A stretch of 64,000 nucleotides of DNA from a virus (taxonomy: Duplodnaviria; Caudoviricetes): IMG/VR virus record IMGVR_UViG_644736323_000003, positions 1,012 through 65,011 of that record; one strand, written 5' to 3'. The notes under the pieces are model-generated. The model saw only the letters and a list, made by a program, of their open reading frames with translations, was not told where the DNA came from and ran no database searches. Below, one piece after another: positions 1-64,000 of the stretch. The position numbers and the translations under genes were made by a program. Positions within the stretch are counted from its first letter, which is position 1. Every line of letters starts with the position of its first letter.

Positions 1-158
1 CCGACGTCTGCGCCCGCTGCGTCCCCGCCGCCGCCCGGCACGCCCACGAGCAGCAGACCGACGGCTCCCCCCGACCCATCCGCGTGGAGATCCCCGACCA
101 GCACGACGTGCCAGGCCTCCACACCGCCAGCACCACCGACCGCCGCAGGAGCAGCAGC

Positions 159-755
159 ATGACCACGCCCCCCATCGACCTCACCGCCACGAACAGGCTC
201 GCGCTTGCCGCCGCTGTGACCCACGTCAACGCCAAGCGGGCCAACGACGCCCACAAGGCTGCCCACAAGGCGTTCACCACGGCGATCGCCCGCGGGTCCG
301 TGAACTACGCCTCTGACCCACGCGACCCCGAGCGGCAGATCGCCCAGGTCGCGATCAGCAAGTCGACCTGGACGGCGAAGGTCGTGGACCTGTCCGCGCT
401 GGAGCAGTGGGTGCGGGCCACCTACCCGGACAAGCTCCAGCGCCGCACCCGGATCACCGGCACTGAGCAGGACGTGATCAACGTCCTCGAGCGGTTCGCC
501 CCCTACCTGCTGGACCAGGTCGTCGAAGTCCCCGTCGAAGCTGTCCGCGAGCTGGAGCTGAAGTCCCGGGAAGCCAGGGAGGCGTGCGGCTGGGGCGGGG
601 AGGTCGGGGAGCAGGCACCGCCCGGCATCGCCGTGTCCGAGTCCGCGCCTCGGCTCGTCATCACTTACCGCGACGAGGACCTGCTGGACGAGCTGATCGC
701 GTCCGGGATCGTGGACGTCACCGGCACCGTCCTGGCTGGCGGTGAGGAGCAGTGA
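159..755 (+). CDS. Phage early hypothetical protein
   Basis: AGGAG at 147-151 before ATG159; stop overlaps next start (GTGA). Confidence 0.7.
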   Translation: MTTPPIDLTATNRLALAAAVTHVNAKRANDAHKAAHKAFTTAIARGSVNYASDPRDPERQIAQVAISKSTWTAKVVDLSALEQWVRATYPDKLQRRTRITGTEQDVINVLERFAPYLLDQVVEVPVEAVRELELKSREAREACGWGGEVGEQAPPGIAVSESAPRLVITYRDEDLLDELIASGIVDVTGTVLAGGEEQ

Positions 756-1933
756 CCGCCGCGCTCAGGACCGTCGCCCCGACGGGGCGCGCCTCGTGGC
801 CGCGCATCCTGCTCTCCGGCGAAGCCGGGGCCGGGCTGGCGTGGACGGCGGCCGACTTCTCCCGGGACTCCCGGCTCGGGGGCATGTACTGGCTGTCCGT
901 GGCGGGCGAGGACGCGCACGCGCTCGGCGCGGTCGACGGTGCCAGGTACGACATCCTCGACCACGACGGCACCTGGAGCGACCTGTACGAGCAGGTGTGC
1001 GCCGCCTGGGATGTCGCGCACGCCGCCGTCGAGGCTGGCGGGCTGCCGGTCGCGCTGACCGTCGACTCCATGTCCGGGATCAGGGCGATGCTGGCCGAGC
1101 TCGCAGACACGCGGGCCCGGCGGCGAACGGCGGGCGCACTCGCCGCGCGCGGCCTGGACCCGGCGCCCGCCTACTCCTCCGAGGTGGAGGTGCTGGTCGG
1201 CGCGGACCTGTGGACGTTGGTCGGCGGCAGGCACCGCCAGCTCATGGGCAAGATTCTCACCTGGCCCGGCCCTGTGGTGATGACCGCCCGGGAGCAGGTC
1301 GGGGCCGACGGGCGCTGGTCGCTGCGCGCGCAGGACGGGCTGGAGCACGACGTGACGGCGTGGGTGCGGTGCACCCGCGACGACCTGCCGGAGATCCTGC
1401 GGCTTGATGTGCCGCGCCGCGGGCGGCTGAGTCCGGCCGCGCGCGCCGAACTGCGCCGGGAGTACAGCCTGCGCAGGCTGGTGTGGGACTGGTGCGGCTG
1501 CACCAGCGAGACCCGCGCGCCGCAGCGGCCGATGCTCGACGCGGACCAGGTGCTGCCCGGCGAGCAGCCGCTCACGCCCGTGGCCGCGCCGCCGGTCCGG
1601 ACCGCCCGCCCGGTGCGTCGGGCGCCCGTGGCCGCATTGCCGACGCCACCCGCCGTCGAGAGCGGACGCCGGGTGGCGAACCTGCTCGACCGGTTCCTCG
1701 CGCTCGGCACCCGATCCGAGATCAACGCGCTGTGGGACAGCCTGCTCGACCTCACCGACGACGAGCGCGACACCGACGTCTCCGGGCTGATCACGCCTGA
1801 CATCCGCGCTGGCCTGGGCATCCCGGACGGGCCCTGCACCCTGCACGCCCTGGCCACCGAGGCAGCCCGGCACGTCCACCGGACCGGACAGCCGCTCGTC
1901 GTGGCCGGGGCGGCCGAGACCGGCGCGGCGTGA
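752..1933 (+). CDS. Sak4/RecA-like AAA ATPase family protein, degenerate Walker A
   Basis: ILLSGEAGAGLA (Walker A position), LTVDSMS (Walker B), VVMTARE; resembles actinophage recombination ATPases. Confidence 0.65.
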   Translation: MTAALRTVAPTGRASWPRILLSGEAGAGLAWTAADFSRDSRLGGMYWLSVAGEDAHALGAVDGARYDILDHDGTWSDLYEQVCAAWDVAHAAVEAGGLPVALTVDSMSGIRAMLAELADTRARRRTAGALAARGLDPAPAYSSEVEVLVGADLWTLVGGRHRQLMGKILTWPGPVVMTAREQVGADGRWSLRAQDGLEHDVTAWVRCTRDDLPEILRLDVPRRGRLSPAARAELRREYSLRRLVWDWCGCTSETRAPQRPMLDADQVLPGEQPLTPVAAPPVRTARPVRRAPVAALPTPPAVESGRRVANLLDRFLALGTRSEINALWDSLLDLTDDERDTDVSGLITPDIRAGLGIPDGPCTLHALATEAARHVHRTGQPLVVAGAAETGAA

Positions 1934-2127
1934 GCACCGCGCCATCGCAGAGGGAGGTGGCCGGCGGCCCCGGCCACCTCCCGGCGCTGGAGGCCGCAGC
2001 GGACCGCCTAGCGCTGCTCGAACCCCGATTGCTTCGCCTCGGCCGCGCGTTCAGCACGGCCGTCGCCGTTCTCCCCCGCACTTTCCCGCCCGTGTGCGGG
2101 GACCTCAACGACCACACCGAGAGGTGA
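1930..2127 (+). CDS. Small hypothetical protein
   Basis: Translationally coupled on both sides. Confidence 0.5.
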   Translation: MSTAPSQREVAGGPGHLPALEAAADRLALLEPRLLRLGRAFSTAVAVLPRTFPPVCGDLNDHTER

Positions 2128-2867
2128 TGAACTTGACCACCAGCACGCCCGAGATGTTCGAGGGCAAGACCTGGCCCAGCACGAGCACCGGCCACACCCT
2201 GAACATCGAGCCCACCGAGAAGACCGACACCGCCGTCGACCTGCGGCTCGGCGCTCAGGGTGACGGCCCGAGCATCCGCCTCACCCCGCAACAGGCGCGT
2301 GAGCTGGCCCGCACGCTGGTCCGCCGCGCCGACCTGCTCGACCCGCCCGACCGCCGCTGGGCCGACGTGCCACGCACACCCGGCGAGATCATCCAGGCCA
2401 GCCTCCTCACCGGAAACGCCATGGCGGAGCGGGTGTGGGACGACAGCGAGCCGCCGATCATGACCTACGTCCGCAACCTCGCCGTGGTCGACAGCTTCAC
2501 GATCGTCGCGCTCATGGCCGAGCTGGCGGCGGTCGCCCCGGAGCGGGCCGCCAAGGTCGCCGAGTTGCTGGGGGACGCCTACGACGACGGTTCGACCGTG
2601 CACGAGCAGCTGTGGGAGTGGGCGCGAGACCGGGCGAGCGGCCTGCCGATCGGGTTCGACCCGCCCGCCACGCTGCCGCTCGCGGACACGCCCGCCGAAC
2701 ACCGCGTGCTGCTCCTGGACCAGCTCGGGATGCTCAGCTACGACCCGACCGCGCAAACCTGGCTGGACCTCGCGGGCAAGCCGCTGCCGGACGTGCTCCA
2801 GCGCGCGGCGGACAAGCTCGCCGAGGCCGGTCACCTGACCAAGATGACGAAGCCGGGTGCGGCGTGA
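2127..2867 (+). CDS. Hypothetical phage protein
   Basis: GAGGT RBS-like sequence, TGATG overlap with previous gene. Confidence 0.6.
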   Translation: MNLTTSTPEMFEGKTWPSTSTGHTLNIEPTEKTDTAVDLRLGAQGDGPSIRLTPQQARELARTLVRRADLLDPPDRRWADVPRTPGEIIQASLLTGNAMAERVWDDSEPPIMTYVRNLAVVDSFTIVALMAELAAVAPERAAKVAELLGDAYDDGSTVHEQLWEWARDRASGLPIGFDPPATLPLADTPAEHRVLLLDQLGMLSYDPTAQTWLDLAGKPLPDVLQRAADKLAEAGHLTKMTKPGAA

Positions 2868-3214
2868 GCACCGCCCCCATCGCCGTGCACTTCTTCGAGG
2901 AGGACGGCTTCCTCGTTCGAGGCACTCTCGACCCCCGCGAAGCCCTCCGCCTCGCCGTCGCCCACGACGAAGACTTCGAGATCGCCTACCAGACCGCCGC
3001 CGAGGCCGGACGTGACCCCGACCGCCCCGGCGCGACCCCTCTCCCCGCCACCGTCGACGAGCTCGCCGACCTCTGCCACGACCTGCTCGCCGAAGCCCGC
3101 CCCGGCCTCTACCGCATCGTCCCCGCCAGGCCGAACAACCACGGGTACAGCTGGTTCTGCCACACCGCTCGCGAGCGCGGACTCGGCGTGTTCGAAGGGG
3201 TGATGTTCCGGTGA
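2864..3214 (+). CDS. Hypothetical phage protein
   Basis: GTGA overlaps at both ends. Confidence 0.6.
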   Translation: MSTAPIAVHFFEEDGFLVRGTLDPREALRLAVAHDEDFEIAYQTAAEAGRDPDRPGATPLPATVDELADLCHDLLAEARPGLYRIVPARPNNHGYSWFCHTARERGLGVFEGVMFR

Positions 3215-3720
3215 AGCGCAACGCGCCGTTGCGCCGTGGCGCACCGCTCAAGCGGACGTTGTTGCAGCGCAAGAAGCCCTTGCTGGTGCGCTACGACGCT
3301 GCTGCTCGGCAGCGTCGTGGCCTGCCCGCTCGGCCGCGCCCGGGCAGCCCTTCCCGTGCGGCACGGGAGGCGGTGCTGGAGCGGGACGGCTGGTGCTGCC
3401 AGCGCTGCGGTCGGGCGCTCGCTGGTGCCGCGTACTCGCTGCAGCACCGGCTGCCGCGCGGCCGGGCGGGCGGGAACGCCCCGGCGAACCTGGTGCTGGT
3501 GTGCGGAAGCGCGACCACACCGGGCGGCTGCCACAACTGGATAGAGCACCAGGACCGCCGTGCGGCGACGCGCGAGGGCTGGCTGGTGCCGTCCGGGATC
3601 GCACCGGAAGACTGGCCGGTCCGGCGACACGACGACTGGGCGCTGCCCGGCGAGACCAGGTGGGCGCCGTGCTTGCCGCACCCACTGCAGGTCGACCCGG
3701 AGTCGAGGTGGGCGGCATGA
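3211..3720 (+). CDS. HNH endonuclease
   Basis: CQRC...QHRLPRGRAGGNAPANLVLVCG...CHNWIEH. Confidence 0.85.
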   Translation: MKRNAPLRRGAPLKRTLLQRKKPLLVRYDAAARQRRGLPARPRPGSPSRAAREAVLERDGWCCQRCGRALAGAAYSLQHRLPRGRAGGNAPANLVLVCGSATTPGGCHNWIEHQDRRAATREGWLVPSGIAPEDWPVRRHDDWALPGETRWAPCLPHPLQVDPESRWAA

Positions 3721-4226
3721 GCGGGCTCTTCGAGCACGGCCACGACGGGCGCTGGGTCCGCAGCCAGCGCCACTACGTCGACCAGCTCGTCCACCTCGCC
3801 GCCCGCCTGGCGGCCTCTGTCCACGACCGGGACGAGAACGAGATTCGCGCCACGCTGGCCACCTGCCGCAGCCTCGTCCCGCCGCGCGGCGTGGACGGCG
3901 AAGACGCGCTCCTCATCGCCTTGGCCGCCATGGTCGATCCTGCCCAGTCGATCCGGGAGCTCGTGGCCTGGACTGCTGCGGACGGCGGGCTGCTGGCTCT
4001 TCTACCAGCACGGCCGGTGAGCTACCCGATCAACCCGGCCGCGGTGGAGATGGCCGTGCAGGGTGAGCTGCCCGCTGCCGCGCTCAACCCGGTCGAACTC
4101 GCCGAGGTGGTGCTGACGCTGACCAGGGACGGCAGGACGGTCGAGCAGATCGCGCACCTGCTCGACACCGAACCGCGCGAAATCCGCCGCTGGGCGCCGG
4201 ACACCTCGGAACTCCACGCAGCCTGA
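3717..4226 (+). CDS. Hypothetical protein with C-terminal helix-turn-helix
   Basis: GRTVEQIAHLLDTEPREIRRW. Confidence 0.6.
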   Translation: MSGLFEHGHDGRWVRSQRHYVDQLVHLAARLAASVHDRDENEIRATLATCRSLVPPRGVDGEDALLIALAAMVDPAQSIRELVAWTAADGGLLALLPARPVSYPINPAAVEMAVQGELPAAALNPVELAEVVLTLTRDGRTVEQIAHLLDTEPREIRRWAPDTSELHAA

Positions 4227-4256
4227 GCTGCGCTTCTCGACTACCAGGAGGCTCAC

Positions 4257-5117
4257 GTGGGGAAAACGAGTCCCCGCAAGGGTGTTGAGGCCTCGACTGC
4301 GTCAGGGTCCGTCTACGCCCCGTTCGACTGGGCGAAGGGTGTGCCGACGCTGCTGCTGGGCAACAAGACGCCCGACACGACGGCGCACCTGGTGCTGCTG
4401 ACGATGGCCACGTTCGCCGACCCCGACGGCACCAACATCCGCCCCTCGCTGCCCACGCTGACGGCGGCCAGCCACCTCGCCAAGACACGCACCTGCGCGG
4501 ACGCGATCAAGCGCCTGGAGGCGGCAAAGCTGATCGTCCGCAGCGGTGAGATGAACGGCGGCATCGTCGTGTGGGCCCTGAACTACGCGGTCGAGATGGC
4601 TCCTCGTACCGCCGCTGTCGAGGCTGGTCGGGACCAGGCGCTGTCCAAGCAGGCCGAGCGGAATCGGAGGTACCGCGAGCGGCAGCGTGACGCCGCACAG
4701 GGGCGTCACGTGACGCCGGACAGCGGCGTCACAAACGCCGCACAGGGGCGTCACGTGACGCCGGAGGTAGCGTCACAACCGCAGGTCAGCACGGGGACAC
4801 CAGCCCTTGACCAGCCCTTGACCAGCCAAGGGACCTTCGGGGGCACGCTGCCCCCGGACCCCCTGCGCAGCGACCCCGCTCCGCGAGGTCGCAACGACTG
4901 CTCTACCGCAGCCGAACAGCTCCAAGATCCACCGGCTCAAGTCGAGCGGAAAAGTCCGGTTCCCCGCGTGCGCGAGCGGCGCGGGCGCGAGGTCGTCGTG
5001 CCCGAGGTATGGAGTCGGCAGCGGTCGCGGTGCAGTCACCGCCTCGACGGGAGCCTTGCCCCGGACGGAACCCCGCGCTGTGTCATCTGCCGTCGCGAAC
5101 AACAGGCCGCCTCGTGA
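4257..5117 (+). CDS. Phage replication initiator-like HTH protein
   Basis: N-terminal LVLLTMATFADPDGTNIRPSLPTL...DAIKRLEAAKLI winged-HTH pattern; internal iteron-like repeats. Confidence 0.7.
   Translation: MGKTSPRKGVEASTASGSVYAPFDWAKGVPTLLLGNKTPDTTAHLVLLTMATFADPDGTNIRPSLPTLTAASHLAKTRTCADAIKRLEAAKLIVRSGEMNGGIVVWALNYAVEMAPRTAAVEAGRDQALSKQAERNRRYRERQRDAAQGRHVTPDSGVTNAAQGRHVTPEVASQPQVSTGTPALDQPLTSQGTFGGTLPPDPLRSDPAPRGRNDCSTAAEQLQDPPAQVERKSPVPRVRERRGREVVVPEVWSRQRSRCSHRLDGSLAPDGTPRCVICRREQQAAS
4687..4776. repeat. Four tandem 22-23 bp palindromic units GTGACGCC-N7-GGCGTCAC (candidate origin iterons)
   Basis: Units at 4687-4709, 4710-4732, 4732-4754, 4755-4776. Confidence 0.75.
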
Positions 5118-5392
5118 GCGCCGCCCCGATCCCCCTCGGCCGCTACCGGGCCGCCAGGAACGCCGAGGAGGAGCTGCCGATGCCCGACCGCTACGGCGAC
5201 CAGGACGAGCCGGAGCCGCACGCGTGCAACGAGGGCTGGCTCGACAGGGACGCGGACCACCCGCGGCCGTGCCTGGTCTGCAAGCCCCACCTCGCGCCCG
5301 GCGCCCGGCGAGCGCGGTTCGCGGCGGAGACCACCCCACACGGCCACCCGGTCGACTGGACCGGCCGCCGCGCCCGCAGGCGCCAGCAGTGA
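5114..5392 (+). CDS. Hypothetical protein with Cys/His motif
   Basis: GTGA overlap; HACNEGW...CLVCKPH. Confidence 0.5.
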   Translation: MSAAPIPLGRYRAARNAEEELPMPDRYGDQDEPEPHACNEGWLDRDADHPRPCLVCKPHLAPGARRARFAAETTPHGHPVDWTGRRARRRQQ

Positions 5393-5558
5393 ACACCTCG
5401 CCCAGGCCGCCGTGTGCGCGTTGCGGCAGGCCCCGCATCCCGATCCCCGGCTGGCCGCCGGTCCACCCCGAGTGCCGGTCCGGCACCGCCTGGGTGTGGA
5501 CGCCCGAGCAGATGGACACCTGGCTGGCCCGCCAGCCAACAACCACGAGGAGCCCTCG

Positions 5559-5861
5559 ATGATCGACTTCGGCACCTACGCCCTGCACCCGGACAGCACG
5601 TGCTGGGCGCCGCACTGCCACCGCCCGACCCCGGCCGATCAGCACGGCCTGATTCCCCGGCTGTGCTCCGAGCCCTGCCGTGCCGACTGGGTCGCCTCCT
5701 ACGGCCTCTCCAGCGCGGATACCCCGGCCACGCACGTGGTGGAGGGGCAGGGCTGGGTGCCGTTCGTTCAGGCGATGGGAGTTGTGCCTCGGCAGCCGGA
5801 AGCAGTGGCCCGCCCGATCACCGAGATCGCTCCTGCTCGGGAGCCTTTCAGCTCGCGCTGA
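5559..5861 (+). CDS. Hypothetical Cys-containing protein
   Basis: GAGGAG RBS; CWAPHC...CSEPC. Confidence 0.5.
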   Translation: MIDFGTYALHPDSTCWAPHCHRPTPADQHGLIPRLCSEPCRADWVASYGLSSADTPATHVVEGQGWVPFVQAMGVVPRQPEAVARPITEIAPAREPFSSR

Positions 5862-5907
5862 CACTCCTCAAAGGCACGTAAAACAGCCCGGCTGCGCAAA
5901 ATCCCTC

Positions 5908-5987
5908 TTGCTTGTTAGTCACAGTTAGTCGTAGATTAGTCACCACTCACCGCTAAACCCCAGCACAGTGAGGTTCATGTGACTAAC
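5908..5987 (+). promoter_or_regulatory. Sigma70-like promoter with repeated operator half-sites
   Basis: TTGCTT(5908-13)-18 nt-TAGATT(5932-37); TTAGTC at 5915, 5925, 5936; inverted GTGACTAAC at 5979-87. Confidence 0.7.
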
Positions 5988-6440
5988 ACACTGACTACTG
6001 CTCCGATCCGCATCATTGGCTCGGCAGCCGCCGACATCGCCCGCCACGTCACGACCTACGTCCGCCCGAACCGGGGGTGGGCCGAGGTCCAGGTGATGCG
6101 CGACGAGTGCCGCTACGGCTGCAAGCTCTACGTCCGCCGCCGCGGCTGCGTCCTCCAGTACGCCCTGATCCACAGCTGCACCTACGGCTGCCCCCTCGGG
6201 TGCGACCCGGCCACCCGCGTCGTCCCGGTCTCCGTAGCCCCCGCGGCGGAGAACAGCGACCGGCGGCTCGACGCCCTCGGCGGCCGGGACAACGACCGGC
6301 CTGCCGAGCTCGCCGACGACCAGCTCGACGCGCTGCTGCTGGCCTGGAGGGACGAGGCCGACAGCGTCCCGGTGGCCGAACTGGTGTCCACGGACGCCGC
6401 CCTGGCCGTCATCGCGGGCGCCCGCGACGGCTCGGCGTGA
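5979..6440 (+). CDS. Hypothetical phage protein
   Basis: First ORF after the promoter; GAGG RBS. Confidence 0.65.
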   Translation: MTNTLTTAPIRIIGSAAADIARHVTTYVRPNRGWAEVQVMRDECRYGCKLYVRRRGCVLQYALIHSCTYGCPLGCDPATRVVPVSVAPAAENSDRRLDALGGRDNDRPAELADDQLDALLLAWRDEADSVPVAELVSTDAALAVIAGARDGSA

Positions 6441-6603
6441 CCAGCCCGACCGCCACACCCCGAACCGCTGGACGCGCTACTCCCTCGAGCCGTGCGCCCA
6501 GCGCAGCCGGGGGGTGGTCCTGCCCTTGGTGTGGCAAGCCGGCCGACTCCGTGCACTGGAACTGCGGCCGTGCAGCCACCTTCTCCCAAATCGAGGAGTC
6601 CGC

Positions 6604-7008
6604 ATGATCACGAACGCCGAGTACGCCGCCGCGCTCGCCGCGCTCGCCGACCACCTCCAGGTCCACCCGCACCTCGCCGCCGTGAACATCGAACGCGGCT
6701 CCCAGGGCGGCCTGTACCTCCAGGTGGCCAGCCACACCAGCCTCGGCGAGCCCGCGCGCACCCCCGCCCTGATCGACTGGGCCGACTCCCTGCGCGCGAC
6801 CAACGTCACCGCGACCGCGTTCAGCACGCCCACCCCCAGCGGCTCGGTCCACGTCCACATCACCGGCAGCCTCGCCGACGGCACCCCGATCAAGGTCTGG
6901 TCCGCCATCGACGAGCTGACGGCAGTCACCAACACGGACGGGCACCCGATCGCCCCGCCGGTGGACCTGGACGTGCTGCGCGTGCTGGCCGCCCCGGTCG
7001 CCGCGTGA
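6604..7008 (+). CDS. Hypothetical phage protein
   Basis: GAGGAG RBS before ATG6604. Confidence 0.65.
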   Translation: MITNAEYAAALAALADHLQVHPHLAAVNIERGSQGGLYLQVASHTSLGEPARTPALIDWADSLRATNVTATAFSTPTPSGSVHVHITGSLADGTPIKVWSAIDELTAVTNTDGHPIAPPVDLDVLRVLAAPVAA

Positions 7009-7709
7009 CGCTGCTGGACGGCCGCTCCACCGCGCTGGTGGAGCGGCCCGACCACTGGCCCGAGCCCATCGAGGACCCGGACGACTGCTGGCAGGCGCGC
7101 CGCGACCACTACGCGCCGATCTGCGCCGCCTCTCCCGGCGACCACACCACTTGCGGCTGCTGCCCCACCGGCCACCGCACGAACTGCACCGAGGAGTCCA
7201 AGGTGGACAGCACCATCCGCGCCGACTGGCGTCCGCTCGTCCTGGCCAGCCCGACCGTGAGCGACGCGGCCGTCGAGGCCGCAGCCGTCGCCATGCGCAA
7301 CCAGCTCGGCCTCCTCGGGGACGGCAGCAGCGCATGGGCCAGCCTCTTCCCCGAGGAGCAGGACCACTGGCGCGAACAGGCCCGCGTCGTCCTGACCGCC
7401 GCCCTGCCCCACCTCGGCGGTGCCGAGCAGCCCGCCTCGAGCACCACGCTCCAACCCGAGAAACTGCGCTTCTTGGAGCCCTACTCCGAGCGTCCGGCCA
7501 TCCTGCCGACGACGCTGGAGGCCCAGCAGACCGGGCAGACCTGGAGCCTCATCGACGGGGTCCTGGGCACCTACTGCGCCCGCAAGGCGACCCGCACCGC
7601 CCTCAAGGTGGCCCCCGAGGGGCTGATCCGCGCGCTCGAGGACCTGCTGATCGAGTTCGGCACCTGCCTCGACATCTCCAGTCAGCACGCCGCCGAGCAG
7701 CCCGCGTGA
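7005..7709 (+). CDS. Hypothetical phage protein (possible internal start near 7203)
   Basis: GTGA overlap; internal GAGGAG before an in-frame GTG. Confidence 0.55.
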   Translation: MTLLDGRSTALVERPDHWPEPIEDPDDCWQARRDHYAPICAASPGDHTTCGCCPTGHRTNCTEESKVDSTIRADWRPLVLASPTVSDAAVEAAAVAMRNQLGLLGDGSSAWASLFPEEQDHWREQARVVLTAALPHLGGAEQPASSTTLQPEKLRFLEPYSERPAILPTTLEAQQTGQTWSLIDGVLGTYCARKATRTALKVAPEGLIRALEDLLIEFGTCLDISSQHAAEQPA

Positions 7710-8164
7710 TCACCCCGCCGCCCTCGGCATCGCCCTCCAGCCCCACGGCGCACCCAGCAAGCACGTCGACGCCGCCCTCGCGCCCTGGACCGCCGCCACC
7801 GCCTGACCCGGCCGCCCCTCCCCGCCCCCGCGGGGGAGCCCGGCGCAACCCCGCGCCGCACAACCCCAAGGAACTGGACCACATGCCCAAGCCAACCCCA
7901 CAGCCGACGAGCTCCCGCTGCCACACCTGCAAACGCCCCCTGAGCTCCTGCAAGTGCACGGTCGGGCACAGCCCCGCCACCTGAGGCCCCGATCCCCGCA
8001 CTAGCGGGGGAGCCCCCGACCACCGGGGGACACGAGGGAGGCCCCACATGCAGCACGACCCCATCCGCTGGCCCGACGAGGACCCCGACGAGTGGTCCAC
8101 CAAGGACCGCGACCAGTAGCCCGCCCGGCGCCCACCAGCGCCGGGCCCCCGCCCAGGAGGCGCC

Positions 8165-8359
8165 ATGTTCCGGATCACCATCACCATCACCGACCCCCAG
8201 ACCGGCGAGCAGCACGTCGAGCACGTCGGCAACGTCTCCTCCGCGTCCGTGGCCGAGGTCAAGGAGGACCTCCCGCTCGTCGCCGAGATGATCCGCGAGC
8301 ACGTCCGCGGCTGGACCGGGCTGGACGCCGACCGCGAGCTGCCGAGGGCGACATCGTGA
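8165..8359 (+). CDS. Small hypothetical protein
   Basis: AGGAGG RBS. Confidence 0.65.
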   Translation: MFRITITITDPQTGEQHVEHVGNVSSASVAEVKEDLPLVAEMIREHVRGWTGLDADRELPRATS

Positions 8360-8748
8360 CCCGGCAGCTCCGCGAGCCGGACCACGGCACCTACCGCGGC
8401 TACCAGCTCCACGCCTACCGGGGCCACCCGAAGCTGTGGCGCAGCGGTGAGCTGGAGCGCTGCGAGCCCTGCGTCCAGGCCCGCCGTCAGCACGACCGGG
8501 AGCGGTACGCGCGCCGGTGCGCCAGCCGCACCCCGGCGCAGGTGGAGGAGCGCGAGCAGCGGGCGCTGGAGAGCGCCTACCGCCGCACGGCCGTCTCGGT
8601 CGTGCCCAACCAGGTGCTCGGACTGCTGCTCCAGCACCTGCCGGAGGAGCTGTTCGACCTCGCCGCGGCCCGGCTCGGCGACCACGTGGTGGACCGCGCC
8701 CTGTGGTGGGCCGAGCAGGAGTCCACCCAACTCGTCACTGCCTCCTAG
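8356..8748 (+). CDS. Hypothetical protein with His/Cys metal-binding motif
   Basis: HGTYRGYQLH...CEPC. Confidence 0.6.
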   Translation: MTRQLREPDHGTYRGYQLHAYRGHPKLWRSGELERCEPCVQARRQHDRERYARRCASRTPAQVEEREQRALESAYRRTAVSVVPNQVLGLLLQHLPEELFDLAAARLGDHVVDRALWWAEQESTQLVTAS

Positions 8749-8757
8749 GAGACCCCC

Positions 8758-9825
8758 ATGTCCACACAGGACCCCACGCCCGCCCCGCTGCCCGGCCCGA
8801 GCGAGTTCGCCGGGTTCTTCCTGACCGACTCCGACGAGGGCTTGGAGCTGCGCTACTCCACCTCCGACGACTCCAACGACCCCGGCGATCAGGTGTGCCG
8901 CGTCGAACTGGACATGACGCTGGACGAGTTGATCCGGGAAGCGCGCGCACACCTGCCCCAGCCCATGCCCGCCCCGGTGGCGGACACGACCAGCCTGCGC
9001 GAGCGCGACGAAGCCCGCGCCGAGCGGGACGCGCTCGCCGCCGAGGCTGAGCGGCTGCGCGTGCACAGCGCTGCGCTCGACCACATCAGCACCGACCTCG
9101 GTCAGGCGCTCGCCGAGGTCGAGCGGCTGCGCGCCGAGGTCAAGCACCTGACCGGCCTGCACGACGAGCGTGACCAGCGCGAGCGAGAGCACGCTCGGAC
9201 GCTGGAGGAGCAGAAGCGCGCCGTCGTGAACGCCGAGCGGCAGATCGCGGTGATCAAGAGGCACTTCCACAAGCGCTGCGAGAACCTGACCGCCGCGCGC
9301 GACCTGCTCCGGGACCAGCTGGCGGTGTCGCAGGCCAGCGACCGGGACAACGCCACCGACCTCGCGCGAGCGCTGGACGACATCGAGCGCCTGACCGGCG
9401 AGGCGCTGATGACGCCCCGCGCGTCCGACGCGCTGCTGCACGCAATGGTCGAGGCCGCCCAGCAGCCAGGCCCAGGCGAGGACGGGTACGACGCGGCCCG
9501 CCGCGTGTTCCGGGAGTGGCCGCACGCCGTGCTGTCGCCGGGCGGCCGGATGGCGTCGTGCGGGGTGCACACCGAGGACGAGGCGCAACGCTCAGTCCGA
9601 CACGAGCTGTGCGAGCCCGCCGAGGTGAAGTGCGGGTTCTGCAAGGCGTGCCACCCGGTCGTCGGGCTGCACCAGCCGATGTACCTGTGCCCGAAGTGCG
9701 GGAACAAGCGGTGCCCCGGCGCGGCCGACCACCGCCGCGAGTGCAGCGGCAGCAACGCGCCCGGCCAGCCCGGCAGCCTCTACGAGCGCGCCAGCCAGCC
9801 CGCCGAGCCGCCGGTGGAGGGCTGA
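8758..9825 (+). CDS. Coiled-coil phage protein with C-terminal Cys cluster
   Basis: AGGAG RBS; heptad region; CGFC, CPKCGNKRCP. Confidence 0.7.
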   Translation: MSTQDPTPAPLPGPSEFAGFFLTDSDEGLELRYSTSDDSNDPGDQVCRVELDMTLDELIREARAHLPQPMPAPVADTTSLRERDEARAERDALAAEAERLRVHSAALDHISTDLGQALAEVERLRAEVKHLTGLHDERDQREREHARTLEEQKRAVVNAERQIAVIKRHFHKRCENLTAARDLLRDQLAVSQASDRDNATDLARALDDIERLTGEALMTPRASDALLHAMVEAAQQPGPGEDGYDAARRVFREWPHAVLSPGGRMASCGVHTEDEAQRSVRHELCEPAEVKCGFCKACHPVVGLHQPMYLCPKCGNKRCPGAADHRRECSGSNAPGQPGSLYERASQPAEPPVEG

Positions 9826-9828
9826 CCG

Positions 9829-10314
9829 TTGGCCACCCTCACTGCTCTGGTTGGGCCACCCGGTGCGGGCAAGACCACGGCGCGTTCCTGGTGGCCAGCC
9901 GCCCAGGTGATCAGCTTGGACGACCTGCGCGGTGCCCTGTCCCGCTGCGGCTGCCCCAACGACCAGGACACCACGCCGATCGCGGTGGCTGCGGCGTTCG
10001 CCGCAGCCCGCCACGCCCTGACCGCCGGACAGGACGTGCTGTGGGACGCCACCAACGCCACCACCGGCCGCCGCGATGCGCTGCTGCGCCTAGCCGCCGA
10101 GACCGGCAGCGGCACCGCCGCGGTCGTGCTGCTGCCGCCGCTGCAGGTCGCTCTGGCTCGCAACGCCGCCCGCTCGGACAGCCCGTGCTCGTGCGGTTGG
10201 CCGCGTCGCGTCCCCGCCGACGTCGTCACCTCGATGCACGCCGCCATCACCGCCGACCTGCCGGGTCTGCCCGCCGAGGGCTGGGGCCGCACCGAGATCT
10301 ACCGGGAGCACTGA
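9829..10314 (+). CDS. P-loop kinase (polynucleotide kinase-like, AAA_33)
   Basis: GPPGAGKTT, VISLDDLR, VLWDATN. Confidence 0.8.
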   Translation: MATLTALVGPPGAGKTTARSWWPAAQVISLDDLRGALSRCGCPNDQDTTPIAVAAAFAAARHALTAGQDVLWDATNATTGRRDALLRLAAETGSGTAAVVLLPPLQVALARNAARSDSPCSCGWPRRVPADVVTSMHAAITADLPGLPAEGWGRTEIYREH

Positions 10315-10316
10315 GC

Positions 10317-11807
10317 ATGCTGACCGCGACCGACCTGTTCTGTGGTGCCGGAGGATCCGGGCTGGGCGCGACCGCCGTGCCCGGCATCCAGCTGGTGATG
10401 GCCGCCAACCACTCCCCGCGGGCAATCGAGACCCACGCCACCAACTTCCCCCACTGCCAGCACGACTGCGCGGACATCTCCCAGGTCGTGCCGCGCCGCT
10501 ACCGCCGCACGAACATCCTGTGGGCCTCCCCGGAGTGCACCAACCACACCACGGCCAAGGGCCGCAAGCGCCGCGAGCACAGCCAGGAAGGGCTGTTCGC
10601 CGAGCCGCTGCCCGACCACGTCGCCGAGCGCAGCCGCGCGACGATGTGGGACGTCATCCGGTTCGCCGAGGCGCACCTGTACGACGCGGTGATCGTGGAG
10701 AACGTCGTCGAGGCCGCCCTCTGGGCGCCGTTCCAGTCGTGGCTGCTGGCCATGGACGCCCTCGGCTACCAGCACCACGTCGTCTACCTCAACTCCATGC
10801 ACGCACCGGCGATCCGCGCGCCGCGCGCGCCGCAGTCCCGCGACCGGATGTACGTGGTGTTCTGGCGGCGCGGCAACCGCACGCCGGACCTGGAGGTCAG
10901 GCCGCACGGCCGGTGCTCCGGCTGCGACCGCGAGGTGGAGTGCCGCCAGGTGTTCAAGCGGCGCGGCACCGGCTGGCCCGCCGCGCGCTGGGGCCGCTAC
11001 CGCGCCCAGTACACCTACGTGTGCGCCACGCCCGGCTGCGGACGCCCGGTGGAGCCGTACGCGATGCCCGCCTCGGCGGTGCTCGACTGGTCCGTGCTCG
11101 GGCAGCGCATCGGCGACCGCGCGCGCCCGCTGTCCGAGAAGACGTTGGGCCGCATCCGCGCCGGGCTGGCCCGCTACGCCACCGCCCCGCAGCTGGTGCC
11201 CTCCGGTGGCACCTGGAACGAGACCGCCCAGCCTGCGAGCGAGCCGTTCCGTGCGCGCACCACCCGCGAGACCGAGGGCCTGGTCGTGCCGGTGGAAGGC
11301 CGGGTCGGGAACGCCGCCGCGCCGACCTGGCAGCCGATCCGGACCCAGACCACCCGGCACGAGTCCGCGCTCGTCGTCCCCTACTACAGCACCAGCGAGT
11401 CCGCGTTCCCCGCCGACCGGCCGCTGGGCGCCCTGACCACCGTCGACCGGTACGGCCTGACGACCCTGCCCGACACTCCTGCCGACCGGGCGATGGTGAT
11501 GCGCAACAACTCCGCCCCGAGCGGCACCGGCGCGCACCTGTCGACCCCGGCTCGCGAACCGCTGCGCACCCTCACCACCGCCGGGCACCAGTCCCTCGTG
11601 GCCTGGCCCGAGGCCATCCCCGCCGTCGAGGACTGCACCTTCCGAATGCTAAGCGTGCAGGAAATCCAGGCCGCGATGGCGTTCCGCCCCGACTACACGA
11701 TCACCGGCTCCAAGCGGGAGCAGGTCCACCAGCTCGGCAACGGCGTCACCCCGCCCGCCGCCGAGTTCCTGTTCCGCGCCGTCGCCGACTCGCTCGGCGC
11801 GAACTGA
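10317..11807 (+). CDS. Orphan DNA (cytosine-5) methyltransferase
   Basis: DLFCGAGG (motif I), SPEC (IV), ENV (VI), QSRDRMY (VIII), QLGNGV (X); no cognate restriction enzyme seen. Confidence 0.92.
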   Translation: MLTATDLFCGAGGSGLGATAVPGIQLVMAANHSPRAIETHATNFPHCQHDCADISQVVPRRYRRTNILWASPECTNHTTAKGRKRREHSQEGLFAEPLPDHVAERSRATMWDVIRFAEAHLYDAVIVENVVEAALWAPFQSWLLAMDALGYQHHVVYLNSMHAPAIRAPRAPQSRDRMYVVFWRRGNRTPDLEVRPHGRCSGCDREVECRQVFKRRGTGWPAARWGRYRAQYTYVCATPGCGRPVEPYAMPASAVLDWSVLGQRIGDRARPLSEKTLGRIRAGLARYATAPQLVPSGGTWNETAQPASEPFRARTTRETEGLVVPVEGRVGNAAAPTWQPIRTQTTRHESALVVPYYSTSESAFPADRPLGALTTVDRYGLTTLPDTPADRAMVMRNNSAPSGTGAHLSTPAREPLRTLTTAGHQSLVAWPEAIPAVEDCTFRMLSVQEIQAAMAFRPDYTITGSKREQVHQLGNGVTPPAAEFLFRAVADSLGAN

Positions 11808-11833
11808 CCACCGCACTGCGACCCAGGAGAACC

Positions 11834-12511
11834 ATGAACGCCTCCAAGCCGACTGACCCGCCGATCACCGACGCAGCCATCGAGGCAGCGCGCGACGCGT
11901 TCGAGGAGAAGTTCAACGTCGGCATCAGCGACGACTACCTGCCCTCTCTCCGGAAGGTGATTGAGACCGGGGCAGCCGGAGTGCTGGCCGAGCGGGACGC
12001 GCTGCGGGCCGACCAGGACATCCGGCACGCTGCGCTCCGCAACGTCCTCGGCCTGCCCATCGGCGAGACCGCACCGACCTCCTACTACAAGGCGGTGCAG
12101 GTCGCCGAGGACGTTCGGCGGGAGCGGGACATGCTCGCCGCCGAGGTCGAGCGGCTGCGCCGTGACCTGTCGATCAGCGAGGAAGTGGCCGCCACTACCA
12201 AGTCGCACCTCCAGCGGCGCTGCGAGCGCCTGACCGCCGTGCGCGACCGGCTGCGCGCGGACCTGGCGGTGTCGCAGGCCAGCGACCGGGATAACGCCGC
12301 CGACCTCGCGCGGCTGACCGGCAAGCAGGTCACCGAGTGGGGCGTCCGGATCGTGCACCCCGAGGACATCGACTACGTGCAGCCCCGCCCCTCCGAGGAC
12401 CACGCCCGCCAAGCGCACGGCGACTACGAGCCGCCGTACACCACCACCGTGGTGTCCCGCACCGTCACGCGCGGCCCCTGGCAGCCCGCCAAACCGCCAA
12501 CGGAGGGCTGA
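11834..12511 (+). CDS. Coiled-coil phage protein sharing a module with 8758-9825
   Basis: AGGAG RBS; shared RCE.LTA.RD.L...LAVSQASDRDNA.DLAR. Confidence 0.65.
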   Translation: MNASKPTDPPITDAAIEAARDAFEEKFNVGISDDYLPSLRKVIETGAAGVLAERDALRADQDIRHAALRNVLGLPIGETAPTSYYKAVQVAEDVRRERDMLAAEVERLRRDLSISEEVAATTKSHLQRRCERLTAVRDRLRADLAVSQASDRDNAADLARLTGKQVTEWGVRIVHPEDIDYVQPRPSEDHARQAHGDYEPPYTTTVVSRTVTRGPWQPAKPPTEG

Positions 12512-12514
12512 CCG

Positions 12515-12709
12515 GTGCCGGACACCACCGACGCGATCCTCAGCGGTGCGGGCGGCACCGCCCTCGGCCCGGTCACCGAGCTCAGCGTCGAAGAGCAGCA
12601 GCGCGGGCGGCAGGCCGCCGCGAACTACGCCGCCCGCCACGACCTCGGCACGGACGGGCTGCGCGAACTGCTCGCAGCGCTCGGCCTGCTCCCCGACCAG
12701 CAGCCCTGA
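12515..12709 (+). CDS. Small hypothetical protein
   Basis: GGAGG RBS; followed by a hairpin. Confidence 0.5.
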   Translation: MPDTTDAILSGAGGTALGPVTELSVEEQQRGRQAAANYAARHDLGTDGLRELLAALGLLPDQQP

Positions 12710-12715
12710 ACGGGC

Positions 12716-12748
12716 GGGCCCCGCCGAGCTGATCCCTCGGCGGGGCCC
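12716..12748 (+). terminator. GC-rich hairpin
   Basis: 13-bp inverted repeat GGGCCCCGCCGAG / CTCGGCGGGGCCC. Confidence 0.55.
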
Positions 12749-12785
12749 CGAACCACCACCCAGCACCAGCCAGGAGGCACTACCG

Positions 12786-13100
12786 ATGATCCACCAGCAC
12801 ACCCGCAGCCCGCTCATCACCCCCGACCCGCCCAGCCCCACGAACTGGCGGCGCCGCGCGGCCTGCCGCTACTCGGACCCCGAACTGTTCTTCCCGCGGG
12901 GCCGCAACCAGCACGCCCGGCACCAGACCGAGGCGGCGCGGGCGGTCTGCCACACCTGCCCGGTCGTCGACCAGTGCCGCGAGGAGGCCCTCACGATGCA
13001 GCGGGACGACGGGGTGTGGGGCGCGATGGCCGCTGACGAGCGCCGCACCCTGAAGCAGCAGCGCACCCAGGCCGCCCACCGCGCCACCCGGAGGCCGTGA
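12786..13100 (+). CDS. whiB: WhiB-family Fe-S transcription factor
   Basis: WRRRAACRYSDPELFFP...CHTCPVVDQC...GVWG. Confidence 0.92.
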   Translation: MIHQHTRSPLITPDPPSPTNWRRRAACRYSDPELFFPRGRNQHARHQTEAARAVCHTCPVVDQCREEALTMQRDDGVWGAMAADERRTLKQQRTQAAHRATRRP

Positions 13101-13594
13101 TGGACGAGACGCGCGCGATCGCCCGCATGTCCGAGGTCCACGACCACGCCCGCGCCGACATGCTCCGCCAGGACGCCACCGCCCTCGGGTACATCGTGGC
13201 GGTGCTCGCCACCGCCGGTGTGGTCTCCCAGGTCGCCGCCGACCTGCCCGGCCCGGTGCTCTACGCGATCCTGCTCGACGCGGTCCCCGCGGTGCGCACC
13301 GCTGTGGCGGCGGCCGGGGTGCTGCGCGCCCGGTTCGGGAGCGGAGTGGCTGCGGCCGGGTCGTGGCCGCACGCCGCCGAGGCGGCGAGCGCCAGCGAGT
13401 TGGCGGAGGCGTACCGGGACGCCGACGAAGCGCTGCTGGTGGCGCGGCAGGCTCGCGCGGTGTCCCGGATCGCCGCCGACCGGGCCCGCGCTCTGGAGGT
13501 GCCGCGCCGGTGGCTGGTGCGCACGCTGGTGGCGCTGCCCGTGCTCGGTGCGCTCGGCGGGATCGTCGAGCTCGTGCTGGCGGTGGCCCGGTGA
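13097..13594 (+). CDS. Hypothetical membrane protein
   Basis: Two to three hydrophobic segments. Confidence 0.55.
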   Translation: MMDETRAIARMSEVHDHARADMLRQDATALGYIVAVLATAGVVSQVAADLPGPVLYAILLDAVPAVRTAVAAAGVLRARFGSGVAAAGSWPHAAEAASASELAEAYRDADEALLVARQARAVSRIAADRARALEVPRRWLVRTLVALPVLGALGGIVELVLAVAR

Positions 13595-14181
13595 CCGCCA
13601 CGGATTACCGCCAGGCCGCTCGTGCTGCCGGGGCGTGGGCTGTCCGGCTGACTCCCGATCGGCCGACCGCCGCGGTGGGCGCCAGCGCGCTGCTGGAGCA
13701 CCTCGCCTCCGCGCGCCTGCCGCTCACCGGCTACGTGGAGCGGCGCGGGGACCTGCTCGGCGAGGTGCTCCTGGCGCGGGACCCATCGGTCACGCACGGC
13801 ACCCCGTCCGTCGGGGCGTGCAAGCGGGTGGTGTCCGGGCTGCGCGGCTGGCACATCCGCCCGCTGGAGCAGGGCGTCCTGGTTGCCTTCGGGCTGCGCG
13901 AGGGCTACGACGAGGACGGCCGCGTGCACCGCGCCACCGAGGTGGCCGAGCTGCTGGCCCCGCCCACCGAGGTCGAGGAGCGCTGGCTGGTGTCGGCCCG
14001 CCTCGTGCCCGGCACCGCGTCGATCCGCTGGTGGCACGAGCCGTGCGCGGTCGTCACCGCACCCGAACAGGCCGTCGACCGGCTCGACGCGGTCGCCGCC
14101 GCGCTGGGCCAGCACCGCTACACGATCACCGACTGGACGCGCGGGCACACCACCGCCCGCGCCACCGGGGTCGCCAGGTGA
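13591..14181 (+). CDS. Hypothetical phage protein
   Basis: GTGA overlaps; host-like codon usage. Confidence 0.6.
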   Translation: MTATDYRQAARAAGAWAVRLTPDRPTAAVGASALLEHLASARLPLTGYVERRGDLLGEVLLARDPSVTHGTPSVGACKRVVSGLRGWHIRPLEQGVLVAFGLREGYDEDGRVHRATEVAELLAPPTEVEERWLVSARLVPGTASIRWWHEPCAVVTAPEQAVDRLDAVAAALGQHRYTITDWTRGHTTARATGVAR

Positions 14182-14276
14182 CCGCCCCCGAGCCCGACCC
14201 CGGCGAGATCGCCGAGGCCCGCCAGATTGCGGAGGAGCGAGCGCTCCTCGGCGAGATCATCGACGAGACCTGAGGA

Positions 14277-14480
14277 GTGGTCGTGAGCGCGATGGACGAG
14301 ATCCGCAAGGGCGTGGCCGCCCTGGGGGCTACCACCACCGATGACGAGCGCGCCGTCGTCCGTGCCGCGCTGCTGCACCTGGGCGGCCAGGCGCTGCGCA
14401 TGACCCGCGACCCCGCCGAGCGCAAGGAGATCGCCGCGGTGGTCGACCGGGCGCGCGGCACCGAGCGCCCCGCCAGCTGA
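14277..14480 (+). CDS. Small hypothetical protein
   Basis: GAGGAG RBS. Confidence 0.5.
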   Translation: MVVSAMDEIRKGVAALGATTTDDERAVVRAALLHLGGQALRMTRDPAERKEIAAVVDRARGTERPAS

Positions 14481-14487
14481 CCGGCAC

Positions 14488-14796
14488 GTGGTAGGGGTGG
14501 CGCGCACGACCGCGCCGCCCCTACCGGAGGACCACGTGGACCACGACCACCCCGCCCCGCCCGCCCTGGACATCAGTCCCGGCGACCACCCGCCCACCCT
14601 GGGCGAGATCCGCGACACCGCCGAGGCCCTGGCCGTCGAGTACCGCGACGCGCTGCTTGCCGAGGCCGAGGCAGGCGCCACCGGTTCCCGGCTGGTCGGC
14701 GTGCTGCTGGCGATGCTGCGCGAGGCCCACTGCGACTGCGGGCCACCGGACACCGGGCACCGCGCCCCCGTGATCCCCCTCCCGCCCCGCAACTGA
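14488..14796 (+). CDS. Hypothetical protein (true start may be the GTG near 14536)
   Basis: In operon orientation; GGAGG upstream of an internal GTG. Confidence 0.45.
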   Translation: MVGVARTTAPPLPEDHVDHDHPAPPALDISPGDHPPTLGEIRDTAEALAVEYRDALLAEAEAGATGSRLVGVLLAMLREAHCDCGPPDTGHRAPVIPLPPRN

Positions 14797-14832
14797 CCGG
14801 AACCCCTTGAACACCAACGGAAGGCGTGACAC

Positions 14833-15735
14833 ATGCCCGAGAAGACGAAGAAGCCCAAGGCGAAGACTTACGGCCCGCTCCAGCTCGCCGACCGCGTCGG
14901 CCTGGAGCGCTGGCAGGCCGAGGACGCCAGGGAACGAGGGCTGCTACCGGACCCGGACCTATCCAGCGGGCGGTGGTCCGAGGACGCCGCCCGGCAGCTG
15001 GAGCAGGACGTGGCCAGGATCGTCGAGGTCGTGGGCGCCGAGCACCCCATCGGGGCCGCGCGCGCCGCCACACGGCTGACCGCGCCCACCGGGCTGGAGC
15101 TGGACTGGTCCGACATCCGCGCGATCGCGGACACGCGGCCGGACCTGCTGCCGGTGGCCAAGGAGTACGAGAAGGGGGACCGGACCTACCCGCTGTACGC
15201 GGTGGCCGACCTGGACCGGCTGGCCGCCGAGCACGCCGCGCTGCTGGCCGGGGTCGTGGCGGACCGGCTGCGCTGGACCGCCGCCAGCCAGACCCCCGAG
15301 GACGCTGCCGCCGCGCTCGGCGTGAGCGTGCGCGAGCTGCACAAGGTGCCCGGCCTGGAGCGCGGGCCGCTCGGCCGCTACGACACCGGACAGGTCCGCG
15401 TGCTGGCCGCGGACGAGGACGCGGCGGCCGAGGTGATCGCCGACCGCCGCCTCGGCCCGGACCAGGCCGCCGCCCGGCTGGAGATCCGCAGGGTGGACTG
15501 GGACTACGCGGTCGCGGCCGGGTGGATCGCCCCGGTGGAGACGGTGTGGATGTCGGTGTCCCGGCGCCGCGAGGTGCCGGTGCCGCTCTACCGCACCGGC
15601 GACGTCGACGCGCTGCTGGAGATCCCCGGCGTGCCGTGGGAGCAGGTCCGGGCCTGCCGCCCCGGCGAGCCGTCGCTGTTGCGCGAGCTGCCAGCCTCGC
15701 CGCCGCGCAGGCGCCGCAAGCCCCTGAGCCGCTGA
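14833..15735 (+). CDS. Protein with several tandem HTH-like repeats
   Basis: YGPLQLADRVGL; IGAARAATRL...YAVADLD; TPEDAAAALGVS...YDTGQV; LGPDQAAARLEI...YRTGDVD. Confidence 0.6.
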   Translation: MPEKTKKPKAKTYGPLQLADRVGLERWQAEDARERGLLPDPDLSSGRWSEDAARQLEQDVARIVEVVGAEHPIGAARAATRLTAPTGLELDWSDIRAIADTRPDLLPVAKEYEKGDRTYPLYAVADLDRLAAEHAALLAGVVADRLRWTAASQTPEDAAAALGVSVRELHKVPGLERGPLGRYDTGQVRVLAADEDAAAEVIADRRLGPDQAAARLEIRRVDWDYAVAAGWIAPVETVWMSVSRRREVPVPLYRTGDVDALLEIPGVPWEQVRACRPGEPSLLRELPASPPRRRRKPLSR

Positions 15736-15749
15736 CCGCGAGGAGAACC

Positions 15750-16118
15750 ATGTCCCGTTTGCTGCCTGCCGTGCTCGCTGCGGCCCATCTCGCCGAGCGG
15801 ACCGGCTTGGAGGTCGAGCAGGAGGACGTCGAGTTCTACGCCAGCGTGTACCCCCGTTCGCTTCCCAGGAGCGCAACCGGCGAGTACTCCGTGGAGGACC
15901 TGGACTACGTGGCGTCCCACCGCTTGCCAGCGCTGACCGAGGTCTTCGAGGTTCGACGAGTGCGCAAATCCGTGCCCCAGAACGTCAGCGATCCTGCGGG
16001 CGAACGCACCACCGGTCGATCCGAGGGCGGCGGCTGCTCTCACCGGGAGTACCGCGCGGGTCAGGGGATGGGGAAGTGTCCGTCCTGCAAGCGCCGGATG
16101 ACCCAGTACGGCCGGTGA
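15750..16118 (+). CDS. Hypothetical HTH / Zn-ribbon protein
   Basis: AGGAG RBS; CSH...CPSC at C-terminus. Confidence 0.6.
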   Translation: MSRLLPAVLAAAHLAERTGLEVEQEDVEFYASVYPRSLPRSATGEYSVEDLDYVASHRLPALTEVFEVRRVRKSVPQNVSDPAGERTTGRSEGGGCSHREYRAGQGMGKCPSCKRRMTQYGR

Positions 16119-16123
16119 CCTGC

Positions 16124-16188
16124 GCACGCTGAACACCATGAGGGCCCCGCACCAGCACGGTGCGGGGCCTTCGCCCGGTTCAGCGTGC
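16124..16188. terminator. Long two-part hairpin ending the early operon
   Basis: GCACGCTGAAC/GTTCAGCGTGC outer stem; GGCCCCGCACC/GGTGCGGGGCC inner stem. Confidence 0.65.
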
Positions 16189-16362
16189 TTCGGCGTGACG
16201 GGTAGCGGCACTCGAACGGGGAGCGCACCCTCAAGAAGTGCCTGCAAACGCCGATGAGGTGGTGGTGACCTGCCGTCACCCCTCCGAGTCAAAGTGCGGT
16301 GTCGACCACCCGGTCGTGTCATTTTTGGTCGGCATGTGGTGCAATAACGAGAGACAACGCAT

Positions 16363-16378
16363 TCGAACAGACGTTCGA
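16363..16378. promoter_or_regulatory. LexA (SOS) box
   Basis: TCGAAC-AGAC-GTTCGA, exact match to the actinobacterial consensus TCGAAC-N4-GTTCGA. Confidence 0.85.
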
Positions 16379-16388
16379 TTGGAGTAGA

Positions 16389-17333
16389 ATGCGCCCCACG
16401 GAAGAGCAGCTCAGACTGCTCGCACTGTGCAAGGTCAAGGACGTCAACTGGTACCTCATCGCCCGCGAAGCGCAGCGCCCCGGCGGGGTGGACCGCCTGT
16501 GGAAAGCCCTCCCTCTGGAAGCCTCTGCTGACGCGACCAAGGCGATCAAGGCACTAAAGCCGCTCAACGGGGCTACCGATGAGTACATCGCGATGGCGCA
16601 AGCCGAGGTCGACAAGGTCCGCGAGGACGATGTCCGCCTGGTCACCGTGCTCGACGACGAGTTCCCTCCGAACCTGCGCTTGATCCCCAACGCGCCCCCG
16701 TTCCTGTTCGTGCGCGGGACCATGACCGACGCGGATCTGCGCAGCGTCGCAGTCGTGGGCACCCGCGATGCCAGCGAAGCCGGGCGCCAGCGCGCCGGAC
16801 GCATGGCGCGCGAACTGGTGGAGCGAGGGGTGACAGTCGTGTCGGGCTTGGCCCGCGGCATCGACACCGCAGCGCATACCGCCACCCTGAAGGCCGGTGG
16901 ACGGACGATCGCAGTGATCGGTACCGGAATCAACCGCTACTTCCCTGCCGAGAACCGGGTACTCACCGACAAGATCGCCACCGACGGACAAGGCGCGGTC
17001 GTATCGCAGTTCTGGCCCGACGCCAGCGGCGCTACCTGGACGTTCCCTCGCCGCAACATCACCATGTCAGGGATCGCTCAGGGGACGGTCGTCATCGAGG
17101 CTGGCAGCACCTCCGGCGCCAAGATGCAGGCGCGCGTCGCCTTGGAGCACGGCAAGAAGGTCTTCCTGATCAAGAGCCTGACCGAGCAGCAGGAGTGGGC
17201 ACGCAAGTACGTCGAGACACGAGGCGCGGTCCAGGTGGAGGACGTCAAGGCCGTGGCCGACGCACTCACCTCGCCTGAACGCATCCAGGCCGCCGATACC
17301 CTGAGGTCTCAACTAGTGATGGACTTCATCTGA
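16389..17333 (+). CDS. dprA: DprA/Smf-family protein (ShosA-like)
   Basis: FPPNLRLIPNAPPFLFVRG, SVAVVGTR, VVSGLARGID, IAVIGTG, FPRRN, VIEAGSTSGAKMQA; no C-terminal wHTH. Confidence 0.93.
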   Translation: MRPTEEQLRLLALCKVKDVNWYLIAREAQRPGGVDRLWKALPLEASADATKAIKALKPLNGATDEYIAMAQAEVDKVREDDVRLVTVLDDEFPPNLRLIPNAPPFLFVRGTMTDADLRSVAVVGTRDASEAGRQRAGRMARELVERGVTVVSGLARGIDTAAHTATLKAGGRTIAVIGTGINRYFPAENRVLTDKIATDGQGAVVSQFWPDASGATWTFPRRNITMSGIAQGTVVIEAGSTSGAKMQARVALEHGKKVFLIKSLTEQQEWARKYVETRGAVQVEDVKAVADALTSPERIQAADTLRSQLVMDFI

Positions 17334-17349
17334 CCGAGGGGGTGCGCAG

Positions 17350-18093
17350 GTGAACTACCAGCTCCCCCCACCGGCAGGTTTCGGCAACTGCAACGGGTGC
17401 GCCTACTTCGCCTCAGGGCCACCTCAGATCTGCCAGCAGTGTGCCTCGGAAACACTCGAACCGGCCGCACCGTGGTACTGCAGAGTGTGCGGCCAGCGTG
17501 TTGTCACGGAGCAGGACCGGTGCACCAACCGACTGTGCTCCGACCCTGGACGCCAGTTCGAGTTCAACCAGGCCATAGCCATGAAGACCGGCGCCCTTGA
17601 CACGGCAATCAAAGCGCACAAGTACTCCGGGCAGTGGGGATGGGGGATCATCTTCGCTCGTGTGCTCCTCGGGTACCTTGCGCGTGATCCTCGGGCAGCA
17701 GGCGCGGACTTGATCATCCCCATGCCGTCACGCCCGCTGCCGCCCGGCATCACCACCCGCAAAGGACACGACCACGCTGGCTGGATCATTGAATCAGCAG
17801 CGACCCAGGACGACAGGTACCCGTTCCGCTTCGCACCACCGGTGCTAATCAAGACACGGGACACCGAGCGCATGGTCTCCACCCGCGGCTACGCAGAACG
17901 CTGCACTCTGTCCAACGACATCTACAACGCGCTCCAAGTGCTCGACCCAGCCGCCGTGCACGGAGCCACGGTGGCAGTGGTCGACGACGTGTTCACCACG
18001 GGCAACACCCTCAATGCCGTGGCGCGTCGACTCCGCGAAGCCGGAGCCCGTGCCGTACGGGGCTTGACGCTCGCACGTGCCCCCTACCGCTAA
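17350..18093 (+). CDS. ComF-like phosphoribosyltransferase with N-terminal zinc ribbons (ShosT-like)
   Basis: CNGC, CQQC, CRVC, CTNRLC; PRPP loop VAVVDDVFTTGNT; C-terminal VRGLTLAR. Confidence 0.88.
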   Translation: MNYQLPPPAGFGNCNGCAYFASGPPQICQQCASETLEPAAPWYCRVCGQRVVTEQDRCTNRLCSDPGRQFEFNQAIAMKTGALDTAIKAHKYSGQWGWGIIFARVLLGYLARDPRAAGADLIIPMPSRPLPPGITTRKGHDHAGWIIESAATQDDRYPFRFAPPVLIKTRDTERMVSTRGYAERCTLSNDIYNALQVLDPAAVHGATVAVVDDVFTTGNTLNAVARRLREAGARAVRGLTLARAPYR

Positions 18094-18140
18094 GCGTCGA
18101 GCCTGATGCAGTCGGGCAGACAGCACCGACGAGCAGCACT

Positions 18141-18170
18141 GCGGCCCGGCATTGTGAGGTGCCGGGCCGC
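18141..18170. terminator. Hairpin between convergent operons
   Basis: GCGGCCCGGCA / TGCCGGGCCGC. Confidence 0.6.
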
Positions 18171-18194
18171 TTGATCGGACTGCGGTGAGTTGGG

Positions 18195-18389
18195 CTACCG
18201 GTCCATCGTCGGGTTGGGGTCGACGACGTCGCAGGAGGACGGGCTGCTGTCCGGCCACGACAGGTCGCCGTGCCGGTGGTGCCCAGCGTGCTCGCTGGTG
18301 AGCAAGCACCGCAGGGTGGGGCCGTCAGGCACGAGGTAGCAGGTCTGGCAGGTACCGCGTGGAGCCATCCAGGGGATGATGCTGGGCAT
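18195..18389 (-). CDS. Small Cys/His hypothetical protein
   Basis: TGATG coupling to the upstream gene. Confidence 0.4.
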   Translation of the reverse strand: MPSIIPWMAPRGTCQTCYLVPDGPTLRCLLTSEHAGHHRHGDLSWPDSSPSSCDVVDPNPTMDR

Positions 18390-19144
18390 CAGCTGTCCTC
18401 TCCGTAGGTGATCGCGAGGACGACCGCGGCGGCGTCGTCCACGGCGCGGTCTGGATCGTCGAGCGGCGCCGCCTGCCCGGCCGCCACCAGCTCTTCGGCC
18501 AGCGCCTGCGGCTCACCGCCGAGCTGCGTCCCCCGTTTCTCCAGCTCGGCACCGCCGAGCCGGACGCCGTTGCTGGTGAGCACCAGCGCGGCCGGGCTGG
18601 CGTCCTGCCCGCGCAAAGCCGTCCACGCGATCGTGGAGACCGAGGCGTGGGCTAAGCCGAGCAGCACGTAGGAGTCGAGCGCGGTCATGACGGGCAGCGC
18701 CTCCAGCGCGGCCCGGCTGGTGGCGGTGATGGTCGACCCGGCCAGCGCGTGTCGCACCCACTGGCCAACCACTTGGGCGGGCGTCAGCCGCAGCAGCTCG
18801 CCGCGCTCGGGGTACCAAGCGTGCGCGGCGACCTGCCCGGCGGTCGCTACCTCCACCCGTCCGTCCAGCCCCACGGACACCACCGCCGCCGTGGCGTTCG
18901 GCGAGCCGGGGTAGGCCGGGACGGTGTCCGCTGCGGCGAGCAGACCGGCCTGAGCGTCCCGGTGCGCGGCCACGATCGCCGCGACCTCGGCCGCGCGCTG
19001 CGCGGTGCGCACCACCGCCGCGCTGTGGCCGATCCCGTCGACCAGCGCGGCGCCCGCGCCGAGCGGGGTCACCTCGACGTGCACGGCGTCGGCCAGCGGA
19101 CCGGCCTTCCCCTCGGCGAGGGCGGTCCCGTACGTGATCTTCAC
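18389..19144 (-). CDS. PP2C/SpoIIE-fold phosphatase-like protein with altered metal ligands
   Basis: AALVDGIGH, NATA, TAGQ (usually AGD), LTSNG (usually SDG), DDAAAV. Confidence 0.7.
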   Translation of the reverse strand: MKITYGTALAEGKAGPLADAVHVEVTPLGAGAALVDGIGHSAAVVRTAQRAAEVAAIVAAHRDAQAGLLAAADTVPAYPGSPNATAAVVSVGLDGRVEVATAGQVAAHAWYPERGELLRLTPAQVVGQWVRHALAGSTITATSRAALEALPVMTALDSYVLLGLAHASVSTIAWTALRGQDASPAALVLTSNGVRLGGAELEKRGTQLGGEPQALAEELVAAGQAAPLDDPDRAVDDAAAVVLAITYGEDS

Positions 19145-19249
19145 GGTGTTCTCCTTCTCGATTCGGTGCGGTCGTGGACCAGCGTCGCGGCCGGTTGTTG
19201 GACCGGCGTTGGACCGGCGTTGGATGGGCGCGCGCCCGCTCCAGCGCGG

Positions 19250-19462
19250 TCAGGCGTCCAGGCTGTCCGGGGCGAGCTCGTCCGCCGCGTCGACCAGCGT
19301 CTGCGCGCACTGCTCCAGCAGTCCGCCGCCGAACCGGGCGACCAGGCTCGGCCGGGCCGCGTCGAGGCTGATGCCGCTCTCGACCAGGGTCTGGCGGAGC
19401 TGCTGCTCGGTGTCGAAGTACGCGCAGTCGTCGACGTTGCTGTAGTGGGTGGGGCAGGACAT
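19250..19462 (-). CDS. Small hypothetical protein
   Basis: AGGAGG RBS. Confidence 0.6.
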   Translation of the reverse strand: MSCPTHYSNVDDCAYFDTEQQLRQTLVESGISLDAARPSLVARFGGGLLEQCAQTLVDAADELAPDSLDA

Positions 19463-19507
19463 GGTGGTTCCTCCTGTGGTTGAGGGCGTGCGCGTGGTGG
19501 CGGTCGG

Positions 19508-20236
19508 TCAGGCGACGGGGACGCCGAGGCTGAGCAGCACGGCGAGGACGACGAACGCGGGGAACACGAGGCGCTGCTCGACCGGGCCGCCGGTGCGGAA
19601 CCGGAGCGGACGGGGCGGGCGGATCTCGTACCAGGTCTCCCCGGCGATGGGGATCGGCCAGAGGACGGGGCAGCCGGACAGGGTCAGGGCGTCCCCAAGG
19701 CAGTGCACCAGGCACCCGGTCCCCGCGGCGATCCCCAGCGGCCAGCCGATCCCCGCCAGGTCCCCAGGGAGATCCCCACCGCTGGTTCCCCAGAGGGCGA
19801 TCCCCGCGATCCCCGCGAGCGGGAGTACCCAGTCCCCAAGGGCGTCCCCGGCCAGTGCGATCCCCAGCAGCACGGTCCCCACCACGAACGGCGTTCCCCA
19901 CGCAGCGCTCCCCGCGCCGACCCCGATCCCCACGAGCACCGCGAACACGAGGGTGTGGGTGGCGTGACGGTGTTCCCCACGGTGCCGCTCGTCGCGGGGA
20001 CCTCGCGTGCGGGCGTAGAGCCAGCGGCTCCCCGCGCGCAGCGCCTGGGACAGCAGGCCGGTGACGGGGCCGAGGAGGCGGGAGGCGCGGGCGCCGGGGT
20101 GGTCGAGGTCGGGGACGAGGGCGAACCCGGCGGTGACCAGCGCCAGGACCACGGCCTGCGCGGTGGTGGTGGCGGTGAGCGGGGCGAGGGCGAGCCCGGC
20201 GCACAGGCCGGTGAGGGCGTGGGTGCGGCCCATCAT
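19508..20236 (-). CDS. Membrane-bound metal-dependent hydrolase (YdjM/YbcI-like)
   Basis: MMGRTHALTG, VPDLDHPG, HRHATH, HCLGDALT.SGCP.LWP; several TM segments. Confidence 0.85.
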   Translation of the reverse strand: MMGRTHALTGLCAGLALAPLTATTTAQAVVLALVTAGFALVPDLDHPGARASRLLGPVTGLLSQALRAGSRWLYARTRGPRDERHRGEHRHATHTLVFAVLVGIGVGAGSAAWGTPFVVGTVLLGIALAGDALGDWVLPLAGIAGIALWGTSGGDLPGDLAGIGWPLGIAAGTGCLVHCLGDALTLSGCPVLWPIPIAGETWYEIRPPRPLRFRTGGPVEQRLVFPAFVVLAVLLSLGVPVA

Positions 20237-20677
20237 GGGGATCGCCTCCAAGGGGATCGGGTGGGGGCGGGCGGCCCCAGGGCTGGGGTGGGGACTGGGG
20301 ATGGGTGCGAGGTGGGGAACCCGTGGGGATGCGCTCCCCGGCCAGCGGTGGGGACGGGGACTGGGGATCAGCGCCAGCGGCGGGAGCGGGTCCCCGCGCA
20401 GTAGGGGCACACCAGCCGGTCGTGGGGATCGGAGCGCCATCCCCGCTCGCGCAGCAGACCGAAGCTCCAGTCGACGTCCCCAGGGTCGGCGATCCGGAGT
20501 TCGATCGGGGTGCCGCATCCCCAGCCGCACTCGACGTGCCCGATCCCCAGCCGGTCCCCGTCGGGGTTGTGGTGGCGGCAGCGGGTCGCGTGCTCGTCCG
20601 ATCCCCACCCGTTCTTGTGGACCTGGATGATGTCGATCCCCGCGGTGCGTCCCCGGCGGATGGTGGCGGTGGGGATG
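19638..20677. repeat. Dense GGGGA/TCCCC motif array (core GGGGATC); candidate clt locus
   Basis: About 43 pentamers and 15 exact GATCCCC/GGGGATC heptamers in ~1 kb (hand count). Confidence 0.8.
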
Positions 20678-21102
20678 TGCTCGGGGTGGTGGTCGAGGTG
20701 GGTGCAGCGGAGGGTGAACACGTCGGCCTCGCGCAGCTCGGGTTCCGGCGGCTCCGCCGCGGCGGGCGGGGCGGCGGGTGCCGGAGACGGGGTGGACGGG
20801 GCCTGCGGAACCGGCGGCGGCGCGGGGGACTGCGGCGCGGGGTCCGGCACGACGGGGGCTGCGGGCTGCTGCACGACCGGCGGGTCGGGCACGACGCTGG
20901 GCGGCGCGGCGGGTGCCGAGGGGGCCTCGGGCGCGGCGCCGCGCTGCGGGGGTGCGGCTGCCGCGCTCTGCGGGGACGCGCTGGTCGGGGGCGGAGCGTC
21001 GCCGGGTGCCGGCTGCTGCGGGTCCGCGGGGTTGGGCTGCATCGCGTGCCAGATCAGGTAGCCGAACCCGGCCAGGACCAGGATGCCGAACAAGGTGCTC
21101 AC
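20368..21102 (-). CDS. Membrane-anchored Pro-rich protein with C-terminal Cys/His domain
   Basis: N-terminal TM LFGILVLAGFGYLIW; Pro/Ala linker; CGWGC, CPYC. Confidence 0.65.
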   Translation of the reverse strand: MSTLFGILVLAGFGYLIWHAMQPNPADPQQPAPGDAPPPTSASPQSAAAAPPQRGAAPEAPSAPAAPPSVVPDPPVVQQPAAPVVPDPAPQSPAPPPVPQAPSTPSPAPAAPPAAAEPPEPELREADVFTLRCTHLDHHPEHIPTATIRRGRTAGIDIIQVHKNGWGSDEHATRCRHHNPDGDRLGIGHVECGWGCGTPIELRIADPGDVDWSFGLLRERGWRSDPHDRLVCPYCAGTRSRRWR

Positions 21103-21365
21103 GTCTGCGGTCTCCGTAACTCTGTGTGCATGTTCGTCCGGTGAGATGCATGGGGGCCTGCATGGGCGGGCCCCGCAGTAGTGCGGGTGACATTTAGGCT
21201 GGTCAGAGCGGCGAAGCAGTCTGCCAGGCGACGCTGATACAGCTCATACATCTGATACATTTCCGCAGGTCGAGCGGCGTTTCTCATGCACAGCCCCATG
21301 CATCCGGCAGCCCCCGCCGTGTATGGGCGGCCTGCATGAAGTGCATGAGGGTCGACTACTCAGGG
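21103..21365. promoter_or_regulatory. Structured intergenic region directly downstream of traB
   Basis: Seven TGCATG/CATGCA-type hexamers, three 9-bp-period ATACA repeats, inverted arms. Confidence 0.55.
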
Positions 21366-23624
21366 TTACGACAAGGCGGTGCGGATGTCGGCCACGGTGG
21401 CGGACATCCCCTGCGCGCGGCGCACGGTCGGGAGCGTCCGGCCTGCGGCGCCCAGCTCGCCGGACAGCGCCCGCGCGCGCCGCCGCACCAGCTCGGTGTC
21501 GGCGCCCTCGGGCACGTACCCGGCCAGCCGGGCGAGGTCGCCCAGGGTCAGCCACTCGTCGTCCGGGCGCCCGGCCAGCTGCGCCAGCAGGACCGCGGCG
21601 ACCGGCTGGTCCAGGCGCGTCCTGCGGACCAGCCCCGCGACGGGGGCGGGAGGTGCAGCTGGCGGCGTAGGGGCGGGTGCTGCGGGGGTGACGGCGGACG
21701 GGAACTGCATCCGCGAATGGGTCGGCGCGTCCGGGCGTTCGGGTGCGCCGACGGAGGCGGGCGTGGGGGGTGCTTCACCGCGCATCAGCAGCGCCAGGCG
21801 CTCCAGCGACTCGGCGCGCGAGGCGGCGGCGGCGTCCTCACCGGCGTGCGGGAGCAGCCGCTCGGCGGCGGCGGCGGTAGGGCGCCAGCCCTCGATCCGG
21901 GGCAGGCCGACGTACAGGTCCTCGGCGTAGGGCGCGGGCTGGCTCGCGTGGTCCTCCCGGCGGGGCATGAAGTCGAGCTGCACCTGCATCTGGCGGGACT
22001 CCACGCCGCACATCAGCCCGCGGCCCTTGGTGTTGGGCAGCAGGTACGGGCTGTAGGGCAGGCCGGGGATCAGGTTCGCCGACGACTTGGAGTTGACCCG
22101 CATGGCCAGGAAGTTCCGGGTCGTCAGGCTGGAGCGGAGCATCTCGCTGCCGCCGAAGACCTCCTGGCCGGGGATCTGGCTGGCGGCGATGATGCCCATG
22201 TTGAGCTTGTTGATGCGCTTGGCCAGCGCGCCGAAGACGCCGCCGAGCGCGGCGAAGACCTGGTCGCACTCGTCGATGAAGGTCATGATCCCCGGCGGGA
22301 CGACGCCGCCGCACGGGCAGGCGGGGTCCGGGTGGGCGCCGTCGGGCAGGCACGGCGCGGTCGTCCAGGGGTTGATCTTGCCGAGGCGGTGGCTCTCCAT
22401 CCAGGTCTGCCGGTGGTCGGCCTCGACCGTGAGCCATCCGGCGAGGTCGGCGACGTGGTCGGCGGAGAGCACCGGGTAGTCGGCGTGCTCGGCCAGCACT
22501 GGGCTGGACGCGCCGCGCTGCGGGTCCATGAACGCGATCAGGTAGCCGAGCTGGCGGCACCGGTAGGCCAGCCCGTCGAACAGCGAGGACTTGCCCATGC
22601 GGGTGCCCGCGAGGACGAACCCGTTGTGCGCGCCGTCCGCCGAGGCGATGTCCCAGAACGCCGAGGTGCCGTCGTCGATATAGCCGCCGATGCGCACCGA
22701 GCAGGCGTTGTCCGGCGCGGAGACCAACTCGGGGGTGAAGCGGGCGCTGCTCATGGTGTGGGCCGCGCGCCGGATGATCTGCATGTGCAGCTGCCCGGTG
22801 TCCTCCAGCACCGGGTTGTCCTGGTCGAACACCAGCTCCTGCCCGCCGTTCTCGTCGGTGGGCAGCTTCAGCTTCAGGGCGCCGACCAGCTTGCCCAGCG
22901 CGAGGTTGGCGGCGTCGAGGGTGGTGCCGCTGTCCCCGGACTGGACCACGAACGACAACCGCCCCTGCCCGAGGTCCCTGGGGTTGACCAGTCGGGTGTC
23001 GGGCAGGTGCTTGACCGCGCCCGCCGCCCAGCGCTCGACGTAGACCTGGAGGTCCGCGGCCACGTCCACGACCTCCCCCTCGATGGCATCCTCGGCCGCC
23101 GTGGTCTCGCTCTCCTCGGCGGCGGTCAGTGCGGCGCGGGCGGCGCGGACCTGCCGCAGCAGCGCGCGCCGCGAGCGCCAGCGGGCCAGCTGCCAGCGGC
23201 CGGTGGAGACCACCACGGCCACCAGGTAGCCGCCCAGCACGATCGGCTCGCCGCCGAACAGGCCCAGCCCGGCGCCCGCCGTCGCCGCGCCGCCGAGCAC
23301 CTTGCGGACCGGCGGCAGGCCCTCGTGCAGCTCGGTGCCGTGCGCGGCGGCCAGCGCGAACCCGCTGGTGGCCAGGGAGGTGATCGCGCTGCCGCCGATG
23401 CCGATCAGCAGCATCGCGGCCCCGCCCTGCCCGAGGCTGGACATCATGTTCGCGTGCCACAGCAGCGGTCCGGTGGTGGCGGTGATGCCGACGGCGGCGA
23501 CGGGCATCGCGGCCACGCGCCGCTCGACGCGCAGTGCGCGGGCGACCTGCTCGGGGGTGAGGGGCTTGACGTCGTCGGGCTTGGCGGGCGGGGGCGCGGT
23601 GGGCCGCTGCTCCAGCTCGGTCAT
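21366..23624 (-). CDS. traB: TraB/TraSA-type FtsK/SpoIIIE conjugative DNA translocase
   Basis: GAGGAG RBS; N-terminal TM helices; Walker A LAGTRMGKSS; Walker B MTFIDECD; IAASQ; C-terminal wHTH-like domain. Confidence 0.85.
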   Translation of the reverse strand: MTELEQRPTAPPPAKPDDVKPLTPEQVARALRVERRVAAMPVAAVGITATTGPLLWHANMMSSLGQGGAAMLLIGIGGSAITSLATSGFALAAAHGTELHEGLPPVRKVLGGAATAGAGLGLFGGEPIVLGGYLVAVVVSTGRWQLARWRSRRALLRQVRAARAALTAAEESETTAAEDAIEGEVVDVAADLQVYVERWAAGAVKHLPDTRLVNPRDLGQGRLSFVVQSGDSGTTLDAANLALGKLVGALKLKLPTDENGGQELVFDQDNPVLEDTGQLHMQIIRRAAHTMSSARFTPELVSAPDNACSVRIGGYIDDGTSAFWDIASADGAHNGFVLAGTRMGKSSLFDGLAYRCRQLGYLIAFMDPQRGASSPVLAEHADYPVLSADHVADLAGWLTVEADHRQTWMESHRLGKINPWTTAPCLPDGAHPDPACPCGGVVPPGIMTFIDECDQVFAALGGVFGALAKRINKLNMGIIAASQIPGQEVFGGSEMLRSSLTTRNFLAMRVNSKSSANLIPGLPYSPYLLPNTKGRGLMCGVESRQMQVQLDFMPRREDHASQPAPYAEDLYVGLPRIEGWRPTAAAAERLLPHAGEDAAAASRAESLERLALLMRGEAPPTPASVGAPERPDAPTHSRMQFPSAVTPAAPAPTPPAAPPAPVAGLVRRTRLDQPVAAVLLAQLAGRPDDEWLTLGDLARLAGYVPEGADTELVRRRARALSGELGAAGRTLPTVRRAQGMSATVADIRTALS

Positions 23625-23686
23625 GGCGGTGCTCCTCGAACGGGCGGCCGGGACGGGCGGTGGCGTCCCGGCCGCGTGGATCGGGG

Positions 23687-24757
23687 TCAGAGGTTGGTGA
23701 CGGAGGACTTGCTGCCGGTGCCGGGGTTGGAGGCGTAGCCGTCGGCGACGTTGACCGACCCCTCCAGCGCGGACAGCCCGGTGGAGGTCGCGGCCTTCGC
23801 CGCGTCCAGGGCGGCCATCGCCGCGTCCAGGGCGGCAGCCGCTTCGCCCAGCGCGCTGCTGGCGGCGCCGAAGCGGTCGCGGGCGGAGCCGAGGAGGTCG
23901 GCGGCCTGCTCGAACGGCGCGACGCGGGGGCCGGACCAGTCCTGGCGGCGCATGTCGGCCACGGTGCCCTCGATCGCGATGATGCCTGCGGCGCAGTCGC
24001 TGGCCAGTCCGCCGACCTGGCTCTGGGTCTGCTCGGCCTCTCCTCGGTTCTGCTCCGCGGCCCTGACGCCGTTGCCGAGCGCGTTCAGGAGACCGCGGGC
24101 GAACTCCATGTACGAGCCGAGGCCGCCTTCGCCGCTGGCGACGGTGCCGCTGCTGCTGGAGCGGATGGCGGGGGTGGGCATGGGTCCTCCTGGTGGTGTG
24201 GTGCGGCGCGGGGGCGGAGTGCCCAGCGCGGTGGGCGGGACCGGCGGGATGCCGGGCGTCGGATCGGGGGGCGGGTCGCGGTCCAGGCGGGTGCTGGTGG
24301 CGCGGATCGGGGCGTGCGGTTCGTCGTGGCCGGGCCACGTCCACCAGCCGGTGGGCCAGCGGAAGAACTGGTCGAAGTAGCGCCGCCAGCCGTGGTCGCG
24401 CAGGGAGCGGCGCGGGCGGCGGCGGGCGTTGCGGGCGGCGCCGACCGCGTCGACGCCGGTCAGCCACAGCCACCGCAGCAGCGCCCGCGCCCGGCGCGCG
24501 CCTGCCGCCGCGTGCGGGCGGCGCAGGTAGTCCTGGCCGTCGCTGGTGCGCGGTTCGCCGGGCGGGGTGCGGCCTCCCATGCGGACGGAGACCGCGACCA
24601 GCACCTCGGCCGCGCGCGGGTGGCCGACCGCCGTGGCGAGGGTGGCGGTCCTGGTGGCGAACCACGCGCAGCAGGCGCACAGCACGGTGCGGGTGTCGCC
24701 CCAGAGCCGGTAGACCACGAACCAGGCGACGAGGAAGGCGAACAGGAACGGGCCCAT
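23687..24757 (-). CDS. Transfer-associated protein: N-terminal TM, Pro-rich linker, C-terminal coiled coil (internal start at 24181)
   Basis: One open frame; AGGAGG RBS before in-frame ATG24181. Confidence 0.55.
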   Translation of the reverse strand: MGPFLFAFLVAWFVVYRLWGDTRTVLCACCAWFATRTATLATAVGHPRAAEVLVAVSVRMGGRTPPGEPRTSDGQDYLRRPHAAAGARRARALLRWLWLTGVDAVGAARNARRRPRRSLRDHGWRRYFDQFFRWPTGWWTWPGHDEPHAPIRATSTRLDRDPPPDPTPGIPPVPPTALGTPPPRRTTPPGGPMPTPAIRSSSSGTVASGEGGLGSYMEFARGLLNALGNGVRAAEQNRGEAEQTQSQVGGLASDCAAGIIAIEGTVADMRRQDWSGPRVAPFEQAADLLGSARDRFGAASSALGEAAAALDAAMAALDAAKAATSTGLSALEGSVNVADGYASNPGTGSKSSVTNL

Positions 24758-25200
24758 CAGCCGGTCGCCCCGAAGAAGACGGCAAGCGGCTCGGCCAGCT
24801 CGCCCAGACTGGTCCTCAGCGAGGCCAGCCAGCCGGGCAGGACACCGGCGGTGGCGGCGCCGATCAGGATCGGGGCCGCCACGCCGAGGCCCATCGTGTA
24901 GTTCTTGATGCCGCCCTTGCCCTTGCGCGGGTCGGCCTCGATCACGAACGCGCCGAACAGGGCGAGACCGATCGTGCAGAGCACGACGTTGGCGTGGACG
25001 CCGAAGACGCTGCCGGTCGCGCCGCCCGCCTTGCGGAGCACCTCGTGCAGCGTGGCGATCAGCCCTCCGGTCAGGCAGACCGAGGCGACGCACGCCAACC
25101 AGCACTTGATCTTGGGGAGCTTCTTCTTCCAGTGCAGGACCGCGACCAGGACGATGCAGCTGAAGCCGAGCACTCCGGCACCGATAGCGCCAGCGGGCAT
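24757..25200 (-). CDS. Four-TM membrane protein (Spd-like)
   Basis: AAGG RBS; hydrophobic helices; ATGA overlap. Confidence 0.65.
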   Translation of the reverse strand: MPAGAIGAGVLGFSCIVLVAVLHWKKKLPKIKCWLACVASVCLTGGLIATLHEVLRKAGGATGSVFGVHANVVLCTIGLALFGAFVIEADPRKGKGGIKNYTMGLGVAAPILIGAATAGVLPGWLASLRTSLGELAEPLAVFFGATG

Positions 25201-25211
25201 GATCGTTTTCC

Positions 25212-26582
25212 TTACTCGTTGACGGCGTCGGAGCCGGGGGCGGGCGGGTTCTCGCGCACGTAGCGCGCCTTGAACTCGGTGAGCTTCTTCTTCAGGTGCG
25301 TCACCCCGAACTGCTTGTCGATCTGGGGGCCGGTCACGGACGCCGGGTCGCCGCCGCGCGCGCGGACCTGCTCCGCGTACCACTGGTAGGCGCGCTCGCG
25401 CAGGGAGTCCTCCCGGCGGAAGGCGGTGACGTTCGAGCGCTCCGGCGCGGTCTGCGCTCGGGCGGGCTCGGCCTCCTCGGCGGCGACCACGGGGGCGGCG
25501 GGGAGAGCAGGGCGCTCGGCCGGGGCCGGGATGCTCGACTGCTCCGGGGCGGGAGGCAGTTGGTCGGCGGACTTCTCCGCCGCAGCGGACTGCCGCTCGA
25601 CGCGCTCCGGCTTCCGCTTTCGCTCGGCGCGGGCCTGCGCGCGCTCGGCGTCCTCGGCGGTGATCACCTCGGTGGCCCGGTCCAGCGCGGTGGCCGCGTC
25701 CGGGATGCGGTCGGTGACCGCCGTGCGCCAGGCCGTCCAGGTGTGCCGGGGCGCGACCAGCCAGCGCGCTACGCCCAGCTCGGGCCGAGGCGGGATCGGC
25801 GTGGGCGCCCAGCCCAAGCGGGCGATCTCGGCGGCACGCCGGTCCCGGTCGGCCCGGTGCTCGCGCAGCTCCCAGCCCAGCACGGAGGCCACCGACAGCG
25901 CCGCGAAGATCACCCCCAATGTGGAGGGGGTCGACCAGCTCGGGGACCACTCGCGGTAGTTCACGGCCGAGGCGAACGCGACGATCGCCCACATCACGCC
26001 CCGGTAGAGCGCCGGGGAGTCCCCCCGCAACCGCGCCTTGTGCGCCAAGCGGGCCATGAACAGCCCCAGCGTCTCCAGGGTCAGGCCGATCGCGAACGCG
26101 ATGGCGAACGCCAGCGCGCTGACGTGCTCGGCGTCGACCCGCAGCTCCTGCTCCACGAATGGCACGAAGCGCGGGTGCAGGGCAGCGATCTGGCCGAACA
26201 TCGCGGCGGTGGTCCCGGACAGCAGTGGGATGGCCAGCACCGCCGCCCACAGCCGGTCGCCACGGTCGGTGGCCGTCACCTCCGGCGCCGGGACGTCGGG
26301 CCCCTCAGCCGGGACAGGCGGCGCGGTCAGGGCCTCGGTCTGCGCGCGCAGCAGCTCCACCCGCGCCTCGGCCTCGGCGCGCTCCAGCTCGCGCAGCCGC
26401 TTGTTGTGCTCGGCGGCGCGCGCGGCCTCGGCGCGGGCGACGTCGGCGATGGCGGCCTGGGCGCGGGTCACCTCGGCCTCGGCGGCGGCGCGCGTGCGGA
26501 TCGCGTCGGCCTGCGCGCGGGCCAGCAGGCGCCGGGCGTACCGGGTGGTCGGCTCGGGCGTCGGCGGGGGCGCGGTGTCCAC
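25212..26582 (-). CDS. SpdB2/DUF2637-like spread protein
   Basis: N-terminal coiled coil, four TM helices (...FASAVNYREW...), Pro-rich segment, basic C-terminal domain. Confidence 0.7.
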   Translation of the reverse strand: MDTAPPPTPEPTTRYARRLLARAQADAIRTRAAAEAEVTRAQAAIADVARAEAARAAEHNKRLRELERAEAEARVELLRAQTEALTAPPVPAEGPDVPAPEVTATDRGDRLWAAVLAIPLLSGTTAAMFGQIAALHPRFVPFVEQELRVDAEHVSALAFAIAFAIGLTLETLGLFMARLAHKARLRGDSPALYRGVMWAIVAFASAVNYREWSPSWSTPSTLGVIFAALSVASVLGWELREHRADRDRRAAEIARLGWAPTPIPPRPELGVARWLVAPRHTWTAWRTAVTDRIPDAATALDRATEVITAEDAERAQARAERKRKPERVERQSAAAEKSADQLPPAPEQSSIPAPAERPALPAAPVVAAEEAEPARAQTAPERSNVTAFRREDSLRERAYQWYAEQVRARGGDPASVTGPQIDKQFGVTHLKKKLTEFKARYVRENPPAPGSDAVNE

Positions 26583-26642
26583 AGGGGTTTCCTCTCTGGG
26601 CGGTGGGCCCGGCGCACGAGGCGCCGGGCCGGGTGGGGAAGG

Positions 26643-27311
26643 TCAGAGGCGGCGCAGCCGCAGGAACAGCCAGGCACCGACCAGGCCCTTGACGATCAGC
26701 TCCCCGTCGAGGGCGTAGGTCGGCACGACGAGGGCGTGCCAGACGGCCTGCCCGCACACGTAGGCCGCCATCCCGAGTAGGAGCACGTCCAGGAACCCGA
26801 CCAGCTCGCGCCCGGTCCACCGCAGCGCGGTGGCGGCCCGGCTCTTGAGCGACGGGGCGCAGGACGGGGTGCAGACGTGGGTCGAGGACTTCAGCCCTGC
26901 CACCGTGAGCGCCTCGTCCAGCAGGTCGGGGTCGCCGGGGTTGTCGGGGTGCCAGGCGGGCAGCCGGTCCAGCGGGAACCACTCGGCGTGCCCGCCCTCT
27001 GCCGGGGTCAGCTCGGGCAGCGCGCCCCGGTCGAGCACGCTCCACGACAGGGCGTCGGACTCCGGGCCGCGCAGCAGGACCGGGTTGAGGCGGTCGGCGC
27101 TGCTGTAGGTCAGGTGCAGGCCGGTGGTCTCGCGCAGCCGATCGGTCAGGTAGGACAGCGGCTGGACATCCAGCTCGCCGACGCCGGGCTTGTCGCCGGG
27201 CAGTCGCCATCCCTGCCCCGGCTCGTCCGTGATCAGCAGGACGTACAGGCGCTGGTGCCGGTCGTAGGCGAGCACGACCGCGGTGGCGGGGGGATTGATC
27301 ATCATGGTCAC
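26643..27311 (-). CDS. Degenerate NUDIX-fold protein with C-terminal TM segments
   Basis: VLLITDEPGQGWRLPGD...RLRETTGL; AEWFPLDRLP; two TM helices at the end. Confidence 0.55.
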   Translation of the reverse strand: MTMMINPPATAVVLAYDRHQRLYVLLITDEPGQGWRLPGDKPGVGELDVQPLSYLTDRLRETTGLHLTYSSADRLNPVLLRGPESDALSWSVLDRGALPELTPAEGGHAEWFPLDRLPAWHPDNPGDPDLLDEALTVAGLKSSTHVCTPSCAPSLKSRAATALRWTGRELVGFLDVLLLGMAAYVCGQAVWHALVVPTYALDGELIVKGLVGAWLFLRLRRL

Positions 27312-27379
27312 GGGAGGGCTCCTCTGTCAGTCGCGGCGCAGGACGCCGACGGCGTCGGCCAGGGCCTCGATCTCGTCGT

Positions 27380-27898
27380 TCACAGGCCCTCCGCCCCGAC
27401 CAGGAGCAGCTCCTCGCCGGCGGTCTTCGCGTAGCGGCGCCTGTCCTGGAGGCTGGAGAAGGACTGGGCCTCGCGGATGTCCTTGCAGGCGCCGACGGCG
27501 TTCTGGATCTCCATGCGCACGGCGTACGACGACAGCATGATCAGCCGGGCCTGCGGTGCCGAGAGCGCCGACCGAGCAGCGTGCGAGGCGGCTCGCGCCT
27601 CCGCGATCTGCTCGGCGGTGGGGTCGAGGTGGTCCACCCGGACGCCGTGGGCGTCCAGCTCGGCGCGCACGACCGCCGGGTCCTGGCCGCGGTCGAGCGC
27701 GGCCCGCACCAGCCGCAGGGACACCAGCACGAACATGCAGCGCCGGTAGTCCTCCAGCGCCCCGTGCAGCGCGGTGAACGCCAGCAGGCGCTCCTCGCGG
27801 CGGGCGCGGCGGTCCTGCACGCGGCCGGTGACGCGGACGGCGAGCAGGGTGCCCGCGACCGTGAGCATCTGGGTGGCGATGGCCTGCACGGTGTTCAC
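27380..27898 (-). CDS. Hypothetical protein with N-terminal TM
   Basis: GGAGG RBS; GTGA overlap. Confidence 0.55.
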   Translation of the reverse strand: MNTVQAIATQMLTVAGTLLAVRVTGRVQDRRARREERLLAFTALHGALEDYRRCMFVLVSLRLVRAALDRGQDPAVVRAELDAHGVRVDHLDPTAEQIAEARAASHAARSALSAPQARLIMLSSYAVRMEIQNAVGACKDIREAQSFSSLQDRRRYAKTAGEELLLVGAEGL

Positions 27899-28392
27899 GA
27901 CGCCTCCAGCGGGCCACGCACGTGCGGCGGGTGGAGCAGCGCGTCGGCGTCGAGCGCGATCCGCTCGTGGTCGAACGCCCACCGCAGCTCGGCGTCGCGC
28001 AGCTCGGCGCCGCTGAACCAGCGCGCCTCGGCGGCGTCGTCGCCGCCGATGACCGGCGGGCAGTCGGGCAGCACGATCCCGTAGGCGGCGGAGACGTAGC
28101 GGCCCCGCGGGTCGCGGCCGACCTGGTCGTAGACGCCGACCAGGCTCAGCGTGGCGTCCTCGCGCAGGTCGAGGTTGAGGCCGGTCTCCTCGGCCAGCTC
28201 GCGCACCGCGGCGTCGCGGGCGGTCTCGTCCCGGTCGACGTGGCCGCCGGGCAGCGCCCAGCAGCCGGGGTAGGCGTCGCAGTCGTCGGCGCGGCGGACC
28301 AGCAGCAGTCGCGGCTGGCCCTCGTCGGTGCCGAACACCACGGTGTCGGCGGTGTAGCGGATGGTGGGCTCGCGGCCCTCGGTGTCGGTCAT
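27895..28392 (-). CDS. NUDIX hydrolase (MutT-like; pSAM2 Pif/Nud-type context)
   Basis: WALPGGHVDRDETARDAAVRELAEETGL; RDPRGRYVS; GDDAAEARWF. Confidence 0.92.
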   Translation of the reverse strand: MTDTEGREPTIRYTADTVVFGTDEGQPRLLLVRRADDCDAYPGCWALPGGHVDRDETARDAAVRELAEETGLNLDLREDATLSLVGVYDQVGRDPRGRYVSAAYGIVLPDCPPVIGGDDAAEARWFSGAELRDAELRWAFDHERIALDADALLHPPHVRGPLEAS

Positions 28393-28483
28393 GCTCTCGG
28401 TCCCCTGTCCGACCTGGCTGGGTTGGTGGATCACGTGCCCCGGCGGGGCCACCCCCGCGTGGGCGGGGAAACGCAGTGCCAGG

Positions 28484-28750
28484 TCAGAAGTCGCGGCCCC
28501 GCTTGCAGGCACCGGTGGCGATCTCGACGACGAACATCTCGTCCTCGGGGTAGTCGGCGAGCTGGATCTGCGCGTCCTCACGGTCGCGGGCCGGGCTGCC
28601 GTGGGCGACGCCCCACGCCTCCTTGTTGAGCGCGGTGTCGAGCTGGTCGCCCTTGGCGAAGCCGACCCCGTACCGGTAGTCCTCGCCGTGCTGGCGGGAC
28701 TCCTTGGTGATGGCGGCGGTGACCTTGGCGATGTCGTTCGCGTTCAGCAC
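28484..28750 (-). CDS. Small hypothetical protein
   Basis: GAGGAG RBS. Confidence 0.6.
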   Translation of the reverse strand: MLNANDIAKVTAAITKESRQHGEDYRYGVGFAKGDQLDTALNKEAWGVAHGSPARDREDAQIQLADYPEDEMFVVEIATGACKRGRDF

Positions 28751-28825
28751 GGTGTTCTCCTCGGGTTGGGGTTGCTGGTGCCCTCGGGATCGGAGCGCCC
28801 CCGCACAGGGCGGGGACGGGGTGCG

Positions 28826-29089
28826 CTAGTCGGCGTCGATCGCCATGAGGTGCTTGTCCTCGCCGCCGATGTGGATCGCGGCGGCGTGGTCGGCGTCGGT
28901 GAGGACCTTGCGGTTGGAGTCCGGGGCCAGGTGGATCTGGCCGGTGCGCAGCAGTCCGCGCAGGACCGCGTCCTGCTCGTCGCGGCTGCCGGGCAGCAGA
29001 GGGCGCAGGGTGCGCAGCGGCACCCAGTCCTGGATCTTGACGGAGAGCTTCTGGTAGGCGTCCCGGACGGCGTTCTCGATGGCGGACAT
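28826..29089 (-). CDS. Small hypothetical protein, possibly winged helix
   Basis: GAGAGGA RBS; WVPLRTLRPLL...LLRTGQIHL. Confidence 0.6.
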   Translation of the reverse strand: MSAIENAVRDAYQKLSVKIQDWVPLRTLRPLLPGSRDEQDAVLRGLLRTGQIHLAPDSNRKVLTDADHAAAIHIGGEDKHLMAIDAD

Positions 29090-29301
29090 CGACGGTCGGT
29101 TCCTCTCGTGGTCAGGCGTTGCAGGTGGCGATGAACCCGTCGATGCCGCCGTCGTGGTGGCGGGCGACGGCACGGGTGATCTCTGCGTCGGTCATGGCGT
29201 CGAAGTCGAGCTCGGCCGAGTTGGGGTCCAAGTCCTCGGCCCACGAGCAGTCGGCCAGCCAGGCGCGGTCGGCGGCGAGCTCCTCGTCGGTGAGTAGGGG
29301 T

Positions 29302-30243
29302 TCACCGGGTGTCGTTCTGGGGCAGCAGGTTGGCGTCGGCGGGCATGGTGTGGGCGTCGACCTGGCCGAGGGTCATGCAGCGCAGGTCGGCGTCCTGCTG
29401 CATGACCGGGGCGGTGTCGAGCAGCCACGCACCCACGGCGACGAGGAACACGCGGGTGACGGCGTCGCTGCCCTTCTTCATGTGCGGGGCCTGGAAGAGC
29501 AAGAACCTGCTGGTGCGCCAGGCGGCGAGCCGGTCGGCGTGACCGCCGGTTGCGGCGGCGTCGGCGAGGGTCTGCAGGGCGGCCTCGCGCATGGTGTCGC
29601 GGTCCGCGTGGTCGGCGGTGATCGCGTAGACCGGGTCGGAGTCCTGGCCGGTGTCGAACCTGCTGGTGTCCAGGCCGCGCGAGCGGAGGCGCTCGATCAG
29701 CTCAGCGGCGAGTTCGCGGGCGCGCTCGCCACGCACGAGGCTGTTGCCGACGACGCGGCGCCCGTCGGGCAGCCGGACCTCGGTGTGAAGCTCGTCGACC
29801 CCGGCCGCCTGGAGGCGGGCGCGGGCGATCGCCCCGTAGTGCTCCATGATCCGGCTGGCCGGGGTGGGCTCGCCGTCTACGTAGGAGTGGGAGGCCTCGT
29901 CCCAGCGGGGGTTGACTGGCATCCGGCCGATCGCGCCGAGCCGGTCGTAGTTCGCGCCCGCGCTGCTGATGGTGGTCATGAACCGGGCGGCGTCGCCGTC
30001 GACACCGTGGCCGCCGCGCGGGTCGCCGTGCCCCTTGGCCAGTCGCCACCTCCAGGCGTGCAGTTCGTCGAGGAGGTCACCGAGCGTCCGGGCGGTGACT
30101 GTGTTCAGGCGCAGGTAGCGGCGGGGGATGGTGTTCGCGGCGTGGGCCTGGTGCTCGGCGAACTCGCTCACGGCGGCGGTCTGGGCGGGGTCGTTGGACC
30201 GGAGCGCGAGGTGCGGCGTCGGGAACGAAGCGGCGGTGATCAA
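29302..30243 (-). CDS. Hypothetical protein with a Fido/AvrB-like C-terminal motif
   Basis: GAGGAG RBS before TTG; LLFQAPHMKKGSDAVTRVFL. Confidence 0.5.
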   Translation of the reverse strand: MITAASFPTPHLALRSNDPAQTAAVSEFAEHQAHAANTIPRRYLRLNTVTARTLGDLLDELHAWRWRLAKGHGDPRGGHGVDGDAARFMTTISSAGANYDRLGAIGRMPVNPRWDEASHSYVDGEPTPASRIMEHYGAIARARLQAAGVDELHTEVRLPDGRRVVGNSLVRGERARELAAELIERLRSRGLDTSRFDTGQDSDPVYAITADHADRDTMREAALQTLADAAATGGHADRLAAWRTSRFLLFQAPHMKKGSDAVTRVFLVAVGAWLLDTAPVMQQDADLRCMTLGQVDAHTMPADANLLPQNDTR

Positions 30244-30319
30244 GCGGTGCTCCTCGGGATGGTTGGAACCCGGCCGGGACGGGGAGGTCGGGGGTGCTCG
30301 ACCCGTCCCGGCCGGGAGA

Positions 30320-30478
30320 TCAGCGGGAGCATCCGGCGTTGAAGCAGGGCGCGCAGTAGGGCTCCTGCTCCTTCCGGATGCTTGCGCCGCAGGCGTAGCA
30401 GGAGCCCTGGGGTGCGGTGGTGCAGTCGAAGCACCTGGTGCCCTCGCACGGCTTGTTGCAGGCCTCGCAGTTCTTCAT
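30320..30478 (-). CDS. 52-aa protein with 10 Cys (absent from the ORF track)
   Basis: AAGGAAG RBS; MKNCEACNKPCEGTRCFDC...CYACG...CAPCFNAGCSR. Confidence 0.6.
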   Translation of the reverse strand: MKNCEACNKPCEGTRCFDCTTAPQGSCYACGASIRKEQEPYCAPCFNAGCSR

Positions 30479-30522
30479 CTGACGACTTCCTTAGTGCGGG
30501 CGCTCTGCCCGCTTCGCGGAAT

Positions 30523-30729
30523 TCAGGTGCGGACGGCGTCGCGGCAGCGGGCGATGTACCGGTCGGCCTCCGAGCGGGTTATCCGGTAGGTGCCCCGGCC
30601 CTTGCCAACACGGATGGCGTCGATCTCGCCCCGCTGGATGGCACGGCAGATCGTGCTGCTCACCACCCCCGCCTCGCGGGCCAGCTGGACCGACGAGATC
30701 CGCATCTCGTGTTCGTCAGGGGGTGACAT
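30523..30729 (-). CDS. Excisionase-family HTH protein
   Basis: SSVQLAREAGVVSSTICRAIQRGEIDAIRVGKGRGTYRITRSEADRYI. Confidence 0.8.
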   Translation of the reverse strand: MSPPDEHEMRISSVQLAREAGVVSSTICRAIQRGEIDAIRVGKGRGTYRITRSEADRYIARCRDAVRT

Positions 30730-30743
30730 CTGCGCTCCGTTCG

Positions 30744-30825
30744 AGTGCCCTAGGGCAATTGCCCTAGGGCACTGTAGCCGGCAGATGCAGGAGATGCCAC
30801 AGATGCAGGGAAGTGCTCTAGAGAG
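30744..30825. promoter_or_regulatory. Operator region between xis-like and gntR genes
   Basis: Perfect 30-bp palindrome 30744-30773 made of two TGCCCTAGGGCA; weaker TGCTCTAGAGAG at 30814-25. Confidence 0.8.
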
Positions 30826-30845
30826 ATCACTCATATGCTGTAGCC

Positions 30846-31646
30846 GTGGCAGCAGACACCAGCGGAAACTCGGCACAGCGCATCGCCCAGGACCTACTGG
30901 CGGCGATCGAGCGTGGTGAGTACGCGCCAGGCCACCAACTGCCCAGCCAGAACGTCATCAAGGCCCGGTACGGGGTGGCAGCCCAGACGGTGCAGAACGC
31001 CTTCGCGCTGCTGCATCAGCAGGGCGTGACCGAGGGGCGTCACGGCGCGGGCACGTTCGTGCGCGAGCACCGCCCGACCGTCGTCATCCCCATCGACCAC
31101 TCGGTGTACCGCGACGACCGCGGCTACTACTTCGGTCGTGCCACCCAGTCCTATGACCTGATCGGGAAGCCGAGCGTCACGGTCGGCCGCGCGCCGCAGC
31201 AGGTTGCCCAGCGCCTGAGCGTGCCTTCGGGCAGTTCGGTCGTGGTGCGCCACCGGGTGCTCGGCACCGCCGGGGAGGGCGGGCAGCCGGGGCAGATCGC
31301 CACCTCGTACCTGCCCGGCTGGCTGGCCGAGGAGTTGCCGGTGGTCGGCGAGGCGTCGACGGGGTCCGGCGGGATCTACGACCGGATCGAGGAGTGGGCG
31401 GGCGGCCCGTTGTCGTGGCCCACGCCCAGGTACGGGGCGGTGCCTGCCTCGGCGGAGGACGGGACGAGCCTGCGGGTCGCGCCGGGCACTCCGTTGCTGA
31501 CGCGGTACCGCGTCGCGGTCCTGCCCGACGGCCGCCCGGTGGAGCTGAACGTCACCCGTTGGCCGGGCAGCCGCTACGAGTTCGAGGCTGGTGACGTTGT
31601 CCGTGATGAGTCGGCCGCGTGGCCGACCGCACCTTTGCGGCCGTAG
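30846..31646 (+). CDS. GntR-family repressor (KorA/KorSA/TraR-like, UTRA domain)
   Basis: IAQDLLAAIERGEYAPGHQLPSQ...YGVAAQTVQNAF.LL...G.GTFVR; HutC-type C-terminal domain. Confidence 0.92.
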   Translation: MAADTSGNSAQRIAQDLLAAIERGEYAPGHQLPSQNVIKARYGVAAQTVQNAFALLHQQGVTEGRHGAGTFVREHRPTVVIPIDHSVYRDDRGYYFGRATQSYDLIGKPSVTVGRAPQQVAQRLSVPSGSSVVVRHRVLGTAGEGGQPGQIATSYLPGWLAEELPVVGEASTGSGGIYDRIEEWAGGPLSWPTPRYGAVPASAEDGTSLRVAPGTPLLTRYRVAVLPDGRPVELNVTRWPGSRYEFEAGDVVRDESAAWPTAPLRP

Positions 31647-31786
31647 TTCGTCAGCGCGGACGAACCCGCGCTGAGCGGCGCTGCGAGCACAGCTCCGTCA
31701 CAGGCAGTCCTCATCAGGTGGATACCCGACACGGCTGGCCTAGCCTCCGGTCAGCCGATCCCCATCCGCCCTGGGAGGCAACCCCG

Positions 31787-31969
31787 ATGCAGCCTGCTCT
31801 CACCCCCGCTGTCGCCGCCGCCGTCGAGGCACGCCTCGACGCGCGCGCCAAGGAGATCCGCCTGGTCGCGATCAGCGACGCCGCCGCCTGGCTCGAGAGC
31901 GAAGGCTTCGCCGCCGCCGCCACGCACCTGGCGCGGCACCGCGAGCGCGTTCCCGTCGCCGCCCGGTAG
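31787..31969 (+). CDS. Small hypothetical protein
   Basis: GGAGG RBS. Confidence 0.5.
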   Translation: MQPALTPAVAAAVEARLDARAKEIRLVAISDAAAWLESEGFAAAATHLARHRERVPVAAR

Positions 31970-31975
31970 CCCGCC

Positions 31976-32617
31976 GTGCTGCCCGAGGAGTGGGCACCGT
32001 GCGCCACCCCGCCCTGCGCCGAGCGACCGGTTCCCCCGGCCGCCGCCGAGGGGATGCGGGTGTGCGCGCGGTGCGCGACGAGGCTGGGTGAGGACTGCAC
32101 GGCGATCCCCGACCTGTGGGCGCCGTGGTGTGGGTCGCAGGCGCTGCTGCCGCGCCGCTCCGCCGGCGGTGGTGGGCGGCGTGGGCCGGGGTTCGCGTCG
32201 GCCCCGCCGGTGGACCTGGCGCTGGTGGCGATGCGGGACGTGCGCACCTCGTGGTCCGAGCCGGGGGATCTGCTGCACCCGCAGCGGGCGCTGGCGGAGG
32301 TGGCGGCCAAGGTGCTCGCCGAGGGCGCGGGCACCGTGCGGGCGCTGGCATCGCTGGGGGTGGCGGAGTCCTGCGAGGTGATCGGCCGGGGCCGCCTGCA
32401 CCGGTGGGCGCTGGCCCAGAACTGGGCCGGGGCGGCGTGCCTGACGGTCCGGCTGGTGCGGCAGCAGCTCGGCGCGCTCGACCACGAGCCCCGCCCGCGC
32501 CCGGTGGGCTTCTGCGACTGCGGGGGCGCGCTGTGGCTGACCGGGGCGACCGTGACGTGCCGGACGTGCCGGACCGAGCGCTCGGGGTTCGGACTGCTCG
32601 GGCTGGCGACGTCATGA
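31976..32617 (+). CDS. Zn-binding phage protein typical of the pre-packaging region
   Basis: CATPPC, CARC, GFCDCGG, CRTC. Confidence 0.6.
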   Translation: MLPEEWAPCATPPCAERPVPPAAAEGMRVCARCATRLGEDCTAIPDLWAPWCGSQALLPRRSAGGGGRRGPGFASAPPVDLALVAMRDVRTSWSEPGDLLHPQRALAEVAAKVLAEGAGTVRALASLGVAESCEVIGRGRLHRWALAQNWAGAACLTVRLVRQQLGALDHEPRPRPVGFCDCGGALWLTGATVTCRTCRTERSGFGLLGLATS

Positions 32618-33069
32618 GGCTGCGCGTGGACCTTCTCAGCGACCTCGCCGACATCCTGGGCCTCCACGGCTGCCACCACTGCGGCAACTCCCTGGAGGGC
32701 AGCGTCAGCAACTCGTTCTGCGGGGAGTCCTGCCAGCGCGCGTGGGCAGCACGCCGGAACGCCTTCGGCGCGGCGCTCGGCAAGATAAACGCGGAGCGCG
32801 TGAGGGCAGTAGGACTGGGCCAGATACTGGCGGGCGAGGTGTTCATCGCCCCCGCCGGTACCAGTCTGGACGTCGTCGGGTGGGAGCCGTTCGGCACCAT
32901 CACCACGCCGCCTGTCGAGTCCTCCGACTGGTTCCCCGCCCTAGCGGCTGACGCGGTGCGCGCCAACGCGCTGGAGGCCCGCCGGACCCGCAACACTGGC
33001 CCTGCTGGTTCCGCCCGCCAGCGGCGCGCACCGCGCGCCATCAGCCCTAGGAGGCACCGCCATGGATGA
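32614..33069 (+). CDS. Hypothetical protein with Cys motif
   Basis: CHHCG...FCGESCQ. Confidence 0.55.
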   Translation: MRLRVDLLSDLADILGLHGCHHCGNSLEGSVSNSFCGESCQRAWAARRNAFGAALGKINAERVRAVGLGQILAGEVFIAPAGTSLDVVGWEPFGTITTPPVESSDWFPALAADAVRANALEARRTRNTGPAGSARQRRAPRAISPRRHRHG

Positions 33070-33349
33070 GCTTCAGCGACGTCTGCACGCAGCAATCGAC
33101 GCTCTGGAAGATGCCAGTGGAGGTGGTCAAGACGCACGTCAGCGTCACGCCGATGATCGGGCGACGGTCGATCTGCACCACCCCGGCATGGCGTACAAGA
33201 GGGACCGCACCGCCAGCTCCCCGACCTACGAACTTTCGCCGAGCTCTACATGCGACTCCTGCAGGGAGCCCCTGCCGTGCGACACGCTCCGCACGCTCGC
33301 CAAGCGCTATGGCGTGGAGGTGATGCCCGGTGACCATCCCGCAGGGTGA
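33062..33349 (+). CDS. Hypothetical protein
   Basis: AGGAGG RBS; CDSCREPLPCDT. Confidence 0.55.
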   Translation: MDELQRRLHAAIDALEDASGGGQDARQRHADDRATVDLHHPGMAYKRDRTASSPTYELSPSSTCDSCREPLPCDTLRTLAKRYGVEVMPGDHPAG

Positions 33350-33510
33350 CCGCGTTCCCCGACAACTCTCGCCACCTCGTGAGGGGGCGATCATGGACGA
33401 TTGGGAATTTGACATGTTGATGGATGACATCTTCGACATGTTGATCATCCTTGGTTCGTCCGCTCTGATGGCCGCCCTCATCTGGTGGGTACTCTCCCTG
33501 GAGGGCAACT

Positions 33511-33840
33511 GTGAATGATCTGGTGCCGTGGCCTCAAGGAGTGGCGGCCATGAGCGGCTCTCACCCGTACCTCGATGCCCTGCACCGCCAGGCCAGCCTG
33601 CGCGGGGACACCCACGCAGTCGCGCACGCGGTGGACTGCTGGCTGCTGCGCGAACACGGCATCAGCTCAGGCAGCCGGGGCGGTGCCGCGCTCATGGTGC
33701 TACTCGCCGATGAGGGCTGGCGGGTGGAGCGGGAACCGGTGGAGGCCGCGCTGGACGGCATCGGCGAATGGTGCCTGTCCCCGGAGGACCGGGAAGCGAT
33801 CGACCGGGTGCGCCGGATGACCAGACGGTGGCGCAGGTGA
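33511..33840 (+). CDS. Hypothetical protein
   Basis: In operon; GTGA overlap. Confidence 0.5.
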   Translation: MNDLVPWPQGVAAMSGSHPYLDALHRQASLRGDTHAVAHAVDCWLLREHGISSGSRGGAALMVLLADEGWRVEREPVEAALDGIGEWCLSPEDREAIDRVRRMTRRWRR

Positions 33841-34130
33841 GCGCCCCCCGTGAGCTGTGGCTTCCGGCTGCCGAGACGCTGGCGCTGCTGCGGCTGGAGG
33901 CGGCTCGCCGAGGCGACAAGCGGTTGATCATCACCTCGGCGACCCTGCGCAGCTGGAGCCACCGCCGACACATCCGCTTCGACCGCGCGCGCGGCGGCTA
34001 CGACGTGGCGGGGGTCGTCGCCTACGTAACCCAGCGGGGGCGACGCGGCCACCGCCCGGTTGACCAGCACGAACGCGATGTGCAACCATCCGTGCCAGCG
34101 CCACCCGTGTGCCCAGAGCAGACCGGGTGA
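33837..34130 (+). CDS. HTH protein, candidate late-gene regulator
   Basis: ATLRSWSHRRHIR...GYDVAGVVAY; position ahead of late genes. Confidence 0.5.
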   Translation: MSAPRELWLPAAETLALLRLEAARRGDKRLIITSATLRSWSHRRHIRFDRARGGYDVAGVVAYVTQRGRRGHRPVDQHERDVQPSVPAPPVCPEQTG

Positions 34131-34301
34131 CCGCCCGAACCTCCCCCGCAGGCCCGCCACACCCCCCGGTGGCGGGCCTGCTTCGTCTCCTCGACCAGGT
34201 CGGGCGGCCGTGTCGAGGACGGCCGGGGCAGCGCGCAGGGCTTCCCCCTCTCGCAGCGCGCCCCGGCCCCACCCACTCCACCCCTTGGCAGGAGGCCCCG
34301 C

Positions 34302-36071
34302 GTGTCCGATGCACCTCCGAGCCTGTGGGCCTGGCACCAGGCGCGCACCGCGCACCGCCTGCGGCCGGTGCGGATCGTCTGCGTCGGCTCCAGCACCACG
34401 GCAGGGCTGAACGCCACCCAGCCAGACCGCCGGTACGCGAGCGCGCTGGGCCATGCGATCCGGGGCTACCTCGGCACGGTCGGTGGCTGGCACCTGCGCG
34501 GCATCGACCCGGCCTGGTCCACCACGGGCACCACCAGCGACGTGGGGCGCGGGCTGGGCCTGCACTCGCGGTCGCTGGCGGCCGGGGCGACCATGACCAC
34601 CCCGAGCGTGCAGGCAACCGGGTTCACGATCCTGTTCGAGCAGGGTGCCGGTGCGGGCGCGTTCACGTGGGCGGTCGACGGCGGCAGCACCACCACGGTC
34701 ACCCCGGACACCGGCAACTCCCAGGTCCGGCACGACGGCTCGGTGTACGTCTCCGCCGGGTCGCTCGGCGCGCACACCCTGACGATCACGGCGACGGCCG
34801 CCACGGTGATCTCCGGCGTCTACGTCCACAACGGCGACCAGACCGCCGGTGTGCAGGTGTTCAACGCCGGGTCCTCCGGCACCGGCTCGGCGGACTGGAC
34901 CGGCACGGGCGCGCCGATGCTGACCCACCTGTCCCGGATCGCCGCGCTGGACCCGTCTCTGGTGATCGTCATGATCGGCAGCAACGACTCCGGCGGCAGC
35001 GTCGACCCGCGCGGCGCGTACCGCGCGAACGTGCGCCAGCAGGTCGCGCAGATCCGCGCCGCCTGCCCGCGCCGCGTCTCGATCCTGCTCGTGCACTCCT
35101 ACGGCCGCTACGACCTTCCCAACGCCACCTACCGCTGGTCGCAGTACGGGGCGGCGCTCGCCGAGATCGCCGCGTCGACGCCAGACGTCGACGTGCTTGA
35201 CCTGTCCCCGTACTACCCGACCAGCCAGGCTGCGGACGTCACGGACCTGATCAGCGCGGACGGCATCCACCAGGGCGACGAGGGCCACGCGCTCATGGCG
35301 GACCTGATCGCCCGCTACCTCACCGCCCCGGCGGAGCTGGCCTCGGTGCCGTCGTCGCTCGGCGCGCCGGTCGGCGCGCCCCCGGCGACCCTGCCGGGTC
35401 TGATCGCCGCTTGGCGCTCCACCGACCTCGGGAACAGCGCGCAGGCGACGCTGCCGTCGTGGGCGCCGTACGCCGGGTCGCAGTCCGCGCCGCTGGCGCA
35501 GGCCACCGGCAGCAAGCAGCCGAGCGTGGTGGCGGACGCGCTCGGCGCGGGCAGCGGCGTCCCTGCTGTGCGGTTCTCTGGGACGGCCGCGCAGGTCATG
35601 CAGACCGCCGCCTGGTCCGCGACGTACCCGGTGCCGCTGACCGTGCTCCTCGTCGCCCGGCCGGACTCGACCAACTACACCCTCTTCTCCGGCGCGTCCG
35701 GCTCGTACGTGTACCTCGGCCAGTCCGCCAGCCCCGGCCTGATGGCGCTCGGCGCGGGCGCCGCCAGCGAGGCCTACGCGTACACCGGTGCCGGGCGCGC
35801 GCGGGTCTACGGCGTGGTGTTCGCCGGAGCGGGGTCGCGGGTGCTTACCCACGACGGGGACCTGACCGCCCTGACCACCGGCACCGGTGCCGCCGCGAAG
35901 CTCGACCGCTGGACCCTGAACGGCAACTCCACGGCGTCGCTGAACGGCAACTGCGACGTCTACGAGGCGCTGCTGTTCAGCCGGGCCCTCAGCGACCAGG
36001 AGCTGGCGGAGTCGGTGACGTGGCTGGCCCGCCGCTACGGCCTGGACGGCGTGGGCCGCACCAGCCTCTAG
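34302..36071 (+). CDS. SGNH/GDSL hydrolase with C-terminal lectin/LamG-like domain
   Basis: CVGSSTT, NAGSSG, MIGSND, DGIHQ; C-terminal YEALLFSRALSDQE. Confidence 0.8.
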   Translation: MSDAPPSLWAWHQARTAHRLRPVRIVCVGSSTTAGLNATQPDRRYASALGHAIRGYLGTVGGWHLRGIDPAWSTTGTTSDVGRGLGLHSRSLAAGATMTTPSVQATGFTILFEQGAGAGAFTWAVDGGSTTTVTPDTGNSQVRHDGSVYVSAGSLGAHTLTITATAATVISGVYVHNGDQTAGVQVFNAGSSGTGSADWTGTGAPMLTHLSRIAALDPSLVIVMIGSNDSGGSVDPRGAYRANVRQQVAQIRAACPRRVSILLVHSYGRYDLPNATYRWSQYGAALAEIAASTPDVDVLDLSPYYPTSQAADVTDLISADGIHQGDEGHALMADLIARYLTAPAELASVPSSLGAPVGAPPATLPGLIAAWRSTDLGNSAQATLPSWAPYAGSQSAPLAQATGSKQPSVVADALGAGSGVPAVRFSGTAAQVMQTAAWSATYPVPLTVLLVARPDSTNYTLFSGASGSYVYLGQSASPGLMALGAGAASEAYAYTGAGRARVYGVVFAGAGSRVLTHDGDLTALTTGTGAAAKLDRWTLNGNSTASLNGNCDVYEALLFSRALSDQELAESVTWLARRYGLDGVGRTSL

Positions 36072-36087
36072 CGAGAGGGGGCGGCTC

Positions 36088-36474
36088 GTGTCCCGCGCTC
36101 TCCACCCCTGCCCCGGCTGCGGCACCCCGACGAAGGGCACCGGCCGCTGCACGTCCTGCCGCGGCGCGGCCGAGCAGCGCCGCGGCAGCTTCCGGCAGCG
36201 CGGCTACGGCGCCCGCCACGACGGCCGGTTCCGGCTCGGCGTGCTCACCCGTGACCCGCACTGCGTGTGCGCCGAACCCGACCACGGCCACCCGGCGCCG
36301 TGCGGCCAGCCCGCCCGGCACGCCGATCACCACCCGCTCGACCGCCGTGCCCTTGTCGCCCAAGGGCTCGACCCGGACGACCCGGCGCGGGGCCGCGGGC
36401 TCTGCCCCTCCTGCCACTCCCGGCACACCGCCCAGCACCAGCCGGGCGGCTGGAACAACCGCCTCACCCAGTAG
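36088..36474 (+). CDS. Packaging-associated HNH endonuclease
   Basis: CPGC...C; RDPHCVC...HADHHP...RGLCPSCHSRHT. Confidence 0.85.
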   Translation: MSRALHPCPGCGTPTKGTGRCTSCRGAAEQRRGSFRQRGYGARHDGRFRLGVLTRDPHCVCAEPDHGHPAPCGQPARHADHHPLDRRALVAQGLDPDDPARGRGLCPSCHSRHTAQHQPGGWNNRLTQ

Positions 36475-36484
36475 GGAGCACCTG

Positions 36485-36760
36485 ATGGACGAGACCCCGC
36501 ACCCCCGGTCCGCGACCTCGATCGAGGCCCGCTGCCCGGACTGCACCGCGTCCCTGCGCATCCCGGTCCTGCTGTCCGGCCTGCGTCGGGGCGAGAGCGG
36601 CGACCGCCAGCTGGTGCTCACGGTGCAGGACCCGGTGTTCGAGCCGTACATCCGCCAGCACCTCCAGCTCTCGGCGCACCCGCGCCTGGCCGAGGAGCTG
36701 GGTGAGGACTGGCGGTACGACGACCGCGAGCAGGTGACAGAGCAGGCGGACAAGCGGTGA
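36485..36760 (+). CDS. Hypothetical protein
   Basis: GGGAG RBS; CPDC. Confidence 0.55.
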   Translation: MDETPHPRSATSIEARCPDCTASLRIPVLLSGLRRGESGDRQLVLTVQDPVFEPYIRQHLQLSAHPRLAEELGEDWRYDDREQVTEQADKR

Positions 36761-37176
36761 TCGCACCCCAGAACTTCCGGGTCATCGGGGAGATGACCAC
36801 GGAGACCGAGATGTACATTCCGGTCTCCGGTCCGCGCCACCGCGCTGCGCTAGAGGCTGTTTTCAACCCGCAGCCGCCCACCGCAGAGCAGGTGCAGGCG
36901 GCCGAGCGGGCGTCCGAGGAGCGCGAGCAGGCGCGCCTCGCCGAGATGGCCGAGTACGAAGCCCAGCACGCCGACCTGCTCACCATCCACTCGGGCTCCT
37001 CGATCATCACCGCGCTGCTGAACGCCCACGCCCCACAGGCCGAGACTCTCGGCCCCCAGCAGGTGATCCAGGAGTGTGGCGGCTGCCCCGAGCAGTGGGA
37101 CCGGGACTACAGCGGCTCCCTGCGCCAACCGTGGCCGTGTCCGACGTGGCTGACCATCTCCGAGGGGAGTCAGTGA
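36757..37176 (+). CDS. Hypothetical protein
   Basis: Coupled ORF; CGGC...WPCPT. Confidence 0.55.
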   Translation: MIAPQNFRVIGEMTTETEMYIPVSGPRHRAALEAVFNPQPPTAEQVQAAERASEEREQARLAEMAEYEAQHADLLTIHSGSSIITALLNAHAPQAETLGPQQVIQECGGCPEQWDRDYSGSLRQPWPCPTWLTISEGSQ

Positions 37177-37769
37177 CCACCGCGTGCTCTCAGGGGCACT
37201 CCGTCAGGCCCTGCCCGTGCAGGTGGGAGGCCAGGCCCACCGACTACGGCGCTGTGGTCCTCCCGCTGGGGGACAGCGTGGTCCACTCCGAGACCGACGA
37301 CTGCGTGTGCGGCCCGACCTCCGAGCTGGTGCCCAACCCTCACGGTCCCGACGGGTGGCTGGTCGTCCACCACAGCCTCGACGGCCGCGAGCGCACCGAG
37401 AAGCCGAAAGGGGGAAGGCACGTGCTGATGCCTGCCCACTACCGCAAGCGCCCGGTCGTGATCGAAGCCATGCAGTGGACCGGCACGAACGAGGCCGACC
37501 TGCAGGCGTGGACGGGCGCAGGACGCTTCCACGCCATCGCCCCTGAGGACCGCAGCGACGACCCGGACCAGACCGCCGCGCTGTTCGTAGACGCCAACAG
37601 CGCGTGGCTGGGGATCACCACCGGCGAGTGGGTGCTGCGGGACAGCGCGGGCTTCTACCCGTGCAAGGCCGAGGTGTTCGCGGCGACGTACGAGGCAGTC
37701 GCCCCCGTGGCGGACCAGCGCGTCGACGTGCTGCGCCGGGTGGCCGACGGCCTGACCAGGCTGGAGTAG
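37173..37769 (+). CDS. Hypothetical protein, apparent fusion of two common phage ORFs
   Basis: CVCGP...HHSLDGRE followed in frame by YRKRPVVIEAMQWTG. Confidence 0.6.
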   Translation: MTTACSQGHSVRPCPCRWEARPTDYGAVVLPLGDSVVHSETDDCVCGPTSELVPNPHGPDGWLVVHHSLDGRERTEKPKGGRHVLMPAHYRKRPVVIEAMQWTGTNEADLQAWTGAGRFHAIAPEDRSDDPDQTAALFVDANSAWLGITTGEWVLRDSAGFYPCKAEVFAATYEAVAPVADQRVDVLRRVADGLTRLE

Positions 37770-37772
37770 GAC

Positions 37773-38039
37773 GTGCGGGACCGCATCACGATCCGCCGCA
37801 CCGCGCCCCGGCAGTGGACGGTCCGAGTGCCCGCCTTCGGGTTCGGCCGGGGCGAGACGCTTCAGCATGCGACGCACGGCGCAGCGGTCAGGGCTGCGGA
37901 CCGGCTCATCCACCGGGTGGCGAGCAACGTCGTGTCGGCCGAGTCGGTGTGGCAGCCCACGGACGCGGTGGGCGCGGTGCCCGCGTGGTCCCCGCTGGCG
38001 CAGGCCGGGCGGGAAGGAGGCGGGTATGCGGGTGGGTGA
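37773..38039 (+). CDS. Hypothetical protein
   Basis: Operon position; RBS-like sequence. Confidence 0.45.
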   Translation: MRDRITIRRTAPRQWTVRVPAFGFGRGETLQHATHGAAVRAADRLIHRVASNVVSAESVWQPTDAVGAVPAWSPLAQAGREGGGYAGG

Positions 38040-38299
38040 CGTGCTGGCCGTGCCGGTCCAGCCTGCGATTGGTAGCCAGCTGCGCGTGCTCGGTGGTCGG
38101 CTCGACGGCTTGCTGTTCGAGCGGGTCGGGGACACGTGGTGGTCGCCCCCTGAGGTGTGCTCGTGGCACGACCTGCTGCTGGCGGCTGGCACTGCCGGGC
38201 TGGAGGTGCGTCGTGTGGGGCATGACGCGGACGGGTGATGGGGCGTGCCCCTTGGGTACCCGGTCGCGGTTGCGACACATGATGGGGTCGGAACGGATC

Positions 38300-38440
38300 G
38301 GTATCGGTACGGACCGGTTTCAATTGATCAGAGTTGATCACCCTGAGTGATCAAATTCTACCCCCCAGGGGGGACATCCCAACCGCCCACCAGGCCCCGT
38401 GCCGCGGGTGAGGACGTTTTTCCTCTGTACGGAACCCAGA
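38300..38440. other. Candidate cos/packaging region
   Basis: Non-coding and A/T-richer; three TGATCA; CCCCCCAGGGGGG; between HNH and terminase small subunit. Confidence 0.4.
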
Positions 38441-38496
38441 GTCCGCCGGGCGGCGACACGCGGCCCGGCCCATCCCGACACGGGAGGGTGACCAGC

Positions 38497-38697
38497 ATGA
38501 ACATCCAGATCAGTCCGCTCCTGCTCCCCGAGAACGGCGACGCGTTCCTCGTGGACGTCGAGAAAGGACTGCTCTACCGCGCCGACGCCATCGTCCCGAT
38601 CAAGCAGGTCGGCGAGACCTGGGGACGCGACAGCAGCCGCCCGATCCACCGCAGCACCACCCCGGCGATTCCGGTTGTGCCCGCGGCGGTGCCGTGA
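38497..38697 (+). CDS. Small hypothetical protein
   Basis: GGGAGG RBS. Confidence 0.55.
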   Translation: MNIQISPLLLPENGDAFLVDVEKGLLYRADAIVPIKQVGETWGRDSSRPIHRSTTPAIPVVPAAVP

Positions 38698-39146
38698 TGC
38701 CGCCGATGCCGAAGGCCAGCCCTGCGCGGCGGAACAAGTCGACGACGCGTGCCACGCTGACCCGCGACCACGCTGTCGTCGCCCCGGACCTGCCCGACCG
38801 CGAAGAGGGCTGGCACTACCTGACCGAGCGCTGGTGGGCCGACACCTGGGCCTCCCCGATGGCCCCCGAGTACGACGGCTCCGACCAGCACGGCCTGTAC
38901 ATGCTGGCCGACCTGGTCGACGCCTACTGGCGCGAGCCCTCCCCGCGTGCCCGCGCCGCGCTCGCAGGCGAGATCAGGCTGCAGCGGCAGTGCTACGGGC
39001 TCACCCCGATCGACCGGCGCCGCCTGCAGTGGGAGATCGAGCGCACGGATGAGGCGCAGGACCGTGGGGCGCAGCGGCGCGCGGAGCGGGCCAAGAAGGC
39101 CGCCGAGCCCGGCGCTGATCCCCGGTCGGTGCTGCGGCTGGCGTGA
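38694..39146 (+). CDS. Terminase small subunit
   Basis: WWADTWASPMA...EIRLQRQCYGLTPIDRRRLQWEI; precedes the large subunit. Confidence 0.88.
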   Translation: MMPPMPKASPARRNKSTTRATLTRDHAVVAPDLPDREEGWHYLTERWWADTWASPMAPEYDGSDQHGLYMLADLVDAYWREPSPRARAALAGEIRLQRQCYGLTPIDRRRLQWEIERTDEAQDRGAQRRAERAKKAAEPGADPRSVLRLA

Positions 39147-40756
39147 CCGGGCTGATCGTCCCGCCCTACGACGAGGAGCCGTGGCCGACGCTCGGACCGC
39201 AGGTCGTAGACCTGATCGAGGCCGCGGCGACGTTCGGGCCGGGCGACCTGCGCGGCGAGCCCGCGGTGATCGACGACGAGAAGCGAGCGTTGATCTACCG
39301 GGCGTACGAGGTCTACCCGAAGGGGCACCCGCGCGCGGGGAAGCGTCGGTTCAAGCGGGTCGCGGTCTCGACGCGCAAGGGCACGGCGAAGACCGAGCTG
39401 GCCGCGTGGATCGGGTTCGCTGAGCTGCACCCCGACGGGCCGGTGAGGTGCGACGGGTTCGACGCGCACGGTGAGCCGGTCGGGCGCCCGGTGCGGGACC
39501 CGTACATCCCGATGGTCGCCTACACCGAGGAGCAGACCGAGGAGCTGGCGTACGCGGCGCTGCTGGTGATGTGCCAGGAGGGCGCGGACGGCGACCTGTT
39601 CGACGCGGGTCTGGAGCGGATCACCCGGATCAACGGCGACGGCAAGGCCGTCGCGCTGGCCGGGTCACCGAACGCTCGCGACGGCGCACGCACGAGCTTC
39701 CAGCACTTCGACGAGCCGCACCGGATGACCAGTCCGCGGCTGCTGGGCGCGCACCAGACGATGCTGCAGAACATCCCGAAGCGGCCGATGGCCGACCCGT
39801 GGTCGTTGTCCACCACCACCGCCGGCGTGCCCGGCGAGGGCTCGGTGGCGGAGGTGGAGAAGGGGTACGCGGAGAAGATCGCCGAGGGGCGCACGAAGGA
39901 CGCCACGTTCTTCTTCTTCCACCGCGAGGCCTCGCCCTCCCACGACCTGGACACCGAGGGCGGCCTGCGAGCGGCGATCGTGGAGGCCTCCGGCCCGGCG
40001 GTCGCGGCCTGGTCCGACATCGACTCGATCATGTCGCTGTTCCACCAGGACGACACCGACCGCAGTTACTTCGAGCGGGTGTGGCTGAACAGGTGGGTGG
40101 CGTCGAGCAGGCAGGCGTTCGACCCGGTGCGCTGGGCAGACCTCGAGATCAGCGAGGTCATCCCGCACGGGGAGCCGATCACGCTGGGCTTCGACGGCGC
40201 CCGCTGGCGAGACGCCTGCGGGCTGATGGCCACGCACATCGAGACCGGCTTCCAGTGGCCGCTCGCCTGGTGGGAAAACGTCGACGGGGACGAGGACTGG
40301 GAAGTCTCCGACGAGCAGGTCGACGGCGCGTTCGCCGAGGCGATGGAGCTCTACCAGGTGCGGATGGCGTACAACGACCCGCCGCGGTTCGAGGCGAACG
40401 TCGCGCGGTGGGCAGGCCGGTGGGGTGAAAAGCGGGTGCTGGAGTGGTACACCAACCGCCCGGTGCAGATCGGCAAGGCCATGAGGGCGTTCGCAACCGC
40501 CCAACGGACCGGCGCGCTCACCCACGACGGGAACGAGGCGTACGCCCGGCACATCGCCAACGCGCGCAAGGGCGACCTGCGCGTGCGCGACGACGACGAG
40601 ACCCCGCTATGGACGATCTACAAGGAGCGTCCGGACAGCGTGAAGTTCATCGACTTGGCCATGGCGGGCTGCCTGTCCTGGCAGGCGCGACTGGATGTGC
40701 TGGCCAAGGGCTCCTGGGAGAAGAAGCCTAAGAGCACGATGATCATCCTGCGGTGA
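39143..40756 (+). CDS. Terminase large subunit
   Basis: RKGTAKTE (Walker A), QHFDEPH (Walker B), TLGFDGA...D, KFIDLAMA. Confidence 0.93.
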   Translation: MTGLIVPPYDEEPWPTLGPQVVDLIEAAATFGPGDLRGEPAVIDDEKRALIYRAYEVYPKGHPRAGKRRFKRVAVSTRKGTAKTELAAWIGFAELHPDGPVRCDGFDAHGEPVGRPVRDPYIPMVAYTEEQTEELAYAALLVMCQEGADGDLFDAGLERITRINGDGKAVALAGSPNARDGARTSFQHFDEPHRMTSPRLLGAHQTMLQNIPKRPMADPWSLSTTTAGVPGEGSVAEVEKGYAEKIAEGRTKDATFFFFHREASPSHDLDTEGGLRAAIVEASGPAVAAWSDIDSIMSLFHQDDTDRSYFERVWLNRWVASSRQAFDPVRWADLEISEVIPHGEPITLGFDGARWRDACGLMATHIETGFQWPLAWWENVDGDEDWEVSDEQVDGAFAEAMELYQVRMAYNDPPRFEANVARWAGRWGEKRVLEWYTNRPVQIGKAMRAFATAQRTGALTHDGNEAYARHIANARKGDLRVRDDDETPLWTIYKERPDSVKFIDLAMAGCLSWQARLDVLAKGSWEKKPKSTMIILR

Positions 40757-40766
40757 GGAGGCGTTC

Positions 40767-42191
40767 GTGGACCTCGCCGACGAGGATTGGCTCAAGAGGC
40801 TCATCGCCGCGCACGATGACGAACTGCCCGAGCTGCAGACCCTGAACTCGCACTACGAGGGCACCCAGCCGCTGAACTACCTGCACCCCGAACTACTCAA
40901 CGAGCTGGACGGCCGCCTCCAACAGGTAGTGATCAACTGGCCGCAGTTGGTCGTGGACTGCCTGGATGAACGCCTGGACCTCGTGGGGTTCAGGCTCTCC
41001 GGGTCGGCCGAGGCCGACGCTGGTCTGGAAGAGATCTGGCAGCACAACGACCTGGACTCCCTGTCCCAGCAGGCGCACGTCGACGCGCTGGTGATGCGGC
41101 GCGCCTACTCCGTGATCGGGTCGTCGTCCGAGGAGGGGAACGACCTGCCGCTGGTGACGATGGAGTCGCCGCTGGAGGTGTACGCCGAACGGGACCCGCG
41201 CACGCGCGAGATCGCCGCCGCCGTGAAGCGGTGGGAAGAGGAACTGCCGACCGGGAAGGTCCAGCACGCCACCCTCTACCTGCCGGACAAGACGAAGTGG
41301 TACGTGCGCAAGAACGGCAAGTGGGAGCTGGACAGCGACTACGACGCCGACGAGCACGAGCTCGGTGTGGTGCCGGTGGTGCCGCTGGTGAACCGCCCGC
41401 GGCTGCAGTCCCCGAACGGCAAGAGCGAGCTGGCGGCGATCATCCCGGTGTCCGACGCCGCGAACAAGGTCGCGACCGACATGATGGTCTCCGCCGAGTT
41501 CCACGCCATGCCGAGGCGCTGGGCGTTGGGGTTCGGGCCGGAGGACTTCACGGATGAGAACGGCCGCCGAGTCTCCATGTGGTCGAAGATCGCAGGCCGG
41601 ATCTGGGCAACGCGGAAGACCAAGCAGGACGGCGCCGAGGTCGGCCAGTTCCCCGAGGCGTCGCTGGAGAACTTCCACAAGACCATCCACCTCCTAGCCA
41701 GCATCGTCGGCTCCCTCGGCGCACTCACCCCACAGACGATGGGGCAGCAGAACGCGGCGAACCCCGCCACCGCCGACGCCATCCGGGCAGCGGAGACCAG
41801 GCTGATCAAGCGCGCCGAGCGGCGAATGCTCTCGTTCGGGGACAGCCACGAGCGCACAATGCGGATCGCCGACCGCATCCGCACCGGAGTCTGGCGGCCT
41901 GAGCTGAAACGGCTGGAAGCGCGCTGGAGGGACGCGGCAACGCCCACCATCGCCCAGGCGGCCGACGCGACCGTGAAGCTGCACGAGTCCGGCATCCTGC
42001 CGCTGCCCTTCGCCCGCGAGCGGCTGAACTACCTGCCCGAGGAGATCAGGCTGATGGAGCAGGCGGACGAGAAGGCCGCCCGCACGGAACAGGACAGGGT
42101 GTTCGGCCCGCTCAAGCCCCCGCCGCCGCCCCCTCAGCCTCCTCGCGAGCAGCCGACTGACCCGCAGGTCGCAGCCGAGCAGGCGGCATGA
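40767..42191 (+). CDS. Portal protein (SPP1 gp6-like)
   Basis: HYEGTQPL, VINWPQLVVD, VVPVVPLVNRP, SADAIRAAE-type segment, WRDAATPT. Confidence 0.92.
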   Translation: MDLADEDWLKRLIAAHDDELPELQTLNSHYEGTQPLNYLHPELLNELDGRLQQVVINWPQLVVDCLDERLDLVGFRLSGSAEADAGLEEIWQHNDLDSLSQQAHVDALVMRRAYSVIGSSSEEGNDLPLVTMESPLEVYAERDPRTREIAAAVKRWEEELPTGKVQHATLYLPDKTKWYVRKNGKWELDSDYDADEHELGVVPVVPLVNRPRLQSPNGKSELAAIIPVSDAANKVATDMMVSAEFHAMPRRWALGFGPEDFTDENGRRVSMWSKIAGRIWATRKTKQDGAEVGQFPEASLENFHKTIHLLASIVGSLGALTPQTMGQQNAANPATADAIRAAETRLIKRAERRMLSFGDSHERTMRIADRIRTGVWRPELKRLEARWRDAATPTIAQAADATVKLHESGILPLPFARERLNYLPEEIRLMEQADEKAARTEQDRVFGPLKPPPPPPQPPREQPTDPQVAAEQAA

Positions 42192-43231
42192 CCAGCGCGG
42201 GCACCGCCTTCTACGACGAGTCGGCCGTGCTGGAGCGCCAGGCGATCGCGATGATCCTGGCGCTGTGGGGCCGCGTCGACGCCGCGAACCCGTCCGCGTC
42301 GTGGGTGGGGCTGCTACCCGAGGCGGTGGCGATCCTGGTGGCGGCGCAGACCGTCGCCGCCGAGATGGCCGACCCCTACCTGCTCGACACGCTCGGCGGC
42401 AGCATCGACACCCCGGTCGACCCCGGCGGGATGGTGTCGACCGGGCTGGACGCTCTGCTCTACCTGCCTGCGGCGAACGCCCAGCAGGCACTGTGGACCG
42501 GGATGCCCGCTGCCGCCGCGCTGGGGCGCGCGCGGGCGACGCTGGCGTCGTACGTGCGCACCGCGTCCGGCGACACCGGGCGCCTCGCCTCGGCGGCCGG
42601 GATCGCCGGACGCTCGGACGTCGCGGGCTACTACCGGCGGCTCCGGCTGCCCTCGTGCTCGCGGTGCATCGTGCTGGCTGGGCGGTTCTACCGCTGGTCC
42701 AGCGGGTTCAGGCGGCACAAGAACTGCGACTGCAAGCACGACCCGGTCCAACGACGCGACGACGCGGAGCCACTCGATGTACGCGGAGCCATCGCCTCCG
42801 GCCAGGTGCACGGCCTGTCCAAGGCTGCGACGGCCGCGATCGTGGAGCACGGCGCCGACCCCGCACAGGTGATCAACGCCCAGCGCGGCATGTACATGAT
42901 CGGCGACCTGCAGGCCAGCGCGGTCGGCATCACCCGCCGCGCGGTCGCCGGGGCCCGCATCCTCGCCCGCGACGTCGACCGCGCCCTCGGCCTCGACGTC
43001 CGCAACCGGACTTACACGAACATGACCTTCGACCGCGCCGCCGCGGCCCGTTACGCGGAGCTGTTCCGGCGCGGCAAGACCTACGTGCGCACGACCGCCG
43101 ACGGGCGCCAGCAGGGCTACGCCTACCGGTACGTGCGCACCCCGCGGCCCACACCGCAGCAGATCGTGACCTCGGCGAGTAGCCGCGCCGAGGCCGTGCG
43201 CCAGCTCACCAACTACGGCTACATCCTCTGA
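42188..43231 (+). CDS. Minor capsid / head maturation protein
   Basis: CSRCIVLAGR...FRRHKNCDC; follows the portal gene. Confidence 0.75.
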   Translation: MTSAGTAFYDESAVLERQAIAMILALWGRVDAANPSASWVGLLPEAVAILVAAQTVAAEMADPYLLDTLGGSIDTPVDPGGMVSTGLDALLYLPAANAQQALWTGMPAAAALGRARATLASYVRTASGDTGRLASAAGIAGRSDVAGYYRRLRLPSCSRCIVLAGRFYRWSSGFRRHKNCDCKHDPVQRRDDAEPLDVRGAIASGQVHGLSKAATAAIVEHGADPAQVINAQRGMYMIGDLQASAVGITRRAVAGARILARDVDRALGLDVRNRTYTNMTFDRAAAARYAELFRRGKTYVRTTADGRQQGYAYRYVRTPRPTPQQIVTSASSRAEAVRQLTNYGYIL

Positions 43232-43277
43232 CCTGCGCCGACACGGCGCGGTCGCTCACCCGACACGGGAGATCAGC

Positions 43278-43943
43278 ATGATCCAGCCCGGCTGGAAGTT
43301 CGACCTCGCGCGCCACGACGACGACCCGGCCGCCCCGGCCGAGGACCCGAACGGCAGCACGGAGGACCCGGCTGACCCGCAGGAGCCCTCCACCGAACCC
43401 GACAAGGGCCAGGAAGGCGAGCAGGGGAAGACCGAGAAGAAGGACGGCTCCGCTGACGCCGCCAAGTGGAAGGCCTTGGCGCGCAAGCACGAGGCGGCGG
43501 CCAAGACCAACGCGGCAGCAGCCAAGCGGCTCGCGGAGATCGAGGAAGAGCAGAAGACCGCCGAGCAGAAGCTTGCCGAGCGTGCCGAGGCCGCCGAGCA
43601 GCGCGCCGTGGCGGCCGTCCAGCGCGCCGTGCGCGCCGAGGTCAAGGCGCTCGCCGCCGCCGACTTCGCCGACCCGAGCGACGCTGTCGACGCCCTCAAG
43701 GCCGAGGACTACGTCACCGACGACGGGGACGTCGACACCGGGGCCATCAAGATGCGGCTCAGCGAGCTGCTGGACGCCAAGCCGCACTGGCGCAAGGCCG
43801 AGTCGAAGGGCCCGGCCAAGCCCAAGCCCGACCCGTCACAGGGCGCCCGTGGCGGTGGCACGAAGCCCGCCAACTTCAAGGACGCCTCCCCCGAGGAGGT
43901 CCGGGCGGAGCTGGCCCGACTCGGAGTCAAGACGCGCTCGTGA
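43278..43943 (+). CDS. Capsid scaffolding protein
   Basis: Acidic N-terminus, KWKALARKHE coiled coil, PKPDPSQG; leader WKFDLARHD. Confidence 0.85.
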   Translation: MIQPGWKFDLARHDDDPAAPAEDPNGSTEDPADPQEPSTEPDKGQEGEQGKTEKKDGSADAAKWKALARKHEAAAKTNAAAAKRLAEIEEEQKTAEQKLAERAEAAEQRAVAAVQRAVRAEVKALAAADFADPSDAVDALKAEDYVTDDGDVDTGAIKMRLSELLDAKPHWRKAESKGPAKPKPDPSQGARGGGTKPANFKDASPEEVRAELARLGVKTRS

Positions 43944-44131
43944 TCCACATCGCTGCTCGCCTCGGCGACGGCTCCACCTCCATCGAGGTGACCGGACACG
44001 AGGGCCACGTCCTGGAAGGGCGGGTCTGCGCGGCGGTTTCCGCGATCACCCAGACCGCCGTGCTCGGTCTCCAGCAGATCGCCCTTCAGCACCCGGACAT
44101 CGTGTCCATCGAGATCACTGAGGAGAGTTGA
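43940..44131 (+). CDS. prp: Prp-family (DUF464) cysteine protease
   Basis: IEVTGH(20)E...VC(30)AAVSAITQTAVLGL; sits between scaffold and capsid genes. Confidence 0.8.
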   Translation: MIHIAARLGDGSTSIEVTGHEGHVLEGRVCAAVSAITQTAVLGLQQIALQHPDIVSIEITEES

Positions 44132-45486
44132 TGTTCACCTCGACCGTTGCCCGGTCCTGCGCGGGCGTCCCGGCCAGGCCGGTCAACCCGCTGCTCACGC
44201 AGTGGTTCCGGCTCGGCCGCCACGACGTGTGGTCGACCCTGCCCGCCGCCATCCGCTCCCTCATGCAGAACGGGCTGCTCGAGCGGGCCTTCGAGGACGC
44301 CCTGCTGCCCGAGTTCCAGTTCGCCGCCATCGCGGACAACGAGCCGTGGGCGGCGAACCTGGGCGACACCAGCACCCGCACCCGCACCGGCCTGCTCGCC
44401 CCCAAGACCACGCCGGTCACCGGATCCGACCCCTCGGCCTCGACCTACGCCGTCGAGCAGTGGTCGGTGACGATGGACCAGTACGGCGACAGCATCGATA
44501 CGAACATGATGCAGTCGGCCATGACCATCGCCAGCAAGTACCTGCGGGACGTGCAGACCCTCGCGATCGGCGCCGGTCAGTCCCTGAACCAGATCGCCCG
44601 CAACAAGCTCTACCGGGCCTACTCCGGCGGCCGGACCTGGGCGACAGCCGGCGGTTCCTCGGACACCAGCATCACCGTGGCCAGTGTGGACGGCTTCACC
44701 CACGTCGGCGTCAACGGCGTGCCGACGCCGGTGTCCGCCTCCACCCCGCTCACCGTCAGCATCGAGGGCGTCGCGAACACCGTCACCGGCGTGTCCGCGC
44801 AGACCGGCCCCGGCACCCTCACCCTCGGCACCGCGCGCGCCGACACCACCGGTGACTCCGTGGTCGCGGCCAACGCCCCGGTGTCCTACCGCCCGGCCGC
44901 CAAGTCCAGCGCCAACGCCCTGACCTCCTCGGACACGGCCACCCTGGCGCTGTTCCGCAACGCCGTGGTGCGGCTGCGCAAGCAGAACGTGCCCACGGTC
45001 GGCGGCTTCTACGTGGCGCACATCCCGCCGGACACCGAAGGTCAGCTGTTCGCGGACCCGGACTTCAAGCAGGCCGCGCAGGGAGCGGTGGAGTCCCCGA
45101 TCTACCGCAACCTCAGCCTCGGCCGCTTCGCGGGCATCGACTGGGTCCGCAACAACGAGACCCCCACCGTGACCTCGGCGACCGGAGTCACGGTGCAGCG
45201 CCCGCTCGTCGTCGGCGAAGGCGCGCTCACCGCGAACCCCTTCGAGGGCAACGGGAACCTGCTGGACGGCACCGGCGTGGAGAACAACCCGAACATCCGC
45301 ATCATCGGGCCCGCGACCGGCGTGCAGGTCGCCCTGATCACCCGCCCCCCGCAGGACAGGTTCCAGCAGAACCTCTCCACCACGTGGAGCTGGGTGGGTG
45401 ACTTCGGCGTGCCGTCCGACGCGACGGCGGCCAGCGGCGACCCCGCTCGCTACAAGCGGGCCGTGATGATCGAGCACGCCTCCTGA
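44131..45486 (+). CDS. Major capsid protein
   Basis: AGGAG RBS; 451 aa after scaffold; leader ending WFRLGRHD. Confidence 0.85.
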   Translation: MFTSTVARSCAGVPARPVNPLLTQWFRLGRHDVWSTLPAAIRSLMQNGLLERAFEDALLPEFQFAAIADNEPWAANLGDTSTRTRTGLLAPKTTPVTGSDPSASTYAVEQWSVTMDQYGDSIDTNMMQSAMTIASKYLRDVQTLAIGAGQSLNQIARNKLYRAYSGGRTWATAGGSSDTSITVASVDGFTHVGVNGVPTPVSASTPLTVSIEGVANTVTGVSAQTGPGTLTLGTARADTTGDSVVAANAPVSYRPAAKSSANALTSSDTATLALFRNAVVRLRKQNVPTVGGFYVAHIPPDTEGQLFADPDFKQAAQGAVESPIYRNLSLGRFAGIDWVRNNETPTVTSATGVTVQRPLVVGEGALTANPFEGNGNLLDGTGVENNPNIRIIGPATGVQVALITRPPQDRFQQNLSTTWSWVGDFGVPSDATAASGDPARYKRAVMIEHAS

Positions 45487-45950
45487 TGGCCACCGTGCGG
45501 GCCGTCGCGGACAAGAGCTGCATGGTCGTCATCCAGGGCGGGCAGACGCTGGACATCGTGGTGGGGCAGGAGTTCACCGGCGACGTGGCCGCCTACCTGC
45601 TCCGGACCGGAGCTCCGGTCCGGAGCGTGCTGGGGGAAGGCGACATCGAGCCCGTTGCCCCCGCGCACCCGAGCGGCAGGGCTTCCGAGCGCCAGGGCGA
45701 CCAGGGCGACCAGGGCGACCAGGGCGACCAGGGCGACGGTGCCACGCCGGAACAGCAGGTACCGCCGCCCCCGCCAGCGGCGCCCGAGCAGGACGGCGAG
45801 CCGGAGCCCGGCAGCAAGATCGACCTGATCATGCAGTGGGTCGGCACCGACCCCGAACGGGCCCAGCGGGCGCTCGACGCCGAACAGGCCCGCGGGTCCC
45901 AGCAGCGGGCCCGGCTGGTCGAGAAGCTCACCGGCATCATCGGCGGCTGA
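45486..45950 (+). CDS. Head-associated protein with (QGD)5 repeat
   Basis: CCAGGGCGA x5 at 45692-45736; WVGTDPERAQRALDAE...R..L. Confidence 0.65.
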   Translation: MATVRAVADKSCMVVIQGGQTLDIVVGQEFTGDVAAYLLRTGAPVRSVLGEGDIEPVAPAHPSGRASERQGDQGDQGDQGDQGDGATPEQQVPPPPPAAPEQDGEPEPGSKIDLIMQWVGTDPERAQRALDAEQARGSQQRARLVEKLTGIIGG

Positions 45951-45954
45951 GGGG

Positions 45955-46578
45955 GTGGCCGTGGCATCCCTGGCCACCCCCACTCAGCTCGCAGCGCGCC
46001 TGCAGGCCCAGGTCGACGAGGCCTCGGCGCAGCTCGCGCTGGACAACGCCTCCGGGCTCGTGCGCGCCGTGGCCGGCAACCAGTTCGCGTTCATCTCCCA
46101 GGAGAGCATCGACCTGGTCGGCGGCCAGCAAGAGCTCGTGCTGCCGGGACGGCCAGTGGTCGTCGACCAGGACAACCCGCTCGCCGTCGTCGAGGTCACC
46201 GAGTTCGGAGGGGCGAGCACCCCGCTGGTGGCCGACCGGGACTACGTGCTCACCGGGTCACGGCTCACGCGCGGGATGCCGTGGTGGTTCACCGATCGAC
46301 TCCAGGGCTGGCCGTACCGCCGCCCGCTCGGGGTGTGGGCGCCGAGGGTGCGGGTGACCTACTCGCACGGCTACCGCGAGGTGCCCGCCGACATCGTCGC
46401 CCTCGTGCTCGACGTCGCGCAGTCCCTCTACTCCAACCCCGGCGGGCTGCGTTCGTGGCAGGTGCCCGAGTACTCGGAGACCTACGCCACCGAGATGCTC
46501 GGCGCCGCGACCGTGGCGTCGATCCGCAAGCGGCTCGACGCCCTCAACCGGCTGGGGCCGAGCGCGTTCAGCATCTGA
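45955..46578 (+). CDS. Head-to-tail adaptor
   Basis: LATPTQLAARL...VRVTYSHGY..VP.DI...SNPGGLRS. Confidence 0.75.
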   Translation: MAVASLATPTQLAARLQAQVDEASAQLALDNASGLVRAVAGNQFAFISQESIDLVGGQQELVLPGRPVVVDQDNPLAVVEVTEFGGASTPLVADRDYVLTGSRLTRGMPWWFTDRLQGWPYRRPLGVWAPRVRVTYSHGYREVPADIVALVLDVAQSLYSNPGGLRSWQVPEYSETYATEMLGAATVASIRKRLDALNRLGPSAFSI

Positions 46579-46594
46579 GAGGAGCGGTCTCCGC

Positions 46595-46852
46595 ATGACC
46601 GACATCGCGCACTTCTTCAATGCCGACGGGCGAGAAACCTGGGCCGCGCGCGAGCAGTCATGGGTCAGGGCCGGACTCGCCGACGGCACGCTACGGGAGG
46701 TGGAGCCTGATGGGCGGTCCGCCCATGCCCCGGCAGGTGAAGGTGACGACGCCGGGGATGCCGTCGGTCGACCCCGACAGCGGAAACGAGCGTCCCGGCC
46801 TGCCGATGACGAAGTTCAGCCCGGCGTGGCTGAGCCAGCGGTCGGTGGTTGA
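46595..46852 (+). CDS. Small hypothetical virion-region protein
   Basis: GAGGAG RBS. Confidence 0.4.
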   Translation: MTDIAHFFNADGRETWAAREQSWVRAGLADGTLREVEPDGRSAHAPAGEGDDAGDAVGRPRQRKRASRPADDEVQPGVAEPAVGG

Positions 46853-47078
46853 CATAAGCCGCAGCCTCACGCTGGTGGAGAAGCAGGACACCACCACTAG
46901 CCTGTGGCTCCTGCTGGTCCCGCTCGACACTCCCCTGACGCGGAAGTCGCTGGTCACCGACGAAAAAGGCGACCAGTACAAGGTCGTCAGCGAAGTCGCG
47001 AGGCGGCCGGACCACCGACCGCTGTTCTTCGCCGCCGTGCTGGCGCTCATCTCCGACATGCAGACGAACGACCCCTAG
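46710..47078 (+). CDS. Head-tail joining / closure protein
   Basis: Position in the neck module; beta-rich pattern. Confidence 0.55.
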   Translation: MGGPPMPRQVKVTTPGMPSVDPDSGNERPGLPMTKFSPAWLSQRSVVDISRSLTLVEKQDTTTSLWLLLVPLDTPLTRKSLVTDEKGDQYKVVSEVARRPDHRPLFFAAVLALISDMQTNDP

Positions 47079-47087
47079 GAGCACGTC

Positions 47088-47411
47088 ATGGCCGCGACTG
47101 CGGTGACGCTCAACCGGCTCGACCACAGGACCGCCGCCGTGAAGGCCACGCCGGTGGCGTGCGACGCCGTCAACGGCAACAAGGTCGCCAACTCCGGCAG
47201 CCTGCGGCTCGAGTTCACCTCCAGCGCCGGGGGCACCGTCACGATCAGCTTCCCGAACGCGGTGGACGGCCAGGCGGTCACGCCGCTGACCTACACGTTC
47301 ACCGGCGCGCAGACGCGCATCGCGGCGGGCTGGCCGCCCAACATCTACGGGCCCGAGCTGCAGTTCACGGCGTCGGTCAACACGATCACGGTGCTCGCCG
47401 AGGAGGTCTAG
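47088..47411 (+). CDS. Hypothetical virion protein
   Basis: AGGAG RBS. Confidence 0.6.
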   Translation: MAATAVTLNRLDHRTAAVKATPVACDAVNGNKVANSGSLRLEFTSSAGGTVTISFPNAVDGQAVTPLTYTFTGAQTRIAAGWPPNIYGPELQFTASVNTITVLAEEV

Positions 47412-47413
47412 CA

Positions 47414-47716
47414 ATGACGGTCCGCGTGTACGTGGACGCGGCGCAGGCACAGCGGGTAGCGGTGCGGGCTTCGACGCCTCGCCGCCGCGAGATCGCCGCC
47501 GAGATCGCGGCCGAGGCGCGTGTGGAGGCGCCGGTACGCACCGGTGAGTACCGGGACGGCATCGGGGTGCGCAGCGAGGGCGACCGGGTGTTCGTCGAGG
47601 ACTCCGACCCGGAGTCGATCTTCAAGGAGTACGGCACCTCCGACACTCCGGCGCACGCGGTGCTCACCGACGCCGCGCGCCAGCACGGCCGGTACACCGG
47701 GTGGAAGCCCAAGTAG
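47414..47716 (+). CDS. HK97 gp10-like neck/tail protein
   Basis: APVRTGEYRDGI...EYGT. Confidence 0.75.
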   Translation: MTVRVYVDAAQAQRVAVRASTPRRREIAAEIAAEARVEAPVRTGEYRDGIGVRSEGDRVFVEDSDPESIFKEYGTSDTPAHAVLTDAARQHGRYTGWKPK

Positions 47717-47719
47717 GAG

Positions 47720-48160
47720 GTGGCCGTGGCCGAGTCCGAGCTGCCGTGGGCGGCGGACGCGGTGCTCGCGCTGCTGCGCGCCGACACCGCGCTCGTCGCG
47801 CTCGTCGCGAACCGCATGAGCACCAGGACCGGCAGCAGCGTCGTCGCCGGGCCCTACCTGACCGTGCAGCTGCCCACCCCCCTTGGGTTGCTCGGCGGCG
47901 GCGGCTACAGGCCGATCGTGCAAGTCGACGCCTGGTGTGCGCCAGCAGCAGCTCCTGACGATCCGGAACGCGTCGTGTGGCGGGTCGCAGACCGCGTGCG
48001 GCGCGTGCTCGACGCGGCCAGGAACGTCCCCTACCGGTCGATGCACTACTCCTGCCGGGTCATCGACCTCGGCCCGCTCCCAGCGGACACCTCGCGCGGC
48101 CCGTCGGCGCCGGTTTACCGGGCGATGTGCCGGGCGGAGATGAGCATCCACAACCGCTGA
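47720..48160 (+). CDS. Tail terminator
   Basis: PIVQVDAW; precedes the major tail gene. Confidence 0.7.
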   Translation: MAVAESELPWAADAVLALLRADTALVALVANRMSTRTGSSVVAGPYLTVQLPTPLGLLGGGGYRPIVQVDAWCAPAAAPDDPERVVWRVADRVRRVLDAARNVPYRSMHYSCRVIDLGPLPADTSRGPSAPVYRAMCRAEMSIHNR

Positions 48161-48169
48161 CCACGAACT

Positions 48170-48269
48170 CCGGCCGGTCGCGTTTTCAAGCGGGGCACCT
48201 TGGCGACCGGCCGGTCCTACTCCTGTGCCTCCACAAGGCTTTTCCCCTCCTCAAGGTGCCCCCGCCTTG
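48170..48269 (+). ncRNA. Candidate structured RNA (12-bp stem whose loop can pair downstream)
   Basis: 48170-81 pairs with 48203-14; loop 48192-202 pairs with 48252-62. Confidence 0.4.
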
Positions 48270-48298
48270 CGCCCGATGACGGGCTCTCTGGAGGACGC

Positions 48299-48850
48299 AT
48301 GTCCAGCTACGCCAACCCGTCACTCGCCTTCCTGGCGCTGGACGGCGACGCCTTCCGGGCACCCGCAGGGACACCGGTCCCGCCCGACATCTTCGCCCCC
48401 TCGCTCAGCGGCTGGGTTCCCTACGGCGGCATCAAGGCCGGTTTCACCAAGCAGGTCGAGCAGCAGATCACCGACCTCTACGTCTGGAACAAGCGGGAAG
48501 CGCCCTACCGGCGCAAGAAGGACGCCAAGAAGCCGAAGATCCTGTTCCGGGCCGTCGACCAGGGCCCCGCGAGCGCACTGACCGTCCTCCGCGGCGGATC
48601 GATCAGCGCCGGGAACGGCGGCCACGAGTGGATCGAAGGCGACGAGGAGTTCTTCGCGTTCATCTTCCGCGTGGAGGACGGCGACGAGGCGAAGGCCTTC
48701 TACGCCCAGAAGGCCGAGGCAGGCCCGCCCCCCGAGGAGAAGTACGACGGCGAGGACCTGGATGGTTGGGACTTCGATCTCAGCCCTCTGATCCCCGACG
48801 ACGGCTCCAAGCCCCTGCGCCGCTGGACCAAGAGCAACCCGTTCGCCTGA
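48299..48850 (+). CDS. Major tail protein
   Basis: GGAGG RBS; WVPYGGIKAG; position before the chaperones. Confidence 0.8.
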   Translation: MSSYANPSLAFLALDGDAFRAPAGTPVPPDIFAPSLSGWVPYGGIKAGFTKQVEQQITDLYVWNKREAPYRRKKDAKKPKILFRAVDQGPASALTVLRGGSISAGNGGHEWIEGDEEFFAFIFRVEDGDEAKAFYAQKAEAGPPPEEKYDGEDLDGWDFDLSPLIPDDGSKPLRRWTKSNPFA

Positions 48851-48864
48851 CCAGAGAAGGAACC

Positions 48865-49236
48865 ATGACCAAGACCAAAGGTGCCCCCGCCTCCGACTCA
48901 CACGACGTGCTCGACCTCGACGCCCTGCTCCAGCAGCGATCCCCGCACCGCGCGCAGGTCCGCTTCGGCGGCCGGGACTGGTCGCTGCGACGCGACCTCA
49001 CCGGCGAGGAAGTCGTGCGCTTCTGGTCGCTGGCGACAACCCAGCAGGACGGCGAAGCGCTCGGCATCCTCCTCTCCGAGGGGGCCACTGCCGTCGACAA
49101 GGTGGCGGGCGAGGAGCTGAGCAAACTGCTCGAAGTGCTACCGCAGCAGGCGCGCGTTGATGTCACCCGACGCCTGTTCGTCGCGGCCGGGCTGCACACC
49201 AGCCTGGACGCCGAGGGGGACTCCTCGGCGTCCTGA
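48865..49236 (+). CDS. Tail assembly chaperone (gpG-like)
   Basis: AAGG RBS; ends ...AEGDSSAS. Confidence 0.8.
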   Translation: MTKTKGAPASDSHDVLDLDALLQQRSPHRAQVRFGGRDWSLRRDLTGEEVVRFWSLATTQQDGEALGILLSEGATAVDKVAGEELSKLLEVLPQQARVDVTRRLFVAAGLHTSLDAEGDSSAS

Positions 49237-49736
49237 CCGCGGTCGCAGGACCGTGGTGGGACGCCGTCCTCTGCGACCTCGACGAGGTCTACGGGCGGGA
49301 CCTGCGTACGGCGTGGCGGGAGATGCCAGCCGTCGACCTCGCCGCGCGCGTGCGCAGGCTCACCCGGAAACCCGAGACGGCGCTGGCAGAACTGCTCGAC
49401 CCCGGCGGCCTGCGCCACTGGGGGCCGCACCAGGAGAACACCGCGAGGTTGCTGGAGATCCAGTCCTATGGGCTGGTGCTCGACTGGCGAGACCGTACGT
49501 TCGACCCCGAGTCGGACGAGGCCCGTGAGGCGCGGCGTGCGCTGCTAAACGACCGGCGCCACGGAGTCAGGCCTCCCGCTGATCCGCCGGTTCCGCCGAT
49601 CGCGCACAGGCCCGCCCCGCTGGCGCAGCAGATGTTCGACGCCTTCGTCGAGCGGACAGCAGCGCCTGCCAGGCCCGATGCGTCAGGCCCCCAGCTGACG
49701 ACGGTCGACGAGTTCATCGCCGCCTGGGAGCTGTGA
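49215..49736 (+). CDS. Tail assembly chaperone extension (gpT-like), reached by -1 frameshift
   Basis: GGGGGA at 49215-20; -1 frame is open: GLLGVLT...WWDAVLCDLDEVYGRDL. Confidence 0.65.
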   Translation, partial: GGLLGVLTAVAGPWWDAVLCDLDEVYGRDLRTAWREMPAVDLAARVRRLTRKPETALAELLDPGGLRHWGPHQENTARLLEIQSYGLVLDWRDRTFDPESDEAREARRALLNDRRHGVRPPADPPVPPIAHRPAPLAQQMFDAFVERTAAPARPDASGPQLTTVDEFIAAWEL

Positions 49737-49752
49737 CCTGCCGGGGGGTGTC

Positions 49753-52700
49753 ATGGCCGGTGGCCGGATCGACATCGAGGTCCGCGCGGACACTTCCAAG
49801 GTCGCTGGCGATCTGGAACGAGGGCTGCGCGGTGCCGCCGGGGCTGCCAATCGGCTCAGCGCGGGGCTCGGGCTGGCGGCGGGTACCGCTGGCATCGCCG
49901 CAGGTCTCAAGTCGATCATCGAGGTCGGCAATGAGTACGCCGGGAACCTCAACGAGCTGATGGCGGTCACGCAGGCCACCGGCGCGGAGATGGCGGCAGC
50001 TGGCAGGCTCGCGCAGGACCTCGGCAGCGACCTGACCCTCCCGGCCACCAGCGCCGCCGATGCAGCCAGCGCCATGAAGGAGCTGGCCAAGGGCGGTCTC
50101 GACCTCGACGAGGCGATGACCGCCGCGCGCGGCACGCTCCAGCTCGCCGCCGCCGCGCAGGTCGACGCTGCCCAAGCGGCCGAGATCCAGAGCGACGCCC
50201 TGAACCAGTTCGGCTTGTCGGCGGACCAGGCATCGCATGTCGCTGACGTGCTGGCGAACACCGCGAACGCCGCCAGTGGCGAGATCACCGACATGGCCGG
50301 GGCCCTGAAGTATGTCGGCCCGGTGGCCAAAGCGGTGGGCGCGGACATCGACCAGGTCGCCACCGCGATCGGCCTGATCGCCACCCAGGGCATCCGGGGT
50401 GAGCAGGCTGGCACGTCGCTGCGCGGCATGATCGCCAGCCTTGCGGCGCCCAGCAAGCCCGCCGCCAAGGCGTTGGGCGAGCTCGGCGTCGAGGCGTTCG
50501 ACACCGAGGGCAAGTTCGTCGGTCTCCGCACGGTCACCGAGCAACTGGCTGCGGCCAAGGCCCGGATGACCGAAGCGACGTTCGCCTTGAACGCGGCGAC
50601 CGCGTTCGGCAACGAGGGTATGACCGTCGCGAGCGCGTTGGCGTCCACTGGCGCGCAGGCGTTCGACGAGATGGCAGAGGCGGTCGGTCGGGAAGGTGGC
50701 GCGGCCGACGTCGCCGCTGCGAAGACCGAGGGTCTCGGCGGGGCGATCGACGGGCTGCAGTCGCAGCTCGAGTCGGCGGGGATCGGGATCTACGAGGCGA
50801 TCGACGAGCCGCTGGAAGCGGTGGTCCGGTCGCTGGCGGAGGCGATCGACGAAGTCGGGCCGCAGATCGCGCGCGGCCTGGAGACCGCTGTCGCAGCCGG
50901 GCGGCTGTACGGACCGGGGCTGGCGGCGGCCATCCGCGAGCGCGGTCAGGTCGTGGTCCAGGCGGCACGCGATGTACTGATGCCGATCGCACGGGGCTCG
51001 GTCGGCCCGGTCAACACCGCGATCAACGCGGGCATCAAGCTGTTCGCCGACTTCACCGCCGGGCTGCGCCACGTGGTGGATGCCGCCCGGCCGGTGGCAC
51101 ACGGGATCGGGGAGATCGCCTCCGCCTCCGCTGATGGCGATGGGCCGGTGTCCGCGCTCGCGACCGCCATCGGACTGCTCGGCGACGGCGTTGTGGCCGT
51201 CACCAGCCTGCTCGGGCCTGCGGGCGAGGGAGTCGGCGGGCTGCTCTCCGGGGTGGCGTCCCTGCCAGGGCCGGTGCTGACTGCCGTCGCGAGTCTCGTC
51301 GCGTACCGGGTGGCCGTGGGGGCGCTCCAGCGGTCTGAGGTCGGTGGCGGGCTGCGCCAGTTCGTCGGCGAGATACAGGCGCAGCGTCAGCAGGCACGAG
51401 AGAGCGGCGAGCAGATCGGGCTTCTCAGCTCGACTGTGGCCGCCTACCAGGCGTCGCAGCTGCCTGCGATCGCGACCACAAGGCGCTTCACCGATGCGGT
51501 GGGCGAACTGCGCGGGACTGCCGCCTCGGCAGGGCGCCCGATCGGTGTCCTGTCCGCCTCCGTGGGGGCGCTGGCAGAACGCTCCCCGGCCGTCGCCGCT
51601 ATGCGCTCTACCTACCGGTCAACGTTCGACTCGATCTCCCAGTCCAGCGAGCGCGCCGGACTGGCCGTGGGCATCGCCAGCGAGTCGCTCATCCGGGGTG
51701 TCCAGTCGCTCCCCAGCCGCGTCTCAGCGGCTGTTCAGGCTGTCCCCACCGCAGTCGGGGTTGCCGCGATCGCCACGGCCGACCGAGCCCGGCAGGTCAT
51801 CTCAGCCGTGCAGGCCATCCCGACCGGGATCGGACTTGCAGCGGTCAGCATGGCCGACCGGGCGCGCTCAGTGGTCTCGGCGGTCCAGGCGATCCCCACC
51901 GGTGTCGGGCTCGCCGCCGTTGCGACGGCTGACCGGGCCCGACAGATCGTGTCAGCCATCCAGGCCATCCCCACGGGGATCGGCGTGGCGGCGGTCAACA
52001 TCGCGGACCGTGCCCGCTCGATCGGCTCCTCCATCGCCTCCGGGCTGGACCGGGTCCCGGACCTGGCGCAGCGCACCGTCACCGCCCTCGGGACCCTGGG
52101 CGCGGCGGCGGGCGCGGCGACGACCGCGCTCGGACGCGGCCTGCTCTCCGCCGCGAACGATCTCGTCGGCGCACTCGGCGGGCCGGCCGGTCTGGCGATC
52201 GCCGCAGCCTCGGTCGGGCTGTCGATTTTGGCTGGGCGACAGCAGGACGCTGCCCAGCGGGCAGCCCAGCACGAGGCGGCAACGCGCTCGCTCGCCGAGG
52301 CGCTGCGGGACAGCAACTACGCCATTACCGAAAACATTAGGCTCCAGGCCGCCAAAACTTTGCAGGACCGGGGCGCGTCGGACCTGGCCAAGGAACTGCA
52401 AATCCCCCTGTCCACGCTGACCGACGCCTACCTGGGCAACTCGGATGCACTTTCCCAGGTCAACGGGGTGTTGGACACCTACCTCGCACAGGTGGAAGGA
52501 CAGGGACAGCTAGAGGGTCAGGTCGCCGGGCAAAATCCGCTGGCCGATAAGGCTTTCGAACTCCGCAAGATCCTCGGCGAACTGATCCCCGAACTGGGCA
52601 ACAATGTCTCCAAGCAAAAGGATCTGGACGAGGCGCTCAAGAACGGTCGCGCTTCCATGTCGGAAGCCACCGAAACCGGCCGCTCCCTCGCTTCAGCACT

Positions 52701-53868
52701 CGGCGTTCTTTCGAGCAACGCGTCGAGCGCTAACGACCGGGCCCGCGCCCTGCGTACAGCCCTGGACGCGCTGGCCGGGGGGCAGGTCGACTTCCAGGCG
52801 GCGCAGGCGCGCGTCTACGAGACCCTGAGCCGGATCAGTGAGGCGTTCGGGCAGAACATCGACAAGACCCAAGGCTGGGGTCAATCGCTCCTCAACGTCG
52901 ATGGCAGCCTGAACATCACCACCAAAAACGGGCGCACGCTTCGCGAGATGCTGTCCGACCTGACCGGCCAGTCCGCCGACCTCGCATCAGCGGCGTACGA
53001 CCTGTCCATCAGCCAAGGAGAGGGTGTCAGCACCGCCCTCGACAAGGCGACAGCAGCCGCCCAAAAAGCGTTGGACGGCTTCCTCGACCTGGCGGATGAA
53101 TTCGGAATTACGCGCGAGCAGGCCCTCATCCTCGCCGAGAGCATGGGCCTGATCCCGCGCAATGTGGCCGTCGCCCTGAGCACGCCAGGCGACGAGAAGA
53201 CCAAGCAGGAGTTGCTGCTGGTCAAATCGATGGCGGATCAACTCCCGCCCGACAAGCCAATCACTGTCCGCACGCTTTCCGAAGAGGCGAAGAAGAAGCT
53301 CGAGGAGCTGGGCTACAAGGTTCAGACCACCCCGAACGGTGTGACCATCACGGCCAGTACCAAGTCTGCCGAGGAAAAGCTCAACGAGTTCCTCAACAAG
53401 CCGTCGACCAAGACAGTGACCGTCATCTACACCGGCGGGAAACCAGCCCCCAATGGGCCCATGGGGGTGAACCACGACGGAAACATCATCAAACGGTTCG
53501 CCGAAGGCGGTCTCCACAAGCTCATGCCGATGTCGGCGGGCATCGCCCAGATAGTGCCGCCGAACACATGGCGCGTCGTGGGCGACCGCCTCGTCGACGA
53601 CGAGGCCTACATCCCGATCAACCGGTCGCGCCGGTCGCAGGAACTGCTCGCGTACACGGCCTCCGAGATGGGGTACGACCTGATCCGGCGGTGGGCGGTC
53701 GGTGGTGTCGCCAGCACGACGTCGTCGATGCCGCAGAGCAGCAGCTCGTCGCCGATGGTGGCCCCGCAGATCACGAACAACATCTCGGTGCGGGACAACG
53801 AGGACGCGTACGTGACCGCGCAGGTCGTCTCGAGCACGGTCGCGTTCCAGGCGCGCACCCGGCGGTGA
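49753..53868 (+). CDS. Tape measure protein
   Basis: 1371 aa, Ala/Gly-rich helical; TP901-type core (GEQAGTSLRGM); four 25-aa repeats at 51721-52020. Confidence 0.95.
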   Translation: MAGGRIDIEVRADTSKVAGDLERGLRGAAGAANRLSAGLGLAAGTAGIAAGLKSIIEVGNEYAGNLNELMAVTQATGAEMAAAGRLAQDLGSDLTLPATSAADAASAMKELAKGGLDLDEAMTAARGTLQLAAAAQVDAAQAAEIQSDALNQFGLSADQASHVADVLANTANAASGEITDMAGALKYVGPVAKAVGADIDQVATAIGLIATQGIRGEQAGTSLRGMIASLAAPSKPAAKALGELGVEAFDTEGKFVGLRTVTEQLAAAKARMTEATFALNAATAFGNEGMTVASALASTGAQAFDEMAEAVGREGGAADVAAAKTEGLGGAIDGLQSQLESAGIGIYEAIDEPLEAVVRSLAEAIDEVGPQIARGLETAVAAGRLYGPGLAAAIRERGQVVVQAARDVLMPIARGSVGPVNTAINAGIKLFADFTAGLRHVVDAARPVAHGIGEIASASADGDGPVSALATAIGLLGDGVVAVTSLLGPAGEGVGGLLSGVASLPGPVLTAVASLVAYRVAVGALQRSEVGGGLRQFVGEIQAQRQQARESGEQIGLLSSTVAAYQASQLPAIATTRRFTDAVGELRGTAASAGRPIGVLSASVGALAERSPAVAAMRSTYRSTFDSISQSSERAGLAVGIASESLIRGVQSLPSRVSAAVQAVPTAVGVAAIATADRARQVISAVQAIPTGIGLAAVSMADRARSVVSAVQAIPTGVGLAAVATADRARQIVSAIQAIPTGIGVAAVNIADRARSIGSSIASGLDRVPDLAQRTVTALGTLGAAAGAATTALGRGLLSAANDLVGALGGPAGLAIAAASVGLSILAGRQQDAAQRAAQHEAATRSLAEALRDSNYAITENIRLQAAKTLQDRGASDLAKELQIPLSTLTDAYLGNSDALSQVNGVLDTYLAQVEGQGQLEGQVAGQNPLADKAFELRKILGELIPELGNNVSKQKDLDEALKNGRASMSEATETGRSLASALGVLSSNASSANDRARALRTALDALAGGQVDFQAAQARVYETLSRISEAFGQNIDKTQGWGQSLLNVDGSLNITTKNGRTLREMLSDLTGQSADLASAAYDLSISQGEGVSTALDKATAAAQKALDGFLDLADEFGITREQALILAESMGLIPRNVAVALSTPGDEKTKQELLLVKSMADQLPPDKPITVRTLSEEAKKKLEELGYKVQTTPNGVTITASTKSAEEKLNEFLNKPSTKTVTVIYTGGKPAPNGPMGVNHDGNIIKRFAEGGLHKLMPMSAGIAQIVPPNTWRVVGDRLVDDEAYIPINRSRRSQELLAYTASEMGYDLIRRWAVGGVASTTSSMPQSSSSSPMVAPQITNNISVRDNEDAYVTAQVVSSTVAFQARTRR

Positions 53869-53878
53869 GGAGGCGCTC

Positions 53879-55324
53879 GTGCCCACACCGCTCCTGCACC
53901 CCTCGTGGTCCGTGGACGGCTGGATGGCCAACGGCCGCGACGACGACGGCACCGAGTGGATCGTCGAGCGGGACGACGGCTGGTGGCGGGCGCCAGGCGT
54001 GCGCGGCCAGAGCAGCGACCGCGTGGGCTACCACGGGGCGTACTCCGACGTGCAGCAGTGGGCGACGCCGCGGGTGGTCACGCTGGCCGGGTGGTGCCAG
54101 GCCCGGACGGAGGAGGCCGCCGATCGGGCCGTCGACCGGTTCGGCGCGCTGTTGCGCAGCGGGGCGCGTGAACTGGTGGTCACCGAGCCGGTGCGCACGA
54201 AGCGGTCGTTGGTGCGGCGGGAGGCCGACCCGCAGCTTGTGCGTACCGGGCCCCGCCAGTTCGACTGGCAGATCGTGCTGGTCGCGGATGACCCGATCCG
54301 GTACGGGGACCCGGTGCTGGCCTCGACCGGGCTGCCGATGCCCGGCGGAGGGCTGGATTGGGAGGCGGGGCTCGGCGCGGTGATGCGCACGAACCTCGCG
54401 CGGAACACCGTCGGCGTGGCGAGCAGCGTGCCGTGGACGGCCTACAACGCGGGCTCCGCGGTCACCTCCGAGGTGTACTCCACCGTCATCCCCGGCCTGG
54501 ACGCGCGTCGTGCGCTCGCCCGCGCCACTTGCACCACGGCGGGCACGATCGGGCTGCGCCAGCCGGTGCTGCGGGTGGTGGGCGGGCAGCAGTACTCGGC
54601 TGCGCTGTGGGCGCGGTGCACGGCCGCCAGGTCGGCGCAGCTGGAGATGCGGTGGACCGACAGCGCGGGCGGGTTCGTGAGCAGCACGGCCAGCGCGCCG
54701 GTCGCGCTGGCGGCGGGGACGTGGACACGGCTGGAGCTGACCGCGCTGGCGCCCGGCACCGCGACCGGGCTGCTCGTGTGCCCGCTCGCGCTGTCCGCCG
54801 CGCCGGGCGACCTGCTCGACGCGACCGCGCTGCTGGTCGAGCGCGGCGCCACCCTGGGCGGCTACTTCGACGGCTCCAGCGCGGGCGGCTACTGGTCGGG
54901 GGAACCGTGGGGGTCCGTTTCCCACGACGCGCCGGTCGGCCTGGACTGGGAGAGCGGCGGCGGCCTGGACTGGGGCACCCCCGCCAGCAACGGCTCCATG
55001 GCTTTGATCAACATGGGGACGGCCGAGGTGTGGCCGGTATACACGATCACCGGGCCCGCCACCCAACCCCGGCTCTACCTGCCCTCCACCGGCGAGACCC
55101 TGCTCTACAGCGGCACGCTCGCCGCCGCGGACACGCTCGTCATCGACAGCCATCCGCATCGGCAGTCCGCGTGGCTCAACGGCGTCGCGGAGCGGTTCCT
55201 GCTCCAGGCCGACTGGTGGGCGGTCCCGCCCACGAGCACCGCGACCACGGTGGCGTTCGCGTCCGAGGACACCGGGCCGACCGCCGCCACCGCCACCGCC
55301 TCCGTCAGCCCCGGCTGGTGGTGA
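53879..55324 (+). CDS. Distal tail (Dit-like) protein with inserted carbohydrate-binding-like domain
   Basis: PRVVTLAG...ADDPIRYG; insertion with GGYFDGS; C-terminal INMGTAEVWP. Confidence 0.75.
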   Translation: MPTPLLHPSWSVDGWMANGRDDDGTEWIVERDDGWWRAPGVRGQSSDRVGYHGAYSDVQQWATPRVVTLAGWCQARTEEAADRAVDRFGALLRSGARELVVTEPVRTKRSLVRREADPQLVRTGPRQFDWQIVLVADDPIRYGDPVLASTGLPMPGGGLDWEAGLGAVMRTNLARNTVGVASSVPWTAYNAGSAVTSEVYSTVIPGLDARRALARATCTTAGTIGLRQPVLRVVGGQQYSAALWARCTAARSAQLEMRWTDSAGGFVSSTASAPVALAAGTWTRLELTALAPGTATGLLVCPLALSAAPGDLLDATALLVERGATLGGYFDGSSAGGYWSGEPWGSVSHDAPVGLDWESGGGLDWGTPASNGSMALINMGTAEVWPVYTITGPATQPRLYLPSTGETLLYSGTLAAADTLVIDSHPHRQSAWLNGVAERFLLQADWWAVPPTSTATTVAFASEDTGPTAATATASVSPGWW

Positions 55325-55373
55325 CCCTCACCCTGCGGCCACCCGGCTGGCCCGAGCCTCCTGGAGGTGGATC

Positions 55374-56504
55374 GTGCCGACCGGCGCCGACATGACCAGC
55401 GTGTGGAGCCTGCAGCTCCGCAACCCCGCCCGCGTCGGGCGGATGCACGACGCGGCCTTCCTGTACCCCGGGCCCGGTGGTCCGCTGGCGCACCGGGACG
55501 GCGTGCTGCCGTCCGCCACCGACGAGATCGGCGTCGTCACCGACCTGAGGATCGTCCCCGCCACCACCCCGTCGCGGGAGGTGTGGGTGCTGCCGGGCCA
55601 GTGCGTGATCACCGCGCCCGGAACCGGGCCCTACCTGTGCACGCTGGAGAGCGCCGTTCCGCTCATGGTGGATCCCGCGCACGCGACGCTGCCCAGGCTG
55701 GACGCGGTCGTCGCGCGGGTCCGGGACGACGCGGTTTCCGGCGGCGGGATCAGCAAGGGCGACCTGATCCCGATCACGGGCACCCCCGCGTCCACGCCGA
55801 CCGCGCCCGCCACCCCGGCGGGCTGCACGAAGATCGGCCACGCGCTCGTCCCGAGCCTGGCCACCATGCCCGTCACCGCGCTCGGCACTGCGCAGCTCTC
55901 GCCGCAGCGGAAGGGCGCCGCCGTGCGCGGGACGCCGCGCCACCTGCTGGAGGCCGACGACCCGAACGAGGCGGGCCCGCTGATCGGCGCGGAGCGGATC
56001 TACAGCCGGGTCAGGCAGGTGTGGACCGGCCTGGCCTGGGAGACGGTCTACCGGATCGGCGACGTGCGGCCGACGCTGTACGCCGACCTGCGCCGCGACG
56101 ACGGCCAGATGATCGTCAACGGCACCGGCGCGTACACCAACCTCGGGATTTTCAACCCCGTGACCACCGGCGGCGGGTGGACGACGAACTACGTCGCGAG
56201 GGGGGCGAGCCACCCGCGCGACGGCCTGTGGATGCTTGACATGACGCTGGCCTCCGATGTCGCCAGCGCGCGGTACACCGATGCCTTCTACACGCAGGTC
56301 ACCAACGCGGGGAGCGTGACTCTGCCGTTCCCCGCCAAGGACGTCGCGGCGACCGGCTTCGGCGGGACCGGCGGCACGCACCTGCTCCGGGTGCCGCGCG
56401 GCGAGCCGTTGAGGGTCTACTTCGACGCCTACAAGAACAACGCGCCGAACGCGACCATCCTCGCCGGGTCCTACGCGCGGCTGACCTGGCTGGGCGAGCC
56501 GTGA
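55374..56504 (+). CDS. Minor tail / baseplate protein
   Basis: GPYLCT...PAHATLPRLDAVV. Confidence 0.65.
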   Translation: MPTGADMTSVWSLQLRNPARVGRMHDAAFLYPGPGGPLAHRDGVLPSATDEIGVVTDLRIVPATTPSREVWVLPGQCVITAPGTGPYLCTLESAVPLMVDPAHATLPRLDAVVARVRDDAVSGGGISKGDLIPITGTPASTPTAPATPAGCTKIGHALVPSLATMPVTALGTAQLSPQRKGAAVRGTPRHLLEADDPNEAGPLIGAERIYSRVRQVWTGLAWETVYRIGDVRPTLYADLRRDDGQMIVNGTGAYTNLGIFNPVTTGGGWTTNYVARGASHPRDGLWMLDMTLASDVASARYTDAFYTQVTNAGSVTLPFPAKDVAATGFGGTGGTHLLRVPRGEPLRVYFDAYKNNAPNATILAGSYARLTWLGEP

Positions 56505-57640
56505 GGCAGCTGTGGCGCTGCCTGCTGGCGGACACGGTGACCGGCCGGATCATCGGCACCGCGCCCTACGAGGGCACGCCCGGCTGGCAGTATGGGGTGA
56601 ACCTGGGCGGTCAGGTGCAGATCACCGTTCCGGCCCGCAAGGTCGACCGGCTTCCGGCCGACCTGCACGCGATGTTCGAGCCGTGGCGGGTCACGCTGGC
56701 CATGGTCTACGGCCGGTTTGTGGTGCAGGCCGGGCCGATCATGACGTACCGGTGGGACGACGACGCCGGGGCATTGACCGTCGGCGCGGGCGGCCTGTGG
56801 GCGGTGCTGAACAGGCGCGTCCTCAAGAGCAGCCACCAGGGGTCGATCACGGAAGCGGAGGCCGACGTCGTGCTGGCCGGGCTGTCGCTGGGCACCATCG
56901 CCAAGCGACTCGTCCAGCACGCGGAGACCTCCGACGCGTACGGCGGGCTGCCGATCGCCTACCCCGACGACGTCACCGGCGCGCACGAGCGCACCTACTA
57001 CGGCTACGACCTGGCGATGGTCGGCGAACGGCTGACCCAGCTCACCCAGGTCGATCAGGGGCCCGACGTCGAGCTCCGGCCCCGGTTCGCCACCGCCCCC
57101 GGCTTCCTCGAGTGGGAGATGCGGATCGGCGCGCCGATGCTCGGCGTCAGCATGCCGCAGCAGAGCGTCAGGTACGGGGCCGGGCTGCGGCGGCTCGACG
57201 TCGACGGCGACGCCTCCGAGCAGGCCAGCGACGTCCGCACCCCCGGCCAGGGCATGGAGCGCGCGCTCCCGGTGGGGCGGGCGACCGACTCAACGCTGCA
57301 GCAGGTCGGGCACCCGGCGCTGCACTCCGTCGACCGCGGGCACACCTCGGTCACCGAGACCCCCACGCTGGACGGGCACGCGGCGGCGACGATCGCGCTG
57401 CGCGGACGCCCGGTGGAGACGTGGACCGGGATCATGCGCGCGGACGGGGCGCTGCCCGGCTCGGAACGGCGCGGTGTCGGGCTCGGCGCGTTCGCCGCGG
57501 GCGACGTGCTCCAGATCGGGGTCCAGCGGCACGGGTGGATCCCGACCGGGCAGTACCCGCGGCGCGCGATCACCGTCTCGTCGACCGGCAGTCCGGACGA
57601 GATCCAGGTGCAGTTCGCACCAGCGCTGGGGGTGACCTGA
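56501..57640 (+). CDS. Minor tail protein (hub-like)
   Basis: RERLTQLTQVDQGPDVELRP-type segment; tail module position. Confidence 0.7.
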   Translation: MRQLWRCLLADTVTGRIIGTAPYEGTPGWQYGVNLGGQVQITVPARKVDRLPADLHAMFEPWRVTLAMVYGRFVVQAGPIMTYRWDDDAGALTVGAGGLWAVLNRRVLKSSHQGSITEAEADVVLAGLSLGTIAKRLVQHAETSDAYGGLPIAYPDDVTGAHERTYYGYDLAMVGERLTQLTQVDQGPDVELRPRFATAPGFLEWEMRIGAPMLGVSMPQQSVRYGAGLRRLDVDGDASEQASDVRTPGQGMERALPVGRATDSTLQQVGHPALHSVDRGHTSVTETPTLDGHAAATIALRGRPVETWTGIMRADGALPGSERRGVGLGAFAAGDVLQIGVQRHGWIPTGQYPRRAITVSSTGSPDEIQVQFAPALGVT

Positions 57641-58350
57641 TGCTGACGCCCCCGTCGAACGACGACCTGCAACGGCAACTCGACCAGCTGAAGGCCCAGC
57701 TCGACGAGCTGTCACGCCGGAACCTCAGCTCCGCGCGCATCTCCAGCGGTGGACTTGTGGTTGCTGACGGCGCCGAGTTCTCCGTGCTGCACGAGGACTC
57801 ACAGATTTGGCTGCTGCACGTCGGTCGTGGTGCCGGTGATAGGTACTTCCTGACGATCCGCAGGGACGACGGCAGCGTCGCCTACGAGATCACCACCACG
57901 CCCGGCGGGGACCAGTACTGGACGATGTGGGACCGCGCGGGCAACGTCGTCGTCGCCGACGACGCCGCTGGCACAGGGCTAGCGCGGCCGTGGATTCCGA
58001 TGCCGACCACGACGGTGCTGGCGGAGTCCCTGCCGACCACCGCGAGCGCGGCGTGGATCTCCTTGCAGAGCACGGGGTGGGTGATCAGGCAGCAGGCGTA
58101 CTCGGCGCTGCAGGCGCTGCTGCTGTCGACCGGCGGTGCGGTGGGTGAGGCCCGCTACACGATCAACGGCGCGCAGGTCGGCGCGGTGATGCCGATCGCG
58201 GCGAACGACTTCGCGTGGCAGTCGATCCGGACCGCTGCTCTGCCCGGCACCCAGAACTCGTACCTGCGTGTCGAGCTGCAGGTGCGGCGCACGAACAGCG
58301 CGGGCGCGCTGGGCGGAGTCCTGATCGCCACCCAGCGCGCCACACCGTGA
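57640..58350 (+). CDS. Minor tail protein
   Basis: N-terminal coiled coil LQRQLDQLKAQLDEL; beta-rich body. Confidence 0.65.
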   Translation: MLTPPSNDDLQRQLDQLKAQLDELSRRNLSSARISSGGLVVADGAEFSVLHEDSQIWLLHVGRGAGDRYFLTIRRDDGSVAYEITTTPGGDQYWTMWDRAGNVVVADDAAGTGLARPWIPMPTTTVLAESLPTTASAAWISLQSTGWVIRQQAYSALQALLLSTGGAVGEARYTINGAQVGAVMPIAANDFAWQSIRTAALPGTQNSYLRVELQVRRTNSAGALGGVLIATQRATP

Positions 58351-58776
58351 TCAGCCCTTCGGGGTAGGCCCCGGCTCGGGCGTGACCCACGGCGGGTTGC
58401 CCTCGTCCGGCGGCGGCAGGTCGGGGGCCGGCACGCGCGGCGGCTCGGGGTCCGGGTTCGGCGCGGGCGTGGTCGGGTCGTCCGCCTGCGGGGCAGGTGC
58501 CTGCTGGACCTGCGGCTGTTGCACTTCGGGCTGGGCTTCGGTCACCGGGCCAGTATCACCGCGCTGCTGCGGTGCGGGAGCCACGACGGACACCGCCTCG
58601 GACGGCACGCTGCTCGCGCTGGCCGCGCTGCTGGCCGTCGACACCACGAGCGCCGGAGGCGTCGAAGGGGACGTCGTCCCCGGTTCACCTCCTGCCGCCA
58701 TGGCCACCGCGACCCCCACGCTCGCGAGCGCGACGGCTGCGCCGCCCGCCGCCAGTAACGCCGGTCTCCGCCTCAT
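58351..58776 (-). CDS. Antisense membrane-anchored Pro-rich protein (moron)
   Basis: GGAGG RBS; MRRRP plus hydrophobic helix, then Ser/Pro/Gln-rich tail. Confidence 0.6.
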   Translation of the reverse strand: MRRRPALLAAGGAAVALASVGVAVAMAAGGEPGTTSPSTPPALVVSTASSAASASSVPSEAVSVVAPAPQQRGDTGPVTEAQPEVQQPQVQQAPAPQADDPTTPAPNPDPEPPRVPAPDLPPPDEGNPPWVTPEPGPTPKG

Positions 58777-58862
58777 CCCTACCTCCAGCTCGAACTACGT
58801 CTCCCATCCCCATCGTGATGCGCACCGTGGGCGCTACACCACGGACACCGAACGGGGGTCTG

Positions 58863-59120
58863 ATGCGGCTGCCCAGAGCACTGTGGATCGCCCTCACCGT
58901 GCTGATCACCCTCGCCTGGACGGTGAACGTCGCGGTCGGCTTCGTGTGGCCCGACCGCATCCAGCCCGGCGTGAACCTCGTGTTCGGCGCGGTCGTCGGC
59001 AGCCTCTATCTCCCAGCCGTCAAGCCGACCGCACGACGCGTCCGGCAGCGGATGGGCAGGGCCATCGCAGGAGAGCAGAACCAGGACGACGAACCCGCCA
59101 CCGGAAACGAGGACGCATGA
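58863..59120 (+). CDS. Two-TM membrane protein (holin-like)
   Basis: Two hydrophobic helices; start of the lysis region. Confidence 0.55.
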   Translation: MRLPRALWIALTVLITLAWTVNVAVGFVWPDRIQPGVNLVFGAVVGSLYLPAVKPTARRVRQRMGRAIAGEQNQDDEPATGNEDA

Positions 59121-59497
59121 CCACGCCAGAGCAGACCCGGAAGCGCTGGACGTTCCAGCACGTGATCACGCTGGTCGTGGCCGTGCTGGTCGTGGCCTCC
59201 GTGGTGCAGGCCGTCACGTTCTACCAGCGCACCGAGCGCATCGTCGGCTGCCAGCAGGGCTACCAGCGCGGGTTCGCCGCCGCGCTGGACGCGCGCACCC
59301 AGGTCTCCGCCGAGGCGCAGCTCGCGCTCGACGAGGTGATGCGCGTCGTGAGCGTGTCGTTCAGCGCCGACGGTGCGCTCGCGCAGCGCGAGCAGGTCCG
59401 GGCCGCGATCAACGACTACCTCACCAAGCGCGAGCAGGCCCGCGAGACCCAGCGCCAGAACCCGTACCCCGCCGCGCCGGAGGAGCTGTGCCGATGA
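59117..59497 (+). CDS. Single-TM lysis-cassette protein
   Basis: TM helix then periplasmic helical domain with two Cys. Confidence 0.55.
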   Translation: MTTPEQTRKRWTFQHVITLVVAVLVVASVVQAVTFYQRTERIVGCQQGYQRGFAAALDARTQVSAEAQLALDEVMRVVSVSFSADGALAQREQVRAAINDYLTKREQARETQRQNPYPAAPEELCR

Positions 59498-60501
59498 TCT
59501 ACGGGGTCGACGCCTCCAACCACCAGCCGCACTTCGACTTCGCCGCCGCACGCCGCGACGGCATCGACTTCGCGTTCCTCAAGGCCTCCGAGGGCACCAC
59601 CTTTCGGGACCCGAACTTCGCCCGGCACCTGGCCGCCGCGCGCGCGGCCGGGATGCTCACCGCCGCCTACCACTACGTGCGCGGCGACGACGTGCGCGGG
59701 CAGCTCGCCATCATTCGCTCGGCCGTCGACACCCACACCCCGGTGATCCTGGACGTCGAGGACGGCGCCGGGCCACTGGCTTCGATCCGCGAACTGTCCG
59801 CCGCGCTGGTCGCCGCCGGGTACCGGACCCCGCTGATCTACCTGCCGCAGTGGTACTGGTCGGGCCGCATGGGCTCGCCGGACCTGTCGGGACTGCCCCC
59901 GCTGTGGCACTCGCGGTACCCGGACAACGTGGTGCGCCGCAAGGAGCAGTTCGCGCTCGGCGACGAGTACTGGCCCAGCTTCGGCGGGCTGCGCACCGAG
60001 ATCGCCCAGTTCACCTCGTCGCTCGCCGTCGCGAACTACCCGAGCGGGCGGATCGACGGCAACGCCTACCGCGGCTCGCGTGAAGAGCTGGCCGCGCTGC
60101 TGGAAGGAGAAGTCGTGCCCAGTGCGCAGGAGATCGCCAAGGCGGTGATCGCCGAGCTCAAGTCTGCGACCGCCGCCGACACCAACGGCGACGGCAAGCC
60201 CGACCGCGACCTCGTCGACCAGGTCAAGCAGAGCCTGTGGAACTCGGGCGACGCTCTGGCCGTGGTGCTCCGGCTGGAGACCAAGGTCGACGCCGCCCGC
60301 GGCGAGCTGTCCGACTTCGAGTCCGGGGTGCTGGCCGCGATGCGCCAGGACAACGCCACCATCTCCGCCGCCGTCCGCGAGCAGGTGGCCGCCAGCGTGG
60401 CCGCGACGCTGCCGCGCTCGGTGCTGGAGACCGCCTTGATCCTGCTCGACCGGCAGCGGCAGGACGCCGCCCCGGCGACCGACACGGAGGTGCAGGGATG
60501 A
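59494..60501 (+). CDS. Endolysin, GH25 muramidase
   Basis: GVDASNHQ, FAFLKASEG, AYHY, LDVED, DGNAY. Confidence 0.92.
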   Translation: MIYGVDASNHQPHFDFAAARRDGIDFAFLKASEGTTFRDPNFARHLAAARAAGMLTAAYHYVRGDDVRGQLAIIRSAVDTHTPVILDVEDGAGPLASIRELSAALVAAGYRTPLIYLPQWYWSGRMGSPDLSGLPPLWHSRYPDNVVRRKEQFALGDEYWPSFGGLRTEIAQFTSSLAVANYPSGRIDGNAYRGSREELAALLEGEVVPSAQEIAKAVIAELKSATAADTNGDGKPDRDLVDQVKQSLWNSGDALAVVLRLETKVDAARGELSDFESGVLAAMRQDNATISAAVREQVAASVAATLPRSVLETALILLDRQRQDAAPATDTEVQG

Positions 60502-61556
60502 GCAGCATCCTGGACGGGCTGAAGGTCAACGTCTACGGGAACAGCATTGCCGCCTGGGACGACCCGTGGGGCTGGGTGCCCCGGATGCGGGCCGACCACA
60601 ACTGGCAGCTGACCTGGGGCGCGGAGTGGTCGTCGCGGGCGGTGGATGCGGTCGGGCAGGCCACCGCCGTCGCGTCGCCGCACCGGATCGACCACAGCCG
60701 CAAGCCCCACGTGGTGATCGTTGACGCGGTCGCGAACGACGCCTACGGCCTCGGCGCGGGCAACCTGCCCGCGTTCACCACCGCGGTGCGGTCGCTGGCC
60801 ACGTACGCCCTGCTGGAAGGCGTCATGAACGTCGTCGACTGTGGGTTCCCTGCCGCGTCGTGGACGTTCAACCAGGGCGAGGACTTCATCGCCGGGCGAA
60901 ACGTCACCGCTGCGGCGGGAACCGAGCACCAGCTGCCCGGCTTCAACCGGGCCGGGAAGTGGGCGTTCTTTTACTACGGCCTGGCCGGTGGGAACTCCGG
61001 CTGGCAGGGCGGTTCGTGGAGCCTGGCGCGCGACGGCGTCCCGCTGGGCACCTACTCCTGCCACAACCGCACCCACAACCCGTCCACTTCGGACAGGATG
61101 TTCGGGTACGGGTCGGGCGGGCAGCGCGTGCGGCGCCAGTGGGTGCTGTGCAGCGAGGTCGTCGACGTGCCCGCCACGGCGCAGTTCACGGTGAAGGCGG
61201 GCCCTGGCGGCGGGAACCCGTACTTCGCTGGCTACGGGAAGCTCAACGAAGCGCAGGGGTCGACGTCCCGGCAGTCGCCGCTTGTCGTCCTGGTCGAGCC
61301 CGCCTACGGCTACGACGCCGCTACGAACAGCGTGCTCGACTCCTACGCCGACGCGCTGCACCAGATCGCCGCGTCCCTGCCCAACGTCGTCGTCGCCCGC
61401 ACCCGCAACGGCTGGGACACCGACCGCATGGCCCGCGTCGGCGACTTCCTGCACCCGAACGCGGTCGGCTGCCGCCACTACCAGGACGCCATCGAGGCCG
61501 CCGTGAACGGCGCCCACGCGGGCGGCTGGATCCCCAACACCCACCTCCCGGTCTAG
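60498..61556 (+). CDS. SGNH/GDSL-like hydrolase in the lysis cassette
   Basis: VYGNSIA, DAVAND, DFLHPNAVG. Confidence 0.7.
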   Translation: MSSILDGLKVNVYGNSIAAWDDPWGWVPRMRADHNWQLTWGAEWSSRAVDAVGQATAVASPHRIDHSRKPHVVIVDAVANDAYGLGAGNLPAFTTAVRSLATYALLEGVMNVVDCGFPAASWTFNQGEDFIAGRNVTAAAGTEHQLPGFNRAGKWAFFYYGLAGGNSGWQGGSWSLARDGVPLGTYSCHNRTHNPSTSDRMFGYGSGGQRVRRQWVLCSEVVDVPATAQFTVKAGPGGGNPYFAGYGKLNEAQGSTSRQSPLVVLVEPAYGYDAATNSVLDSYADALHQIAASLPNVVVARTRNGWDTDRMARVGDFLHPNAVGCRHYQDAIEAAVNGAHAGGWIPNTHLPV

Positions 61557-61568
61557 GAGAACACCGTC

Positions 61569-61961
61569 GTGAAGGTCTTCGGCCGCGAGCCCGCGTACTG
61601 GCTCGCCCTCGTCTCCAGCGTGGTTGCGTTCGTGTCGGCCGCCGTGCTGCCGCTGAGCGTCGAGCAGCAGGGCGTGCTCAACGCCGCCGCCGCCGCGTTG
61701 TTCGGCGTGCTCACCGCGTGGACGCTCGCCGGGGAACGGCTCGTCGCCGCGCTGGTCGGCCTCGGCAAGGCACTGGTCGCCGCGGGGTTGGCGTTCGGCT
61801 TGGCGCTGGCGCCCGAGGTGCAGTCCACGCTGATGGTGCTCGTCGAGCTCGTGCTGACCGGGCTGCTCGTGCGGCCCGCCGTGATCGCCCCCGTCCCCTC
61901 CAGCACCGTCCCGCCGGGCGTCGTCGAGCTCCTCGACCGCCCTCGCACCCTGAAGGAGTAG
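61569..61961 (+). CDS. Holin-like protein
   Basis: VFGREPA start; four TM helices. Confidence 0.7.
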   Translation: MKVFGREPAYWLALVSSVVAFVSAAVLPLSVEQQGVLNAAAAALFGVLTAWTLAGERLVAALVGLGKALVAAGLAFGLALAPEVQSTLMVLVELVLTGLLVRPAVIAPVPSSTVPPGVVELLDRPRTLKE

Positions 61962-61964
61962 ATC

Positions 61965-62198
61965 GTGGAGAACCAGCACCAGAAGATCACCGGCTACCGC
62001 GACCTCGACCAGAACGAGATCGACGTGATGAACGCGGTGAAGGAGGTCGAGAAGGAGTTCGCCGCGCTGTGGCGTCGGCTGGGCAACCTGCCCGACGTCG
62101 ACCGCCGCTGGCTCGCCGTCGCCCGCACCCACGTCGAGGAGGGCTGCTCGGCGGCGGCCCGCGCGGTCGCTCGCCCGGACTCGCCGTTCGACGCCTGA
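61965..62198 (+). CDS. acb2: Acb2/Tad1-family nucleotide sponge (anti-CBASS protein 2-like)
   Basis: MENQHQKITGYRDL.Q.EID.MN.VKE...RWLAVART...RAVARPDS follows the Acb2 pattern as recalled. Confidence 0.85.
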   Translation: MENQHQKITGYRDLDQNEIDVMNAVKEVEKEFAALWRRLGNLPDVDRRWLAVARTHVEEGCSAAARAVARPDSPFDA

Positions 62199-62214
62199 TC
62201 TCGCACAGCACAGT

Positions 62215-62246
62215 GCCCCCGCTCCGGCTTCGGCCGGGCGGGGGCG
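62215..62246. terminator. Bidirectional terminator between late operon and integrase
   Basis: GCCCCCGCTCCGGC-TTCG-GCCGGGCGGGGGC followed by a T-rich stretch. Confidence 0.75.
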
Positions 62247-62257
62247 CTTTCGTCGTC

Positions 62258-63490
62258 TCAGATCTGTCGCGCGCTCGGCATCGCTTTGGGTGCGGCGGGG
62301 GCAAGCAGTTTGTCGAGCGACAGGGCAAGCGCGGGGCTGGCGGTGACACGGCTCATGTAGACGTCCTGAGTCGTGGACGGGCGCGAGTGGCGGAGCTGCC
62401 CGGCGACTTCGCGCGCGGTGTGTCCGGCTGCATCTAGGGCGGTGGCGACGGTGCGGCGCCCGACGCGCAGGGTGAAGTCGCGGTACCCGATCCGGTCACG
62501 CAGCAGCCGAACGGTGCGCTGCACGTTCGATGGACCTCGCCATCCCCCGGTCGCCGACGGAAAAACCGGGGTCTCCGGTCGCGCCACGGCGGGCCGACGC
62601 TCCACCAGCATCTCCCAGAGCACGTCCGGTAGGGCGAGCACACCGACCGACGTGGCGGTTTTTCCCTCATGGCGCACCACGCCTTGGCCGGTGACGTGGA
62701 CGAGGTTCCCGTTGATCCAAGCGCTGTGCGCCGGAACGGTTTCCTGGCTGCCGTCGGCGAGCACGAGCCGAACGGGAACGTCACCGAGGTTCAGGTCACC
62801 CCAACGGATCGCAAGCACTTCACCGAAACGTGCACCCGTACCGAAGAGGACCCGCAGGAAATCTGGCATGTCGGCGCGTCGTGCGCGCGTGTCTCCGTCC
62901 ACACGTGCGAGAAAGTCGGTGAGCTGCGCAGAGTCGAAGGAGGCCTTCTTCCGGTTCCGTCGACTGGAGGCAAGACGGGCCATGTGGCGTACCGAGTTTT
63001 GGTGGACGACCTCTAGATCCACTGCCTCCTGCAGGACCCCTGATATGACCGTCCGTATACCCTGGATGGTCGCCGTCGCCATCCCTCGGTGTCGCAGCGC
63101 CTCCAAGACGCGCTTGATGCGCGCCGGTGTGCACTCCTGGATGTAGAGGTTTCCCATCGCGGGCAGGATGTGCTTGTCGAGGCGGCCTCGGTAGCGGTCG
63201 TAGGTGGTGCCGACGTTGTCCCGCTTGATGCGGTCGATCCACATCTGGGCTACTGCCGCGAACCTCACCCTCGCCTCGGCGCTGCGCGACACACCGGAAC
63301 TGCTCAGCGCCTCGCCCAGGGCTTTTTTCAGAGAGCTGATCGCTTTCCGCTCCGTGGGTCCGAAGCGGTGGAGAGGTCGGGTGACGCCGTCGCTACCTCG
63401 GTAGCGGGCGTGGGCGCGCCAGGATCCGTTGGCCTGCTGCTTGCAGGAGATGTCACCGTACGTGCCGATTTCGAGAGATGGCCTGGCCAC
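62258..63490 (-). CDS. int: Tyrosine recombinase / integrase
   Basis: GTGARFGEVLAIRW; RVGRRTVAT; QLRHS..STTQDVY. Confidence 0.93.
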   Translation of the reverse strand: MARPSLEIGTYGDISCKQQANGSWRAHARYRGSDGVTRPLHRFGPTERKAISSLKKALGEALSSSGVSRSAEARVRFAAVAQMWIDRIKRDNVGTTYDRYRGRLDKHILPAMGNLYIQECTPARIKRVLEALRHRGMATATIQGIRTVISGVLQEAVDLEVVHQNSVRHMARLASSRRNRKKASFDSAQLTDFLARVDGDTRARRADMPDFLRVLFGTGARFGEVLAIRWGDLNLGDVPVRLVLADGSQETVPAHSAWINGNLVHVTGQGVVRHEGKTATSVGVLALPDVLWEMLVERRPAVARPETPVFPSATGGWRGPSNVQRTVRLLRDRIGYRDFTLRVGRRTVATALDAAGHTAREVAGQLRHSRPSTTQDVYMSRVTASPALALSLDKLLAPAAPKAMPSARQI

Positions 63491-63580
63491 AGGTCCTCCG
63501 CATAGCGTGACGTTGCCGTGACGGGCGTCTACGGTATGCCGTCGGAGGAGTACGCTCTACCGCATCTGACCTGCGGTTTT

Positions 63581-63657
63581 TGGTGCCCCCGGTGCGACTC
63601 GAACGCACACTGGACGGATTTTGAGTCCGCTGCCTCTGCCGATTGGGCTACGGGGGC
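63581..63657 (-). tRNA. tRNA-Leu(CAA), integration target (att junction in its 3' part)
   Basis: GCCCCCG/CGGGGGC acceptor stem, anticodon loop CTCAAAA, GTTCGAGTC T-loop, CCA end facing the prophage. Confidence 0.95.
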
Positions 63658-63718
63658 CGGTGGCACGACTCTACTCGATCAGGCGAGCGCGCCGCCGCGC
63701 GGGGCGGCGTGTCGCGGG

Positions 63719-64000
63719 TCAGGAGCGGACCAGTCGGGCGATCGCCGCCGAGGCCTCCGCGATCTTCTCCTCGGCCACCTCCCCGCCCTGCGCCGCCGCC
63801 TGCGCCACGCAGTGCTTGAGGTGCTCGTCCAACAACCCCAGCGACACCGCCTGGAGCGCCTTGGTGGCGGCGGAGATCTGGGTCAGCACGTCGATGCAGT
63901 ACTCGTCGTTCTCCACCATCCGCTGCAACCCCCGGACCTGCCCCTCGATCCGCCGCAACCGCTTCAGGTAGGCGTCCTTGTCCTCCGTGTAACCGTGCAC
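63719..64000 (-). CDS. csoR: CsoR/RcnR-family metal-sensing repressor (host)
   Basis: RLRRIEGQVRGLQRMVENDEYCIDVLTQISA...HLKHCV. Confidence 0.93.
   Translation of the reverse strand: MHGYTEDKDAYLKRLRRIEGQVRGLQRMVENDEYCIDVLTQISAATKALQAVSLGLLDEHLKHCVAQAAAQGGEVAEEKIAEASAAIARLVRS

Follow-up and report, generated by a model that had tools for sequence, protein, structure and literature searches.

In Streptomyces plasmids such as pIJ101 (KilA/Tra-KorA-SpdA/B-KilB-clt) and pSVH1 (TraB-TraR-Spd-clt), one FtsK-like pump, anchored in the membrane and carrying a wHTH at its C-terminus, is accompanied by a divergent GntR repressor, an operon for small membrane proteins (downstream or adjacent) and short direct repeats near traB that serve as recognition locus. 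The clt regions hold direct repeats of 8 bp that the cognate TraB reads, and traB and traR form a Kil-Kor pair (PMC4447253). AICEs (pSAM2, SLP1, pMEA300) combine a Tra translocase with a tRNA-targeting tyrosine integrase, Xis, a GntR regulator of the KorSA type and prophage-like maintenance. They are 9-24 kb long, encode RepSA, RepAM or Prim-Pol and carry no virion genes (te Poele, 2008, PMC2440964; Ghinet, 2011, PMC3218068). The combination of a phage with a transfer locus has a precedent in a plasmid-phage, pZL12. This Streptomyces element and its phage ZL12 were reportedly the subject of a paper by Zhong et al. (2010, J Bacteriol 192:3747). It is a 90-kb extrachromosomal ParAB plasmid-prophage, treated as a singleton. 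In its record (GQ919031) the virion genes have as neighbours a gene for an FtsK/SpoIIIE-like protein of 725 aa, genes for membrane proteins and a divergent GntR. [quoted passage not shown] The statement in our first-pass annotation that such an arrangement was uncharacterised was thus overstated, given the characterised conjugal transfer locus of pZL12/phiZL12.

The window, i.e., the whole 64,000-nucleotide stretch of Caudoviricetes DNA analysed here, falls up to position 63621 within an element of 65,988 bp between att cores (Table 1). The attL copy of the core is found beyond the window itself (window coordinates -2366..-2326), and a blastn search with the tRNA region over 300 kb of the genome yielded a single extra perfect 41-bp copy. 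In the congeneric genome G214 both flanks are contiguous with a 44-bp overlap, representing the empty attB. The element is a temperate siphovirus-type prophage whose integrase targets tRNA-Leu, and the head, tail and lysis set that had seemed complete was confirmed as full, packaging genes included. Our searches of the 65,988 bp found no second integrase and no RepSA or Prim-Pol gene, as the first-pass annotation had stated, and no RepAM gene; no replication gene was recognisable in the early arm. The lack of an identifiable replication function in the element counts against a transfer reading, and classical AICEs need such a function for transfer. The element differs from AICEs in its size (66 kb), in lacking those Rep families and in carrying a full virion module.

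Table 1. Features of the prophage in window coordinates.
Feature	Position	Strand	Evidence or remark
Early arm of prophage	1-16118	+	Mostly proteins without assigned function; collinear homologues in G401, G402, G403
HNH endonuclease	3373-3720	+	Early arm
C5 methylase	10377-11807	+	Early arm
Transfer operon	18195-30705	-	Third-position GC gene calling, Pfam; between early and late phage genes
Three distal genes (64, 251, 70 aa)	18195-19462	-	One matches phrog_5650, unknown function
YdjM-family membrane hydrolase	19508-20251	-	Pfam YdjM 5e-23
Array 2	19649-20641	.	28 GGGGANC heptamers
N-anchored protein, Pro-rich linker, conserved Cys/His-rich C-terminal domain	20368-21102	-	Hydropathy, homologues
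Array 1	21103-21365	.	Spacer right after traB stop; candidate clt or operator
TraB-like FtsK-family dsDNA translocase, 752 aa	21366-23624	-	Walker motifs; AF2 and Foldseek; hhalign
Conserved membrane-protein block upstream of traB	23687-26582	-	Homologues in G401-G404; hydropathy
N-anchored 356-aa protein	23687-24757	-	Hydropathy
3-TM protein	24757-25173	-	Hydropathy
DUF2637 protein	25212-26582	-	Pfam DUF2637 1.6e-40
Strain-variable accessory genes	26643-30243	-	Fido-like, two small ORFs, NUDIX, 172-aa and 222-aa proteins
NUDIX protein	27895-28452	-	Pfam 1.6e-20
AvrB/Fido-like protein, 313 aa	29302-30243	-	Atlas look-alikes AvrB_AvrC/Fic clusters, score 0.96
Xis-like HTH_17 protein, first gene of operon	30523-30705	-	Pfam HTH_17 2.5e-4, below cut-off
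Divergent promoter region	30744-30810	.	Palindrome and AGATGC repeats
GntR/UTRA (HutC-type) regulator	30846-31646	+	Pfam GntR 1.4e-13, UTRA 3.6e-16
Virion and lysis module	38694-61556	+	PHROGs; Pfam Terminase_7
TerS	38694-39146	+	Virion module
TerL	39143-40756	+	Virion module
Portal	40767-42191	+	Virion module
Protease	42188-43231	+	Virion module
MCP	44128-45486	+	Virion module
TMP	49753-53868	+	Virion module
Minor tail proteins	53879-57640	+	Virion module
Endolysin	59488-60501	+	Virion module
Tyrosine integrase	62258-63490	-	Pfam Phage_int_M, Phage_int_SAM_3, Phage_integrase
attR core	63581-63621	.	41-bp perfect direct repeat, 3' end of tRNA-Leu(caa); ARAGORN, blastn
tRNA-Leu(caa) gene	63581-63657	-	ARAGORN

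At least eight phage-like relatives, whether genomes or contigs, retain the core of the cassette. G401 (58 kb), G402 (57.5 kb, a Saccharothrix contig with the att core at its end) and G403 (a circular assembly of 60.5 kb, CheckV 100%) align collinearly with the window across int, early genes, cassette and late genes, and thus keep the cassette at the same position; their integrases are 34-55% identical to that of the element. Across these three, TraB identity is 49-51%, as against merely 23-35% for portal and TerL. In G404, L003, L019, L047, L048 and L049 the core has genes of phage type (tail, lysin, antirepressor or others) as neighbours; G404 yielded no integrase homologue and G403 no recognisable GntR or Xis, the latter a point against the transfer reading. 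Because three relatives are collinear with the element, the block does not appear to be a nested decayed AICE. That the block is an independent, decayed AICE or plasmid fragment, a passive passenger acquired by the prophage, is hardly credible, even if the block has no Int or Rep of its own, its accessory genes vary among relatives and several classical AICE-type Tra and Rep loci exist elsewhere in the genome. Against it, the core holds its position in collinear genomes whose proteins have drifted apart to 23-55% identity, every core ORF is intact, the relatives preserve the cis arrays and the core proteins are conserved as much as head genes, or more. Neither int/rep remnants nor att-like repeats were found bounding the block, and its flanks hold no repeat of at least 15 bp, consistent with the first-pass annotation. 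These comparisons support the view that the transfer module is an integral, conserved backbone component of a tailed temperate phage lineage.

Concerning the pump, the 752-aa ATPase gave no Pfam, NCBIfam, PHROG or PDB sequence match. Its motifs (Walker A GTRMGKSS, Walker B TFIDECD), its AF2 model (pLDDT 81.7) and Foldseek, in which the model matched FtsK motor domains, TcpA and EccC (E 7e-13, TM 0.64-0.70), agree with the earlier description of an FtsK-family ATPase with hydrophobic N-terminal helices as membrane anchors and a C-terminal wHTH. The family comprises 846 clusters at 50% identity, and its Atlas neighbours are 650-790-aa actinobacterial clusters, some with FtsK_SpoIIIE or FtsK_gamma. 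The proposed likeness to TraB-type pumps was borne out by hhalign, in which family profiles A1 (88%) and A2 (97.6%, E 4e-12, 407 columns, extending into the wHTH) aligned to pIJ101 Tra; on this profile evidence the ATPase was shown to be homologous to a proven conjugative pump. It is presumably membrane-anchored and hexameric, with a wHTH predicted to bind DNA in a sequence-reading manner. It fails PF01580, a point in which it departs from the pumps of pIJ101 and pSVH1. The screen of Ghinet (PMC3218068) required PF01580 and a Rep, and would therefore have missed the present element. No significant similarity to the pZL12 FtsK-like protein was detectable beyond the P-loop; this and the PF01580 result weigh against the transfer reading. 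The element further differs from pZL12 in being chromosomal at tRNA-Leu with Int and att, in its Pseudonocardiaceae-type host and in belonging to a multi-member lineage.

Gene calling and Pfam confirmed both the leftward operon and the divergent GntR gene. The YdjM protein is the most conserved cassette product (72-75% identity in relatives), and the Cys/His-rich protein has homologues at 44-58% identity in G401-G404, while the three distal genes are not conserved among the relatives compared. The DUF2637 gene belongs to a family whose members sit next to Tra-like genes in phage Hiyaa and also on a plasmid of Saccharopolyspora. The earlier term 'Spd-like' agrees with the position and membrane topology of these proteins and lacks homology support, since pIJ101 SpdB gives no match to the DUF2637 protein; the DUF2637, YdjM and Cys-rich proteins, in contrast to those of pIJ101 and pSVH1, are not demonstrably SpdA/SpdB homologues. 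Among G401-G404, the Fido-like protein and an 87-aa ORF (28826-29089) have homologues in G401 only, and the remaining accessory proteins, NUDIX included, in none. A single NUDIX protein was retained out of the several annotated, the neighbouring 172-aa protein being rejected as not NUDIX-like. A NUDIX gene (Pif) is also carried by pSAM2. The Xis-like assignment, weak in this strain, is clearer in the unmarked HTH_17 matches of the homologues from L003, L048 and L049; the protein is 41% identical to its G402 counterpart. The cassette had been called complete, which is too strong, because there is no Rep and the NUDIX and Fido-like genes are strain-specific accessories.

The GntR/UTRA protein, 32% identical to pZL12.80, is an apparent TraR/KorA analogue that would repress the operon. 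Its arrangement relative to the tra and membrane genes matches the pIJ101 korA-tra and pZL12 layouts and, together with the pump alignment, agrees with the reading of the cassette as TraB/TraR-like. The promoter region contains a perfect 30-bp palindrome (30744-30773) made of two TGCCCTAGGGCA units and three AGATGC repeats with a 9-bp period (30780-30810), and its G402 equivalent 2x CGTACTGGTACG plus AGTTGCAGG repeats. In three runs of one study, RNA contigs from 30783 to 35000 cover GntR and downstream genes, whereas those over the cassette are short and low-depth compared with the long ones on the GntR side, a pattern that lends weak, if consistent, support to the overall reading.

Two repeat arrays follow traB. 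The covariation of array 1 and the density of array 2 are new in this analysis, and both arrays are candidate cis sites where clt would be expected. Array 1 comprises seven TGCA-core repeats (five of them exact CATGCA), three GTAT(C/G)A repeats and a conserved GACCTGCGGAAA box. At its position nine relatives carry inverted arrays of TGTTGCAG, ATGCAAGCTTGCAT, GCTTTGCA or TGATGCA, in most cases with an additional inverted repeat TGACCTGCGGAAA...TTTCCGCAGGTCA. Among ten members the unit covaries with the TraB recognition helix: L015 and L019 share 92% identity in the ATPase core, just 64% in the wHTH, and differ in their repeats, while the window and L047 have distant cores, yet a common helix type and units resembling GATGCA. 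Since the wHTH-coding 3' end of traB adjoins array 1 on the DNA, one recombination tract could also swap the two together without a functional link. Array 2 overlaps the Cys-rich gene at its 3' end and extends over the spacer into the YdjM gene. It is the densest GGGGANC cluster in the 8.25-Mb genome: 400 bp hold 16 copies, compared with 0.4 on average and 8 at the next-best locus. It recurs at a matching offset in G401, G403 and G404, its motif being replaced by GGGTACC (17 copies) in G402 and GCTACCC in L003. Codon usage follows the motif, Gly GGG accounting for 58% in the YdjM gene vs 26% elsewhere in the element. Having short direct repeats close to traB is a feature in common with pIJ101 and pSVH1; the presence of two arrays, one embedded in coding sequence, is not.

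Because the gntR-xis promoter has TGCA-type repeats too, array 1 may be an operator instead of clt. A broader proposal is that the arrays are a replication origin, partition site or operator and the FtsK-like protein a factor of segregation, exclusion or another phage-host interaction, for instance superinfection exclusion or a defence moron, without DNA export. [quoted passage not shown] We nevertheless consider this proposal improbable: the pump's alignment with a Tra of proven conjugative function covers translocase and wHTH alike, transfer operons have this set of membrane proteins and this GntR layout, the NUDIX gene lies outside the conserved core, and the PADLOC scan of nine further cassette proteins gave no match to a defence model.

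On balance, the element is probably a temperate phage with a built-in dsDNA transfer module of the Streptomyces-plasmid type, whose cargo, instead of a plasmid with its Rep, would be a complete phage. In the lysogen, GntR on its palindromic operator would hold the operon low; once repression is relieved, Xis and Int would excise the 66-kb circle, and membrane-anchored TraB would dock on its cognate repeats, array 1 being the better docking candidate. Assisted in Spd fashion by the DUF2637, YdjM and Cys-rich membrane proteins, TraB would pump the circle, still double-stranded, through septal cross-walls or into an adjacent hypha, and Int would integrate it at the recipient attB. The earlier claim that the phage spreads by conjugation is one we infer, as are the excision, TraB-dependent transfer and pocks on which it depends.

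FtsK-like ATPases are also encoded by isolated, virion-forming Streptomyces phages (Hiyaa NC_048139, Geonosis, Jaresh, AndoPrime), where they are usually read as developmental or replication-related functions, an observation that counts against a transfer reading. In Hiyaa, whose FtsK-like protein has marginal similarity to the present ATPase family, the gene lies about 2 kb from one for a DUF2637 membrane protein. Such phages, and the persistence of the G404 core without an integrase homologue, favour a serious if rather unlikely alternative, namely that the module serves the phage within one mycelium, moving replicating or excised phage DNA across septal cross-walls or into spore compartments, for spread or segregation inside the mycelium, with no donor-recipient conjugation. 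Exactly this was proposed for SpdB2 homologues on actinophages, which may spread phage DNA (Thoma et al., 2015), and TraB with Spd proteins drives intramycelial spreading of plasmids too. However, the GntR control of Kil-Kor type and the Xis-like first gene tie the operon to lysogen excision and not to lytic growth. The two roles are not exclusive, because plasmid TraB machinery performs both. With a built-in transfer module, the element may spread between hyphae without virions; in an infection, that machinery could just as well carry replicating phage DNA through the mycelium.

The genes of the window, which is high-GC actinomycete DNA, were called by third-position GC, and the resulting map consists of two runs of plus-strand genes separated by the leftward cassette and followed by an integrase. 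The 41 bp at the 3' end of the adjoining tRNA-Leu recur in one further perfect copy 2.3 kb left of the window, and no third copy was found within 300 kb. In G214, a genome of the same genus, the left and right flanks are contiguous, with a 44-bp overlap and 96-100% identity to the window's genome. It follows that the element, 65,988 bp long, was inserted precisely at attB in tRNA-Leu, and that all of the window up to 63621 belongs to it.

Features of the element and of its cassette, in window coordinates
Feature	Position	Strand	Basis or remark
Left copy of the 41-bp repeat	-2366..-2326		perfect copy
Plus-strand genes	1 to ~18.1 kb	+	third-position GC
Early paralogue, first	8758-9825		
Stretch shared by the paralogues	9255-9368 / 12199-12312		114 nt, 84% identity
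C5 methylase	10377-11807		
Early paralogue, second	11834-12511		
LexA-box pattern	16363-16378		TCGAACAGACGTTCGA
DprA	16389-17333		
Zinc-ribbon phosphoribosyltransferase	17350-18093		
Cassette block	18195-30705	-	third-position GC
YdjM	19508-20251	-	Pfam
Array 2	19649-20641		28 GGGGANC heptamers
Array 1	21103-21365		263-bp spacer
TraB	21366-23624	-	752 aa
DUF2637	25212-26582	-	Pfam
NUDIX	27895-28452	-	Pfam
313-aa protein	29302-30243		
HTH_17 (Xis-type)	30523-30705	-	Pfam, weak match
GntR+UTRA	30846-31646	+	Pfam
Second run of plus-strand genes	30846-62198	+	third-position GC
GDSL lipase/acylhydrolase-domain protein	34302-36071		589 aa
Virion and lysis module	38.7-61.6 kb		PHROGs, Pfam
Tyrosine integrase	62258-63490	-	Pfam; lower-GC ORF
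tRNA-Leu(caa)	63581-63657		adjoins integrase
41-bp repeat in tRNA-Leu	63581-63621		

The genes for TerS, TerL, portal, maturation protease, major head protein and tape measure protein (TMP) follow in canonical order, and Dit-like and minor tail proteins as well as an endolysin are encoded in the same module. This terminase-to-lysis set, along with the integrase and att, is that of a temperate tailed phage (Caudoviricetes), and the copy in the window's genome is integrated between att repeats, which sets it apart from phage-plasmids of the pZL12 type with their extrachromosomal maintenance, ParAB and plasmid replication. Gene map, Pfam, PHROGs and att bounds thus bear out the first-pass annotation, which had placed the cassette within a tailed prophage. 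Nearly all proteins of the early arm (1-16 kb) are of no recognised family, the exceptions being an HNH endonuclease and the C5 methylase, and no replication protein is recognisable there; the early arm of the related Saccharothrix contig G402 encodes a ParB_N protein. The methylase gene is flanked by two paralogous early genes, which share further repeats besides the stretch listed in the table. The GDSL protein is encoded between the GntR gene and the terminase genes.

The ATPase of the cassette had no match in Pfam, NCBIfam, PHROGs or PDB sequences. PF01580 (FtsK_SpoIIIE), the criterion used in AICE surveys, did not match it at E 0.01, nor in a six-frame genome scan. It carries an FtsK/HerA-type P-loop core, with Walker A GTRMGKSS and Walker B TFIDECD, and a profile search of PDB sequences returned HerA (3e-4) and a FadR-type wHTH (E 0.007). 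An AF2 model built from 28 homologues (pLDDT 81.7) has three parts, namely long N-terminal helices (24-173) whose hydrophobic segments are rich in Gly and Ala, a RecA-like core, and a winged helix at the C-terminus (675-751), so that a membrane anchor and a DNA-reading domain are predicted. Foldseek of the model ranked FtsK motor domains at the top (E 7e-13, TM 0.64-0.70), followed by TcpA, the FtsK-like coupling protein of pCW3, and EccC. When family profiles were aligned with Tra (KilA) of pIJ101, an experimentally established conjugative translocase, hhalign gave a probability of 88% for the narrow profile A1 and of 97.6% (E 4.2e-12, 407 columns) for the broader profile A2 of 47 sequences, the latter alignment spanning the pre-ATPase domain through the wHTH. 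The gene logic of pIJ101 is also the same, GntR being divergent from tra-spdA-spdB-kilB. Based on the fold, the profile match and this shared gene logic, the protein is a divergent member of the actinomycete Tra/TraB superfamily, in agreement with the first-pass annotation, which had proposed an HMM and structure search of this gene against TraB. Alignments of A1 with single sequences, those of pZL12.71c, a 657-aa protein of S. pogona and Hiyaa gp102, stayed below 10%, values that are uninformative and not to be read as negative.

An exhaustive profile search revealed 846 family clusters (50% identity), of which 345 reach E 1e-30 or better. PF01580 matches pIJ101 Tra (9e-10) but only 4 of the 47 sampled family members, and surveys relying on it would therefore miss the family. 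With tblastn, the ATPase found only three Pseudonocardiales plasmids, at about 30% identity, and no close relative in 50,697 deposited phage records. Among 401 genomes of the order, distant matches alone were found under a stricter filter.

Concerning the other genes of the cassette, the divergent GntR-type regulator corresponds to TraR/KorA of a Kil-Kor pair. Its predicted operator in the gntR-xis promoter is a perfect 30-bp palindrome that lies beside TGCA-type repeats of 9-bp period. The regulator is present in G402, G404, L003, L048 and L049, all genomes or contigs of relatives carrying the cassette, and is not recognisable in G403. With respect to the NUDIX proteins reported earlier, Pfam confirms one gene, while its 172-aa neighbour has no NUDIX likeness. 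A comparison of the DUF2637 protein with SpdB gave no support for their equivalence. The 313-aa protein near the operon start was considered as a Rep and rejected, since it looks AvrB/Fido-like instead. It is absent from G402 and G403; its look-alikes in the ESM Atlas are of the AvrB_AvrC/Fic type (score 0.96, 208 shared features), and G401 alone has a homologue, at 45% identity. A role of the cassette in defence was set aside because the only match in a PADLOC scan of ten cassette proteins was a generic NUDIX candidate.

A decayed AICE nested in the phage is a very unlikely alternative. An AICE combines Int, a Rep (RepSA, RepAM or Prim-Pol) and Tra in one att-bounded element of approximately 9-24 kb, whereas Int and att here bound a 66-kb phage with a virion module. 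In line with the first-pass annotation, no direct or inverted repeat of at least 15 bp links both flanks of the block, and neither Prim-Pol nor RepAM occurs inside the element; both accompany classical small Tra genes at other places in the genome. TraB homologues of 43-51% identity sit on contigs of 57-92 kb, four of which are IMG/VR viral contigs with CheckV completeness of 74-100%, and two of these four, G403 included, are circular assemblies. A gene-by-gene comparison of the whole of G401, G402, G403 and G404 with the window element revealed that the first three are collinear with it from integrase through early genes and cassette to late genes, and that all three keep the cassette in the same slot, the point that the first-pass annotation had proposed to check in related prophages. 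This shared slot is decisive and, along with the lack of flanking repeats and of Prim-Pol/RepAM, argues that the cassette is not a nested AICE. There is good support for its being an integral part of the phage that is homologous to plasmid Tra systems, and we hold this with high confidence.

Protein identity among the collinear relatives is 49-51% for TraB, 55% for TMP and only 23-35% for portal and TerL. Conservation within the element set is highest for the YdjM-family membrane hydrolase (72-75% vs 43-51% for TraB), although array 2 runs through its gene. G404 (84,441 bp, circular, 99-bp terminal overlap) has the cassette core and GntR, along with the methylase, a holin-like gene (74% identical) and one resembling TMP; no integrase homologue was found in it, and for this reason it may represent a plasmid-prophage form of the lineage. 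In G404, L003, L019, L047, L048 and L049 the core lies beside tail proteins, lysins, an antirepressor, WhiB or other phage-type genes. From the GntR side, the shared core consists of GntR, HTH_17, a DUF2637-like protein, a 3-TM protein, one or two small proteins, TraB, a Cys-rich anchored protein and YdjM, whereas NUDIX, Fido-like and distal genes are strain-specific accessories. The G402 contig (Saccharothrix coeruleofusca, 57,518 bp) ends within a tRNA-Leu att core (57467-57518) 94% identical to that of the window, which suggests that the assembler broke there, possibly because integrated and excised forms coexist in that culture.

The host also carries ordinary AICEs, since classical AICE-type loci occur elsewhere in the genome, at 188529-191794, 1023573, 1233577, 1425168 and 7452933 of contig C1 of the window's own genome (G000). 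A RepAM (DUF3631) gene is found there at a distance of 2-3 kb from an FtsK_SpoIIIE gene, as are genes for several PF01580 proteins of 520-590 aa.

In Streptomyces plasmids, clt regions contain direct 8-bp repeats that are read by the cognate TraB (Thoma et al. 2015, PMC4447253). In unbiased k-mer clustering, the 7-mers with the strongest clustering in the window element, in G402 and in G403 all fell within about 1.7 kb downstream of traB, where two candidate arrays are located. Array 1 directly follows the traB stop and contains seven TGCA-core repeats (five exact CATGCA) and a GACCTGCGGAAA box. At this position, a terminator hairpin followed by arrays, often 3+3 inverted, was found in all nine relatives examined, with units TGTTGCAG, ATGCAAGCTTGCAT, GCTTTGCA or TGATGCA, and a conserved inverted repeat, TGACCTGCGGAAA...TTTCCGCAGGTCA, is shared by most of them. 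Repeat clusters near the Tra-like gene are also seen in more distant family members, where they usually lie upstream of it.

The predicted recognition-helix class of the wHTH matches the array-1 unit in 10 of 10 members: R-A-R/I-A-R goes with TGTTGCA, GEVQxAxR with GCTTTGCA, EVKVAAA with (C)ATGCA(AG) and LVRxRA with (G)ATGCA, a co-variation that is confounded by physical linkage. Between L015 and L019, identity is 92% in the ATPase core but 64% in the wHTH, and their repeat units differ; the window and L047, far apart in the core, group together in the wHTH tree and have the same unit. Given that the wHTH-coding end of traB adjoins array 1, one recombination tract could move both together. Array 1 could also be an operator, as TGCA-type repeats are found in the gntR-xis promoter as well.

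Array 2 overlaps the Cys-rich gene at its 3' end, the spacer and a large part of ydjM. It is the densest cluster in 8.25 Mb, with 16 copies in 400 bp; the genome mean is 0.4, and the runner-up locus has 8. Its presence is reflected in the glycine codons of ydjM, 58% of which are GGG vs 26% in the rest of the element. The array is found at the same offsets in G401, G403 and G404, and its position is occupied by GGGTACC in G402 and by GCTACCC in L003. In the ydjM of G402, GGT and GGA codons are raised in place of GGG. Judging from these sequence patterns, array 2 is under selection at the DNA level on a switchable motif. As a target of the wHTH it was rejected, since G401 and G402 share the recognition helix while their array-2 motifs differ. 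At the motif positions of G402 YdjM, Gly-Ile is replaced by Gly-Thr, in parallel with the motif change from GGGATC to GGTACC.

Concerning expression, contigs from three rRNA-depleted RNA runs (X5-X7) of one study were mapped to the window. Long contigs cover the DprA-phosphoribosyltransferase pair (16.2-18.9 kb) and the stretch from gntR to 35 kb, while the cassette has short, low-depth contigs only. This thin cover is compatible with a repressed cassette operon, but it is a weak hint, because contig depths cannot rank genes. Run X2 was rejected as expression evidence; its 24-kb contig has flat depth and SNPs and is probably DNA of a near strain. The low-GC DprA-phosphoribosyltransferase unit, which has the longest and highest-depth contigs in the three runs, lies 10 nt behind a perfect actinobacterial LexA-box pattern, the single such site in the window. 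The GDSL protein lies under the same RNA contig as gntR.

[quoted passage not shown] The first-pass annotation knew of no characterised case, but this is one. The pZL12 record contains, adjoining virion genes, an FtsK-like gene of 725 aa as well as genes for membrane proteins and a GntR in divergent orientation, and in phage Hiyaa a DUF2637 protein is encoded about 2 kb from an FtsK/SpoIIIE-like gene. What is new here is the integrated state (Int, att, tRNA-Leu), the conservation of the module in the phage backbone throughout an entire lineage found in Pseudonocardiaceae-type hosts, a divergent Tra family missed by Pfam, and two arrays, with co-variation that points to exchangeable specificity.

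The best reading is that the module moves the phage genome between hyphae or compartments, and we consider its full mechanism somewhat more probable than not; the main rival is a role restricted to the interior of the mycelium. More tentatively, beyond this movement of the phage genome, a multi-member lineage of integrating temperate actinophages of Pseudonocardiaceae and relatives might be dual-mode, spreading as virions or as naked dsDNA pumped by TraB through hyphal contacts. Specificity would then be set by an exchangeable wHTH and array unit recombining between phages, and array 2, within coding sequence, would serve as a loading or orienting track.

If the module works as proposed, Pfam-based AICE/Tra surveys miss approximately 850 clusters (50% identity) of TraB-like pumps, and the wHTH/array-1 pairs form a natural series of specificities in which DNA reading by FtsK-like pumps can be studied. 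The host strain is culturable and non-pathogenic and has a complete genome, which makes the system accessible to experiment. If the proposed mechanism is true, temperate phages of mycelial actinomycetes would be able to spread with neither lysis nor a receptor, the boundary between prophage and AICE would be blurred, and host range, immunity and gene flow in mycelial actinomycetes, including that of biosynthetic clusters, would need other models.

What the first reader, a model, noticed from the sequence alone, without database searches (positions are those of the whole stretch)
19638..20677. GGGGATC motif array written into two coding sequences downstream of traB (candidate clt / TraB recognition locus)
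Seen (hand count): about 43 GGGGA/TCCCC pentamers and 15 exact GATCCCC/GGGGATC heptamers in ~1 kb; a rough base-composition estimate gives about 5 and under 1. Gly codons in the hydrolase gene become GGG and fall in GI/GT/GD/GS pairs, whereas the rest of the window prefers GGC. The 130-bp spacer 20237-20367 holds about 9 copies. Orientation comes in blocks (TCCCC 19690-20035, mostly GGGGA 20110-20430, TCCCC 20435-20655). Known: TraB loads at clt loci made of short direct repeats, usually near tra. Inference: this is the clt, imposed on the proteins by codon and residue choice. Alternatives: a G-quadruplex region or a centromere-like array.
Basis: partly seen in the sequence, partly recalled or inferred. 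Interest (0 to 1): 0.86.

Follow-up and report, generated by a model that had tools for sequence, protein, structure and literature searches.

The report
Heptamer array overwritten on phage genes
A 1-kb stretch of a prophage, just downstream of its plasmid-style DNA pump gene, is packed with about 45 copies of a short DNA word forced into two protein-coding genes; the word changes between related phages while its place stays fixed, so it is a real DNA-level signal, but probably not the pump's main docking site.

Summary
Window 19638-20677 holds 43 GGGGA/TCCCC pentamers and 15 GGGGATC heptamers. It is the densest such 1-kb window in the 8.25-Mb genome (38, next best 17).

The excess comes from codon and residue choice. 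The words fall in all three reading frames and also fill the non-coding spacer.

The context needs correcting. The element is a 66-kb tailed prophage at tRNA-Leu that carries a TraB/FtsK-like pump module. It is not a plasmid or AICE.

In 13 related elements the array sits at the same place (orfX C-terminus, spacer, middle of ydjM). The word differs: GGGGAYC, GGGTACC, GGGTAGC or a mixture, at homologous Gly codons. This rules out G-quadruplexes and peptide repeats.

Twenty-eight YdjM orthologues with no traB-family or orfX match within reach lack the array.

The array type does not follow the pump's DNA-recognition helix. A second array does follow it: 8-bp TGCA-core repeats in the traB-orfX gap. 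That second array is the better clt candidate.

In one genome of the same genus, ydjM with the array lies beside an unrelated pump of the same build.

My reading is an accessory cis-acting protein-binding array of the transfer module, with the binder unknown.

First-stage readers of this scan noted the same feature on other DNA, but nobody followed it up.

The parts
19638..20677 (.). Array 2, the finding: about 45 copies of GGGGA(Y)C / its complement over the orfX C-terminal part, the spacer and the middle of ydjM
   Evidence: Counts are. It is the genome-wide maximum. The same position in relatives is shown.
19509..20236 (-). ydjM: YdjM-family inner-membrane putative metal-dependent hydrolase, 242 aa. 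Its central transmembrane part carries 24 pentamers, mostly as Gly codon GGG followed by A.
   Evidence: Pfam PF04307 E 4.7e-23. PHROG 20744 'hydrolase' E 9.5e-46. Codon alignment with relatives. It is 67-75% identical between L009 and the array-bearing loci compared, the best-conserved gene of the module.
20237..20367 (.). Non-coding spacer between orfX and ydjM, made almost wholly of motif copies. On the sense (minus) strand they read GATCCCC. One copy overlaps the orfX stop codon and one abuts the ydjM start codon.
   Evidence: Across 8 loci the spacers hold 52 antisense and 3 sense heptamers.
20368..21102 (-). orfX: 244 aa with an N-terminal transmembrane helix, a Pro-rich linker and a conserved Cys/His-rich C-terminal domain of about 110 aa (20368-20736). 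Only this domain carries the motif.
   Evidence: Translation. Alignments A2 and A3. AF2 model with pLDDT above 90 for the domain. No match in PDB.
21103..21365 (.). Array 1: traB-orfX intergenic region. It has a terminator hairpin, about 7 CATGCA/TGCATGGG repeats in both orientations, and one conserved GACCTGCGGAAA box (its inverted partner is seen in relatives). This is the better clt / TraB-recognition candidate.
   Evidence: Present in all members of this TraB family examined except L023. The 8-mer class follows the wHTH helix-3 class.
21366..23624 (-). traB-like gene: 752 aa with N-terminal transmembrane helices, an FtsK-type motor (Walker A GTRMGKSS) and a C-terminal winged helix
   Evidence: Translation. 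No Pfam, PHROG or PDB sequence hit. AF2 model plus Foldseek: FtsK motor 6t8o E 2.8e-11, then TcpA and EccC.
25212..26582 (-). DUF2637 membrane protein, a possible Spd-like protein, in the same leftward operon
   Evidence: Pfam PF10935 E 1.6e-40
30975..31646 (+). GntR/UTRA regulator, divergent from the leftward transfer operon (Kor/TraR-like position)
   Evidence: Pfam UTRA E 2.4e-16. Homologue of the GntR gene of L009.
63581..63621 (.). Right att repeat of the prophage: 41 bp, the 3' part of tRNA-Leu(CAA). The left copy lies 2366 bp before the window start. The integrase domain lies at 62354-62869 (minus strand).
   Evidence: tRNA, repeat, integrase hit. Virion genes: TerL 39143-40756, portal, capsid, tape measure. 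GH25 lysin.

Best explanation
The array is a selected, cis-acting DNA element of the phage's TraB-type transfer module. It is a dense field of about 45 asymmetric heptamers of the family GGG-K-A-N-C, here GGGGAYC. The heptamers are written into the cheapest nearby coding sequence, the Gly-rich membrane segments of ydjM and the orfX C-terminal domain, and they fill the spacer between the two genes.

I think it most likely works as an accessory protein-binding platform next to the pump's primary recognition repeats (array 1, the TGCA-core 8-mers). It would hold or orient this part of the phage genome at the membrane pump, so that double-stranded phage DNA can be passed between hyphal compartments without virions.

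Shown: the enrichment; its DNA-level origin; its conserved position and block orientation; the stepwise change of the word between lineages; and its restriction to ydjM copies that lie beside TraB-like pumps.

Inferred: that a protein binds it; that the function is transfer-related; and who the binder is. The pump's winged helix is not the best candidate.
For: 1. It is the unique genome-wide maximum.
2. The words fall in all three frames and in non-coding DNA. Synonymous recoding removes about 80% of the copies in ydjM (24 observed against 5.2) and more in orfX.
3. In 13 related elements the array has the same position and the same block pattern (sense in orfX C-terminus and ydjM, antisense in the spacer).
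4. At homologous Gly codons the word is G GGG ATC here, GGT ACC in L009 and GGT AGC in L013. L016 is a mosaic of the first two, and L012, L020, L021, L027, L029 and L031 also hold both words. The variants are one-base neighbours, and GGTATC is never used.
5. 28 YdjM orthologues of 39-65% identity with no traB-family or orfX match found within reach average 0.3 sense heptamers. They have 6 G-[ITSDEN] dipeptides against 7-19 in the phage-type ydjM genes (19 here). ydjM of phage PIS 136 and of two Amycolatopsis plasmids has no array.
6. The array always lies within 2 kb of the 3' end of a membrane pump with a transmembrane, Walker ATPase and wHTH build. This includes G138, where the pump is unrelated in sequence and the array runs into the pump's own 3' linker.
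7. There is precedent for cis sites written inside spd genes of Streptomyces plasmids (SpdA2/sps, PMC4170104) and for clt loci with two repeat families that overlap tra genes (pWTY27, PMC3583192).
Against: No binding or transfer data exist. The array type is uncoupled from the pump's recognition helix: L009 (GGTACC) and L011 (GGGGATC) have nearly the same helix 3, and L013 and L014 likewise.

L022 and L028 have the pump, array 1 and orfX but no array 2, so the pump family works without it. L023 has the pump and ydjM without either array.

In G138 only ydjM is shared with this prophage. The array may therefore belong to ydjM rather than to transfer.

The orientation bias of the spacer could equally reflect avoidance of G-rich 5'-UTR RNA. 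The loci are related to one another, so the counts are not independent.
Confidence: 0.4

Rival explanations
1. The array is the clt proper: the winged helix of the TraB-like pump recognises GGGGAYC and the hexamer assembles here.
For: It lies at and after the 3' end of the pump gene, where clt loci usually lie (PMC4447253, PMC3583192). It is made of short repeats that differ between elements. The oppositely oriented blocks would suit two motors loaded in opposite directions on a circular molecule. In G138 the array enters the pump gene's 3' part.
Against: Array 1 fits published clt anatomy better: 7-13 copies of an 8-bp repeat, non-coding, next to traB. Its 8-mer class follows the helix-3 class (EVQxAGR with TGCAAAGC 5 of 5; LRARAR with TGCAACAC 2 of 2). 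Array 2's type does not. L022 and L028 lack array 2. G138 has a pump with an unrelated sequence but the same word family.
Confidence: 0.15
2. The array is a binding field for another sequence-specific protein, from host or phage, that serves stability, partition or silencing. Comparable cases are the centromere-like arrays of short heptads bound by omega/ParR-type proteins, or SpdA2/sps of pIJ101, which affects segregational stability.
For: There are many short repeats and both orientations are tolerated, which is typical of such centromeres (own knowledge). sps sites lie inside the binder's own gene (PMC4170104). The Saccharothrix coeruleofusca relative is assembled as a separate 57.5-kb contig, possibly an episome, and carries a ParB_N gene. 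The motif type may follow the host genus: both Actinosynnema-genus copies are GGGGA type, Saccharothrix is GGTACC, and Lentzea has both.
Against: No ParA/ParB pair was found in this prophage with the queries used. The prophage is integrated here. OrfX, the zinc-finger-like candidate, occurs without the array (L022) and the array occurs without OrfX (G138). Spacing is irregular and not helically phased.
Confidence: 0.2
3. The array is a cluster of targets for a DNA modification or restriction-type enzyme, acting as an epigenetic switch or a sink. The prophage's own C5 cytosine methyltransferase is one candidate.
For: A C5 methylase gene lies in the prophage (10317-11807) and in L012. The words contain or resemble restriction-type sites (GATC, GGTACC, GGWCC). 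One-base specificity steps are typical of methyltransferase evolution (own knowledge).
Against: No methylase was seen in most of the loci fetched. The core GGGGA is not palindromic and only 17 of 45 copies hold GATC. No known system needs about 45 clustered sites. The motif is neither avoided nor enriched elsewhere in the prophage.
Confidence: 0.08
4. The effect is at RNA or translation level: rare Gly codons that slow translation of membrane segments, a C-rich Rho-loading spacer, or pairing between spacer and coding copies.
For: Copies in ydjM sit at Gly codons in transmembrane segments. The spacer RNA is C-rich and its orientation is nearly uniform. RNA-library contigs cover the region at low depth.
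Against: The words fall in all three frames and fill non-coding DNA. GGUACC is not C-rich. The RNA fold of the whole array is no more stable than shuffles (z 0.75). Chromosomal YdjM orthologues have the same membrane segments without these codons.
Confidence: 0.07
5. The array has no function. It is a by-product of slippage, biased repair or gene conversion spreading a short word.
For: The spacers vary in length (59-255 bp) and hold tandem runs such as AGATCCCC x4 in L014, which suggests slippage.
Against: Sites are kept at homologous codons across pumps only 41-65% identical. Words change coordinately at dozens of sites. Amino acids are altered to fit. No such arrays occur elsewhere in the genome.
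Confidence: 0.05
6. The array is a G-quadruplex-forming region.
For: The plus strand of the spacer has many G4 runs.
Against: In L009 the same positions hold GGTACC, and in L013 GGTAGC. Neither can form quadruplexes.
Confidence: 0.02

Closest known systems
clt loci / TraB recognition sequences of Streptomyces conjugative plasmids (pSVH1 8-bp TRS, pJV1 nine 9-bp repeats, pWTY27 DC1/DC2, pIJ101)
   Same: Short element-specific repeats at or just after the 3' end of the gene for a membrane FtsK-like pump with a C-terminal winged helix. Partial overlap with coding sequence is known (pWTY27, pIJ101), as are two repeat families in one clt (PMC3583192, PMC4447253).
   Different: Known clt loci are 50-175 bp with 3-9 repeats and are mostly non-coding. 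This array is about 1-1.5 kb with 30-70 copies of a 7-mer, mostly inside two genes. It does not follow the pump's recognition helix, and it lies beside a second array that does. The carrier is a tailed prophage.
SpdA2 / sps of pIJ101 and other Streptomyces plasmids (Thoma et al. 2014, PMC4170104)
   Same: A cis-acting DNA site of the transfer/spread region written inside a spd gene's coding sequence and visible as a recurrent peptide motif. It is bound by a small zinc-finger-like protein and affects stability rather than transfer.
   Different: sps is a 12-bp palindrome in 1-3 copies that is conserved between plasmids. Here there are about 45 copies of an asymmetric 7-mer that changes between lineages. 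OrfX and the array can each occur without the other (L022, G138).
KOPS / SRS guidance of FtsK / SpoIIIE
   Same: Short G-rich asymmetric words (GGGNAGGG) are read by a winged helix of an FtsK-type motor. Orientation matters, and blocks of opposite polarity define a direction. The array words begin GGG-N-A.
   Different: KOPS are dispersed and strand-skewed over the whole chromosome. The array word shows no skew in the host (0.50-0.53). The prophage has no gamma domain.
Streptomyces plasmid-phage pZL12 / phiZL12 and other phage-borne TraB modules
   Same: A temperate tailed phage that also carries a tra gene for conjugal transfer (cited in PMC3583192). Other windows of this scan report phage-borne TraB-clt-(YdjM) modules (e1-5869525, e1-3467758).
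   Different: No coding-embedded heptamer array has been described for them, as far as the library searches and my knowledge go.

Membership tests
[quoted passage not shown] | Lies on the element next to or overlapping the 3' end of the tra gene | tested here: met
   The array starts 690 bp after the traB stop codon, and 13 related elements show the same layout
[quoted passage not shown] | Several copies of a short (7-9 bp) element-specific repeat | tested here: met
   About 45 copies. The word differs between elements. The number and extent are far above known clt loci.
[quoted passage not shown] | The repeat sequence co-varies with the recognition helix of the cognate TraB winged helix | tested here: not met
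   L009/L011 and L013/L014 share helix-3 classes but differ in array type. L012 and L020 differ in helix 3 but share the array type. Array 1 does co-vary. The sample is small and phylogenetically confounded.
[quoted passage not shown] | Present wherever the pump family is present (required in cis) | tested here: not met
   L022, L028 and L023 have the pump without this array
[quoted passage not shown] | Bound by TraB in vitro and sufficient in cis for mobilisation | not testable with these tools
   Needs EMSA/ChIP and mating assays
TraB (FtsK-like conjugative dsDNA translocase) - for the neighbouring gene 21366-23624 | N-terminal membrane anchor, FtsK-type motor with Walker A/B, C-terminal wHTH | tested here: met
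   AF2 model, and Foldseek FtsK motor E 2.8e-11 with TM 0.64 on the target. The helices and wHTH are in the model. Pfam FtsK_SpoIIIE is not hit.
Centromere-like heptad arrays (omega / ParR / ParG type) | Contiguous short repeats plus a cognate small DNA-binding protein and a partition ATPase on the element | tested here: inconclusive
   The repeats are present but irregularly spaced. No ParA or ParB was found in the window with the queries used, but many small ORFs were not assigned.
G-quadruplex region | Conserved runs of three or more G in four tracts | tested here: not met
   Relatives have GGTACC or GGTAGC at the same sites

The most novel reading that the evidence does not exclude
ydjM with its overwritten heptamer field is a portable 'DNA handle' cassette that different, unrelated TraB-like pumps in actinomycete phages have recruited. 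An as yet unidentified factor reads the oriented heptamers. That factor could be host-encoded, or a part of the pump other than the winged helix. It would tether or thread the phage genome at the membrane, giving temperate phages a virion-independent way to spread through mycelium. The one-base drift of the word (GGGGATC - GGGGACC - GGGTACC - GGGTAGC), with mixed arrays as intermediates, would then record how a multi-site recognition code changes without loss of function.
Probability: 0.25. Interest if true: 0.8.

Novelty: new variant of a known kind. Interest (0 to 1): 0.62.

Why it matters
The array is an unusually clear case of a DNA signal overriding protein coding. About 45 sites are kept at homologous codons while the word itself drifts by single bases, and amino acids change to fit (Gly-Ile, Gly-Thr, Gly-Ser).

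It lies in a phage-borne version of the one-protein Streptomyces conjugation system. How that system recognises and threads DNA, especially circular double-stranded DNA, is still open.

The locus offers two separable arrays beside one pump. One follows the pump's recognition helix and one does not. Both are short enough to test by EMSA, pull-down and mobilisation assays.

If the array proves to be a transfer or tethering site, it would support virion-independent spread of temperate phages in mycelial bacteria. It would also give a natural series for studying how a multi-copy recognition code evolves.

Tried and rejected
- Peptide repeat: rejected, because the words fall in all three frames and in non-coding DNA.
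- General property of YdjM genes: rejected.
- Host KOPS-like word: GGGGATC, GGGGACC and GGGTACC show no strand skew (0.50-0.53). The host's most skewed octamers are CGGGGGAG-type.
- Phage-encoded FtsK gamma domain as the binder: one relative (L015) has one, but this prophage has none.
- RNA structure: the 981-nt array RNA folds no better than shuffles (z 0.75, 20 shuffles).
- OrfX as a recognisable DNA-binding fold: the model of the C-terminal domain is confident, but Foldseek found nothing at E <= 0.001 and VIA-align gave Z < 3. This says nothing either way about DNA binding.
- Sequence searches of the pump: Pfam, PHROGs and a PDB profile search gave nothing. tblastn against 50,697 phage records gave no match. 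The first genome-contig scan found nothing.
- att search inside the window failed. The repeat lies 2.4 kb outside the window.
- RNA-library contigs (4 runs, 2 studies) cover 19.3-20.8 kb only as short low-depth pieces, against a high-depth contig over 16.2-18.9 kb. These are contigs and DNA carry-over is possible, so I draw no conclusion on expression.
- Replication genes near the array: PHROG/Pfam scans of early genes gave no replication function, so the origin hypothesis could not be tested.
- The Vogelmann 2011 paper could not be read. TRS details rest on citing papers.
Full report
OBSERVATION

Window 19638-20677 holds 14 GGGGA plus 29 TCCCC and 15 GGGGATC/GATCCCC. Every other 1-kb bin of the window holds 0-7 pentamers.

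The assembly is one 8,248,144-bp contig with 73.7% G+C. Across it, the densest 1-kb window has 38 pentamers against a next best of 17 (mean 2.6, sd 2.0). For heptamers the figures are 12 against 6.

GENES

All genes here are on the minus strand.
- The traB-like gene is 21366-23624 (752 aa).
- A 263-bp gap follows it.
- orfX is 20368-21102. It encodes a transmembrane helix, a Pro-rich linker and a Cys/His-rich C-terminal domain.
- A 131-bp spacer follows.
- ydjM is 19509-20236 (PF04307).

DNA LEVEL, NOT PEPTIDE LEVEL

Sense-strand copies fall in all three frames in both genes, and the non-coding spacer is nearly all motif.

I recoded the genes synonymously using the window's codon usage. ydjM then gives 5.2 +/- 2.0 pentamers (maximum 12 of 3000 trials) against 24 observed. 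The orfX C-terminal part gives 1.5 against 11. The orfX N-terminal part and traB are at expectation.

Residue choice is shifted as well. Gly is followed by I/T/S/D/E/N 19 times here and 7-19 times in the other phage-type ydjM genes. In 28 YdjM orthologues with no pump found nearby the mean is 6.1 (maximum 9). Sense heptamers number 12 here, 6-13 in ten of the eleven other phage-type genes (3 in G138, whose word GGGGACG this pattern misses), and 0.3 on average in those orthologues.

CONTEXT

The element is a tailed prophage.
- Large terminase, portal, major head and tape-measure genes lie at 39-54 kb, and a GH25 lysin at 59.5 kb.
- A tyrosine integrase domain lies at 62354-62869, beside tRNA-Leu(CAA).
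- A 41-bp direct repeat of the tRNA 3' part lies 2366 bp before the window start. The element is therefore about 66 kb.

The pump has no Pfam, PHROG or PDB sequence match. Its AlphaFold model (pLDDT 68) matches FtsK motor domains best (6t8o, E 2.8e-11), then TcpA and EccC. The model has N-terminal helices and a C-terminal winged helix.

The family is rare: 38 proteins at E < 1e-10 among 5.8 billion. Named members come from Saccharothrix, Lentzea, Prauserella and a 'Streptomyces sp.' that the genome collection files in this family. Several carrier contigs are 57-84 kb and are listed as viral in IMG/VR.

No tool confirmed this.

RELATIVES

The gene order traB, orfX, ydjM is conserved. An unbiased k-mer scan of each locus finds its strongest local enrichment at the same place. 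The word, however, differs.
- GGGGAYC only: this window, L011, L014/L019 and L015.
- GGTACC only: L009 from Saccharothrix coeruleofusca, with 73 GGTAC in 1.8 kb against 2.7 expected.
- GGGTAGC: L013, in a thinner array.
- Both GGGGAYC and GGTACC: L012, L016, L020, L021, L027, L029 and L031.

A codon alignment of ydjM shows the words at homologous Gly codons. Here the codons are G GGG ATC (Gly-Ile) and in L009 GGT ACC (Gly-Thr). L016 is a mosaic of the two. L013, seen in a separate scan, has GGT AGC (Gly-Ser).

The variants are single-base neighbours. The fourth combination, GGTATC, is never used.

YdjM is the most conserved protein of the module, at 67-75% identity against 44-65% for the pump in the array-bearing loci.

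Block orientation is also conserved. Over 8 loci the spacers hold 52 antisense and 3 sense heptamers, while ydjM holds 78 sense and 13 antisense. In L009 only the flanking base makes the word asymmetric, and there the spacer holds 12 antisense and 1 sense.

These facts exclude G-quadruplexes and a peptide repeat. They show long-term selection on DNA sites.

CONTROLS WITHOUT THE PUMP

YdjM homologues occur in 320 of 401 genomes sampled from the family. Twenty-seven of the best loci (59-65% identical) have 0-4 GGGGA/TCCCC per gene. These loci carry only 1.5 kb on each side of the gene and were not searched for a pump; I take them as chromosomal because every sampled genome of several genera has one.

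The host's own second YdjM copy (39% identical) has no sense heptamers. Four extra ydjM copies in the same genus have no pump or orfX match and no such array.

ydjM of Saccharomonospora phage PIS 136 and of two Amycolatopsis plasmids shows no array either.

IS IT THE CLT?

Three results argue against the simple form of that reading.

First, the traB-orfX gap holds a second array in nearly every member of the pump family. After a terminator hairpin come 7-13 copies of an element-specific 8-mer with a TGCA core. They form two oppositely oriented groups around conserved GACCTGCGGAAA boxes. The 8-mers are:
- CCCATGCA here;
- CTGCAAAG in L012/16/21/29/31;
- CTGCAACAG in L020;
- TGCAACAC in L013/14;
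- TGCATCAG in L015;
- ATGCAAGC in L011;
- TGCAGGGG in L022.

This matches published clt anatomy (PMC3583192, PMC4447253). Its 8-mer class follows the class of helix 3 of the pump's winged helix. The type of array 2 does not. L009 and L011 share a helix class, as do L013 and L014, yet each pair differs in array 2. L012 and L020 differ in helix class but share the array-2 type. The sample is small and phylogenetically confounded, but the discordances all point the same way.

Second, L022 is an integrase-bearing, AICE-like element without ydjM, and L028 has only a distant ydjM. Both have the pump, array 1 and orfX but no array 2. L023 from Prauserella has the pump and ydjM separated by NUDIX and WhiB genes, and has neither array.

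Third, G138 is a genome of the host's genus. There a 66%-identical ydjM with a GGGGAC array lies directly after an 821-aa protein. That protein has transmembrane helices, a Walker A motif (GASRSGKST) and a C-terminal winged helix. It resembles the window's pump only weakly and only in that last domain. There is no orfX, and no other gene is shared with this prophage. The array also runs through the Gly-Thr/Ser linker at the 3' end of that pump gene.

The array therefore travels with ydjM and is found only beside pumps of this build. It is not tied to one pump family or one recognition helix.

OTHER TESTS

- The array RNA is not unusually structured (z 0.75).
- The word is not strand-skewed in the host chromosome.
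- The prophage has no FtsK gamma domain.
- The OrfX C-terminal domain folds confidently but matches nothing solved.
- A C5 methylase lies in the prophage, but I could not link it to the word.
- RNA-library contigs cover the locus only at low depth.

READING

I am confident (about 0.85) that this is a selected cis-acting DNA element.

My most likely mechanism (0.4) is an accessory protein-binding field of the transfer module, next to the primary pump recognition repeats. Its block polarity may help to hold or thread the DNA at the membrane pump. The binder is unknown.

A precedent for sites written into spd genes is SpdA2/sps of pIJ101, which affects stability rather than transfer (PMC4170104). 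A centromere-like or stability role is therefore the main rival (0.2). The simple clt reading follows (0.15).

EARLIER NOTES OF THIS SCAN

First-stage notes on this window already saw the prophage-borne cassette and the repeat-rich gap after traB (e1-5955698, e1-5955706). A first-stage note on another genome saw TGGGGATC 8-mers with GGTACC variants in a hydrolase gene beside traB (e1-5952585); it was not followed up. I saw the same mixed type in relatives I fetched myself.

Follow-up reports on other phages describe mirror-symmetric 8-bp arrays after traB that follow the pump's tail (e1-3467758) and a TraB-clt-SpdB-YdjM module (e1-5869525). They agree with my reading of array 1. I used them only as leads.

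Noticed in passing
window 21103-21365: The traB-orfX gap holds about 7 CATGCA/TGCATGGG repeats in two orientations plus one conserved GACCTGCGGAAA box. In relatives the 8-mer differs and follows the pump's wHTH helix-3 class, which makes it the better clt candidate. The 66-aa ORF 21099-21299 here is probably not a gene.
   Followed up: yes
window -2366 and 63581-63621; 62354-62869: A 41-bp direct repeat of the 3' part of tRNA-Leu(CAA) bounds a prophage of about 66 kb with a tyrosine integrase next to the tRNA.
   Followed up: yes
window 20368-20736 (orfX C-terminal domain): The conserved Cys/His-rich domain of about 110 aa (CPYCAGTRSRxWR tail) folds confidently as two beta-beta-alpha units. 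It has no match in PDB by Foldseek or VIA-align, so it may be a new small metal-binding fold on a membrane anchor.
   Followed up: partly
window 21366-23624: The pump family has an FtsK-like fold but escapes Pfam FtsK_SpoIIIE, PHROGs and PDB profile searches, so annotation pipelines call it hypothetical. One member is named a TrmB family regulator.
   Followed up: yes
L062:5533-7998 (G138): An 821-aa protein with transmembrane helices, Walker A/B motifs and a C-terminal winged helix has no Pfam hit and no similarity to the window's pump beyond the last domain. Its Gly-Thr/Ser linker is encoded by GGGGAC repeats. The gap before ydjM holds GGACGGTCACCGTCG-type repeats that may be its own recognition site.
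   Followed up: partly
whole genome G000: The most strand-skewed octamers of the host are CTCCCCCG, CTCCCCCA and GCTCCCCC (86% on one replichore strand), whose complement is CGGGGGAG. This is a candidate KOPS-like word for this actinomycete. The cumulative GC skew extremes lie at about 0.04 and 4.1 Mb.
   Followed up: no
window 16168-18954: In three strand-specific RNA runs of one study, a single high-depth contig covers the DprA-PRTase pair and part of the next gene, while the transfer operon is covered only by short low-depth pieces. These are contigs only, so this is no measure of expression.
   Followed up: no
L009 (JAGINV010000002.1, 57,518 bp): The Saccharothrix coeruleofusca relative is a separate contig of phage size with a ParB_N gene and is listed as a viral genome in IMG/VR. 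It may be an episomal prophage.
   Followed up: no
L068:3900-5300 (G331): Upstream of another ydjM copy lies a dense field of GTCGG / TCGGGTCGG and CGGTCTCACCC tandem repeats. It is a different word in a different context and is not explained.
   Followed up: no
window 10317-11807: A C5 cytosine DNA methyltransferase of 496 aa lies in the prophage early region. Its target is unknown.
   Followed up: no

Follow-up and report, generated by a model that had tools for sequence, protein, structure and literature searches.

The window analysed here, a stretch of DNA of 64,000 nucleotides from an IMG/VR virus record, comes from a prophage carried in a Streptomyces-type genome of 8.25 Mb. Its head module includes a small open reading frame, which we call mini-Prp, located between the genes of the scaffold and of the major capsid protein (Table 1). 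The scaffold, mini-Prp and capsid genes overlap one another (GTGA at 43940-43943 and TGATG at 44129-44133), and the sequence GAGGAG is found 5 nt upstream of the capsid ATG. No other start codon was found in the capsid gene between 44131 and the motif that ends its predicted leader. The capsid protein also matched phrog_1357, a major head protein (E 1.7e-26), and it presents 55% identity with gp7 of Streptomyces phage Kromp. Based on Pfam and PHROG profile matches, the head module contains no gene for an HK97-type prohead protease.

Table 1. Genes and predicted features of the prophage head module, with positions counted along the window.
Feature	Position	Strand	Remarks
Large terminase	39143..40756	+	537-aa ORF; position matches Kromp gp2 terminase large subunit; weak match to Pfam TerL_ATPase
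Portal protein	40767..42191	+	PF05133 SPP1_portal, E 2.8e-42, 145.6 bits
VG15-like / MuF-like minor head protein	42188..43231	+	phrog_1522 'head maturation protease', E 3.9e-46
Head scaffolding protein, 221 aa	43278..43943	+	phrog_4708, E 3.1e-22; homologue of Kromp gp5
Predicted scaffold leader, Met1-His13	43278..43316	+	ends W-K-F-D-L-A-R-H; predicted cut before Asp14 (43317-43319)
Mini-Prp cysteine protease, 63 aa	43940..44131	+	PF04327 above cut-off; phrog_4478 peptidase; GTG start
Mini-Prp dyad	His20 43997-43999, Cys30 44027-44029	+	inside G-H ... V-C-A-A-V-S-A
Major capsid protein, 451 aa, N4-gp56 family	44131..45486	+	TIGR04387, 63.1 bits vs cut-off 60
Predicted capsid leader, Met1-His31	44131..44223	+	ends W-F-R-L-G-R-H (44203-44223); predicted cut before Asp32 (44224-44226)

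The initial annotation of this DNA had described the small open reading frame as a Prp-type protease with His20 and Cys30 as its dyad, and profile searches agreed with this assignment: the protein scored 29.2 bits against PF04327 (gathering cut-off 27) over profile positions 10-58 of 90. When compared to 20 full-length Prps with hhalign, residues 1-55 of mini-Prp aligned to residues 1-58 of 115 (99.6%, E 9e-24), so that the protease is indeed much shorter than the host enzymes, as had been proposed. The short length is itself conserved, at 61-65 aa in more than 300 homologues. His20, Cys30 and Ser34 are all kept in 316 mini-Prp homologues (55-65 aa) and in full-length Prps, and the His and the Cys are invariant both in an alignment of 34 mini and full-length sequences (A2) and in another of 45 sequences (A3). 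Ser34 is found four residues past Cys30, at the position of the helper Ser of the family; the catalytic roles of the His, the Cys and the helper Ser in Prps have been assigned previously (PMC9261936).

The AF2 model of mini-Prp (pLDDT 91.5) consists of two beta strands (3-9 and 12-18), a loop, a helix (27-50) and a short tail, and it is soft only in the loop from His to Cys, which is also mobile in SaPrp (PMC9261936). According to this model and to hhalign, the N-terminal half alone is present and the complete Prp fold, as defined in PMC9405229, is absent. An exhaustive VIA structure search of 48,161 PDB chains returned four Prp structures as the best matches (2idl, 1s12, 2g0i and 4peo), with rmsd of 1.9-2.5 A over 51-57 residues and Z-scores of 4.5-4.8; such low values are to be expected from a query of 63 residues. 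These structural matches fall on either half of the Prp structures. Searching the PDB with Foldseek yielded nothing significant for the model (best E 2.3; TM1457 at rank 7 with a TMq of 0.47), phmmer against PDB sequences yielded SMU.848 alone (E 0.18), and tblastn against 50,697 phage records yielded a match in Kromp alone. Among the NCBIfam models of ribosomal-processing Prp (PRK14553 equivalogs), the best score was 23.1 bits for NF011133 relative to a cut-off of 171, and the others scored lower. These profile and fold comparisons place mini-Prp in the Prp family (PF04327 / MEROPS C108), as a phage-encoded protein of half the usual length. The MAFFT alignment and the weak second stretches reported by HMMER are compatible with an origin of the mini form by either internal deletion or C-terminal truncation. 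The hhalign result favours a mini form that would be the plain N-terminal half of Prp and, because the two halves of Prp resemble one another, it does not fix this origin.

Both genes flanking mini-Prp were initially reported to encode leaders with the motif F-x-L-x-R-H-D, and we confirmed the coordinates of this tag (F-D-L-A-R-H-D at 43299-43319 in the scaffold and F-R-L-G-R-H-D at 44206-44226 in the capsid). F-x-L-x-R-H occurs three times in the six frames of the window; its chance level, averaged over 40 simulations with a first-order Markov model, is 0.175. Two of these three occurrences are the N-termini of the two flanking genes. The third (minus strand, around position 5801) lies in an Arg/Gly-rich open reading frame that does not resemble a gene and was rejected as a chance occurrence. 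We then compared 70 related loci. The tag was present in 69 of the 70 capsids and in 67 of the 70 scaffolds, the three exceptions among the scaffolds being cut by the end of the locus. The shared block reads W-F-x-L-x-R-[H/F] and then a small residue, which may be D, A, N or G, and the part that is common to the otherwise unrelated scaffold and capsid proteins corresponds exactly to P7-P1' of the predicted site. P1 is His, or Phe in the scaffolds of Nonomuraea and Microbispora. Inside one locus, a single Prp type serves scaffolds with R-F↓D and capsids with R-H↓D (arrows mark cleavage sites), and we found no enzyme residues that track the presence of His or Phe at P1.

Homologues that lack a leader provide another indication of where the cut would fall. 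The 57 capsid homologues from Prp-less phages have no leader and their Met1 aligns with the predicted P1' residue (Asp32). Because the initiator Met can be removed, this alignment locates the cut only to within one residue or so. The scaffolds of Prp-less phages also have no leader and begin at an acidic/Pro-rich segment; that of Ralstonia phage Raharianne begins with M-A-D-P-D-P, and these residues align with D-D-D-P, where the mature scaffold of the prophage is predicted to start. Moreover, the register of the tag (a hydrophobic P6, Leu at P4, an aromatic P1 and a small P1') is the one observed in the L27 site K-L-N-L-Q-F-F↓A and in the 80alpha leaders (PMC9405229, PMC9261936). A cut after His, as originally predicted, is therefore supported by a following residue that is variable but small, by the replacement of His by Phe in some scaffolds and by leaderless homologues that begin at this point, and we infer from these alignments that His-Asp is the exact scissile bond. 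Separately, five loci contain the sequence E-L-P-R-H-D some 2.3 kb upstream of their Prp gene; in one of them, a stop codon directly precedes it.

The initial annotation had singled out the frequency of the motif in phages without the protease as the comparison to make, and this frequency was not equal. In IMG/VR, Prp is encoded directly upstream of the capsid gene in 21 of 21 close capsid relatives and in none of the 57 distant relatives, which are leaderless, a co-occurrence between capsid clades that largely represents one evolutionary event and not 78 independent observations. Among the 79 IMG/VR places encoding the tag, 66 are beside mini-Prp, 6 are cut by the end of the locus and 7 are chance-like. 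More generally, two or more tagged head proteins were found in 45 of 84 Prp-bearing IMG/VR loci. The full-length phage Prps of low-GC contigs are mostly 85-124 aa long and are encoded upstream of the scaffold gene, and their loci present leaders of the L-Q-L-F↓A type on scaffold and capsid with an L27-like site, Q-[LRM]-F↓[ASN]. Like the prophage, these phages encode a protease of their own among the head genes, together with leaders that match it, but their hosts usually have a Prp of their own. A minority of the Prp-bearing loci (L133-L142) encode mini forms too (63-70 aa), with the site Q-R-F↓[SN]. One of them, contig L135, is an independent lineage with a 63-aa Prp (57.8 bits), another capsid family (PF05065) and a plain MuF protein, and both its scaffold and its capsid have leaders ending in Q-R-F.

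It had also been noted initially that actinomycetes are not known to use host Prp, and the host genome is in line with this. Besides the mini-Prp of the prophage, we detected no PF04327 match in its 8.25 Mb. The host bL27 begins with M-A-H-K-K-G and has no extension, and rpmA directly follows rplU with no Prp gene between them, the mini-Prp gene being located in the prophage head module. Since the only PF04327 match is that of the prophage and bL27 is not extended, the host does not use Prp. In actinomycete genomes, mini-Prp genes are nevertheless named 'ribosomal-processing cysteine protease Prp', although L27 offers nothing to process.

The host Prp of Staphylococcus aureus (YsxB; PF04327; MEROPS C108) belongs to the same family as mini-Prp, has the same His/Cys dyad, and acts on L27 as well as on the scaffold gp46 and the capsid gp47 of phage 80alpha (PMC5744158, PMC9405229, PMC9261936). 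As in the prophage, the scaffold and the capsid of 80alpha have short N-terminal leaders that end in a common tag. However, the protease of 80alpha maturation is the essential Prp of its host whereas that of the prophage is phage-encoded, and S. aureus has both a Prp and an extended L27 whereas the host of the prophage has neither. The enzymes also differ, S. aureus Prp being about 106 aa long and mini-Prp being a 63-aa N-terminal half with a shorter His-Cys loop. Unlike S. aureus Prp sites, the tag of the prophage has a Trp at P7 and the pair Arg-His at P2-P1, and its P3 is not Gln. Characterised Prp substrates offer no example of His at P1 or of Arg at P2; relative to classical Prp substrates, the Arg at P2 and the Trp at P7 are novel. 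The specificity, initially proposed to be different, is a variation on that of the classical Prp site and not a wholly different one.

The prohead protease of the pneumococcal phage Cp-1, the other member of MEROPS clan CR (PMC9405229), is a phage-encoded cysteine protease that is grouped structurally with Prp and trims about 40 residues from the N-terminus of the major head protein. A common tag on the scaffold of Cp-1 is not reported, and the tblastn search of phage records, with Kromp as its only match, detected no sequence similarity between this protease and mini-Prp. HK97-type prohead proteases share the job of trimming capsid and scaffold in or around the procapsid; these are serine proteases with a herpesvirus-assemblin fold (MEROPS S78/U35), at least ~200 aa long and packaged into the procapsid. 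They are unrelated to mini-Prp and remove long delta domains or digest scaffolds, not a short tag. Finally, nothing was found on phage-encoded or mini Prp systems in a literature search whose coverage left out most subscription journals.

Our results suggest that mini-Prp is, in all likelihood, the head-maturation protease of the prophage, and that it cuts the His-Asp bond after W-F-x-L-x-R-H on both leaders. The protease would recognise this sequence at the end of the leaders of the scaffold (13 residues) and of the capsid (31 residues), and its cut would yield a capsid beginning with D-V-W-S-T-L and a scaffold beginning with D-D-D-P. In Kromp, the corresponding capsid would begin with D-I-R-T-T-L. 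If substrates are bound as in the S. aureus enzyme, a hydrophobic groove would accommodate P6 Phe and P4 Leu, and the aromatic residue at P1, which is His here and Phe in some relatives, would stack against the catalytic His20. The nucleophile would be Cys30, and only small residues would be tolerated at P1'. Because only the beta-beta-alpha(-beta) catalytic half is present, mini-Prp probably works as a homo-oligomer, with two chains together standing in for one full-length protomer. Its activity would depend on such an oligomer, since the C-terminal half of the fold is missing and since P4 and P6 are bound at the dimer interface in SaPrp (PMC9405229). We infer from these comparisons that mini-Prp is catalytic, that it oligomerises and that cleavage plays a part in assembly.

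The role of cleavage is the point on which 80alpha invites another interpretation: this phage is viable with uncleavable scaffold and capsid, but a pre-cleaved scaffold gives no capsids (PMC5744158). Since cleavage is dispensable and the scaffold leader is needed for assembly in 80alpha, the tag may matter more for assembly than its cutting does. Together with the presence of only half of the Prp fold in mini-Prp, this would fit a tag that serves mainly in assembly or recognition, e.g., in co-folding, in the pairing of scaffold and capsid or in binding to mini-Prp, and that is left in place or removed without importance. Mini-Prp would then be a leader-binding chaperone and not an essential protease. 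We consider this unlikely: a mere binder would not need His20 and Cys30, which are invariant in mini and full-length forms, leaderless homologues begin exactly at the predicted cut, and P1' is limited to small residues, as it is at real Prp sites (PMC9405229).

Alternatively, the leaders could be removed by the VG15-like protein or by a host enzyme, in which case mini-Prp would have another substrate. Both phrog_1522 and the Kromp annotation label the VG15-like gene a maturation protease, and the Prp-less phages of Ralstonia and Komagataeibacter have neither this gene nor mini-Prp between their portal and capsid genes, so that co-occurrence alone cannot separate the two candidates. However, the VG15-like protein scored 22.2 bits against PF25310 VG15, below the cut-off of 26; it has no NCBIfam or PDB sequence match, and we recognised no protease family or motif in it. 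Its gene occupies the position of a true Phage_Mu_F protein in contig L135 and the two proteins share an H-x-N-C (Cys/His) patch (pairwise E 0.004). The tag is moreover in the register of classical Prp sites, and the same layout of a Prp and two leaders is found in L135 beside a plain MuF protein, which makes removal by another protease very improbable. A cut by mini-Prp at another bond, e.g., after Arg (P2) or after Asp, is a marginal prospect: the cut is predicted from sequence and the leaderless alignment is good to about one residue, but strict conservation ends at His/Phe, with D, A, N or G next, and P4 Leu and the hydrophobic P6 fit the F↓A site of L27 only if His is P1 (PMC9261936, PMC9405229).

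These results call for two corrections of existing annotations: the name 'ribosomal-processing cysteine protease Prp' for actinomycete mini-Prps, and the label 'capsid maturation protease' on the VG15/MuF-like gene, which has no visible support. The chances appear even that mini-Prp combines all of the following: a fully active cysteine protease of 62-63 residues, an obligate homo-oligomer in which two chains make one Prp-like protomer, and a private seven-residue tag, W-F-x-L-x-R-H with the cut after His, that nothing in the actinomycete host recognises. If true, mini-Prp would be among the smallest known cysteine proteases and would form with its tag a natural, minimal and orthogonal tag-and-protease pair; with 63 residues and a site of seven, the protease could also serve as a tool for tag removal. 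Half of the Prp fold would then suffice for head maturation, and mini-Prp would be a living example of a half-domain form, either ancestral to the pseudo-symmetric Prp fold or derived from it. Head maturation that depends on Prp, of which 80alpha with the enzyme of its host has been the only known case, would extend to phages that bring their own protease, and such phages would act in hosts lacking any Prp pathway.

The 63-aa ORF between the scaffolding and capsid genes encodes a Prp-family protein much shorter than the host enzymes, as the initial annotation had proposed from its His/Cys pair; Pfam, profile-profile and all-against-all structural searches bear this out. It scored 29.2 bits against Pfam Peptidase_Prp (cut-off 27), spanning only profile positions 10-58 of 90, and its residues 1-55 corresponded to columns 1-58 of 115 in the profile of full-length Prps (99.6%, E 9e-24). 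The confident AF2 model (pLDDT 91.5) comprises a beta hairpin (3-18), a softer His-to-Cys loop (19-26), a helix (27-50) and a short tail. This soft loop is the counterpart of the one that, in S. aureus Prp, is mobile and closes over its substrate (PMC9261936). Foldseek gave no significant match to the model; in an all-against-all structural comparison with 48,161 PDB representatives, ranks one to four went to the Prp structures 2idl, 1s12, 2g0i and 4peo (Z 4.5-4.8, rmsd 1.9-2.5 Å over 51-57 residues).

A word-indexed search identified 316 homologues; the best 120 of these are all 55-65 aa long and come, where the source is named, from Streptomyces, Nonomuraea, Kitasatospora, Kribbella, Streptosporangium and other actinomycetes. 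Mean column identity across 20 of these was 82%. Exhaustive HMMER searching of 50%-identity representatives matched 94 clusters, some of them short forms (49-81 aa with a single matched stretch) and others ordinary Prps (~100-125 aa), and His20 and Cys30 are the sole invariant columns when both forms are aligned jointly. Together, these family, alignment and structure matches indicate that the ORF is the catalytic half of Prp with a conserved length. We rejected a decayed gene, since the half-length form is conserved among homologues. The mini-Prp falls far under the cut-off of the NCBIfam 'ribosomal-processing Prp' equivalog models (23 vs 171 bits). NCBI applies the name 'ribosomal-processing cysteine protease Prp' to several 62-aa actinomycete prophage proteins (our P0026, P0031, P0035 and others), but with 23 bits these fall short of the equivalog cut-offs, which are 122-225.

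The window lies at 6,596,490-6,660,489 of an 8.25-Mb single contig and carries a siphovirus-type head and tail module at 39-54 kb. The residues and coordinates first reported were exact on re-check. The scaffold gene overlaps the small ORF by GTGA, the small ORF overlaps the capsid gene by TGATG, and GAGGAG precedes the capsid ATG. The ORF directly 3' of the capsid gene contains consecutive G-D-Q repeats and, after them, a proline-rich stretch, and had no match in Pfam; it occupies the place of hypothetical gp8 in Streptomyces phage Kromp, and its product may decorate the head. The sole tRNA gene of the window, ~10 kb past the tape measure gene, may mark the prophage attachment site.

Features of the head and tail module and its surroundings (window coordinates)
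Feature	Position	Strand	Match
Large terminase	39143-40756		
SPP1-type portal	40767-42191		PF05133, E 2.8e-42
VG15-like protein	42188-43231		
Scaffolding protein	43278-43943		phrog_4708, E 3e-22
Small ORF (mini-Prp), 63 codons	43940-44131	+	Peptidase_Prp
Major capsid protein	44131-45486		phrog_1357; N4-gp56 family TIGR04387, 63 bits vs cut-off 60
154-aa ORF	45486-45950		
Connector and tail genes, including 1371-aa tape measure protein	39-54 kb module		
tRNA-Leu(CAA)	63581-63657	-	

Across all six frames of the window F-x-L-x-R-H turns up three times, where 0.175 would be expected. Each of the two genes next to the small ORF has one copy at its N-terminus; the remaining copy was set aside, its ORF being implausible. 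We surveyed 47 loci of actinomycete reference genomes, 21 close IMG/VR loci and Kromp, the sole isolated phage with a mini-Prp gene among 50,697 phage records (annotated there just as 'protease'). The claim of a matching leader on scaffold and capsid held: the tag W-F-x-L-x-R-[H/F] was found near the N-terminus of 69/70 capsids and 67/70 scaffolds, and the three remaining scaffold genes are truncated where their locus ends. Outside a common block of exactly P7 to P1', scaffold and capsid are unrelated. Residues upstream of the tag are poorly conserved; past it, capsids read D-V-R-S-T-L-P-A and scaffolds D-D-P-E-P, and the tag His is followed by D, A, N or G. Leaders are ~13 to 31 residues long. 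That of the window's capsid has 31, with no alternative start codon ahead of the motif, and the window's scaffold tag differs slightly, an extra Lys separating Trp from Phe.

Several variants were observed (arrows, predicted cut). In a Nonomuraea/Microbispora subgroup, R-F↓D on the scaffold is paired within one locus with R-H↓D on the capsid, and the enzyme shows no visible change. Catenulispora-type loci (L040, L070, L071) have Arg for Trp at P7, R-F-x-L-x-R-H↓D, on scaffold and capsid alike, which suggests that the substrates of one phage drifted together. The capsid of a Streptomyces sp. T028 prophage (L009:3190-3330) carries two leaders in tandem, W-F-R-L-D-R-H↓D and, 27 residues on, W-F-D-L-G-R-H↓D; the tag seems to have been duplicated, such that two successive cuts may be possible. 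E-L-P-R-H-D recurs in one frame ~2.3 kb upstream of Prp, in the portal/VG15-like region, in five loci (L009, L013, L015, L021, L045), and one copy follows closely on a stop codon, so that the recurrence probably reflects conserved DNA read out of frame.

Three lines of observation point to His↓Asp as the predicted cut, giving comparative support to the proposed cleavage after His. Firstly, conservation ends at His/Phe, followed by a small variable residue, in agreement with genuine Prp sites, which have an aromatic P1 and an obligatorily small P1' (PMC9405229, PMC9261936). Secondly, with His as P1, Leu falls at P4 and a hydrophobic residue at P6, as in L27 K-L-N-L-Q-F-F↓A and the 80alpha leaders. 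Thirdly, leaderless capsid homologues (~35% identity) in 57 IMG/VR contigs and in Ralstonia and Komagataeibacter phages constitute a natural control: they start M-[G/P]-I-Q-N-F-P-A-A-L, which puts their Met1 level with the Asp predicted as P1'. Scaffolds of these phages open with an acidic, proline-rich segment (e.g., M-A-D-P-D-P in Raharianne), and the tag was found in 0/44 scaffold-position ORFs examined.

It is possible that the tag is mainly an assembly signal. The scaffold leader of 80alpha is essential while its cleavage is dispensable (PMC5744158), although this reading would alter the role of cleavage and not its existence.

The motif was not equally common in phages lacking the protease, in either direction tested. 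An HMM of the Prp alignment detected an ORF immediately before the capsid gene in 21/21 close relatives having upstream DNA vs 0/57 distant leaderless relatives; these form two clades, and the contrast thus amounts to about one evolutionary event rather than 78 independent trials. In the reverse direction, scanning all IMG/VR for DNA encoding W-F-x-L-x-R-H-D in high-GC codons yielded 79 stretches, of which 66 had Prp on the same strand at -400 to +1000 nt, six were scaffold-type but too near the locus end to tell, and seven lay in unrelated contexts, about the chance expectation.

Alternatively, the leaders might be cut by the VG15-like protein. Both PHROGs (PHROG 1522) and the Kromp annotation name its gene 'capsid maturation protease', and the gene is likewise missing in Prp-less phages, such that co-occurrence alone leaves it a candidate. 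However, the protein has no recognisable protease family and no solved relative, and it takes the place of the MuF protein of another Prp-bearing contig, L135, with which it shares a Cys/His patch; in the VG15-like protein this region reads C-x2-C ... H-x-N-C-x-C. For these reasons we regard it as a probable MuF-like minor head protein, whose protease label may be a mistaken annotation that has propagated.

Host Prp does not appear to be used in this actinomycete, in line with the initial annotation: the prophage gene is the sole PF04327 match in the genome, and the host bL27 gene, directly downstream of bL21, encodes a product starting M-A-H-K-K-G with no extension, like the short L27 of E. 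coli (cf. Table 2, PMC9405229). A ribosomal Prp would be of no use to such a host.

Processing of the 80alpha scaffold and capsid by host Prp is established (PMC5744158), the structure and substrate contacts of Prp are known (PMC9261936, PMC9405229), and phage Cp-1 encodes a clan-CR protease that trims its capsid protein (as cited in PMC9405229). Our literature search, mostly outside subscription journals, found no paper on phage-encoded mini-Prps, the W-F-x-L-x-R-H tag or actinophage Prp. Contig L135 (GC 0.47), of an independent lineage, has genes for a portal, a genuine Phage_Mu_F protein, a Prp of 63 aa (57.8 bits), a scaffold and a capsid of HK97 type (PF05065). Leaders ending Q-R-F, followed by Ser or Asn, stand on both its scaffold and its capsid, in agreement with the layout of the window. 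An L27-like leader is present on at least two head proteins in 45/84 Prp-bearing viral loci, which together with L135 makes phage-encoded Prp with its own tags a widespread arrangement. In the L162-L190 group of IMG/VR contigs (GC 0.43; e.g., L169:523), a full-length Prp is preceded upstream by a 655-aa protein that likewise starts M-N-L-Q-L-F-A, implying three tagged head-module proteins in one phage. The window represents the actinophage form of this arrangement, and comparative evidence supports the mini-Prp and its matching tags as the phage's own putative head-maturation pair, whose main appeal is a half-size enzyme with a clean, testable predicted specificity.
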